DNA of 64,000 nucleotides from Hemiscyllium ocellatum (taxonomy: Eukaryota): assembly GCF_020745735.1 (NCBI RefSeq), contig NC_083422.1:16058001-16122000 (forward strand), written 5' to 3'. Made by a program: the position numbers and the translations under genes. The notes beneath the pieces are model-generated. The model was not told the DNA's origin and made no database searches. It saw nothing but the letters and a program-made list of their open reading frames with translations. Positions 1 through 64,000 of the stretch are shown one piece after another. Positions within the stretch are counted from its first letter, which is position 1. Every line of letters begins with the position of its first letter.

Positions 1-829
1 TTCCTGTATCATGCATGAAAACCCAATTTTTGAGGAAAATGGAATCACACCCTTCTCATTTAATCTCATGAAGTGGATGGAACATCTCCAAAAATCATAG
101 AGATGCCAAAACTGCCCTTGTGGCTTTCCAGAAAAGGAATACATTGTCCATAATCAGCAGGACCTCTTGATGAGCAAAAAGACTTTTTTTCTCACTCTGA
201 ACCTCCTTCCCTGAGTTCACAGAGAGCAAATGTAGCTTCCAGAAACAAATACTCTGAAATATTCCTAAATTTCAGCAAATGTTTATTAGAATATAATCTT
301 AGGTTATAATATAATGTGCCTAAACCTGTATAGACCTAAGAAAATTCTTCATTCTTTAATATGAGAAGCAAGCAAAAATAATTACAGAAGTTGTCCAAAA
401 TGGGTGTCATTTCACAAGTGGCAAGTCAAAGGATTGGTATTCGGGCATGGTCATTGTACCAAAACCTGATGGTTCTATCAGAATATGTTGAAAACAGTGG
501 TGCTGGAAAAGCACAGCTGGCCAAGCAGCATCTGAGGAGTAGGAAAGTCGACTTTTCAAGCATAAACTCTTCATCAGGAACACATTTTGACTCTGTTCTC
601 CAGCATCCGCAGACCTTAGACAACTCAACAAGGCTATGGTTGGAGAAATCCACCCTAAATCTATTGGAGATGAGAACTTATCCAAACGCTGTAAAAGCAA
701 GATCTTGACTTAACAGTGGATTCAGGCAGGTTCATTATGGGAAAAATTTGGAATATCTACTACGTGTGGGAGGTATTGCTTCAACAAATTTGCAAATGCT
801 TTCTCTCCAGTGATCATCAAATAGAACAT

Positions 830-1290
830 GACCAACATTCTCAAGGGTTGAACTGAGTTATTTGTTGTTTTGGATGATGAGCAATGTAGAAGTGACAGAA
901 GTTCATGACTGTACAATACATGCAGTGTGGAAATGTCAGCAGGCAACATGGCTTCCCATCCAAGCACTCTATTCAATTCTGGAATATTACAATGACAATG
1001 ATAGTATAAAATCAGATCCCCAAGAAACAAAGGCAGTAAAATATCTCCTACTGTAAAGGCAGTGCATAACTTACAAAGATTTATGGGAATGGCAAACAAG
1101 TTAGCAAAACTTGGCAATTATCACCAAGATCTTCAAATGTTTACTCATGGGACTCACAAAAAGCAGATCAAAGACATTCTGACTTCCACTTACATCTTGG
1201 CCCTTTGCAATTCATCATTCCTGAATATTATTACTGCAGATATCACCCATATTAGAGCTAATCTCTTCTAGTGATAACCAAAAGGATACA
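830..1290 (+). mobile_element. Degenerate Gypsy/Ty3 pol (RT-RNase H connection) fragment
   Basis: Peptides IKSDPQETKAV, LQRFMGMANKLAK and QIKDILTSTYILA...IITAD resemble Gypsy pol; frameshifted. Confidence 0.5.
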
Positions 1291-2559
1291 GAAAACCAAT
1301 ACAGGGTGTTCTCACTTAAAATCAAGGTCGTACTCCTGAGAAGTACAACTTGAAATGAAACATCTTTCAGCAAAGCATCATTCAAGCTCTTGTTTTGAAC
1401 ATAGTCAATGTTTTACTATTGTTAACAGCTTACTGGTTTTGGATGCTTTTATGAAGTTGAAGGCATGTAATGTACGTTTAAGAGAGAGAAAATGCTATTC
1501 TGAACTGAGAGATTACAAGCACCTGTCTACATAACTGAATGGCAATCCCAGAGTGTACTGAAAAATTGAAAATATGTAACATTTGGCTGTGAAATGGATG
1601 CCTGAGTTTTGATTGCTGTTTTAACAACAATTCAAATTGAACCAATCAGTTTAAATTACGCCCCAGAATACTAAGACCCAATCGAGGTTGAATTTATTGT
1701 TTTGCCAACATTGAACCAATGAGATGATCTGATGTTGGGGGGGGGGGAAATATGGGGACATTTTGAAATTTGGCCAAACAGCAACTGCCTGATGAAGTGC
1801 TCATGCTCAAAATGTTGACTCTCCTGCTCCTCAGATTATGCTGACTGGATGCGCTTTTCCAGCACTACATTTTTTGACTCTGATCTCCTACATCTGCAGT
1901 CCTCACTTTCTCCCAGAGAGTAACTTGCATAGAAGAGAGAAGCTGCTGGACAGCTGATTGCCCATCTAACATCTTTCTTTCAAATAAGTTAGAAAACACT
2001 CTCAATCAAAAGTAGCTTTTCATGTGAAATGTAATCGCAGTAAAAAGAAAGAAGATGACCCAGGGAGATCAGTAGCAGGAAAATTGAAGACAAAGACTGT
2101 GTGATTTTGAGGTTAAGCTAATGTAATTTTACTTATTGGAACAGTGTATCATTGTAGAGATGGAGTCAGAGAGTAAGCAGTTAAGAGAAAGGGGGGCTTA
2201 GATTTGTGAATTGTTTTTCGTGTTTAATGTTTGCTTTTAGAGTAAGAAGATAAATTGATGTTATTTTCTTTAAATAGTGGAATTTAGGAATTCTCTGTCA
2301 CTCATATTTTAACATTACAAGTTTTTCTGGGTGTTTGAGTTAATTAACAGAAAAGGTTTGCCTCTGTATGGTAACGGTGCAGACTCGTTATTCCGATTTT
2401 TGACTCAAGGGTACCTGAGTATCATTAAAGTAGAGCTCACGATCAAACCAGGAATTAGCAAACATATAGGAGAGCTTCTAAACAGACTGTCTAACATGAG
2501 CCAGACAAAACCACAAAACAAGGGCACCATTTTTTCCTGTTATATTTCCCACCAGACCG

Positions 2560-3235
2560 TAGGAGTGTGCTGAGAATGTGTTTTCTATTTGTGTCAGAAG
2601 GGTGTTCAGAAACTCAACTGGACTCACCACATAAACACAGTGGCTACAAGAAACAGACAGAGGCTAGGAATACTGCGTCAAGTAACTCATCTCCCGACTC
2701 CTCAAAGCCTGTCCACTATCTACAAGGCACAAGTCAGGAGTGTGAGGGAATATTCCCCACTTGCCTGGATGAGTACAGACCCAAGAAAACTCAAGAAGCT
2801 TGACACCATCCAGGATAAAGCAGCATGCTTGGAATGCCACCACAGCCACAAGCATCCACCCCTCCACCACTGACAATCAGTAGCAGCAGTGTGCATCATC
2901 CACAAGATGCACTGCATAAATTCATCAAAGATTCTCAGACAGCACCTTCCAAACCCACAACCATTTCCATCCAGAAGGACAAGGGCAGTAGATACATGGG
3001 AACACTACCATCTTCAGGTTCCCCTCCAAGCCACTCACCATCTTGACTTGGAAATATATTGTCGTTCCTTCACTGGCGCTAGGTCAAAATCCTGGGATTT
3101 CTTCTCTAATAGCGTTGTGAGGCAACTCACAGCAAGTGGACTCCAGCAGTTCTACAAGCAGCTCACCATCACCTTCTCAAGGACAACTCGGGATTGGCAA
3201 TAAATGCTGGCCCAGCCAGCGATGGCCAAATCTTC
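2560..3235 (+). mobile_element. CR1/L2-group LINE 3' end
   Basis: PQSLSTIYKAQVRSVREYSPLAWMS...KKLDTIQDKAACL is an RT C-terminal region, followed by the tail ggcaataaatgctggcc. Confidence 0.75.
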
Positions 3236-3501
3236 CAAAAATGAATACTTTTTTTAAAAAAAATCAGAGTCTTTATTTGGTGCACTGTACATTCCATAAG
3301 AGTTGTTTAATATTCATAGTAATTCCAAAACAATTAACATACAGTTAATTCTTTTATGAAGTCATTATTATTCCAATGCAGCAAAAGCAAGCATGCTGCC
3401 AGTTCTAAATAACACAAAGAAAAAAATAATCCCAGGAGGATTTGATATTTTGTATTGTGATGTGCTTTGTTGCTTTTGGGGTAAATTATAAGCAATCTGC
3501 T

Positions 3502-3575
3502 GTTTCAGCTTTCATCTCGCGAATAGAATTCTGAAAAGTTACCCGAAAAAAACTAAAAGGTATCGAGGGTATAAA
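3502..3575 (+). promoter_or_regulatory. IFIT A promoter: ISRE/IRF-like GTTTCAGCTTTC (3502-3513), GAS-like TTACCCGAA (3539-3547), TATAAA (3570-3575)
   Basis: Motifs read directly, about 100-170 nt upstream of the ATG. IFITs are known ISRE-driven genes. Confidence 0.6.
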
Positions 3576-3669
3576 GTCTCGTTGAGCAGCTTAACTCACC
3601 TAGTTTTGTGCTTGCAGTTAATCAGTGAACAGAGGTGGAAGACACAGAAGCCTTCCCTTTATTCAGATC

Positions 3670-3674
3670 ATGTG
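3670..3674 (+). CDS. IFIT: IFIT gene A, coding exon 1 (ATG TG; Met plus first 2 nt of Cys2)
   Basis: gatcATGTG|gtaagagagatt: ATG+2 nt then a GTAAG donor, the canonical IFIT exon-1 design. It lies downstream of an ISRE-like site and TATA box, and its phase matches the acceptor at 4021-4022. Confidence 0.8.
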
Positions 3675-4022
3675 GTAAGAGAGATTCTCATTGTAAATAA
3701 CAGGGATAGTAATAGTATCTGCTGGAGCTCTTTGGAGACATTCCTTTTTCAGAATCTGTGGGTTGTGGCAGCACATACACACTGTTACTGTTGGAGAAAT
3801 TAACTTTCACCTTTGGTGTTACACCAGGGCCTCGAAGATGCGGGTTTCAGCTGTTTGAGGCCTCAGGATTTTACCTGAGCCCTTCTTGTGCCAATGCTGA
3901 AGAAAATGTAAGGCTGGATGCTAGAGATACCTGGGATTGTGGTGTTAAAATGCATTGTGTCGAAAATGCCAATGAATGATTAGAAAAAAAAAGCAATAAA
4001 TCTTTCCACCTGTTTCTTACAG

Positions 4023-5463
4023 TGACACTGCAAAGGATTTCCTGAAAGAGAAACTGCTTCAGCTACAATGTCACTTCACGTGGACCCTGCAACTAGAGGA
4101 TATGGAGTGGGATGATTTGCAGGAACGATTAAATTACACAATTGAGGCTGACATTGTGCAATATAAAGTCATGCCTTACAATCTACTTACTTTTGTCAAC
4201 TGTGTACGAGGTAAACATGAGGAGGCATTCGATAATTTGTGGGAAGCTGAGAAGATTCTAAGGAAGGATCACAAGTCGAATGTTGAAAAGTGGAGCATCG
4301 TCACCTACGGAAATGCAGCCTGGGCCTATTACCATGTGGGAGAAGTGGCAGAGGCTCAGGCCTACCTTGACAAGCTGGAGAGGATCTGCCAACAGTTCCC
4401 TGATGCCTCTCGCTTTACAGCAATGACCCCTGAAGTATATGGGGAGAAGGGTTGGTCCCTGTTGAGATTTGGCTGGAGATATTATGAAGAGGCAAATGAA
4501 TGTATTGAGAAGGCTCTGGAAGCAGATCCTGATAACATTGAGTGGAATACAGCTCACGCAACCTCTCTGTTCCGAATGAAAGAAAATATTGGAGACCCTC
4601 AGTGTCCTGAGCACTGCAAAGTAGTGAAGCAATTACATCGGGCAATGGAACTAAACCCAAAGGACTCTTTTCTCAAGGTCACGCTGGCTCTGAGACTACA
4701 ATATTTCAAACAGAAAGAGGAATCTCACAGATTGTTAGAAGGTGTGCTCCTGAATTCTCCTGATGATCCCTATTTAATTCGATATGTGGCCAAAGCTTTA
4801 AGAAAGGAAGGATCTGTTGAACAATCCCTAGAGATGTTGAAAAAGGCACTGTTGGAAAAACCAAACTCTGGACTCCTCCACCACCAGATCGGTTTATGTT
4901 ACAAAAAGAAACTGTTTACACTGAAGAAAACACCTTATAAATATAACGCTTATGAGGAAAGGAAAAAACTGATTGAACTTTGCAAATACCATTTTCAAAC
5001 AGCATTTGATCATAAACCATCACTTATTTTTGCAATGCTTGATCTGGCAGAAATTTTACAGGAATGTAAAGAATATTCCAAGATTGATGACATGTATGAA
5101 GACCTGATCAGAAACAACAGTCGCAACCATTTGAATAGACAGTTATTACTTTGGAATTATGGATTGTACCAACTGTATGTGAGGAGATCCCAGCCAAATG
5201 CTATTGTTTATTTTAAAGACTGCTTAAAAATCAAAGTGAAAAGAAGCCAGTTTGTGAAATGCCAAGCAAAACTGAAAGAAATTGCTGAAGATCGATTGAA
5301 CGAGTATTCAAGAGACAGTGTTGCCTTTGGCATATTGGGATTTTTGCACCAATTGGATGGCAAGAAATCCGAAGCCATTGGATACTTTCAGAGAGCCCTA
5401 GAATGTGATCACAACAATGAGGAATTTCAGAATGCTCTCCGGGATCTAAAGGAGGCTGCATAA
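4023..5463 (+). CDS. IFIT: IFIT gene A, exon 2 (IFIT1/IFIT5-like TPR protein; spliced product 481 aa, MCDTAKDFLKEKLLQLQCHFTW...)
   Basis: Polypyrimidine tract plus AG at 4021-4022 (ctttccacctgtttcttacag). The frame is open upstream of ORF 4102 through the IFIT motif CHFTW. Other motifs: YGNAAWAYYH, GEKGWSLLRFG, LHHQIGLCY, C-terminal NEEFQNAL. Stop TAA 5461-5463. Confidence 0.95.
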
Positions 5464-6429
5464 ATGTTGTCTTTGATTCACTGGAATATGAATCTGCGTT
5501 TGTAAGAAATGGTTCAAACTTAATTCAAAAATGATTGACAAATTGACCAGTCAAGATTTTCCAGATTTTGGGCAGTGAGTGAAGGGGAATTGTGGGGGAG
5601 GCATTGGAAAATAGTGATGCCCTCACTAATAAATCCTTCCTCCATCTTACATGTGGGCTAACTGACATATGTGGGCAACCACCCCCTTACCAATTTGAAT
5701 TTAAATGTGTTCCTTTTCAAGGCACCTCTCGTGTTGAGAACCCCTCACAATGCCCTGTCTACCTCAGTAGTACACAGCTCTCCCAGTGAGGCTGGGCAGG
5801 CTCTGGGGCTATCGGAACTCTGACCGGCCTGACAGCACTGACACCATTGTGGATGACAAACTGAGGGTGCCACTGATTAGAAGGCACCTCCAAGAAAGTA
5901 ACTGAATGGATTCCTCTGCTGCTGAGTGAGGAGTTCTGGTCTCACTTTTTGATCCTGATGCTGAGGGTCTGTGACAGAGACTTAACCCCCCCATCTTTAT
6001 AATTGCTTTAGTTCACTATTGATTTTGTGTTTCCATTTGCTAAGGTGACACTGATTATAGCCTTTGATTTTTAAGTTAACAGGTTTTGTACTTAATTAAT
6101 TAACTAATTGCAATGATTGAGGCTGAAATAGTCACAGTTGAAAACTATAGTTGAGTGCTGTAAAGGCATGTTATTGAATTAACCTGACATTGTAGATCAT
6201 GCCCATAGGATTTAAATCATTGTTACCAACAGATAAATAAGACTGATTTAATTCTAACCCTAACTTGAAAGCTTCGTGGATGAATGTCTTTACTCCCACT
6301 TGGATCCAGTAAGAAGTAAGTACACTTCTTTGAATAAGCACTTCATAGCAGCACAACCTATTGATTTTTAAGCCAACCGCAGTCATCCCGGGAACATCTG
6401 GATAACAAGGATACTTACGTCAGACTCTT

Positions 6430-7400
6430 ACTGATTGACTGCAGCTTCATCTTCAGCACTATAATTCCACCTAAACTTACCTCCAAAACCCTGAAACCTT
6501 GGACTCTGCTTCAGCCTCTGCAACTGGATCCTCAGTTTCCTGACCCGTAGACCGCAGTCAGTGAGAATAGGCAACAGCATCTCCTTCACAATGATCCTCA
6601 ACATTGGCACCCCGTGAAGTTATGTTATCAGCCTATTACTATACTCCTTGTACACTTATGACTGTGTGGCCAACTTTCATGTTAACCCCATCTACAAGTT
6701 CACTGATCACACTACGCTTGTATGTGGATCTCAAATAATGACAAGACAAAGTACAAGAAAGAGAGTGCTTGGTGGCATGGTGTAAAGATGACAATCCCTC
6801 CCTCAACATCAGCAGAATGAATGAGATCGTCATTGACTTCAGGAAGCAAAGTAGAGGGCACGCCCTCTGACTGCATCAATGGAGCTAAGGTGGACATGGT
6901 TGAGAGCATCATGTGTTGGAGTGTTGACCACCAACAGTCTGTTTTGGTTCACCCACATTGATGGTCCAGTCCATCACACAAGCCAATCTTCCATCCATTG
7001 ACTCCATCTATACTTCTTGTTTCCTCAGATAGTCAGCCAACATCATCAAAAGACCCCTCCCTCCCTGGTTATAATCTCTTCCAATCTCTTCTGTTGGCCC
7101 GAAGATAAAAAAACTTAAACACATGAACCAACAGATTCAAGAACAGCTTCTTCTCCGCTGTTATTAGACTTCTAAATGGACCTCTCAAATTTTAAATTTG
7201 ATGTTGATCTCGCTCTTTGTGCACCTTCTCTGCAGACATTACATTGTATTCCTCGCTCTGTTCTATTACCCTTATGCACTTTGTATGTTATAACCTGCCC
7301 GTACTGCACACACAAAAAAACTTTTCACTGTACCTAGGTACATGTGACAATAATAAACCAAATCAAATCAAATCAACTCAATTCAAATCAGATTCAAATC
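6430..7400 (+). mobile_element. Rex1/Babar-like LINE 3' fragment
   Basis: Decayed RT ([29 protein letters not shown]) ending in an (AAATC)n tail. Confidence 0.7.
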
Positions 7401-7759
7401 AATTCTCTCAAAGCCCCAAAATATATCCCCACTCTTCCAATTCTCTCAAAACCCCAAAATACATCTCCAGTCCCTCCTCACTACATTTTGGTACAAAGCA
7501 AAAACTCATTGTCAAATCAAATATGAGAGGATTTTGTTCTGCATCAGCCTCATTTATCATTGTCAACTCAAGTTCATGAAGTAAAAATTCATTCTCCTTT
7601 TTGAGTTATTAATTTATATCACTACCTTTAGAATTTCCCTCCATTCTCCCCACTTCCTTGCTTACCTCCTTCACCTCTTTCCTGTTTTCTTAATTTGTCT
7701 CTTACTAGTGCAATTATATATACATTATTCATGACCATATGATAATCAGGAATCAAAGA

Positions 7760-8120
7760 TGATGGTCCGACTCCAGGACTTGACAAAATTCAAGGTTATC
7801 ATTCTACTGCATTACTGAGAGAGTGCTACAATACTGCAGTTATTGTCCTTTGGATGAAATATTAAACCAAAGTTCCATCTGCCTTTTCTGGTGGATGCAT
7901 ATGATTTCATTTCACTATGTCAGAGAACAAGAGGGGAGTGATCCTGAATCCTGGATTATATTTACCCCTCAGTAAATATGTCACACGTGTGTTATCTTTT
8001 CATTATTACATTGCTGCTAGAGTTGGCACATTATAACAGTTCAAAAGGTAGTTCATTGGCTATAAAATACTTTGTGACATTCTGTAGCCATGAAAGTATT
8101 ATGTAACATATTTCTGTCTT
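7760..8120 (+). mobile_element. Old Deu-domain SINE (SacSINE1/AmnSINE1-like)
   Basis: tcctttggatgaaatattaaacc...ggtggatg...gaggggagt...tatttacccctca resembles the recalled Deu-domain consensus. Confidence 0.6.
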
Positions 8121-10140
8121 TTCCACTGCTATTCCTTAATTATAACCAAAATATTTTGACTGCCTGATCACTCTCACTAAAGTCCTTTCTTTCTACTGCT
8201 GTAAGAAAATCTTTCATTAATATGGCTGTCCTTTTCTTGCTGTAGGACAAAGATTGTTTTATTATTGTGCTATTAGCATTCAATCAACATATTCTGAAGT
8301 ACATTTAAAATGTTAGTCTACATGTAACATGACTACGAAGTGTATTGTGCTGATTGTCATGAGGTCGATCAGGTGGATCTCATAAAATATGAGTTCCCTG
8401 ATTGGGGCTGTTAATCTGATCCCATTGGGGAGCCCTGACTGACAGATATAAACAGGAGTGTCAGAAGTTCTACTCACTCTGAAAGCTGGTTCAGTAGCTG
8501 GATCAGTGTCAAGGACTTTCCATGTGTAAACAAAGGGTGACTTGTAAATAAAGGCCTCTGTGAGATCATTTTGGGTATGAAGGATAATCTCAATATGACA
8601 TTAGCTGCACCTCTCTACAAATCACGACATGTCATTAAGTGATGAAAAGGACTGATTCAGAGATTCTTCTTTCAAATTTGTGAGAATGTGGTTAATTCAG
8701 GGTAGTAGTTATGGTTTTAAGTAGTTCATATTAAACATATCTACACATAATGCTGTGAAATGGGACAAGAGTCCATTCATCTCATTAAATGATTATTATT
8801 AATGAATAAAGGACAAGGAAGCAAGAACCTGGAGCCCCTAAATGATAATGACTGGTAATGATCTAAATCAAGGTCATGGTGCCATCATGAAATGGCAGTT
8901 AGGTATTGATTGACCAACCAGATGGACAATAACGGGGTTAATTTAAAATAGTGCAGGGCCAAGCTGAGGATAGCTTACAACATGAAGATATGGAATATTA
9001 AAGTATGCAACATCATTAAAAAGAAGATAGACTTTAAACAAGAGATAAAACACTCAGTCAGTTGGAGATTGAGGACTGGTGTTCTATCATGAACTCAACT
9101 ATTGACCAGAGCCAATATGTCAAAAATTGTGCTTCTTATGGGAAGTTTAATAACATCTGTGAAATGTGAAATCACTTCCGTACCTTTGTAGAGCTAACCT
9201 GAGTTGGAGGTCTGTTATCGATCTGCTCTCTCAACTTAGCTTGCATTTGCAACTGACCTAAACCTTGTAATTAATGCAAAACGAATCTTAGATCTTATGT
9301 TATTCCCATTTCCCAGTCCTTTCCAAACATCTCTAACCTGGAATACTTTGCTCCTATTCAAGTCCAATTTGGAGCCAGTGCTCTATAATAACAATAATTT
9401 TTTCAGATGAATTTGAACTCCTGGCTCATTGGTTTTACTTTTATGTCTGTGTTTGCATCAAAAATATTTCTTTGAAGAGGCATGACAGATGAGCTATCAA
9501 ATGCAGGAAAATGTACTTCCTTGAGTTTCAAATCACAGAATTGTTACAACACTGGAGACCTTCGGCCCATAATGGATACACTGGCACTCCAAATGAGTAT
9601 TATAATTTAGTGCCATTTTCTTGCCATTTCTGTATACCTCTGCATGCTGTTTCCATTCAAATCATCATCCAAAGCCATCCTGAATGCCTCAGTTAAACCT
9701 GGCTCCAAGATACTTTTAGCCTGAGCATTCAAGACCCTAAATACTCACTGTGTGAAGAAAGTTTTCTTTCACATCACATTTGCTTCTATTGAAAATAACA
9801 CAAAATCTTAAAAAATACATTAGAGTAAAAAATAAACTGTACCTGATTTTCTTTCGCTAAGCTTACCCTTATAAACATTTATCCATTCGCAATCAGTTAA
9901 TGAGCTCATGCAAATATCTCAATTAATGCTTTATTAATTGTTCTGTTTACTAATTCATTTCATTATTTTCTCAATTAATCATTCTTCTGATATATTAGTA
10001 TTTGTATATTAAAAGTTCATTTGTCCTTCACTTGGTGGAGGATCAATTAAATGATTTGTAAGCTCATCATCCTGCTCATGAAGTTCAACCTTGATGAACA
10101 ATGCCAGCTTGTGACAGATCCATATTCTCATACAAGACAA

Positions 10141-10605
10141 AGTTAAAAATCCCACAACACTAGGTTATAGCCCAATAGGTTTAGTTGGAGTCACTAGCTT
10201 TTGGTAGCTTTTAACAATAGGTGTCATCTCAGCTCAGATAGTGCACTGAAGGTGTGAAGTCAGTCTGTGTCCCTATGTTAGGTCAGACTGATTCTATTTC
10301 TAAAGTGGGATTTACAGAATCTTACATGGATTTATGCAGTTTTTGAGCAAAATAAAATGTAATTCTGCAAGTACAAATTCACCTCACAAACTTATAGGTG
10401 TGTGTGTGTGCAGGGGAGACCGAGTGAGAGTGTGCATGTGGGTGCGTATGTGGGGGGGGGGGGGGTGGAGTGTGAGTGCTGGTGAGAGCGTGTGTGTCTG
10501 TGAGAGGGTGCGTGAGTGGGTGTGAGTGTGGGGGTTTTGTGTGTGAGCATATGAGAGAGAGCTTGTGTATGAGAGAGGGTCTGCATGAGTGTGTGTCTGG
10601 AGGAA

Positions 10606-10637
<32 letters not shown>

Positions 10638-10838
10638 GTGGACTGATGTCACCTGCAGTGTGACGAGGCCATCCCCATAGGTACCAAACTTGGCTATCCA
10701 TGGTACCCATGGGGATCATGATTTGGAGATGCCGGTGTGCTTCCAATTAAACCTGTTGGACTATAACCTGGTGTTGTGTGATTTTTAACTTTGTATACCC
10801 ATGGGGATGGCCTCAATCGGGACCTTGCTCTCTCTCTT

Positions 10839-10883
<45 letters not shown>

Positions 10884-11474
10884 CACAAACTTATACCCCA
10901 TTACATTCACACACTCTCTCACAGGCACTCATCCCTCCACACACACCCACCTGCACATTCTCACTCAGTCTCTCTACACACACACACACACGCACACACA
11001 CATAGGTTTGTGGGGTGAAGTTTTATTTGCAGAATTACATTTTATTTTGCTCAAAGACTGCATAAATCCACATAAGATTCTGTAACTCCCACTTTACAAT
11101 TAGACTCAATCTGACATAAGATTGGGACACAGGCAGACTTGAATTTCATACCTGCAATGCATTATCTGAGCTGAGATAACACCTATTGTTAAAAGCTATC
11201 TTGAGAATGTAACTTTAAAAAAGTTCTGGATTTACGTATGAAGGAACCAAAACTAACATTGTCATTCCAAAAGATGAAAGACTTAAGCTAAATATGTTTA
11301 ATATTACATTCCATGACACTGCAATCCTGTGTCTTGATTCTGCTCCACAACCACCTGGTGAAAAAGCAGCACTTCGAAAGCTAGTGCTTCCAAATAAGCC
11401 TGTTGGACTATAATCTGGTGTTGTGTGATTTTTAACTTTTTCCACCCCAGCCCAACACCAGCACTTTTAAATCA
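10141..11474. mobile_element. Penelope-like element remnant with inverted arms, (GT)n/(CA)n tracts and a 14-bp TSD
   Basis: The left arm (10141-~10690) is the reverse complement of much of ~10795-11436. Contains the GIY-YIG ORF tail THGDGLNRDL. TSD CTCATACAAGACAA at 10127-10140 and 11475-11488. Confidence 0.75.
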
Positions 11475-12047
11475 CTCATACAAGACAATATTGTTGCAAA
11501 AACTAAACAGAGTTTCCATACAGAGCAGACAATTTAAAAAAGATAATGTGCAATAAAATTATCCATGAGTTAAAGGCCTTTAAACAAAACCACTGATTGT
11601 GATTACATTACAATCATTATACCAGTGTAATGTTTTGATGATATGAAAGGGAAAATGCAAATATTTTTCATTCTTTCTGAATAGGTAGCAACGCAAACAG
11701 AAAGAGATAGCAGAGATTTCTTTGTTTAAATGTTTATTTATCCATGCCTGGGAGGTAGTGTGAAAATGCTGCAGCTTTAAGAGGTTATTTAGTCCTGGTT
11801 TCTTTTAAGGGAGGGATTGAACGAGAAGGACTGAACTGGCTATTGAACATCACTGAGGCTTGGGAGGCCTTCGGTTTTTGTTAATGCAACCTGAAAGGGC
11901 GTGGGCAACTCTCACAGATCAGGATTTCTCAGCAGCATCAAAGCTATTGGGGTCTCCACAGAGTTGGCAGCTTCAGTGAATGTCTCCTAGCTGCTACTCT
12001 CTCTTAATTTTCTCTTTTCCTCCTGGATTGGAGAACTGCATGTAAGA

Positions 12048-12280
12048 GCTGAAAAATGTGTTGCTGGAAAAGCGCAGCAGGTCAGGCAGCATCAAAGGAG
12101 CAGGAGAATTGACGTTTCGGGCATGAGCACTTCTTCAGGAATGAGGAAGACTCATGAAGAAGGGCTTATGCCCGAAATGTCGATTCTCATGCTCCTTTGA
12201 TACTGCCTGACCTGCAGCACTTTTCTAGCAACATATTTTTCAGCTCTGATCTCCAGCATCTGCAGTCCTCATTTTCTCCA
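12048..12280. mobile_element. Palindromic Penelope-pLTR-derived mini-element with hammerhead-like cores, 14-bp TSD
   Basis: Arms ~12045-12145 and ~12150-12247 are reverse complements. TSD AACTGCATGTAAGA at 12034-12047 and 12281-12294. Confidence 0.75.
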
Positions 12281-12664
12281 AACTGCATGTAAGAATCTAT
12301 GTCTGAATTTTTCTTTATTTTTTGGCAAGAGGTGTGTTTATGGGATGTTACTATATTGAATCAGTTAATTAGTAACAGTTACTGTATCTGTTATTCTGTC
12401 AAATTTCCAGTAGAGTTAAGTTTATTCTGAATTCCTCTTCCTTTGGTTGTGTTTAAACTACGGTGTTTAAATAAATTGTGTTATGTTAACGTTGAGTAGT
12501 TTGAATTGTCGCATTACATCTGGAACAGAAACTTTACATTTAACTTGAAAATAAGAAAAAGTTAGGGTCTAGGCTACCTTCTTAAAATATTTTGAGGTGA
12601 TCTGGTCTGCTCCATAACAAGTTGGTGGCTCTTTTCAGGATCAAAAATCATAATTCCAAGTTGG

Positions 12665-12975
12665 GATTAGAATTCCTATAGTGCAGAAACAGGCCCAATA
12701 ATCCACAGCAACCCTCTGAAGAGATACTCACCTCCCCACCCTATATTCCCCCTGATCAATGCACCCAATCTATACATCCCTGCATACTATGGGCAATTTA
12801 GCATGGCCAATTCACCTGGCCTGCACATCATTGGACTGTGGGAGGAAACCGGAGCACCTGGAGGAAGCCCACACAGACAGAGGGGGGAATATGCAAACTC
12901 CACAAGGCTGGAATTGAACCCAGATCCCTGGTGCTATGAGACAGCAGTGCTAACCACTGAGCCACCATGTCACCC
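12665..12975 (-). mobile_element. HE1-type V-SINE
   Basis: tRNA-derived head and V-domain (ggactgtgggaggaaaccggagcac on the plus strand). Confidence 0.8.
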
Positions 12976-14224
12976 CATGGGTTTAGGATTGTTGGACTCA
13001 AATGCTGAGCATGGTAATTGTTGATGTCATTTTTTCAGGTGTTGAATTCAGTTAGTTCAAACAGGGTGTGCCTTGTGTAGTAATGGCTCTTCCAATCAGT
13101 AAGAAATTTCTGGGAGTTGAAGAAGTGACTTTGGGAGTGAAATGAGGAAAAGAAAGCTTTCAGAATTGGCAAACAAGCTGGTGTTTGGGTTGCCTGCGTC
13201 TGTGAGGAAAGGGGTGATAGCCGTGGCAACTGTGCAGCATTTCAAATTGCCGCAGATGCCATCCGAATCTCTGGAATTGGCTAAAATTCAACTGCAAATG
13301 AAGTAACTTGAATTAGAGGCATAACAAAGAGAAAAGGAAATGAAACAGTCTGAATTATGATTAAAAGCATAGGAGAAAGAAAGGGAGAGGAAGGCCTTAG
13401 CAGAAGAACAAGAAAATTCAGACAGAGTAGCAGCCAGGAGACATTTACTGAAGCTTACCACTCTGTTGAGATGCCAATAGCTTCTTAAGCTACTCAGAAA
13501 TCCTGATCTATGAAAGCTGGCCACACCCATTCAGGCTGCATTAACAAACAGCCTCCCAAGCTGTTTACTCCAGTGACCTTCAGTAGCCAGCTCAATACCT
13601 CTCGTTCAATCTCTCCCTTAACAGAAACCAAGACAAAATACCCTCTTAAAGCTGCAGCAATGCCACAACAGACACATCAAGAAAATGGTGTACCGTTCAA
13701 ATTTTATTGCAAGAACTAAGCTTTTAACCTATTTTTACAGATAACAAGTTTCTAATTGCAGATTACATGTTTACTCACCTCCTACCTCCAACCAACCAGA
13801 TTTACAAAATTCACATTCCAAGTTAGTACACATGGACTACATTGTCCAATCACGTTCTCACTAAAACATACGACTGTATTATCTAATCATATCATGACAT
13901 GTTCACACTTCAAACTGTTCATAAGGACTTTGCAATTACCAGTAAACCTGTACTGTTTACATACTCCCTTTCAAGGATAAAAAGCCAGTTTTTGTAAAGA
14001 GTGAACTAAAAGGTTGAAGCACACTAGAGTTACCAGATCTGGGTAGGTTGCATCTCAAGTTGCTGAGGCAAATGAGCTTGGAGACCATGGAGACATTGGT
14101 TGTATCTCCAACTCCCTGGAGCTGTGAAGAATGGGACAGGCCTTGTTGTCGTGGAATGCTCCAAGAAGTTGGGCCCTTCCATATCACCTGACCTTCATGG
14201 AGTGATTTGAAGTGAAAAATACCT

Positions 14225-15348
14225 TTGACCACAAGCCCTTCAAGAAGTAGTCAGCATGTAATGTCCTCAAGATCAAATGGGAAAAGGAGAGGGTGGATCC
14301 TGTCACATTGTTCGTTGAGCAGACTGTCAAAGTCATTTAGCAGAATGTCTCATCACCAGAACTTTCCAACAAGGACCAACTTTCCAACTTTCCAAAGACA
14401 TGTTTTGGCTAGTGTTGAGAAGGGCACAACCTGTGAGACCCTTCATGTGTGCCCGGACTCTCTGACCTGCTGCACACTGTCCTCAAAGCAGTTGTTGGGA
14501 GGAGGGGGTGATAGAGAAAAACACATGTCTCCTGCTGGAATGTGCCTGAGCGAAAGAAGTGTGGAGAAAGATGCAGTGTTTTTGCTGAGGTTGGTTCTGA
14601 GCAGCTCAGTGACACAGGACTCTGCGTTCTACAGTCAGTTCTCCGCTACGCACACCAAGACAAACATCGACCACACCTGGAAGACCGTCAACTCAGTGAA
14701 AGATGCTCTTCGGTCTACCTGAAATCTGTTAGTCTTCCAGTGTAAAGAGTTGACCTCAACTAAGTATATGCAGACTGGCACATTCCAAGGTCCAGGGCTA
14801 TGTGCTGACGGGCGCACTAACATTTGAGGTAGCTGCCGCCAAGGCGTAGTGGGGATAGACCACAATTTGAGGACAATGGGAGCTCACTCAATTATCAGGC
14901 CCTCCTAGTGCCTCAAATGGATGTAAATACAGTCTTGTATAAGTAAGAAATGTCTTGGGTTTGTTTGTTCTCGTGGCACAATGGTTAGCACTGCTGCCTC
15001 ACAGTACCAGAGACCCACATTCAATTCCCACCTCAGGAGACTGACTGTGTGGAGTTTGCACATTCTCCCTGTGTCTGCGTGGATTTCCTTCGTGTGCTCT
15101 AGTTTCCTCCCACAGTCCAAAACTGTGCAGGTTAGGTGAATTGGCCATGCTAAATTGCCCGTAGTGTTAGGTGTAGGGGAATGGGTCTGGGTGGGTTGGT
15201 GTGGATTTGTTAGGTCAAAGGGCCTATTTCCACACTGTAAGCAATCTAATCTAAAATATGTAAAGATTGTTCAGATTTAAACTGCTTTAGTGGCTATGGA
15301 TGTGGATAAAAAATATTTTATGAATAAAGTATATTTTTGGAAAAAAAT
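14225..15348 (+). mobile_element. Tx1/L1-clade LINE 3' end with an HE1 SINE in its 3' UTR
   Basis: Decayed C-terminal ORF2 peptide (WKTVNSVKDAL), and AATAAA plus A-tail at ~15323-15348. Confidence 0.55.
14973..15253 (+). mobile_element. HE1 V-SINE
   Basis: gtggcacaatggttagcactgctgcctcacag head, V-domain, (aatct)n tail. Confidence 0.85.
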
Positions 15349-15369
15349 CACCTTCGATCTGAGAGTGGT

Positions 15370-15681
15370 TTAGATTAGACTTACAGTGTGGAAACAGGCC
15401 CTTCGGCCCAACAAGTCCACACCGACCCGCCGAAGCGCAACCCACCCATACCCCTACATTTACCCCTTACCTAACACTACGGGCAATTTTAGCTTGGCCA
15501 ATTCACCTGACCCGCACATCTTTGTGACTGTGGGAGGAAACCAGAGCACCCGGAGGAAACCCACGCAGACACGGGGAGAACGTGCAAACTCCACACAGTC
15601 AGTCGCCTGAGTCGGGAATTGAACCCGGGTCTACAGGCGCTGTGAGGCAGCAGTGCTAACCACTGTGCCACCGTGCCGCCC
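15370..15681 (-). mobile_element. HE1 V-SINE, young full-length copy
   Basis: Near-identical to the copies at 43814 and 63769. Confidence 0.9.
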
Positions 15682-15799
15682 TAAAGTGATGCGTAAGGCG
15701 ACAGGGAACACCCCACCCCATCAACTGAATGCAGATCCAGAGAACTAGTATATCGCAAGTGTCACAGCGATTTCAAAAAGGCGGGAATGATAAACCTGG

Positions 15800-16875
15800 A
15801 AAAGGCATATCAAGGCAGGACTTAGACACCTAATTGTAAGGTCCTGGGGATTGTTGCTGAACAAAGAGGCCTTAGAGTGCAGGTTCATAGCTCCTTGAAA
15901 GTGGAGTTACAGATAGATAGGATAATGAAGAAGGTGTTTGCCTTTGTTAGTTAGTGCATTGAGTATAGGAATTGGGAGGTCATACTGTGGCTGTATAGGA
16001 CATTGGTTAGGCTACTTTTGGAATATTGTGTGCAATTTTGGTCGTCCTGCTACAGGAAGGATGTTTTGAAGCTTGAAAGGGTTCAGAAAAGATTTACAAG
16101 GATGTTGCCAGAGTTGGAGGGTTTGAGCTACTGGGAAAGGTCAAATTATCTTGTGCTATTTTCTCTGGAGCATTGGAGGCTGAGAGATGACCTTATAGAG
16201 GTTTATAAAATCATGAGGGGCATGGATAGGATAAACAGACAAGGTCTTCTTCCTGGAGTGGGAGAGTGCAGAGCTAGAGGGCATAGGTTTAGGGTGAGAG
16301 GGCAAAGATTTAAAAGGGACCTAAGGGGCAACTCTTTCACGCAGAGTTTGGTACGTGTGTGGAATGAGCTGCCAGAGGAAGTGATGGAGGCTGGTACAAT
16401 TACAACATTTAAAAGGCATCTGGATGGTTATATGAATTGAATTGAATTGAATTGAATTGAATTTATTGTCACGTGTACCAAGGCACAGTGAAAGGCTTTG
16501 TCTTGTGAGCAGTGCAGGCAGATCACAGGTTAAGAAGCATAGATAGTAAATAATAGGTAAACAGCGGCAAAAACAAAAACACAGGTGCAGGCGAATGTTA
16601 AGAGTTTGTGAGACCATTCAGTATTGCAACAATAGTCGATAGAAACTGTTCTGAAACCAGCTGGTGCGTGTGTTCAGGCTTCTGTACCATCTCCCCGATG
16701 GTAGAGGCTGTAGAAAAACATTGCCAGGGTGGGATGGATCTTTGAATAGGAAAGTTTAGAGGGAAATGGCCGAATGCTGGCAAATGGGACTAGATTTATT
16801 TAGGATATCTAGTCAGCATGGACAAGTTGGACCAAAGGGCCTGTTTCTATGCTGTACATCTTGATGAGTCTATGA
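15800..16875 (+). mobile_element. CR1 (HER1-like) LINE 3' end, split by a minus-strand LINE tail at ~16437-16745
   Basis: LEYCVQFWS...LERVQKRFTRM...LIEVYKIMRG...VWNELP is the CR1 RT C-terminus. The insert starts with (AATTG)n and CR1 resumes at tgaatagg. Confidence 0.85.
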
Positions 16876-17825
16876 CTTACAATGATCCAGCAGGCAGCCT
16901 AACCTCAGAACTGGTGACATTTTAGAGATATTCATTTGAGAAAATAATAACTTTCATTGGGAAAATTAGGTGACAGATGACATGGGGTTATTAAAGTAAA
17001 TCATGTTTGACTAACTTGTTTGAAGTCACAGATAACATTGCAAAAGGCAAAGTAATTGATTTTCTGTAGATAGATCTCCAACAGGTGCTTCCAAAAGAAA
17101 TAGACAGTTTTGTTTGCAAATTTGAAACTGTAGGATTAAAGAGACACATGCTACAAAATGGACCAGACAATAGTAAGGATGGTGAACTGTTGCTTTTGAG
17201 ACTGAAGCCTAATATATTGCTTGAATGGAATCTGGGATGCTGGAATTATTTAGAACAATAGTGTACCTCCATAACCCTGAAGGATTAAAAAATAAATGGA
17301 GTAAGCTCTGAGAAACGGGATGAACTAGACTGAGTGAATTCACTGTCACATCAAGTTTAGTTAGGAAAAGTGAGACAAAGATTGGTTTATAGTAGACAAA
17401 AAGAGAATGAAAGTAACATTTAGAAACTCTAAATATTTGCATATATACACTTTTAAATTCCCCAATACTGTGCTGCCCAGAAGGAACAAATTCCACACTT
17501 GTAATTGTTAACTTTCTTGATGAGTGAGCATGATTAGGAGTGATTACCAATTATCCCGTTGTGAAAATTGTACTTACATTATTAGCTATCAGACTTAATT
17601 TTCTGTGGCAAATTTGATGGGCCATTAATTTGCAAATGTAGCAAATTAGGAAATCACTAGAAGTTATATCCAAAATACCCATTTCCACAAATAGTTCAGC
17701 AGTTTCTGGCAATTTGCAATTGACAGGGGTACAACATCCTGTTTTTAATTTAATGAAACCATACAATAAATCTGGGTTTCAGAAATCACAATAGGGCAAA
17801 TAGTGGTTAGAAGTTAGTGAGCAGT

Positions 17826-18040
17826 GCTGTTGCTGGAAAAGTTAGAGTCAATAAAGTGTGAGGCTGGAAAAAGCCCAGCAGGTCAAGCAGCATCCGAGGA
17901 GCGAGAAAGTCAATGTTTTATGCTTAATCCTTCATCAGGACTTGCAAGAGAATTGTTGTTTTAGGTTTAAACCCGAAACATTGACTCTTTTGCTCATCAG
18001 ATGCTGCCTGAACTGCTGTCTCTTTCCAGCACAACACTTT
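17826..18040. mobile_element. Palindromic Penelope-pLTR-derived mini-element (same family as 12048)
   Basis: gctggaaaaagcccagcaggtcaagcagcatc ... gatgctgcctgaactgctgtctctttccagc are inverted arms. Confidence 0.65.
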
Positions 18041-19416
18041 ATCAATATAGTGATTAGAGGGTGGAATAAAGCATGGAAAGCATTTGCGGTAAATGTCTTA
18101 TTTAAGACTGAAGACTGCAGAAGCTCGCTGATGTGGAATGTGCATGAACTATCATTAGAGCTCACCATCATTATCTATGGCTGTTATCAATAACCATACT
18201 GAAACTGAAGAGATGGGAGATATTGTAAATGCCAGCTATTTGAGCCTGGCAGGAAGCTGGTGCATGCTTGCTCTGTGCTGATGATGCTGTCATGGCTGTA
18301 GCAGGAAGCAGATTTCAGCAAGCACACTCTTATTGAAGCACATTGTTCCTTACTGATGCTGAGGAAGATGAATTGCTCCCTGGAGTCTCTGGTTGGATGT
18401 TACTTCATGATGAGAAACCTATTCACACAGCTCTTCCTTTTCATGCTCCTTGTCACCTCTGTTCAGTCTCCTTGTCATGTTGTTGTCCTAGGGGAATATA
18501 TTCTGCTGCACCCTTTACTGAGAGTTATGTCAAATCAATGCAGATTTGCCATATGATTCCCTGTTGTACCAACATCCATCAAAAATTAGTCAGCAGCTCT
18601 CTAGAAAGTATTTGATCCTCTTTTGAACCAGTATGGGGTTACAGTCCTTTCTGCCACTGTGCAAGGTTTAAGAGATGATGTTAGCTGAAGAATTGAGTTC
18701 TGACATGCCAGTGCTAAGGTGAAATCTTAGGCATTAGGAACAGAGATTTGTTTCTAACTCAGAATGGTGAGTGACTGAGAAGAGAACTGGTAGGTAATAG
18801 TGTTCCCATGTATCAGCTAACCTTGTCCTTCTTGGTGAAAATTGTTCGGAGCTTGAAAAGTGCTGGCTAAGGGACTTTAGTGAATTTCTTCAGTCTATCT
18901 TGCTGGTGTTATGCAATGCTACTACTTTGATTTACATTACTAAAATGCTTTATGTTGCTTTGTTTAATTTTGGACTTGAAATATCTTCATTTTGACAGCT
19001 GCAAATTTCCCATTAATGACTTTCTTAACCAGTTTAGTTTCCAGTCCACATGAGCTAGATCCATTACTAAAATACCTGAAATAGAATTTCACCTAGTTGT
19101 GCAATCACTTTTGAGTCTTCTTTGTCACTCCCAATAATTGTTTTAAACTTCCTTACACTATCATCACAATAATCCAAGATACTCTCTTCCTTCAAGATGC
19201 TTGAATTGCTGGAGAAACTCAGCTGGTCTGTGGAGAGAGAAGTAGGGTTAATGTTTTGAGATCAGTGACCCTTCTTCAGAATGCTTGAATTGCCCAGATC
19301 CAGACTGAGTGATCCTCTCATTGTGTGAGAAATGCAATAACTTACGGCACATCTCTTGCATGTGTTTTAAGATTCTTCACCCTTCTAGCTCCTCCCTCTG
19401 CTTCTTCTGACATTTT

Positions 19417-19707
19417 TTTAGATTACTTACAGTGTAGAAACAGGCCCTTCGGCCCAACAAGTCCACACCGTCCCACCGAAGCACAACCCACCAATACCCC
19501 TACATTCACCCCTTACCTAACACTACGGGCAATTTAGCATGGCCAATTCACCTGACCCGCACATCTTTGGACTGTGGGAGGAAACCGGAGCACCCGGAGG
19601 AAACCCACGCAGACACGGGGAGAACGTGCAAACTCCACATGTGGGAATTGAACCCAGGTCTCTGGCGCTGTGAGGCAGCAGTGCTAACCACTGTGCCACC
19701 GTGCCAC
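19417..19707 (-). mobile_element. HE1 V-SINE
   Basis: Same family sequence, with an internal deletion. Confidence 0.85.
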
Positions 19708-20856
19708 CATTATTACATAATACATGATTCTTATTGTTCTATTCTTTTTGCATCTTTCTGAAGTTTGCTGACAAATCACTCTTCTACATCCTACTTACTA
19801 TTTGGAATTTACAATAGGCAACAGCTCCTTTCCTGACCTCAAACCAAATGTATTCAGTCTTTGAATCCATTACATTGGCATCTCTCTGTAGAATAGCAAC
19901 CTGGAATAGCTTTGATTAATATTGACATCCCCACCCTCCAAACCCTTTGCTCTTATTTCATTTTCCTTCTCTACTCCCTCCTTGAATTCATTGATGACGG
20001 AAATGTTTAGTTCCCACACCTACTCATGGCTCAGTCAGGGCTCTGTATAGTCACTACATCATAACGCCATGTGGAAACTTTCTCTTGTAACTCACCAATT
20101 GTAGATGTAATGTTCCTTACATGAGCATGTTTACATTCTGACACAGCTTTGTTTTGAACCTTCATTTAATGTCATTGCCTACTATTCTTTGGTCTGTTAC
20201 TGTTTGTCCCCATTACCTTCTGCACATCTTCTCCCTCTCTTGGCTGTTACTCCCTGGTACATCTCTCACTGTCTAATTATTCGAGTTCTCCTCTATGCTG
20301 TCATTACTTGCCCTATCATGATGTTGAATCAAATTCTGTTCAATTACGGATTTTTACATCAGGTCAATAGATTCCCTCTCAGAATCCTATTGAAACTTAT
20401 CAGCATTTTAAACATTTCAGGAAGACCTTTCGTTAACTTTTCACGCTCCAGGTGGTTGTCAGGGATGCCTACGTATCATTATCCACAGGCACACGTGTGG
20501 CAATGGGAGCCAATGTTGGAAATGTGATGCTTTGAGTGGAGGTTGTGTTTCTGCAGAATTGGGCTCTGTGATTCTCCCCAATCACACCCCATGTGGTATA
20601 TGTAGCTTACAGTCCATGGAAAGTCTTTCATTGTTCACTCTCCATCGTAATAACAAAGCAATTAATTCTTTATGAAAGTCCAGTTTTTGTTGCTGTGCAA
20701 CAGGTGAGAATACCAACAGAGCGAACATGCAGCAAGTTTCATATAACAAGAAGAAAATAATAAACCCGGTTGGTGGGTGGGGGCAAGTTGATATTTTGTA
20801 TTTGAGATGGGCTTTAACACATTTTCTGCAGATTCTCAGCAACGTGCTGCTTTAAA

Positions 20857-20873
20857 TTTCCGTTCTCGCTTTC
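20857..20873 (+). promoter_or_regulatory. IFIT B imperfect ISRE/IRF-like element TTTCCGTTCTCGCTTTC
   Basis: Sits in the position matching the gene A ISRE-like site. The TATA equivalent reads TATGGA (~20913). Confidence 0.45.
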
Positions 20874-21015
20874 AATTGTGAAAAATCTGAGTACTGTGTA
20901 AGTTGTGAGGAGTATGGAAGTAGCTGTGAAGAGCTGAGCAGACCTGGTTCTACCTTTGCTGCTGATTAAGGGAAGCAGAAGTGAAGCCGCAGCTGCCCGT
21001 CTTTACTCTATCATC

Positions 21016-21020
21016 ATGAA
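21016..21020 (+). CDS. IFIT: IFIT gene B, coding exon 1 (ATG AA; Met-Asn)
   Basis: catcATGAA|gtaagagagatt, homologous context to gene A exon 1. It is the nearest upstream IFIT-type exon 1 for the acceptor at 23127-23128. Confidence 0.72.
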
Positions 21021-21124
21021 GTAAGAGAGATTTTTATGTGTAAGTTGCAGGTGCGGTGAAGTGTCAGCTGTAGCTCTGTGGCAACACCTTTCTCAGATTA
21101 ATCTGTAGGATTTGGGGAGAAGGA

Positions 21125-22290
21125 TTGGTCCCTGTCATTGACTATAGAGTTCAGCCTAACTTGGCCATGCCGCCCAGTTTTTACAGTTAATCTAGTCCCA
21201 TTTGGCTGCGTTTGGTCCACTTCCCTCCATACCTATCCAAGCCTTGTACTTGTCCAAATGTTTCTTCAATAACAATGTTGTACTTGCCTCCATGACTCCC
21301 TCTGGCAGCCTGTTCTAGATACTCAACACACACTGTGCGAAAAAAAAGTTGCCCATCTGGACCCTTTTGTATCCCTCCCTTTAAACTTATGTCCTCGAGT
21401 TTTAGACTCCCCTACCATGAGGAAAAGCTGTTGGCTATCGATGCCATATCTATGCCTCTCATGATTTTATAGACCTCTGTTAGGTCGCCCCTTAGTCTCC
21501 TACGCTCCAGGGAGAAAAGTCCCAGCATATCCAAGCTCTCCTTATAACTGAAACCTTCCAATCCAGGTAGCATGCTAGTAAATCATTTCTGCACTTTTTC
21601 TAGTTTAACAATATCCTCGCTATAGTAGGGTGACAAGAACTGCATGCAGTACTCCAACTATGCCTTACCAAGGTCTTATACAGCTGCAACAAGACATCCC
21701 CAAACCTATACTCAATGCTCTGACCAATGAAAGCCAGAATGCTGAAAGCCTTCTTTGGCCGCCCTGTCGATATGTGACTCCACTTTCAAGGACACTTTCA
21801 CAATGAACCAGTACTCCTAGATCGCCTTGTTCTATAACATTTCCCATGACCCTACATCGACTATGTAAATCCTGCCTTGGTTTGACCTATCAAAATGCAA
21901 CACCTTGATTTCCCACGCACAAATCCGTGCTGACTATCCCAAATGTGTTCTTGTCTCTCCAAATGCCTGTAGATCCTGTTTCTCAGAATCCAGTCTCATG
22001 ATTGACCCACCATGTACATTAGGTTCACCAGCCTGTGGTTCCCAGGCATTTCCCTACAGCCTTCCTTAAGTAATGACACAACATTAGCTACCCTCCAATC
22101 TTCAGGCTTTGCTTCTGTGGCTGTTGATGATAGAAATATTTTCGCTAGAAGCACCACAACTTCATCTGTAACCTCCCACAAAGTCTCAGGTCCAGGGAAT
22201 TTATCGACCTTAAAGCTTTTTAAGAATTCCAGCACCTCCTCTTCTGTAATGTGGTTCTCTTCACTACATCACAGTTTATCTCCCCAAGTT
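21125..22290 (-). mobile_element. CR1 LINE fragments in intron 1 of IFIT B
   Basis: PEDWRVANVVSLLKEG...NHRLVNL (RT N-part) plus a CR1 3' end on the minus strand. Confidence 0.8.
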
Positions 22291-22606
22291 CCCGAGCATC
22301 CGTGTCATCTGTTAACCCTCCTGATATATCTTTTAGGTGTATTCTGACACCCTGTTCACTTCTCATAGAATTCACTTGATCCCAGCTGCCTATACATATT
22401 ATGCTGCCTGACCTGCTGTGCTTTTCCAGCAACACACTCTCAACTCTGATCTCCAGCATCTGCAAACATCACTGTTTCCTATTCATATAATATGCCTCCT
22501 TCGTTTACTTGAGCAAAGGCATCAAAAACTCTGGTTATCTCGGGTTGCCTACTCCTACCAGCCTTACCTTTCACTCCATCAGGAACATGCTGTCTCTGAA
22601 CCTCCT

Positions 22607-22729
22607 CTGAGATTTGGCAGGAAATATTATGAAGGGGCAAATCAATGCATTGATAAAGCTCGGGAGGAGGATCTTGATAATATTGAGTGAAATACAGCTC
22701 TTGCGACCTCACTGTTTCAAATGAATGAA
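22607..22729 (+). pseudogene. IFIT exon-2 fragment inside intron 1 of gene B
   Basis: Translates LRFGRKYYEGANQCIDKAREEDLDNIE*NTALATSLFQMNE, versus A/B LRFGW[RK]YYEEANECIEKALEADPDNIEWNTAHATSLFR. In-frame TGA at 22688-22690. Confidence 0.85.
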
Positions 22730-23128
22730 TCCAAATGGGGAGCACTGGGAGTGGACTGCCCTGTAGGATCTGCTAACTTTCAAGTTATAAATTAACTCAG
22801 AGCTTCAAACAGCCTCGTTTCAACTGCTCAAGCCTTCAAGATCTTCATTGAAACCCTCCTGTGTTTATTTTCAGGAAGGCTGTGACTCTGTTTAACAGGA
22901 TCATGGGGTTCAAATTCATGATGATTATTTTCAGCATTTTCCCTGTCCACTAATGGTGCTGTCTGTTCATTTTGTTCTATCTGTACATTTCAGATTCTAG
23001 TTGTTATTTGAGTTTTTGAACCACTTATTGGGTTTGCTGAGATTCAGGCTGCCCAGTGTGAAATAGATTGCTAATTTCTTGCTGAAGGTTGCATAAAAGC
23101 AATAAATCTTTCCACCTGTTTCTTACAG

Positions 23129-24569
23129 TGACACCGCAAAGGATTCCCTGAAAGAGAAACTGCTTCAGTTACAATGTCACTTCACGTGGACCCTGCAACT
23201 AGAGGATGTGGAGTGGGATGATTTGCAGGAACGATTGAATTACACAATTGAGGCTGACATTGTGCAATATAAAGTCATGCCTTACAATCTACTTATTTTT
23301 GTCAACTGTGTACGAGGTAAACATGAGGAGGCATTCAATAATTTGTGGGAAGCTGAGGAGATTCTGAAGAAGGATCACAAGTCGAATGTTGAAAAGTGGA
23401 GCATCGTCACCTACGGAAACGCAGCCTGGGTCTATTACCACGTGGGAGAAGTGGCAGGGGCTCAGGCCTACCTCGACAAGCTGGAGAGGATCTGCCAACA
23501 GTTCCCTGATGCCTCTCGCTTTACAGCAATGACCCCTGAAGTATACGGGGAGAAGGGTTGGTCCCTGTTGAGATTTGGCTGGAAATATTATGAAGAGGCA
23601 AATGAATGTATTGAGAAGGCTCTGGAAGCAGATCCTGATAACATTGAGTGGAATACAGCTCACGCAACCTCTCTGTTCCGAATTAAAGAAATTTTTGGAG
23701 ACCCTCAGTGTCCTGAGCACTGCAAAGTAGTGAAGCAATTACATCGGGCATTGGAACTGAACCCAAAGGACTCTTTTCTCAAGGTCATGCTAGCTCAAAG
23801 ACTACAATATTTCAAACAGAAAGAGGAATCTCACAGATTGTTAGAAGATGTGCTCCTGAATTCTCCTGATGATCCCTATTTAATTCAATATGTGGCCAAA
23901 GCTTTAAGAAAGGAAGGATCTGTTGAACAATCCCTAGAGATGTTAAAAAAGGCACTGATGGATAAACCAAACTCTGGACTCCTACACCACCAGATCGGTT
24001 TATGCTACAAAAAGAAGTTGTCTGAACAGCAAAAGACACCTTATAAATATCTTGCTCATGAAGAAAGAAAAAACTTGATTGAACTTTGCAAATATCATTT
24101 CCAAACAGCATTTGATCAGAAACCATCACTTATTTTTGCAATGCTTGATTTGATAGAAATCCTTAAAGAAACTAAAGAATATTCCAAGATTGATGAGATC
24201 TATGAAAACCAGATCAGAAATAAAGATTGCAATGACATAAATAGACACTTAATATTTGGGAACTATGGAATATACCAGCTATATGGGAAAAGATCACAGC
24301 CTAATGCTATTCGTTATTTTAAAGAATGCTTAAAAATCAAGACATGGGGAGAGCTGTCGATGAAATGTCGAGCAGAATTAGAAGGAATTGCTGAACATCG
24401 ATTGAATGAATATTCAAGAGACAGTGTTGCCTTTGGCATCTTGGGATTTTTGTGCCAATTGGATGGCAAGAAATCCGAAGCCATTGGATACTTTCAGAGA
24501 GCCCTGGAGTGTGATCGCAACAATGAGGAATTTCAGAATGCACTCAGTGAACTAATGGAGGCTGCATAA
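23129..24569 (+). CDS. IFIT: IFIT gene B, exon 2 (paralogue of A; spliced product 481 aa)
   Basis: Same acceptor sequence as gene A. Open frame DTAKDSLKEKLLQLQCHFTW... to TAA at 24567-24569, colinear with A at offset 19106. Confidence 0.95.
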
Positions 24570-25829
24570 AATCTGTCTTTGATTGCCTTCCTTTATTCAC
24601 CAGAACCAGTTCCTTTCTCATTGGCTGGTTACAAAATTAATATAAAGCGCACCTTCTGCAATATTTTAGGAATTCTTCATCCACTCTGTCCTTTTATCTG
24701 GTTTTGCCAGCTTCTTTCAAAATAATGAAAGTCCCTGGCTCTTAATACAATATTAAACTTACTGACCCCTGTTGCTTTTCTATTTCCTTCTCACTATTTG
24801 CATCCAAATTAAACGTAATAGGCTACTTTCTGTTCTTTAAAACTAATCAAATCCATTATGTGTCCTTTTATTGAACTTCAATAATATCCTTGATAAATAT
24901 TGACCATCCCCACTCCCTGTACCACCAGCTTCTGTCTTCTCTTTTTCCCTTTCCCTATCGATTTTGAATCCATTGACATCTCATTCCTACTCATGTTTCG
25001 TCTATAATCACTATATCATTAGCCCATTTGGAAATTTGCATTGTAATTCATCAATTTCATTTGCAAGAACCCTTATATATTAACACACTCACTCTCTCAT
25101 GTGATGCTAGTCAGCTTTTCTTTTAACCTCCATCTACTTTCTGCCTGGTGTTCTTTGTTAAGTTGCTGTATGTTCCTGATGCAGGGCTCATGCCTGAAAG
25201 ATTGATTTCTCTGCTCTTTGGATACTGCCTGATCTGCTGTGCTTTTCCAGCACCACATTCTCGGCTATGTTCCTGTTTGTCACTTATATTTGCTGCACAC
25301 CTTCTCCATCTAATATGTTGCTGGTTTCCTGGTAACATTTGCTTTGTCAAAGTATTCCCTTATAGCGCTCATTACCATCCCTACCATGACATTTGATTGA
25401 GAGCTGTTCGGATATAAATCCTTTGAAGTCATGACTTCAAAGCTTGGCCTTGTTGATTAATTTTTATAAAACACAATGATTTATCTTAAACGGGCAGCTA
25501 CTACAATTATCCTCTCTGAATCATATCAAAGACCATTGTCATTTCACTCAGAGTTTCCTTTAATACATTTTATACATGTTTTAGCTGGTTGTCAGTGAAG
25601 CTTAAATATCCTGATCCTGAAGAGAGTTGGAACAATAAAACTCAGTGCAAGGAATTTGATACCTCTCTCCTCTGTTGTATATTTTAGTTGGTGTCAGGAT
25701 ATATGGTATGCAGCTCATAAAAATTATCTCATTGATAAGATTCCATTGTAATCCCAAAACAATGAATTTTTTAATGGAAGTCCAGTTATTGTTGTGCACC
25801 TGGCGCTGTTCAGAACTAACATGCTCCAA

Positions 25830-26520
25830 ATATTAAATAACACAAAGAGGAAAATATTCCCTGGGGTGTTGATTTTTTTTGTTGTTGGTGATGGGCTTTA
25901 ATATATTTTCTGCAGTTAAAAGTAATCAGATACTTTCAGTTTTCATTCTCAACAGCAATCCTGAAAAATCCTCAACTCAAAAATTGTGGGAAGTACAAAA
26001 ATAGTATTAAAGAGCTCGACATGATGTTGTTTTTGTTGCTGATCAAGCAATTGGGGGCAGCATGGTGGCTCAGTGGTTAGCACTGCTGCCTCACAGCACC
26101 AGGGTCCCAGGTTCAATTCTAGCCTTAGGCAACTGTCTGTGTGGAGTTTGCACATTCTCCCTGTGTCTGCGTGGGTTTCCTCCCACAGTCCAAAGATGTG
26201 CAGGTCACGTGAATTGGCCATGCTAAATTGCCTAGAGTGTTAGCTGCATTAGCCAGAGAGAAATGGGTCTGGGTGGGTTGCTCTTCGGAGGGTCAGTGTG
26301 GACTTGTTGGGCCGAAGGGCCTGTTTCCACACTGTAGGGAATCTAATCTAAAAGTGAAGTACAAGCTGACTCTTTTTATTCTGCTTGTCTTGAGTTAAGA
26401 GAGATTTCAGAATAAGTATGTAGTAAATGTATTCACTGTACCTCACTGGTAACACCCCTCTCAGAGTCTGTGGGTTGTGGGAAGCACTGAGAAAGGACTA
26501 TATTGTTGGAGGAACTGACT
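25830..26520 (+). pseudogene. Orphan A/B-type IFIT promoter and exon 1 (ATG->TTG, GT->TT), interrupted by an HE1 SINE
   Basis: Colinear similarity to 3410-3810 and 20745-21120. ISRE-like ACTTTCAGTTTTCATTCTC at 25932-25950. gtcTTGAG|ttaagagagattt at 26390-26396. Confidence 0.7.
26053..26350 (+). mobile_element. HE1 V-SINE inserted in the orphan IFIT exon 1
   Basis: Head ggtggctcagtggttagcactgctgcctcacag and an (aatct)n tail. Confidence 0.85.
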
Positions 26521-27049
26521 TGCAGGTTACAAGTTAAACCGGGGGTGAGATATCCTGGTACACATTCTCTGAGCCTTCAGAGTGTCACTGAGACTCTCTT
26601 GTGGTAATTTTCAGGGAGGATGGTGGATGCAATGGGGTTAGATGGCTTTAAGATACATCCAAATGATATCATACTGTCCAGCGTATCTTTTCCAGTCCTT
26701 TTTATTCACTTGTGTGTTTCTTCTCACAAACAAAGAGACACTTATGCTTCAAACAACCAGCTAACCACTCATTTTCTTTCACTGTATTGATAGCCATCAA
26801 TTCATGCCTTTGTTCATTTTTGGAAAACTAATAGGATATTGGCCAGCCAGTAAATAGAAGTGGACAAGTTAAAATTGGAGCAAACGCCTAGTATTTATTG
26901 TCTTCCAGCACAGAGTGCTTGATATGAACATGTGCAGGAATGATCTCAGTTCCTATGCATTGAGCAGCGTGTGGGTCAGTGACTTGCTGGCAGACCAGGA
27001 ACAGCTGCATCTGGCAGCATTGAGTGGAATCATCACTTGCACAACCCTA

Positions 27050-28040
27050 TCACCACCAAGGTTTAATTATACTACACAGCTTCCATTGTGTGGGAGGGCA
27101 CCTAGCCACACCTTGGTAGACCCACATAGGTGTGAGGGGGGGAATTCAAGGATTTTGACCTAATGATACTGAAGGAACAGTGATATATTTCTAAGTAAGA
27201 ATGGTGATTGGCTTGGAGAGGAAGTTGTAGGCCGTGGTGGTGTTGCCATGTATCTGTGACCCTTGTCCTTCTAGATCAAAGTGGTCATGGGTTTGGAAGG
27301 TGCTGTCTGAGGATCTTTTGTGAATTTCTGATGTTCATCTTGTAGATAGTATACACTGCTGTTACTGAGCGTCAGTGGTGGAGGGAGTGGATGCTTGTGT
27401 TTGTGGTGGCACTCCAAGTATGCTGTTTTGTCTTGGATGGTGTTGAGCTTCTTGAGTGTTGTTGGAGCTGCACTCATCCAGGCAAGTGGAGAGTATTCCT
27501 TCACACTCCTGGCCTGTGTTTTATAGTGAGTAGACAGGCTATGGGGAGTCAGAAGATGAATTACTCGCTGCACTATTCCCAGCCTCTGATCTGCTGTTGT
27601 AGCCACTGTTTTTATGTAGCTAGTTTAGTTAAGTTTCTGGTCAATAGTAACTCCCAGAATTTGATAGTAGAGGTCTCAAGGATGGTCACACCATTGAATA
27701 TCAAGGGATAGTGATTCAATTGTCTCTTATTGGAGGTGGAATTCGCCTAGCGTTTGTGTGGCATGAATATTACTTGGCAGTTTTTAGCCTAAGTCTGGAT
27801 ATTGTCCAGAACACGGACTGTTTCAATATATGAGGGGTCATGAATGGTGTTGAACATTGTGTATTTATCAGAGAACATCCCTACTTCTGATGGAGGGAAG
27901 GTCATTGATGAAAAGGCTGAAGATGTTTGGGCCTACTGGGCTGAGGCCATGACCCTGAGGAACACCTGCAGGTACGTCCTGGAACTGGGATGACTGACCC
28001 TCCAATTAGCACAGGCATCTTCCTATGTGTCAGGTATGAC
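27050..28040 (-). mobile_element. CR1/L2-group LINE (same family as 2560-3235)
   Basis: YKTQARSVKEYSPLAWMSAAPTTLKKLNTIQDK. Confidence 0.75.
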
Positions 28041-29879
28041 ATGATCAAGTCATGGTGGATGAGGATGAAAGGCATCTGTCCAAGTTGGTGCTGATGGTGG
28101 AACATTTGAAACTGGTGAAGTCTCTGAGGGAAGGTAAAGGTGTCCTGGGATCATTGGAAGCTCAGATTTTGGCATAGGGAATTGAACATTTAGGGTACAG
28201 GATCCCCTTGATTCTACAGAGGAAGGGAGTTGTACTCCTGGTCAGGCATTCTACTTGTTGATGGGTAGGAAGCTAGAAAGATTCAGGAAAGACCATAAAC
28301 ACCTGATGCCTGGGTGAGTGAGAATACAAAGTGGGTTGTGACATCCGGAGATTCAATGCAATTGAACTGGTGGCATTCGTGTTATAACATCTGTGCAGGA
28401 AATCCAGTTGTGAAATACTGGGAAGTGATAAAGATGTTCTGGGAAGTCCACAGTACTCCTTGAGGTACAGACAAGAGATTTTGGGGACAGCAGGTACTAT
28501 CTGCCTCAAGATTGAGTGGGATACTGTCACAGAACAGTGTGACCATGCTGTCCCTGATTCACAATAACGTGCTCTTCATTGAAGCAAATACATTTTATTT
28601 TCAAGAAACAACAACCAAATTACAGAGGAGGCAGAGTTAAGATCAACAAAAAAGGTTGAGTTATTGGGTCGAATAATCTTTTTCTGTAGCTATGTTGCTC
28701 TATGTTTACAGAAAGCTCTGCAGAGTTCTGCAAAAATGCAAAATGACCCAGATTGGCCAGTTTTTATATAGTTGGATTCTGTGCATATTGCAATGACACA
28801 TCAGATGTCTCAGGAGTCCTCATGGAGTGAGTCTGTAAGAATTGTTGAGGATGTTTATAATTCCCCATCTCCCAGCAAGTCTGAATGTAGGTCTGTAGCC
28901 TGAGTAAATATTTTGAAAAGGCCTAGGTAATATTTTGAGGTTTTCACATGGGGATGTATGATTCTTGACCATTTACTGAAATTCAAAGGGCTGCAGTTCA
29001 AATTAATAAGAAGTCATAAACTCTGGTTCAATCCCCTGAAGATATGAATTAGAGTAGATTTATTTTAACTCTTTCATTATGTGGCTTAAGAGAAACCTGA
29101 AAATCACATTTACAAATGTTTATTTTGAAGAACTTTCAAAAAAGGTTGTTTAAATATTTAAACTGTACTTGAACAATACAAATATAATGAATTTTGTAAC
29201 ATATATAGGAAATAGTGCTATTATCAGTTTTAAAAGGCTATCAGCTGTTACAGAGATCCTTCTATTTCTCATGGTGAGAATTTTTAATGTATTGCTTTCA
29301 ATAGTCTTTTCCAAGTACAAGGTGATTAAATGTTCAAAGTGAAAGTTCTGGAGATGTAGCAAAAGGTCCGACGCCGGTATTAAACATGTGACTGAATTGC
29401 TGAGATGAATTTTCAACGTGGTACCTTATATTACATTTCACTCTGAATTGGTCATTACAGAATTCCCTTACATTTGGCTACCATCACCTGCAGGTTTACA
29501 AAATGTCTTTTTCTAGTGAAGTTTCCATGGAGGACATCATGTTGATATTCTTGATAACACAAGGCTCATCAAAGGAAGGTCCTGCATCATTGTCGCCTGT
29601 GTGTGCAGAGGATCAGTTCATCCACCCCAGAGAGTGTACACACTAAGAACATCCTGTAAAATGATGTCTGATGTCCGAGGCACTTTGCCAAAGATGCAGT
29701 TGAATGTGAGAAATGAAAACAAAGAACTGCAAATGCTGGAGATCTGAAAGCAACATAGAAATGCTGGTGAAGCTCAGCAGTTGTGGGGAGAAAGCAGAGT
29801 TAACGTTTTAGAGTCCAGTGACTCTTATTAGAACAGAACATAATAGGATGCTTCTGTGAGGTGTTGAATGAAAATTTGG

Positions 29880-30545
29880 TGCCATACTTGATATGCCAAA
29901 CACTTAGCAGTGGTGACGAAAGCCAATATAGCACCAAAATTCTTCATTTCTAGTTTATTTCAATGTGGGACTGGTGGCGTGCAATATCTCACAGTTTACT
30001 GCACTAACCTGGTGACCGAGAAAGGTTTGGGATTCATTGACTTTGATATGTCCTGTATGAAAATTAGGAAGACACCTTTCACTTTCCACAAGGATTGAAG
30101 GCTTCCTGAAGGTGAATGCGACTGTTGACAGATCAGATTCCATTGAAGGCACTTCAACAGGATACTGTTTCATTTATCAGCAGGGCAGGTTTCCATTCTT
30201 TGAAAGTAATTAATGCAGATTCTAGACATGAATACAAGAAGTACAGGGAAGTACACATGATTGATTCATTTCATCAAACTCAAGGATGTAACAGGCAATG
30301 ATTTATATACCAGCAATTATGGAGTGACGTTTTGGTATCATGGCTTATGATACTATTTTACAGGATCATCATTAAGGTGCAAGAACGTTATAACATCACT
30401 CATGCTGCACTGTGTCAAGTGGTGCAGTGGACAATTGGACTACTCAAGTTATGTTTTTGATGTTTGGACAGGTCAGGCATATCTTAGAATGCTTTCCTGT
30501 GACTGCATCCAAGATTGTGGTTGTGTGTTGTACTTTCCAACTGGG
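29880..30545 (+). mobile_element. PIF/Harbinger transposase relic
   Basis: FISRAGFHSLKV resembles NRKGFHSLNVQ; FPVTASKIVVVCCTF resembles YSPERVSRIIVACCILHN. Confidence 0.5.
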
Positions 30546-31469
30546 ACTCAATCTTACCTTGGAGAGGACCAGATCAACAGTCCAAGATGGTGGCAGAGTA
30601 GGACCGTCCAGCCAGAGCTCGTCAGCTGTGCCCTTCCTCGCCTTCCTTTCTTCTCTTTTTTTCCCTCATAGTGCTTTTTTGCTTTCTTCTCTCATGGCCT
30701 CCAATGATTCCCAGCCTCTGGTGATGATTCCTCAGCCTCCAATGACAATTCTCAGTCTGGTGCGGTGGCCTCCCACCGAGGTATGGCAATCTGAACTGCT
30801 TGAGCTCACCTCCTCGGAGCCCTCCCTCACCATCGCCACCTGCTGATGGAGATTTCATTACACAGTCCAGCAGAGTGGACTATCAGCAAGTGACAGCACA
30901 GCAGCTAAAGCTGGAGAATCAGGACGTAACAATGAGGAAAGACAGATTGGGTGTAAGGAAGATACAAGGTGGCTCTTGTCAGATCCTGCCTCTGGGCCCC
31001 AGGATGATCAATTATTTTTTGATGAACTTACCTCATGGAAACCTTCTGACTCATGATCCAACTTCTGGTGGGTTTTCTGATTTAGGAATTGTTGGCAGTC
31101 AGATCAGGACAAGGAAGGATTGGGTGAGTCCCTCAATCCCCCTTCACAGCTTCCCAGCCCAGGTTATGTCAGGTGGTGAAGTGAGCAAGTTATAAATAGG
31201 GGCTTTGAAATTCAATTATTGTAAATGTGAGTTTATTTCTATTAACAAACTCCTTGACCAATATTCCAAAGAAAGGATTTTCATGGACCAGTGCCACAGA
31301 ACTGATTCAACTGAAAATGCCATTGATTTCTTCTTCAATTTTAATTCCAATGGAGAACAGTGCTCGGACCGTTTTCTTTTCCAAATGAATCTCTACAATA
31401 CAGGTAGAGACCATTCTGTCCAGCAGGGCTGTACCCAACCCTTTGCAAAGCATCCCCACATGTCCACAT

Positions 31470-31735
31470 ATACCATATAACATAGAACATTACAGGTCCT
31501 TCAGCCCTCGATGTTGTGCCAAGCTGTGAAACCAATCTGAAGATCATCTAACCTACTTTTTTCCATTATCATCCATATATTTATCCGATAATCATTTAAA
31601 TGTCCTTAATGTTGGTGAATCCATTACTATTGCAGGCAGTGCGTTCCACACCCCTACTACTCTCTGAGTAAAGAACCTACCTCTGACATCTGTCCTATAT
31701 CTATCACCCCTCACTTTAAAGCTATGTCCCCTCAT
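31470..31735 (-). mobile_element. CR1 LINE 3' end
   Basis: RGHSFKVRGDRYRTDVRGRFFTQRVVGVWNALP. Confidence 0.75.
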
Positions 31736-31992
31736 GCTGACCAAGGCTAATCCACATAACCTGCACGTGTTTGGAGTTGTGACAAAATCAGAGCACACGG
31801 TGAAAATCCAAGCAGATTCGGGGAGAGCATGCAGTCTCCACCCAGACAGCCTGAGAGTGGAGTTGAAATGAAAAGGAGCACAGTCGAGGATTATGCAGCA
31901 GTTCTTCCTGCGATTGGACTTGCTGTGTAGACAACAGGAAGAGTCACCAATGACTGTAGCTGTCATGTGCTTTTGAACAGCCCCCAGACAGA

Positions 31993-32018
31993 CAGAGAGA
32001 GAGAGAGAGAGAGAGAGA
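31993..32018 (+). repeat. (AG)n microsatellite
   Basis: Read directly. Confidence 0.9.
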
Positions 32019-32713
32019 CAGCAGTCACCACAGAAGAGACAATTCTTACGTAGAACAAAATCCATCGACAGATGACCAAGTGCCAACTCAGAGCAATCAT
32101 GTCAAACTAACATCAGTTGTAGGATGAGGATGCACAGTTATATAGAATGGACAGCATTCCCCTCCCCCTTACTTGAAGGCAAACAGCTGCCTTTAACCTC
32201 TTTGTCAGTGGATCATTTCGGGGTTCTCTATGGCATTTCACTGTCCTCACTTCTGACCTGCATGTGGAATGTCACAAATATTCTCTTCACAGAAGATATT
32301 TATTTTGTTCCCTAATGACGTGGGGACTGAGACAAGTAAGGGTATGAGAATTCTTAAACCCTGCAGGTTGCAATTGATTAAATCCACAAAGCTATCAGAG
32401 TGAACCAGCAGTCTTTCTGAACAGAAATGGATTACATTCATTTTAAATGGAATATACTCTCCCACTTCCATGATGACTGCAACTGGATTGAGACTGGATA
32501 TTATTTAACTTGCACAATTACCTGTCGGCCCTCATGACACATTCTTCAAGGATTGAGTCATTTGTCTAACTGATTTGACATACCCCTGAATGTTGGTGCT
32601 AAAATGGGTTACTGTACCAAACAGAGTGAAATTACATTAGGGAGTGATAATATTATTTCATTGCTGGCAATTCAGTGAAGATTCATTAGGATGCTTTTAT
32701 TAACAAAATCGTA

Positions 32714-33008
32714 CAATGTGGAAACAGGCTCATTGGCCCAACCAGTCCACACCGACCCTCCGAAGAGTCTCCCACCCAGACCAATTCCCCTACCTTATAT
32801 GTACTCCTGACTAATAACCTACATTAGCATGGCCAATGCACCTGACCTGCACATCTTTGGGAGGAAACCGGAGCACCCGGAGGAAACCCACACAGACATA
32901 GGGAGAATGTGCAAACTCCACACAGACAATCACCCGAGGCCAGAATCGAACCCAGGTCCCTGGCGCAGTGAGGCAGCAGTGCTAACCACTGAGCTACCGT
33001 GCTGCCCC
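32714..33008 (-). mobile_element. HE1 V-SINE (followed by a + strand CR1 3' end, 33010-33440)
   Basis: Family sequence, then TRGHMLRIKG...NLWNSLP downstream. Confidence 0.8.
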
Positions 33009-34239
33009 CAATTGCTGGTATTGAAGGACTGTATTCAGAGCAAAAGCTAAACAGGTTGGGACTCATTGGAGTTGAGAAAAATGAAACAGATGGAATTCTT
33101 GAGGGGATTGGCACAATAAATGCGGAGGGAATGTTTCCACTCATGGGGGAGTCTGGAACCAGGGGGCATATGCTCAGAATAAAGGGACACCAATTTAAGA
33201 CTCGTGTACGGAGGAATTTCTTCTCTGAGAATCTTTGGAACTCCCTGCCACACAGACAGCTGTGTAGACAGAGTCTTTGTGTACATATAAGGCTGAGATA
33301 GATGGATTCTTAATAGGTAGGAACATCATGGGTAATGGTGAAAGGGCACAAAAGTGGACGTGAGGAATGTTGGATTAGAATGATCATATCAAATGGCTGG
33401 AGGGGCTGAATGGCCTCATCCAATTCCTATTTCTTCTGGAGTTAACTCCATGATGAAAATTGTCAATTTTTTCCAAATCTAGAAATTCCTACTTCTGTTC
33501 CTCTATCCCTGCTATCCCTGAAGTACTATAGAATTCCGGCAATTCCAGAGCAGTCTCACTCACAGGGTTCCCATTACATTGGGCAGTTTATCAAAAATTA
33601 CTATTCCAGCCACGCCTTGAGTCCGCAATTCTAATCTGGACATGAAGATGAAACCACACCAGTGCTGCTTTGTTTCATTTCCTCAATTTATTCTCGAATA
33701 CACTCTAACATGATAAACAAAACAAGGCATACACAAACATTCGGCTCAGTGATCTTTGTCCCACTGTCACCAGAAATTCTAAGCAAATAAAATATTGTTT
33801 TGAAGATGCAAAACAAATAGTACACCTGTGATCTGAACAGTTCCAATAAGTACACTGACTCATGAGAGTCTTGGTTCAAACATGAAAAATGAGTAACATG
33901 ATCTGGATAAAGTCGATTGCCATGCAAATTACCAGGCCATTACCATCTCCAGTAAGAGACAATCTAACCACTTCCCCTAGACATTCAATGGTGTTACCAT
34001 TACTGAATCCCCCATTATCAATATTTGGGAGCTACAGTTGACGAGAAATTCCACAGGTTGAACCTAAAAAAACACAGCAGCTGTAACAGCAGGTCAGAGG
34101 CTAAGAATATTGCAGTGAGTAACTCACTTCCTGGCTGCCCAACGCTCGTCCACCAACCACAAGACACAAGGCAGGAGTGTCGTGGAACTCACCTGGAACA
34201 CTCAAGAAGCTTAACACTATCCAGGATAAAGCTGCCCAC

Positions 34240-35420
34240 TTGGACAGAGAAGGGACAGGAATGGTTGTTGCAGGTTCTGGGACTTAGATGTTTCAGTAAG
34301 AAAAGAGAAGGTGGTAAAAGAGAGGAAGGTGTGGCATTGTTGATCAGGGACTGTATTACAGTGGCAGAAAGGATGTTTGAGGACTTGTCTACTGAGGTAA
34401 TATGGGCTGAGGTGAAAAACAGGAAAGGAGAGATCACCTTGTTGGGGGTTTTGTATAGGCCTCTGAATAGTTGCAGAGATGTAGAGGAAAGGATAGCAAA
34501 GATAATTCTGGATAAGAGCAAGAGTAACAGGGTAACTGTTATGGGGTCTTCAACTTTCCAGATATTGACTGGAAATACGATAGTTTGAGTACTTTAAATG
34601 GGTCAGTTTTTGTCCATTGTGTGCAGGACAGTTTACTGGCACAGTATGTAGACAAGCCAACAAGGGGTGAGGCCACATTGGATTTGGTACTGGGTAATGA
34701 ACCCAGCCACATGTTAGATTTGGAGGTAGGTGAGCACTTTGGTGATAGTGACAATTTTGTTATGTTTATTTTCGCGATGTAAAAGGATAGGTATATAACA
34801 CAGGGCAAGAGTTATTGCTGGGGGAAAGGCAATTATGATGCGATTAAGCAAGATTTAAGTTGCATACGATCGGCAATGAAACTTCAGGGGATGGGCATAA
34901 TTGAAGTGTGGAGCTGATTCAAGGTACAGATACTGTATGTGCTTGATAAGTATGTACCTGTCAGGCAGGGAGGAAGTGGTCGAGCAAGGGAGCCGTGGTT
35001 TACTAAAGAAGTTGAAACTTTTGTCAAGAGGAAGACGGTGGCTTACGTTAAGAAGGCTCAGTTCGGGCAATTGAGAGTTACAATTTAGCCAGGAAAGACC
35101 TAAAGAGAGAGTGAAGAAAAGCCAGGAGAGGGCATGAGACACGTTGACAGATAAGATCAAGGAAAACCCTCAGGCTTTCTATAGGTATATCAGAAATAAA
35201 AGAATGACTAGAAAAAGATTACGGCCAATCAAAGATAGCAGTGGGAAGTAGTGTGTGGAGTCTGAGGAGATAGGGGAAGCACCAAATGAATATTTTTCAT
35301 CAGTATTCACACTGGAAAAAGCCAATGTTGTCAAGGAGAATACTGAGATACAAGGCTGCTAGACTAGACAGGATTGAGGTTCACATGAAGGAGATGTTAG
35401 CAATTCTCGAAGGTGTGAAA
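34240..35420 (+). mobile_element. CR1 LINE ORF2 endonuclease region
   Basis: EVIWAEVKNRKGEITLLGVLYRP and PTRGEATLDLVLGNEP...HFGDSD are APE endonuclease motifs; frameshifted. Confidence 0.85.
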
Positions 35421-35604
35421 AGCCGAGAGGCAGCTCGGCTCCATTACAGTATCACTGCATACCGGAATACCACACCCCCATGTTACAGAGCCAGGCCCTG
35501 TGCTCTGTCCAATATTCATTCATAATAAACAGTCATCAGGGGAAGGCTCCTTTATCTAAGAAACCTGAAACTGATGAATCACCTTCTGTATCGAATCCCC
35601 TCCT

Positions 35605-35920
35605 GTGTAGAAATAGGCCCTTTGGCCCAACAATCCACACCGTCCCTCCGAAGGGTATCCCAACCAGACTCATTCCCCTATTACTCTGCATTTTCCTCAA
35701 ACCTACACATCCCTGAACAATATGGGCAATTTAGCATGACCAATTCATCTGGCCTGCGGACTTTGGATTGTGGGAGGAAACCTGTGCACCCAGAGGATAC
35801 CCACACAGACACGGGGAGAACGTGCAAACTCCACACAGACAGATGCCTAAGGGTGGAATCAAACCTGGGTCCCTGACCCTGTAAGGCAGCAGTGCTAACC
35901 ACTGAGCCATTGTGCCACGC
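35605..35920 (-). mobile_element. HE1 V-SINE directly upstream of the pseudogene promoter
   Basis: Family sequence. Confidence 0.8.
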
Positions 35921-35942
35921 TGTCCTGGTGCATTTCTGCAAT

Positions 35943-36300
35943 TGCTGAATCACTTTTTAGTTTCAATTCCCTGTCATTGTGCATTTCATGCCTCAAGGAG
36001 TCTGCATCTGAAAGATGTGAAGAGTGTGGTTGGTGTCTGTGTATCAGAGATATAAATATGTGTGGCCATCCAGCTCCTCAGACAGATGAGAAGGGTGTGG
36101 TTGGTGTGTTTATATTTGTAGCTTTGGAAACTGAGCACCCTTTATTCTGGTCATCCAGCTCCTCAGACAATAGAGGGAAACGAAAACAAACAGCCAGCGT
36201 ATCCTCCGGGATCACCATGGGGTAAGTGAGATGTTCATGTGTCCATATCATGTACAGTATCATCAGCTGGAGCTCAGTGTTCTCCCTCCTGTCTCTGAAT
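35943..36300 (+). pseudogene. Promoter and exon 1 of the C-like IFIT pseudogene (ATG GG at 36217-36221, intact GT donor)
   Basis: Clear similarity to the reverse complement of 53690-53975 (gene C promoter/exon 1), including atcaccATGGG|gtaagtgagat. The ISRE is eroded to TTTTTAGTTTCAATTCC. Confidence 0.8.
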
Positions 36301-38406
36301 TGTGAGTACCTTTTCCTAGTTTCAGGCTCATTTGCACATTCAGGAAGCATTTTCATGTGATTCATGGCAGAACAACATAAATCCGTCGTAAGACAGAATG
36401 ACACACATTCTAATCAAACAACTCACCATTGGAAATTGATTTGAAGTCAAGAAAGGAATTCAGTAAGTTTCCAGCTGATCTGTATTATGAGGTAGCATTG
36501 TTAGAATTTCAATAGTACTTAAATTTACATTCAGACAATTAAATAAGGAGCTTGTTTTCTGCCAGCAATCATTACAGAGAAATTGAATTCCACAGAGCTG
36601 GGATTGTTATTTTGATTTCTTCTTGGGATGCCAGCATCCTTGGCTGGGCAAACATCTATTGCCCCTCTCAATTCCCATTGTTGTGGCGATGGTACAGCAC
36701 CTCTTTATCTGTTTTGTGCTGTAGTTACACCCATAGTGCTTTTACACCCATAGTGCTATTATGGAGGATGTTCCAGGATTTTGGCATGGCCACAGTGAAG
36801 GAATGGCAGTATAGTTTTAAATTAGCGTGATTTTGAGGGGTTCAATGCTATTGATGCCATTATCCTTTTGGATGGAACAGATTTCATGTTTGAAAGGGAT
36901 TGTTGAAGAAGCCTTGATGTATTGTTTCCCTACCTGTTGTAAATGGTACACATTGTGTACTAACGGCAGAGGGTGTGAATGTTAAAACTGTTAGAGAGGG
37001 ATGCTTTATCCCGAATGTTCAGAGCATCATTGTAACTAGCACTCATCCAGATTGGAAAGTATTCCTGACTTGTGCCTTGCAGATGGCAGACAGTATTTGG
37101 GGGGTCAGGAGGTGAATTAATTGCCACTGCAGTCATAGAGTTTCTATGGCTGGTAGGGTTACATTTCTCATTAATGCTAACTTCTGGAAATGTTAACAGT
37201 GAATGATTCAGTGATGGTAATGTCATTGAATATCAAAGGGAGATAGTTAGACTCTTTTTTGTTGGACACAGTCATTGATTTTGTTTATAAACATTATTTG
37301 CCACGTGCTAGTGCAAACAAAGAGCACGTAAGTTAAGAACAGAAGTAGTCCATTCAGTTCCTTTAGTCTACTTTGCCATTTATAGCTGATCTAATTAGGG
37401 TCTCTGATCCAAATTTCCTTTTACCTGTAATAGCCATTTATTTCCTGCTGGTCAAAACTATATACGTCTTTGCCTTAAAAGATACTCGATGATACCTTCC
37501 CCCCATCCATTTCCCAGAGAGCTCTGTGGGTGATCAAATTCTAAAGGCTCATGACTCAGAAGAAGCAAATGCTCCTCATCTCCATCTGAAATGGGAGAAC
37601 ATTCATTTCTAAAAAGGTATATCTTAGTTTGAGCCCTAAGGGAGACATCCTTCCAGCATCCAGCTTGTCAAATCTCTCCGATTCCATACCTTGATAAGGA
37701 CACCTCCCATTCTTCAGAACTCCAGTGGAAGGAGCCCCAGCCTGACGCATCTCTCCTCAGGAGATAACCGCCTGATCCAAGGTATCAGTTGAGAGACCCT
37801 CCTCTGAACTGCTTCACATACACTTAAATAGTGCATACAATCTTTAATATCCAGCTAAAGCAGTGTTCTATCACCTCAAGAATGATATAGTGGAAAGTTT
37901 CCATCAGGATGAGAATCAGTTCATGGACAATAGCCTCTTTGACTGGTTAATGAAATGCTTTTCTGATCAGCTTTCTGTTTCGCAGATACATTCTCTCTCG
38001 GTGTGTTTGAAGCACGGTCTGTGTGGAAGAGCAGCTTGATAGTCCAGATTAACAGAGAGATACAGGACTAGCATGAGGGAGGAGGGGTGAGTAAGAAGGT
38101 TAAATGGCCAGAGTAGATTAAATGAGGGGCCTCCATTTCAGAATGGAATGTAACATGAAACACAGAGGCATTGGGCAAATGAGAGGCAGATTATTGACTT
38201 GTACCACTGTACTTCCTTAACTTATTGAGGGTTCATATGGTTGAAGCTTTTCTGAGCACTGAGTAAGAAGATTAAATGGCCAGAGAAGATAGTAAGTACA
38301 CCAGCAAGCAAAAGGAGAGAAGTGTGTGAACAGCCAGGACTTTGTTATGCAGAGCTGTTTGTTGAGATGATCTTTCTAAGGTTTCTACGAGATGATCTTT
38401 CTAAGC

Positions 38407-39230
38407 TTAGCTTTAAAACTACAGGAATTCAATCAAAAGGAGGAAGCATCCACATGAGTTGAGCGAGCGTGGCAGAGGTCCCCATGTCATCCATATGTAC
38501 TTTGTTATGCAGCAAAGTTTTACTGAAAATTCAGTAATAAAGACAAATCATTAATGCTGCTGAGGAAAGCATTAGCAATTACCCCAAATGCTGCCTTCCT
38601 GTACCATCAAATAGGTCTATGTTACAAAAGCAAGCTATTGCACATAAAGCTTCAAACAGAAATAACCCTCACAATTCTACCAATGGAAAGAAAATGGAGT
38701 TGATTAATCAATGCAAGTACTATTTTTAAAAAACAGTTAAGCTCATGCAATCATTTATTAATCCACAACCGCATCTTGCAGTAATATATTCAATAAATGA
38801 AGAGCTTCCAGAAGCAGAGAAGATCTACAGTGATCTATTGAAACTGGAAGATATTTGTCCCGAGATTAAGCAAGCGATACGTTTGCAGGTTGGGTTATTC
38901 GAACTGAATGTGAAAAAATCCAAACCCACTGCTATCATCCACTTTGAGGAAGTAATGCAAGTGAACTATGATTCACTGGAAAGAGAAAGGTGTCGAAAAA
39001 TCTTGGAGCAGATAGCGGAACGCTGATTTCGCTGCAATCCCAGAGACAGTAAGGCCTTTGGCCTTCTCGGGTTCAAGTATATGGGAAGCATCATGACGCT
39101 ATTGAATACCATAAAAAATACCTTGGAGTTTGATCCTGGCAAGGAAGAATATCTAAGTGCTCTTTGTGAATTATGTCTTTCCATCGAGGTCAGAAATAAC
39201 CACTCCAGTGAAATACGTCCTTCCATTTAA
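38407..39230 (+). pseudogene. IFIT pseudogene (C-like), 3' portion of exon 2
   Basis: LALKLQEFNQKEEAST*VERAWQRSPCHPYVLCYAAKFY*...FLYHQIGLCY...DSKAFGLLGF...DPGKEEYLSALCELCLSI. Stops at 38455, 38524, 38727 and 39024 plus frameshifts. The N-terminal ~215 codons and the acceptor are missing. Confidence 0.9.
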
Positions 39231-39919
39231 CTTAGCAGTGACATTTCCAGATAAAACTAAAGATGAATTAATACTCTATTCTTCTGGTACCCACTTTACT
39301 TTCATTCTCCTTAGAACTTTTCAATTAAGGGTTTTACCCATGTGTTTTTAATTTTCAAGCTAGAATCTGACTGCAATTATTCTAAACTCTCATGCTTTGT
39401 TCATGATATGCTGACCACACTGGTGAATTCACCCAGTCGCATTTGTTTTCTTATTCTTAAACATTTTGTTGTGTGTGGAAAGAGACAAAATATAGGGGTT
39501 TGGGGGAATTTGAATATATCGCACCGATCAAACAGTTTCAAAAGATATATATAAAATATAGAAATTTTATAAAACAATTAGAAATAGTAGCTGGGCCGGA
39601 TTTTAAATCCAGTTAAGTATTGGAGCAGTGTTAATGGAAACATTCTCTATTTGCTGCGTGAATCAGGCTCTGGGTAATAACCAAGCCTCATTCTTTGTAT
39701 CACCAGTCTATATTCAGTACGTGCTGCATGCAGAGAGATATTTTAGAGGAATCTGTCAAAGGGGTTTATAGGTCAATCTACAGTTTATTAGTCCTGATTA
39801 GTTTCAAGACCCATTCAACGTACAAGAATGTTTTCACACAAGTCTTCCAAAATTGATTAAGTCTCTCTAAACAAGTACAAAAAAATTACACTTACTAAAA
39901 ACAGACGTTTGTAAGGTAA

Positions 39920-40505
39920 CAATACTATCGCTTAAAGAGATGTATTTTGTCCTGTTTTCTTTAATGAAGAGAGACTGAGGTAGAGATGCTGAGTGGACTA
40001 CTCCAAGTCAGTAAACAATAGAAACAGCATGAATGGATGGAAAGAGGCTCCCACGGAACCAGGATTTCAGTTTTAGCTTTCAGCAGTTGCTGGGGTCTTG
40101 AAACTGGATGTGGAAGCTGTTATTCCTCTCATTGTTACAATGAAAAGCTGGGGTTCTCTCTCAAGCCAGAATTGCATGTGGGATAATCTATTTTACTGAA
40201 TTTGCCTTTGCCAAGGGTGTGTGTATGCGATGTTACTATATTGGAACAGTTGTTGTTTGTATTTATATAATCTATTATTTTGTTCTGTTTTCTAGTAGAG
40301 CTAAATTTTGACCAATTTTTCTGTCTTTTGCTTGTATTTTAACTATATGGTATGAATAAAGTATGTTTCGCTTAAAGCCTAGTAGTGTGACCAATTGAAT
40401 TACATCTGGCACACAGCACCTTATATATGCCTTTAAATAAGATAAAAGCTAGGGTCCAGGTTAATTATTTGATATATTTGCGGGAGATTTTGTCCGGTCC
40501 ATAAC
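39920..40505 (+). mobile_element. Solo LTR related to 11758-12620
   Basis: Shared blocks (gatgttactatattg, aattacatctgg, ctagggtccagg, ggtccataac). Confidence 0.55.
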
Positions 40506-41164
40506 TATAAGTTGTTCCATTTTGGGATATGATCCCAACTGGAGACACTTGTTGACTGGTTACATGTCTCTTGTTCTATTGTGTTGACTGGAGTTCTCCT
40601 TCTGTCTTTGTTCTTCCTTTCTTGTGCACTGAACTATCTAGAATTATAATTTAATAACCTTGGTCAGCCATTTTGCCCTGTGTAAGTTCAGAGACATTCT
40701 GAACTCTAAGTAGTTTGCCAATGTATGGGTACTAGATGATCAATCTCAGATTGCTTAAAATGTGTATACCAAATTCCCAACTAGTTTCTTTGAAGATATA
40801 GGTCACCTTATTGATATCACTTCCTATTGTCTCCCGATCAATTCATTCATGTGCTATCCACTTTGTGAGATCATCCCTTTGGCAATAAGTTGTCTTTATC
40901 AATCTACCAACATTTTCCACCTTTCTTGATAAGTAGAACAATATGACTTGAGTATAGTGTGATTAACCATCATCCTAAATGATGCATCGAAATACACTTC
41001 AAAACCTATCAATATCATTTATCTCAAAGAACCGGATTTGATGACTCTACAATAACTGTAGCTTCCTAAAACAAACTAAAGCTCAAAATAGCCATAAAAC
41101 TTAATGTTTAAAGATTTGTTGCATATTTTAAAGTTACAAAGCTAAGCCATCAAATACATGGCCA

Positions 41165-41405
41165 GACATCACATGACACCAGATTATAGTTCAACAAGTT
41201 TATTTGAAATCATAAGCTTTCAGAGAGCTGCTAGCATCAGCTAATGAATGAGCAGCACTCCGAAAGCTTGTGATTTCAAATAAACCTGATGGACTATAAC
41301 CTGGTGTCATGTGACTTCTGATCTGGTCCATCCCATCCAAGCTGAAAATGTGTTGCTGGAAAAGCGCAGCATCTCCATCCCAGTCCAACACTGGCACCTC
41401 CATAT
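41165..41405. mobile_element. Palindromic Penelope-pLTR-derived mini-element (family of 60009)
   Basis: cacatgacaccagattatag ... ctataacctggtgtcatgtg are inverted arms; the tail cagtccaacactggcacctcca is shared with the 60009 element. Confidence 0.7.
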
Positions 41406-41962
41406 CATCAAGTAAAACATTGCTGGATCTTTGTATCTTTTACCTTAAAGCATTCTCACATTTCTAATACAAGGGTTACATTAACATAAGTTATAAAAGC
41501 AGCCATAAATCCATTAATTCATGCCTTTATTTTTGATTCAAGCCAAATAGTTATTTTTCCTTTGCAAAAATAGTTTTACAAATAACCAAAGTTAAGCAGA
41601 ATCTAATTTATAATAACTCAGTCCCACAGCTATATAAAGGGGCTTGGCTGAAAAGGTTGTTACCTGATTGTGTGCAAAGTAATGAAGTAACAGGAATAGC
41701 ACACCAAAAGGGGACATAAAGACTGGAAGAAAAGTCATAGGTCACAGGCAAAGCCTGCAAGTCACTCACAGGAACAGAAAGTTGGAAATGCATCATCTGG
41801 AAGCAACTGCACAATAACTTCACAAAATGAGTGGGACCATACCAGGAGTAAGTTACTGCCACTTTTTCTACAGGAATGGAGTTTGCAACACATTTTTTGA
41901 GGCCCCACAAGAGGCAAAGGTGCAACCATGTCATCGCTCATTAACCAATGATAACTATCTGC

Positions 41963-42225
41963 CCTCCCGACTCAGGCGACTGACTGTGTGGAGTTTGCAC
42001 ATTCTCGCCGTGTCTGCGTGGGTTTCCTCCGGGTGCTCCGGTTTCCTCCCACAGTCCAAAGATGTGCAGGTTAGGTGAATTAACCATGCTAACTTGCTAG
42101 GTGAAGGATAAATGAAGGGTGTGGGTGGATTGCGCTTCGGCGTGTCGGTATGGACTTGTTGGGCCGAAGGGCCTGTTTCCACACTATAAGTAATCTAATC
42201 TAATCTAATCTAATCTAATCTAATC
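41963..42225 (+). mobile_element. 5'-truncated HE1 SINE with (TAATC)n tail
   Basis: Family sequence and pentanucleotide tail. Confidence 0.85.
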
Positions 42226-42569
42226 AATTCTCACTTCATCCAGAGGTCAGGAATTGCCAAAGAATGCAAATAACAAATTATGAGCATTCAAAGAATTATA
42301 TTTTCACCACTGACACATTGTAATGTGAACTCAACCAATCTTATTGTGACAAGGCACATTAAGCAAAACCTCATGTCCCCAACAATTGGCACCAGTAATT
42401 TATAACAAGTACTGGAAAACTGCGGCCATATTCTCTCGCAGAAAACTAATTCTACAAGGACATAAGCTGTGAAGTGGAAGGCGGTTGGTGACATGGAGAA
42501 TGTTTCATTGGATAGATTCCTATTCCCAACAGAATTGAAATGGTTTTCTTGTCACAAAATCACAGAAAA

Positions 42570-42915
42570 GTGGAGAAAGTTGTCATTTGGCCTACTGAAT
42601 CCACGCTGACCATCCAAACAGCATGCCATACAAACTCACCTCTGCACTCCCCCACTCTATCCCTCAAGATCCCAGATTTCCCATGGCCAACCCACCTAGC
42701 TTGCGCATCCCTGAACACTATGGGAAATTTTGCATGGTTTAGCCACTTAACCTGCACATCTTGGACTGTGGGAGGAAACCGGAGCACCAGGTGTAATCCC
42801 ATGCAGACACAGAAGAAGGTGCAAAGTCCAGCAAACATTCGACAAAGGGTAGTATCAAACATGGGTTCCTGGTGCTTTAAGGCAGCGATGCAAACCACTA
42901 AACCACCACGTCCAC
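42570..42915 (-). mobile_element. Diverged HE1-type SINE
   Basis: V-domain ggactgtgggaggaaaccggagcacc. Confidence 0.7.
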
Positions 42916-42949
42916 CATGTATTTGGAAGGACACATAACTCAGAGATCC

Positions 42950-43260
42950 TTATCATAGCATGACTATGACCTCCTTGGGAACATTGATGCAACATTATGT
43001 GAGATCAGAACATTGAGCTTGGTTGTTAAGGATCTGAGGGCTCAGGCAACCTTCAAAGACAATCACTGCAACATTTCCCTCAGATTCTCTGCCATTGTGG
43101 CAGGCCATAGTGGAACAGACCTCCTGAAGACAAGATTTCAATACCTGGACCATTCTTGCAGGGCCCAACAGGAGAGCTCAGACAGGGTGTCGGACATCAT
43201 TGTGATATGCAGCACATTTCACAATTTGAGCTGTCAAAGAATGGATGTCTTGGATATGGT
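42950..43260 (+). mobile_element. PIF/Harbinger transposase C-terminal relic
   Basis: LLKTRFQYLDHS...DRVSDIIVICSTFHNL resembles LLKxRFRCLD...IIVACCILHN. Confidence 0.55.
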
Positions 43261-43429
43261 TGGAATGGGAGAGCAAGAGCAATCCACTGAGAATTTGAAT
43301 GACACTAAGCCTCAGGGCATCAATCAGAAGAGGTATCTAAGAGGGAAAGACAGGGGAAGACAAAGAAATAATTCAGAATGTCTGAGAGGCCAGAGATAAC
43401 CTTATTGCTACCTGCTTTGAGACTGCCTG

Positions 43430-45620
43430 AACTGGGTAAAAACAATGACTGCAGATGCTGGAAACCAGATTCTGGATTAGTGGTGCTGGAAAAGGACAGC
43501 AGTTCAGACAGCATCTGAGGAGCAAGAAACTCGATGGTTCGGGCAAAAGCCCTTCATCAGGAATACAGATAGAGTGCCTGGAGGGTGGAGAGATAAATGA
43601 GAGGAGGGTGGGGATGGGGAGAAAGTAGCATAGAGTACAATAGGTGAGGAGGAGAGGGGATGAAGGTGATAGCTCAGGGAGGAGGGTGGAGTGGATAGGC
43701 GGAAAAGAAGATAGGCAGGTAGAACAGGTCATGGGGACAATGCTGAGCTGGAAGTTTGGAACTGGGGTGAGGTGGGGGATGGAGAAATGAGGAAACTGTT
43801 CAAACCCACATTTGTGGGCGGCACGGTGGCACAGTGGTTAGCACTGCTGCCTCACAGCGCCTGAGACCCGGGTTCAATTCCCGACTCAGGCGACTGACTG
43901 TGTGGAGTTTGCACGTTCTACCCGTGTCTGCATAGGTTTCCTCTGGGTGCTCCGGTTTCCCCCCACAGTCCAAAGATGTGCGGGTCAGGTGAATTGGCCA
44001 TGCTAAATTGCCCGTAGTGTTAGGTAAGGGGTAAATGTAGGGGTATGGGTGGGTTGCGCTTCGGCGGGTCGGTGTGGACTTGTTGGGCCAAAGGGCCTGT
44101 TTCCACACTGTAAGTAATCTAATCTAATGCCCTGGGGTTGAAGTGTTCCGAGGCGGAAGATGAGGCATTCTTCCTCCAGGCGTCTGGTGGTGAGGGAGCG
44201 GCGGTGAAGGAGGCCCACGACTTCCATGTCCACGGCTGAGTGGGAGGGGGAGTTGAAATGTTGGGCCACAGGGCGGTGTGGTTGAATGGTGCGGGTGTCC
44301 TGGGGATGTTCCCTAAAGTGCTCTGCTAGGAGGTGTCCAGTCTCCCCAATGTCGAGGAGACCACACTGGGAGCAACGGATACAATAAATGATATTGGTGG
44401 GTGTGCAGGTAAAACTTTGTAAAAGGCTCCTTTAGGGCCTTGGATGGAGGTGAGGGAGGAGGTGTGGGTGTAGGTTTTGCAATTTCTGCGGTGGCAGGGG
44501 AACATGCCAGGACGGGAGGGTGGGTTGTAGGGGGGCGTGGACCTGACCAGGTAGTCACGGAGGGAACGGTCTTTGCAGAAGGTGGAAAGGGATGGGGAGG
44601 GAAATATATCCCTGATGGTGGGATCTGTTTGGAGGTGATAGAAATGCCGTTAGATGATTTGGTTTATGTGAAGGGTGGTAGGGTAGAAGGTGAGCACCAG
44701 GGACGTTCTGTCCTTGTTACAGTTGGAGGGGTGGAGTCTGAGGGCGGAGGGGCGGGATGTGGATGAGATGTATTGGACCACGTGAGAAGGGAAATTGTGG
44801 TCTCTAAAGAAGGAGGCCAGCTGGTGTGTTCTGTGGTGGAATTGGTCCTCCTGGGAGCAGATACGGCAGGGGCGGAGGAATTGGGAATACGGGATGGCAT
44901 TTTTGCAGAGGTACGTGGGAAGACGTGTAATCCAGGTAGCTGTGGGAGTCGGTGGGTTTGTAAAAAATGTCAGTGTCAAGTCTGTCGTCATTAATGGAGA
45001 TGGAGAGGTCCAGGAAGGAGAGGGAGGTGTCAGAGATAGTCCAGGTAAATTTAAGGTCAGGGTGAAATGTGTTGGTGAAGTTGATGAATTGCTCAACCTC
45101 CTCACGGGAGCACGAGGTGGCACCGATGCAGTCATCAATGTAGCGGAGGAAGAGGTGGGGAGTGGTGCCAGTGTAATTAAGGAAGATGGGCTGTTCTACG
45201 TAGCCAACAAAGAGACAGGCATAGCTGGGGCCCATACGGGTGCCCATGGCCACCCCTTTGGTCTGGAGGAAGTGGGAGGATTCGAAGGAGAAATTGTTAA
45301 GGGTGAGGACCAGTTCGGCCAAACGAATGAGAGTGTCGGTGGAAGGGTATTGTTGGGGACGTAGGGAGAGGAAGAAACAGAGGGCTTGGAGGCCCTGGTC
45401 ATGGCGGATGGAGGTGTAGAGGGATTGGATATCCATGGTGTAGATGAGGCATTGGGGGGGGCCAGGGAAACAGAAGTCTTGGAGGAGGTGGAGGGCGTGG
45501 GTGGTGTCTCGAATGTATATGGGGAGTTCCTGGACTAGGGGGGATAGGATAGTGTCCTGGACTAGGGGGAATAGGACAGTGTACTGAACTATGGGGGATA
45601 GGACAGTGTACTGGTTTCAA
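43430..45620 (-). mobile_element. Penelope-like element (RT plus GIY-YIG), 5'-truncated and frameshifted, pLTR at ~43430-43760
   Basis: MDIQSLYTSI...QTKGVAMGTRMGPSYA...FLRYIDD...FLD...YKPTD is the PLE RT. NIIYCIRCSQCGLLDIGET near 44390-44335 is GIY-YIG. Confidence 0.9.
43814..44127 (+). mobile_element. HE1 V-SINE nested in the Penelope-like element
   Basis: Full-length young copy interrupting the PLE 3' region. Confidence 0.9.
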
Positions 45621-46224
45621 ACCTTTGATACATATTTAGTTACTCACCTGGCAGACTGACCCTTGTTTAGTATAAAGGACATAACTTTGTGTCTTGTAGA
45701 TTAAATGTTGCATAATCTATGTTACCTTCTTATGTTCTACCTTCAGTGAGAACATGTCAATAGTTATGCATAAATCTGCTCCACATCACCATGAAAGCAG
45801 AAGAGACAGTAAAATCCAGTAAGAGACAGTAAAAGTGATATATGTGTCAAAGCATCTGTGTGGATGTGACATGAGTGATCCGTAGACCAATCCCTCACAA
45901 GAGCCACTGGGTTGAACTGAATCCTGAGGAATCTCCCTTTTGGGGAATTCCTGATCCATACCCCTTCAACGCTCAGAGATGACATAGACTGTAATCTTTG
46001 CCTTGAAATGCATGAACACGCAGGACCTTGGAAACCCGAAGGTCCTAGCATCGTCAATTTCTCCATCTCAGTCTCCATGCAATCAGTCAAATGATGCACT
46101 CATCATCTCACTCACAAAATAGTGAGGTGTGAGGCGTGTGCTCGCATGGGATAACTCACCTCAGATCAAAACAAAAATGACATCACAAACCCAGTTTGTC
46201 ACCATTTTTTTAACTTTCAAGGAA

Positions 46225-46555
46225 TCAAAGAATCCCTACAGTGTAGAAACAGGCCTTTCAGCCCAACAAGTTAACGCTGACCCTCTGAAGGGTAACCCAC
46301 TCATTCCCCTAACTTATTATCCTATATTTGCCCTTGAATAATGCACCTAACTTACACATCCATGAACACTATGGTCAATTTAGCACAGCCAGTTCACCTA
46401 ACCTGCACATCTTTGGACCATGGGAGGACACCAGAACACCCAGAGGAAACCCACAAAGACATAGGGAGAACGTGCAAACTCCACACAGACTGGAATTAAA
46501 CCTGGGTCCCTGGTGCTGTGAGGCACCAGTACAACCCACTGAGCCACCATGCCCC
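46225..46555 (-). mobile_element. HE1-type SINE
   Basis: Family sequence. Confidence 0.75.
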
Positions 46556-49500
46556 TCCTGTGGGATAAATGGATAAACAATAAATGGGATAATCTGGTCA
46601 ATGCCTGAGGAACACAGGAAAGATAGGAACATTAGAACAGGAGTAGCCCATTCAGCCCCTCGAGGCTGTTACACCATTCAATGAGATCTGTGGCTTTGGC
46701 CTGTATCCCTTCATATCTTCACTTAACAAAAAATTATCCATTTCAGATGTAAAGATTTAGACGTCAGTGAAATTGAGAATGCCTCCAGGAAGGGGCAAAT
46801 AAAGTGGTACAATTCCAGCCATTCTGTCAGCTTTGGTATTAGGCAGGGGAATTACCTTAGGGGTAAAAACTCAAAAGATATAATCCAGAGAAAAGCAAAA
46901 TACCCAAAAGGCCTGTTCTGTGCTGTACATTTCTATGTTCTATTGTCCTGTACGGTTCAAAAACCTGAAAGAACCTTCAGGATGAACAGGAAGACAATGA
47001 TTTTACTGAAAGCAAGGCCAGCAAATGCGTGTGAGTGCCGTAAATTATATGACAGGGAGAGCAGACCTACATCAACTCAATCACAGAACGGTAAAGGGTA
47101 ACGGAAGTGTTAGAAGGAGTTTCCTTCAGCAATCATGTGACCCAAACCTGGGCATGTAAGGAAAGATCCACAAAGACTGTCCATCTGATATTTGATCTTG
47201 TAGGGAATGACATTTTTGTGTTAACAACCAAGCAGTAAACTGATGAGGGTTCATTTTCTGTCTCGAGAGAAGAGATAAAGATGGGAGTTTTGCAGATATA
47301 GCAAATCAGAAACAACCAAGCTTACCCTTACTGGGACAGTCAGTTCTGTAATGCTCCACCTGAACAAAACAATTTTCAATGGACACTGTGGGATTGTGGT
47401 GATCCTTGATTGAAATCTGGGAGTAATTCAGGACTTTGATGCTACAGTTTTGCTGGTAAGGCGCTCTAAAGCAAAGTTCGTGTGAAAGTACCTTTTCCTT
47501 ATTTTGGTGTGCTAGGTGATGAAAACTAACACTTAGTCTACATTGAATTTAGTTTACTCGTAAAAGAAAATTGTAAAATGTGAAATCTCGTCATTTGGTT
47601 ATAACTGATGTTTCATCTCTTTTTGGAAGTCGATCCTGACAATAAGAGAGGGAATGACTAAAACAAAGATAAGGGTAAGAGGCTCTAACTATTTGGGATG
47701 ATCTTGCTTCAAGTGAATTCCATTGCCCTGAGAACTAAACACTAACTGGCTGAGGAGTTGAATAGTTACCATATTGTGACGAACTTCAACTCTTGCTTGT
47801 ATGTTTGGATATATGCTCAATAGTGTATGTCATCCTAAAAGTCACTGCTGTTAGATTTCTTAGGGATGTGCTTGCTGCCGGTCTGATATCTGAAATTATA
47901 TCCTAGAGACATTGACTCCCTGCTTGGACACAAACTCATAGGCAATGGACTCAGACCAGTCTCTCACTGAGAGGTTGATTGTTTATGTAGAGACCAGCGA
48001 CTGTAGTGGGTTATTTAACCACATGGGACACCACACTACTGTCCAACCTCATCCTCCAACAGCCAACCACAGCTACTTCCCAGATTTCCAAACCTAGGGA
48101 AGTAGTAAAATCTCCTCAAAACTTCCCATAAAAACCTGAAGTAGCCTGTTGAGAACTCCACACCCTTTTTGGCAACCTGTTTGCTGCATTTCCTTTAGTG
48201 CGGCATTGATAATGTGATAACATTTTGTTTTAATATTTTGAATGAAAAAGAAGGAAGATTGGTTCAATTTTATGTCAAATTCTTCTCTAATTCCATTTGG
48301 GAGTTAGTGCAAATTTTATATTTTCATAATCCTCAGCAGCAGCAGGGAATCTATTACTGAGAGAAATAAAAATTTTCAGTTAATTTCCCTTTGTCTTTAA
48401 GGAAATGCCAAAGATAGAAACAGAATTGTGAACCCATCTCCATCGGTGGAAAATCATTGCAGTCTAGGCTCCAGGAGACATGCCTCATTGATAAGTGGGA
48501 CTTGTGTTGATGGAATCAGTGTGTGTAATGGTGAGGTCTTAATGATTCTGTACCCTTTAGATCATCACAGCTTTTGTCCCTTCACAGAGTTCTCTTTGAC
48601 TAAGATGGCTCTAATTTCCACTCACAGCTTTTACACAAGTTGCCCTGTGTTGACCAGAAGGAACTGTGGCAGTTTTCCAAATGGTGACAATTGTCTGGAA
48701 ACATGACAAACTGCTAGAAATAATTTTTCTAATTTAATTAATTTAATTTAATCCCCATTATAGGTTAATACAGTGCGCACACACATGTTTTCATTCACCC
48801 ACATCAACAATGGAATGCAAGCAATTGCTGATAATACAATTACAACAAAATTCCATTTGGCAAATCAATATCAGCAGCATTGTGTTATACTCTTTTAAAT
48901 GCATTTTTCTATCTTCTAGCCTTCCCCATCCCCGTTCCTGCTTTTTCCTTCTCCCAGACTGCGTCAGTCTGCAGTAAATGGCCTTTCCTCGGGGATTGTC
49001 CCAGCTGCTCTGTGTTGGCCAATCAGGGCCTCAGATGGTTTGCTGAAGGCTTGGTGAAGCTGACAACGTCCAGGACAGGGAGACTCCGAGTGAAAGGGGC
49101 TCAGATCTGAGTGAACGCTCTGGAGGGGATGTCCCATCACCTCTCAGCAAATCCTCAGGGACACAGAATTGAGCTGTTGGTTCATTTGAGGGGTCTGCAG
49201 TGATTATTGGCCCTCTCCCAACTGTCACATTTGGGAACCCTTTCACCCAATGGGATCCTTTCTGTGAAAAGGCAGCAAGTGAAGAGGGGTTTTATTCCAG
49301 TCTCTAGAGGCTGGATTGGATATTGTGAACACACCATCATCACCATCGAAAGAGGAGCAGTCACATGCTCAAACTATCACTGAGACCAATGGTGCTTTCA
49401 CCTAAAGTGTACTGTTCCTATAATAAAGTGTTCAGCATCATGATAAAGCACATATTTTCATCTATATTTGGATTTCAGTTTAACTCACTGTGATCCAGAC

Positions 49501-50160
49501 CACGCTAGAACTCAATGGGGGTGAGTTTAGACCAAGCAACTTGTGGGAAATGGGGTGAAGCTGTGTGGGGTCCTCAATAACATCCAGAGCCTGGGGTTCG
49601 GTGATATTCATGAGCCCTGACTATGATGGTAACTCTATCTAGAGCAGGGGGGCACTGCTTTTTCTTTTCCCACTGAAGCAGCTCTGAAGAGGAACAGGAT
49701 ATCAGGAGGATGAACGGTTGTACATTCATTTGACCAGGAAGTCTGGTCCCAACTTTAAAGGGTTAAGGCTCCAGTATCCCAGAATCTCGATGTTTTCCCA
49801 TTTCTAATCAATGGAAACCTGCCAAAATTTTCATCAATCCACTAGCCTGGCTTTAAACATGCTCGGCCTGATTTTTACAGCAAAGGATATGTTTTGAACT
49901 GCCCTCATAGCACAAAATCAATCTGGTGTCATATTCATTATTGTTATTGTGTTAGCTTCTCAAATTCAGAATAATGATTGCATTTGTATCCAATTCACTC
50001 AACTCAAATTCCAAACTCACTGTACTGTATTTTGTTTCTCCTCACACACAACTAAATCTCTAAAGCTGCAGAAATCAAATAATGTTTGGTTCGATCGCAT
50101 GCGAGCAATATTCCACTAAGAAGCGACAGGACTTGGAATATTTTTAACTGGAATGATTAT

Positions 50161-50190
50161 TTAAGATATTATGCATGCATAATATCTTAA
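50161..50190. repeat. Perfect 30-bp palindrome TTAAGATATTATGCATGCATAATATCTTAA
   Basis: Self-reverse-complementary, checked base by base. Lies 142 nt past the IFIT C stop. Confidence 0.95.
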
Positions 50191-50332
50191 TTTTAAAGGA
50201 AGTGCTTGCAGAATAGAAATGAAAAGGTCCCCAGCAGAAGTTCTGAAAAAATATTCATCCTTTCCAAATATGTTTGCTTGGCAAGTCATTGTTGATCTCA
50301 GTAGGAAGGTAGAATTCAAAGACAGTAGATCT

Positions 50333-62355: not shown

Positions 62356-63554
62356 CCTTCTATTATTGTGTTTTACAGATAACGTAGCCATTGATGAGTG
62401 TTTCTGTAGCAGATCTGCTGAGCCAGACGTAGAACCAGGCAATATTGTGAAGACAGAAGGAAGTGATCTTGGTTTGACTGAGTGGATATGTGGTCGGAAA
62501 CTTAGGGTGGAAGTTTCCAGACACTGTAGCCTTGGGAATGCAGGCAGGACACCGGGAAGATCAAAGGATGTAATTTTGGGATGGTTGCCATCAGACTGCT
62601 GCCATTAAGAATGTCTATGCTGAACATAAACCCAAACTAAACTAGTCCCACTTGCCTGCTCCAGGCCCATATCCTTCCAAACCTTTCCCATCCACCTACT
62701 CACCTAAGGGTCTTTTAATGTTGTAACTATGCCCACATCCACCACTTCCTCAGGAAATTCATTACATATATTCTGTGTAAAAAAAATTGACCTATCATAT
62801 TTATTTTTCTCTCCGCTCACCTTAACAATATTCCCTCTAGTCTTGAAGTCCCCATCCTAGAAAAAGGACACCTATCTATTTCTCTTTATCTATTTCTCTC
62901 ATCTGGGGATGGGCCGGAATGGGGATTAGCTACTTGGAGAAACCAACCTGCATATTTAAGGCTTTGATCAGGAGTCATTCAGAGCACTCTTGATCTTTTA
63001 CTGTTGGTGGGCATCCCTGGGGCATTCCAAAGGACTATCAGTGCTGGCAGAGTCAGTGCAACCCTGTCCTCTACTACTGTCCTTCTTGAGTCTCTGCATT
63101 CCTCTCATTACCAGTTGTTCCAAACCTTTGGCTATAATCCTTGTAGCATTGTAGCAGTCCCTTCAGCTTCGACCTGAGCTCTGATATTGCTGCCTAAACC
63201 TCAACATCACTTTGCCATCCTTCTTTAAGATGTTCCTTAAAAACTGCCTTTTTTAAAAATTCAAAGTAATGCACCATATGCTTCTGGATTCTTTACAGTG
63301 ATTGATGCTGTTACAGTGAGGTGTTTGTCTCTAACTCCAAATTGTCAATATCAATGAGAAACAAAAATGATCCGGCCCTAATCTTTGTTCAGCACTGAAT
63401 TTAATCCTATTCCATTCTGAATAACTTGGCACTGATCCAGATTCTGCTTTTTATATTTTTTTAAGCAATGTGGCTTCCACACAGTTATTTATTCTGTATC
63501 CTCACACTCTACACTTCATCATGAACCTATGATGTGGAACTTAATGAAACGACA

Positions 63555-63768
63555 ACGGATGAATGGGCATCGCACAACAATCGACAGACAGGAGGGTTCC
63601 CTCCCAGTTGGGGAACACTTCAGTGGTCCAGGACATTCAGCCTCGGATCTTCGGGTGACCATCCTCCAAGGTGGACTTCGGGACAGGAAGCAGAGGAAAG
63701 TGGCCGAGCAGAGGCTGAGAGCTAAGTTCGGTACCCATAGGGAGGGCCTCAACCGGGACCTTGGGTTT
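63555..63768 (+). mobile_element. Penelope-like GIY-YIG C-terminal fragment
   Basis: QRMNGHR...PVGEHFSGPGH...AEQRLRAKFGTHREGLNRDLG. Confidence 0.8.
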
Positions 63769-64000
63769 TTAGATTAGATTTACAGTGTGGAAACAGGCCC
63801 TTCGGCCCAACAAGTCCACACCGACCCACCGAAGCGAAACCCACCCATACCCCTACATTTTACCCCTTACCTAACACTACGGACAATTTAGCATGGCCAA
63901 TTCACCTGACCCGCACATCTTTGGACTGTGGGAGGAAACCGGAGCACCCGGAGGAAACCCACGCTGACACGGGGAGAACGTGCAAACTCCACACAGTCAG
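63769..64000 (-). mobile_element. HE1 V-SINE (runs off the window)
   Basis: Near-identical to 15370-15681. Confidence 0.9.

Follow-up and report, generated by a model that had tools for sequence, protein, structure and literature searches.

Two tandem IFIT genes of the epaulette shark Hemiscyllium ocellatum, A and B, differ from each other in a mosaic pattern that most probably reflects an old duplication followed by partial re-homogenisation: interlocus gene conversion has made the ends of the two coding regions alike again, and a central block keeps the original divergence. Both genes lie within the 64,000-nt stretch of DNA analysed here (the window). Four observations are established, namely a step in synonymous divergence (dS) along the gene, flanks that cannot be aligned, a conflict between the trees of different gene parts, and the persistence of the B-type block across genera.

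Gene structure and mosaic divergence of A and B

A and B have the same orientation and are 19,106 nt (19.1 kb) apart. Each exon 2 comprises 479 in-frame codons, and the two align codon for codon without a gap; with M and a portion of codon 2 supplied by an upstream exon, this gives a protein of 481 aa in both cases. The translation of 4024-5460 matches a Hemiscyllium ocellatum protein annotated as "IFIT1-like" (P0001, 481 aa) at 100%. The splice acceptor, TTTCTTACAG followed by T, is identical in A and B, and in both copies exon 2 opens with the third base of codon 2. In the usual IFIT gene layout exon 1 contributes the ATG and two further bases. The N-terminus of P0001 reads MC plus D, and acceptor and phase are consistent with such a two-exon layout in both copies. 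A contig from a related species is unaligned upstream of 23127, as expected of a spliced transcript.

A probably has its exon 1 outside the window. No exon 1 of B was found in the window, which does not encode the Gnomon N-termini of the Chiloscyllium punctatum proteins P0003 and P0004 either. B probably lacks a normal-length protein-coding annotation, because no B protein is present among the protein search results, in which a match of 86% identity would have been listed. No canonical ISRE was found between A and B (5464-23128) or upstream of A inside the window. None of the RNA runs of H. ocellatum contains B, but only two small runs exist, so that this says little. The window holds a third, distant intact IFIT (copy C) and two IFIT fragments, and the IFIT cluster continues beyond the window. 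Relatives of A and B carry the source names IFIT1-like or IFIT5-like.

A and B differ at 19 of 297 amino acids over codons 3-299 (N-part), at 41 of 126 over codons 300-425 (block) and at 5 of 56 over codons 426-481 (C-part). These values agree almost exactly with the hand counts of the preliminary description (about 20 in ~299, about 41 in 126 and 5 in 56), and the radical swaps listed there (VKRSQFV/TWGELSM, LLW/IFG, FTLK/SEQQ) are all present. At nucleotide level the corresponding counts are 35/891, 82/378 and 13/168. The divergent block was delimited at A 4909-5280 (codons 298-421) by a two-breakpoint maximum chi-square scan that did not use the previously suggested borders (A 4915-5292); its chi-square of 107, compared with a maximum of 26 in 200 permutations, confirms the mosaic. 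By Fisher's test on nucleotide differences the block is distinct from the C-part (p=4e-5), as is the N-part (p=0.04).

The divergence within the block is uneven, with two divergent modules (codons 298-318 and 343-425) separated by a conserved core (codons 319-342). Module 1 is of an alpha type, FTLKK..N.Y..K, in A and of a beta type, SEQQ..L.H..N, in B. The centre of the core is 93-95% identical between A and B, and the core is conserved across all sharks compared. In module 2, identity ranges from 63 to 87% in 60-nt windows. At the 5' end, A and B are 100% identical over 3989-4022, and identity drops to about 0.3 further upstream. Multi-nucleotide codon changes are present, especially in codons 407-413; a compensated frameshift was considered for these codons and rejected, as a gapped alignment gave no convincing shifted register.

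Features of the IFIT A and B loci and of the predicted A protein (nucleotide positions refer to the window, residue numbers to the AlphaFold2 model of A)
Feature	Position	Strand	Remarks
IFIT A, coding exon 2 with stop codon	4023..5463	+	ORF; acceptor TTTCTTACAG followed by T
IFIT B, coding exon 2 with stop codon	23129..24569	+	Intact 479-codon frame; acceptor as in A
A, homogenised 5' tract (34 nt of intron, codons 2-297)	3989..4908	+	B partner 23095-24014; 3.9% nucleotide divergence, dS 0.092
Module 1 of the A block (codons 298-318, from the end of helix 15 through the loop to the start of helix 16)	4909..4971	+	B partner 24015-24077
A, conserved core (codons 319-342; helix 16, start of helix 17)	4972..5043	+	B partner 24078-24149; from sliding 60-nt identity and protein alignment
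Module 2 of the A block (codons 343-425, with TPR7, TPR8 and most of helix 21)	5044..5292	+	B partner 24150-24398
A, re-homogenised 3' tract (codons 426-481, TPR9 and capping helix 24, stop, ~15 nt beyond)	5293..5478	+	B partner 24399-24584; 7.7% nucleotide divergence, dS 0.24
Copy C, third intact IFIT	51745-50336	-	Distant, 44% identical
IFIT fragments, two	38401-39173; 22607-22732		Not block-like
Helix 15	residues 285-304		AlphaFold2 model of A
Helix 16	residues 309-332		AlphaFold2 model of A
TPR7	residues 337-366		AlphaFold2 model of A
TPR8	residues 371-404		AlphaFold2 model of A
Helix 21	residues 410-429		AlphaFold2 model of A
TPR9	residues 434-463		AlphaFold2 model of A
Helix 24	residues 468-480		AlphaFold2 model of A

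Synonymous sites, flanks and related sharks

Values of dS (Nei-Gojobori) are 0.092 for the N-part, 0.577 for the block and 0.238 for the C-part, with dN/dS at 0.30, 0.34 and 0.19, respectively. Synonymous differences separate the N-part from the block (Fisher p=3.6e-8); for C-part versus block the difference is not significant by itself (p=0.076). Comparison with copy C gives saturated dS (1.3-2.1) for each of the three regions, therefore the N-part is not intrinsically slow. The similarity between the two loci is limited to 3989-5478 and 23095-24584, from 34 nt into the intron to ~15 nt past the stop codon, beyond which ungapped identity is at chance level. The sole collinear A/B intron remnant, found in a sensitive search, is ~62% identical; by rough arithmetic this equals a Jukes-Cantor distance of ~0.5, close to the dS of the block. 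Taken together, the dS step, the unalignable flanks and the distance of the intron remnant argue that the block and the flanks carry the true duplication age and that later overwriting affected the N-part and, with less certainty, the C-part.

These data bear on two claims of the preliminary description. Gene conversion of the scaffold with the central block left out, for which a dS step at the block borders had been named as the expected signature, is borne out by the step itself, by the unalignable flanks and by conflicting trees with significant AU tests (see below); the flat dN/dS of ~0.3 argues for conversion and not for selection alone. Positive selection as the cause of the block divergence had been offered too, and this idea is not supported, with a dN/dS of 0.34 in the block vs 0.30 in the N-part; the pairwise ratio shows no sign of such selection, and the pattern does not require it. 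As the block keeps its pre-conversion divergence, that divergence is a measure of age and not of accelerated protein evolution. Recent short conversion tracts within the N-part were considered and rejected: the longest identical run is 99 nt, and ~90 nt is expected by a rough estimate from 35 differences in 891 nt. A donor inside the window was rejected as well, copy C being too distant, with its saturated dS, and the two fragments being unlike the block.

Cross-species evidence was drawn from proteins and from difference counts in contigs. Two close relatives of A are seen only in hemiscylliid sharks (C. punctatum P0003 and P0004, plus P0002 of C. plagiosum); Scyliorhinus, Mustelus, Pristiophorus and Heptranchias have one full-length orthologue each, at 68-71%. 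In the tree of the N-part, P0003 and P0004 are mutual closest relatives (distance 0.034, support 97/94), the three Chiloscyllium sequences fall together (90/88), and A and B stand at the base without a resolved order, an (A,B) clade being weak (54/22). AU tests on this part reject the orthologue pairs (B,P0003) and (A,P0004) with p=0.0002 and p=0.0097, whereas tests on the block reject the within-species pairs (A,B) and (P0003,P0004) with p=2e-5 and p=8e-8. The block of B groups with that of P0003 (99/97), from which it differs at 5/126 residues (96% identical), so the B-type block is older than the genus split. Eleven of the 13 B-derived block states also occur in P0003, and over codons 300-332 the alpha signature of A is shared by P0004 and P0002 and the beta signature of B by P0003. 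Between genera the beta block differs by 4%, versus 8% for the N-part. A relative-rate asymmetry in the block was looked for and not found (11 derived states in A vs 13 in B).

DNA contigs from a related species are collinear with locus B through the intron and the 3' flank (flank divergence 3.4-6.6%), hence locus B with its block predates that species split. Their divergence from B is 2.8% over 23260-24109 and 3.3% over 24080-24439 (2.8%, 3.3% and 3.1% in successive exon pieces), counts that serve only to judge evenness along the gene and not to date the conversion. The 24 nucleotide differences between contig and B fit poorly with the ~21 amino-acid differences between B and P0003, which means either a different species or a mix of paralogues in the contig.

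The N-part divergence between A and B, 3.9% (dS 0.09), is not below the 2.8% between B and the related species. Together with the weak (A,B) clade, this suggests that homogenisation in Hemiscyllium is about as old as the genus split; it is not recent, and there are no unusually long identical tracts. The C-part of A lies at a distance of 0.054 from P0003 and 0.179 from P0004, and A shares the beta-derived residues F442, Y456, N466 and N472, at which P0004 retains the ancestral states. These sequence comparisons point to a beta-to-alpha conversion of the C-part in the Hemiscyllium line. In C. punctatum P0004 the pattern is mammal-like, with the entire 3' third private. C. plagiosum P0002 is a beta gene that carries alpha module 1 and changes type within the conserved core (codons 319-342), which shows that each module can be exchanged without the other.

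The blocks of A and P0004 are 33% different, and an (A,P0004) clade is weakly rejected (p=0.022). At 19 of their 42 differences A is the same as the beta type, and in 5 of these 19 A shares a state missing from the outgroups while P0004 has the outgroup state. At 11 of the 42 sites P0004 equals the beta type and A differs; 9 of these changes are A-specific and cluster at 359-369. The block of A is thus not a clean orthologue of that of P0004, and the alpha lineage has an additional, unexplained history; by the site pattern, it kept changing whereas the beta block froze. The term "hypervariable", previously applied to the block as a whole, is misleading in view of the near-constant beta block and fits only the A type.

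Assembly quality was checked with short-read contigs from two samples of H. ocellatum (two studies), which show zero differences from B over 23915-24105 and 24080-24484. These segments bridge both block borders, which shows that B is no chimera of the assembly. Four runs contain the sampled words of the B block in full (100%). The similar parts of A and B differ at 35 sites and are consequently not an assembly collapse. The bridging check covers the B junctions; for A, support comes from the match to the independently annotated protein. In both samples, A-type letters occur at 23684, 23692 and 23694 (residues 187, 190 and 191; I..IF to M..NI) on contigs that agree with B at 10-13 A/B-diagnostic sites. 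This patch could be a short A-to-B conversion tract that is segregating, or else an artefact of bubble popping in de Bruijn contigs, the region having two copies.

Position of the block in the IFIT fold

The AlphaFold2 prediction for A (pLDDT 86.9) comprises 24 helices in the subdomain order of human IFITs and displays the IFIT architecture: a TPR solenoid, pivot helices 15-16 and subdomain III with helices 17-24. Searched against solved structures, A aligns over its full length and almost without gaps to IFIT1 (E=1.3e-94) and IFIT5 (E=2e-93). The RNA tunnel of IFITs is lined by subdomain II, pivot helices 15-16 and TPR7-TPR8, helix 21 comes next, and TPR9 is a separable tail module (bioRxiv 10.1101/152850; PMC3950709). 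Combining model and literature, the block spans the end of helix 15 to most of helix 21, and the homogenised tail corresponds to TPR9 and the capping helix. By homology, the block would form the tunnel's far wall and its 3' exit. The preliminary placement on the pivot helices and the start of subdomain III is roughly right, although the block covers most of subdomain III and not just its start. Regarding the pivot, helix 16 is indeed inside the block, but only the end of helix 15 is; most of that helix is homogenised, including the residues aligned to IFIT5 H287/Q288/L291.

The contact residues considered come from PMC9677429, which lists contact or mutation-sensitive residues of IFIT5, and from the IFIT1 dimer preprint. 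Both copies keep, or replace conservatively, the residues aligned to IFIT5 K150, Y156, R186, Y250, Y254, K257, R260, H287, Q288, F339 and K415. The residue aligned to R253 is R in A, and Q in B and other members of the subfamily; in place of T37 and Q41 the shark pair has R and T. Differences between A and B concentrate in helix 18 and the following loop, helix 19, the loop before helix 21 and the first half of helix 21. The block carries a net charge of +7 in A but +1 in B, and codons 407-425 (helix 21 segment) one of +2 vs -2. Residues 359 and 363, which align with 362 and 366 of human IFIT1, are M/I and L/Q in A/B and lie within a cluster of A-specific changes (358-371).

Proposed history and comparison with mammalian IFITs

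The history we favour would start from A (alpha type) and B (beta type) as old tandem duplicates within one shark IFIT subfamily, which would have split before Hemiscyllium and Chiloscyllium separated. Later copying between A and B by interlocus gene conversion would have overwritten the first ~890 coding nt, reaching 34 nt into the intron. The last ~170 nt would also have been overwritten, at an earlier time or to a lesser extent, and the donor was most likely the beta copy. Over the central ~380 nt the deep original divergence would be retained, either as selection may have removed block-erasing conversions, if the two blocks have different RNA or partner specificity, or as such conversions may fail mechanically, with ~78% identity blocking heteroduplex formation. 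A variant in which conversion is real and the escape of the block purely mechanical, mismatch repair aborting heteroduplexes at this identity and no functional difference between A and B being needed, deserves serious attention, although we consider it the less probable form. Conversion tracts stop where identity falls, the alpha-to-beta switch of P0002 sits in the conserved core and dN/dS is ordinary, all of which speaks for this variant. However, a beta block that changes by half as much between genera as the N-part argues for strong constraint on its particular sequence, the blocks and the helix 21 segments differ in net charge, and mammals show a breakpoint in the same region, with specificity set by the 3' part.

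Histories without conversion of the scaffold fare worse. That A and B diverged uniformly and the block differs only through diversifying or positive selection on a specificity module has in its favour radical swaps and multi-nucleotide codon changes, especially in codons 407-413, and A/B differences at the positions aligned to human IFIT1 362 and 366; but synonymous divergence is six-fold up in the block at nearly the same dN/dS as in the N-part, the flanks are unalignable though the dS of the N-part is only 0.09, and the beta block is 96% conserved between genera, which makes this explanation very improbable. It is unlikely, if somewhat less so, that A and B are recent duplicates and that one block was recently imported from a divergent third paralogue, the block then being the converted part. 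The A block is a clean match to neither the beta type nor P0004, and the IFIT cluster reaches beyond the window; against an import stand the presence of both block types in Chiloscyllium (alpha module 1 in P0004 and P0002, the beta block in P0003), the collinearity of locus B and its flanks in a related species, the failure of the A and B flanks to align and the lack of a donor among the in-window copies, which are 44% identical or fragments. Least credible of all is an assembly artefact, that is, a collapse or a chimeric join of two copies. The A-type letters on an otherwise B-type contig path in two samples could be read this way, yet the 35 differing sites, the zero-difference contigs across both B block borders, the complete recovery of B block words in four runs, the independent presence of the B-type mosaic in bamboo-shark proteins and the independent annotation of the A protein all contradict it.

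Partial re-homogenisation of an old duplicate pair has a well-described counterpart. In mammals, the 5' two-thirds of IFIT1 and IFIT1B are recurrently converted, synonymous sites included (Daugherty et al. 2016, eLife, PMC4887208). Orthologue divergence is even along the gene, and a recurrent breakpoint lies about two-thirds along, in the pivot; the 3' partition begins at human base 907, the cat tract ends at base 948, and in cat the functional difference is carried by the private C-terminus (PMC4887208). The parallel drawn in the preliminary description holds, including the breakpoint in the pivot. Both systems are tandem IFIT paralogues with homogenised 5' two-thirds, also at synonymous sites (shark dS 0.092 vs 0.577 in the block), and in both the breakpoint is located in the pivot between subdomains II and III, at human bases ~907-948 (codons ~303-316) and shark codon ~298 of 481. 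Shark and human numbering coincide near the breakpoint in the alignment, which puts the shark breakpoint within about 5-20 codons of the mammalian one. Orthologues diverge evenly along the gene (2.8%, 3.3% and 3.1% for shark B vs the related species, from counts only). The 5' tree follows species and the 3' tree paralogues; in sharks this is seen at protein level, strongly in C. punctatum and weakly for Hemiscyllium A and B.

The shark pair differs from IFIT1/IFIT1B in three respects. Its subfamily is separate and orthologous to neither IFIT1 nor IFIT1B; as this shark-specific expansion is distinct from the mammalian pair, the process has occurred independently. The last 56 codons (TPR9 and helix 24) are homogenised again in Hemiscyllium, so that the private part is an internal island, whereas P0004 is mammal-like. 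A thus lacks a conversion-free 3' third: its codons 426-481 are beta-like, with 7.7% divergence and the four shared derived states. Finally, the shark island consists of two separately exchangeable modules, as C. plagiosum P0002 indicates. A literature search found no paper on conversion in shark IFITs.

Other solved or functionally dissected IFITs offer more limited comparisons. Shark A, a putative RNA binder, matches human IFIT5 and IFIT1 with RNA (PDB 4HOR, 5UDI, 5W5H) over its full length with E-values of 1e-93 to 1e-94; the Q of B at the R253-aligned position and the R and T at T37 and Q41 are points of difference. In primate IFIT1, residue 366 evolves rapidly, and 364 and 366 together set VEEV restriction (McDougal et al. 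2025, eLife, PMC12543323). In the same helix 18, shark A and B differ at the positions aligned to 362 and 366, a correspondence of alignment only, and the pairwise dN/dS of the shark pair provides no evidence of positive selection.

The shark genes matter beyond their own history. A, B, P0002 and P0004 are natural chimeras for asking which helices set RNA or virus specificity, and there is a caution for practice: orthology will be mis-assigned in shark IFIT trees built from whole genes, and recombination will confound selection scans on them. A speculative generalisation, which we hold tentatively, is that sharks and mammals independently reached the same modular IFIT pair. The cap/triphosphate pocket (subdomains I-II) and the TPR9 tail would be pooled through conversion, and TPR7, TPR8 and helix 21 kept private for target specificity, with a frozen beta and a changing alpha acting as sentinel plus explorer and with conversion perhaps still segregating at 23684-23694.

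The pair is a new case of a process known from mammals, distinguished by an additional 3' tract and an island made of two modules. It extends the mammalian rule, by which the N-terminal two-thirds are shared and the region after the pivot defines the paralogue, over about 450 million years to a separate expansion. A pivot breakpoint in two independent lineages argues for a common build of IFITs, in which the pocket for the RNA 5' end is common and the subdomain III wall variable.

Alpha-type and beta-type segments in IFIT sequences

The annotated bamboo-shark protein P0002 (Chiloscyllium plagiosum) is, as judged from its sequence, an independent mosaic of the alpha type, represented by the IFIT gene A, and the beta type, represented by its tandem neighbor B. 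Over the residues aligned to A 300-425, module 1 of the divergent central block is alpha (FTLKK..N.Y..K) and module 2 is beta, with the alpha-to-beta switch point located within the conserved core between them, at codons ~333-343. The first exon of P0002 is beta-like.

Contigs of run X17 (organism C), a probable RNA run, were aligned to window positions 23127-24568. For a 1430-nt contig, divergence from B is 7.8% over 23249-24232, likeness falls below 85% over 24233-24365, and the tail diverges by 13.8%, a profile as expected for an alpha-type transcript. A second contig carries 61 letters without alignment 5' of 23127, which is what splicing at the predicted B acceptor would produce.

In contigs from two samples, positions 23684, 23692, and 23694 (B codons 187-191) carry the A-type letters G, A, and A. 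In both samples, these contigs otherwise match B at 10-13 diagnostic sites, at which A and B differ. The A-type patch on B (23684-23694) reflects an A-to-B micro-conversion that is segregating or else an artefact of the contigs. The assembly's own B allele, I..IF at these codons, looks ancestral because the outgroup shark orthologues share I at 187 and F at 191.

Additional IFIT copies, candidate promoters, and repeats

Coordinates of features in the window
Feature	Position	Strand	Details
Codon aligned to IFIT5 R253, A	4780-4782		codon 255; R
Codon aligned to IFIT5 R253, B	23886-23888		Q
Very high-copy repeat pieces	22363-22483 and 25146-25266		either side of B exon 2
IFIT pseudo-fragment	22607-22732	+	42 codons, in-frame stop; tblastn
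IFIT fragment	38401-39173	+	roughly residues 193-449
Copy C, third IFIT coding exon	51745-50336	-	intact, 470 codons
Tandem ISRE GGAAAATGAAACTGAAAGG	53948-53965	+	ATGCT|GTA 160 nt further on, at 54109
ISRE-like GAAACTGAAACA	57592	-	candidate promoter element of copy C

Copy C shares 44% identity with A, and its dS is saturated to both A and B. The ISRE-like element could be part of the copy C promoter. The tandem ISRE and the motif at 54109 resemble a promoter with its mini exon 1, belonging to a putative plus-strand IFIT gene whose exon 2 would appear to lie further downstream. The longer IFIT fragment has copy C as its nearest match in DNA sequence, at 69.5% over 38407-38932, and probably represents what is left of a pseudogene.

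The pseudo-fragment, 69% identical to A residues 121-162 (tblastn), is located in the intron about 400 nt 5' of B exon 2. A collinear contig from a related species spans it; the pseudo-fragment is therefore old. The pieces flanking B exon 2 are dispersed repeats, as their contig word depth reaches millions in all four runs, the other species included, and many contig joints are of the 'opposite strand' and 'goes back' kind.

The residue aligned to IFIT5 R253

At the position aligned to IFIT5 R253, B has glutamine, as do all three Chiloscyllium proteins and the four outgroup orthologues. As read from the alignment, the arginine at codon 255 is regained in A. Arginine is likewise found at this position in IFIT1, in IFIT5, and in the consensus of shark IFITs, and R253 of IFIT5 is a triphosphate-binding residue.
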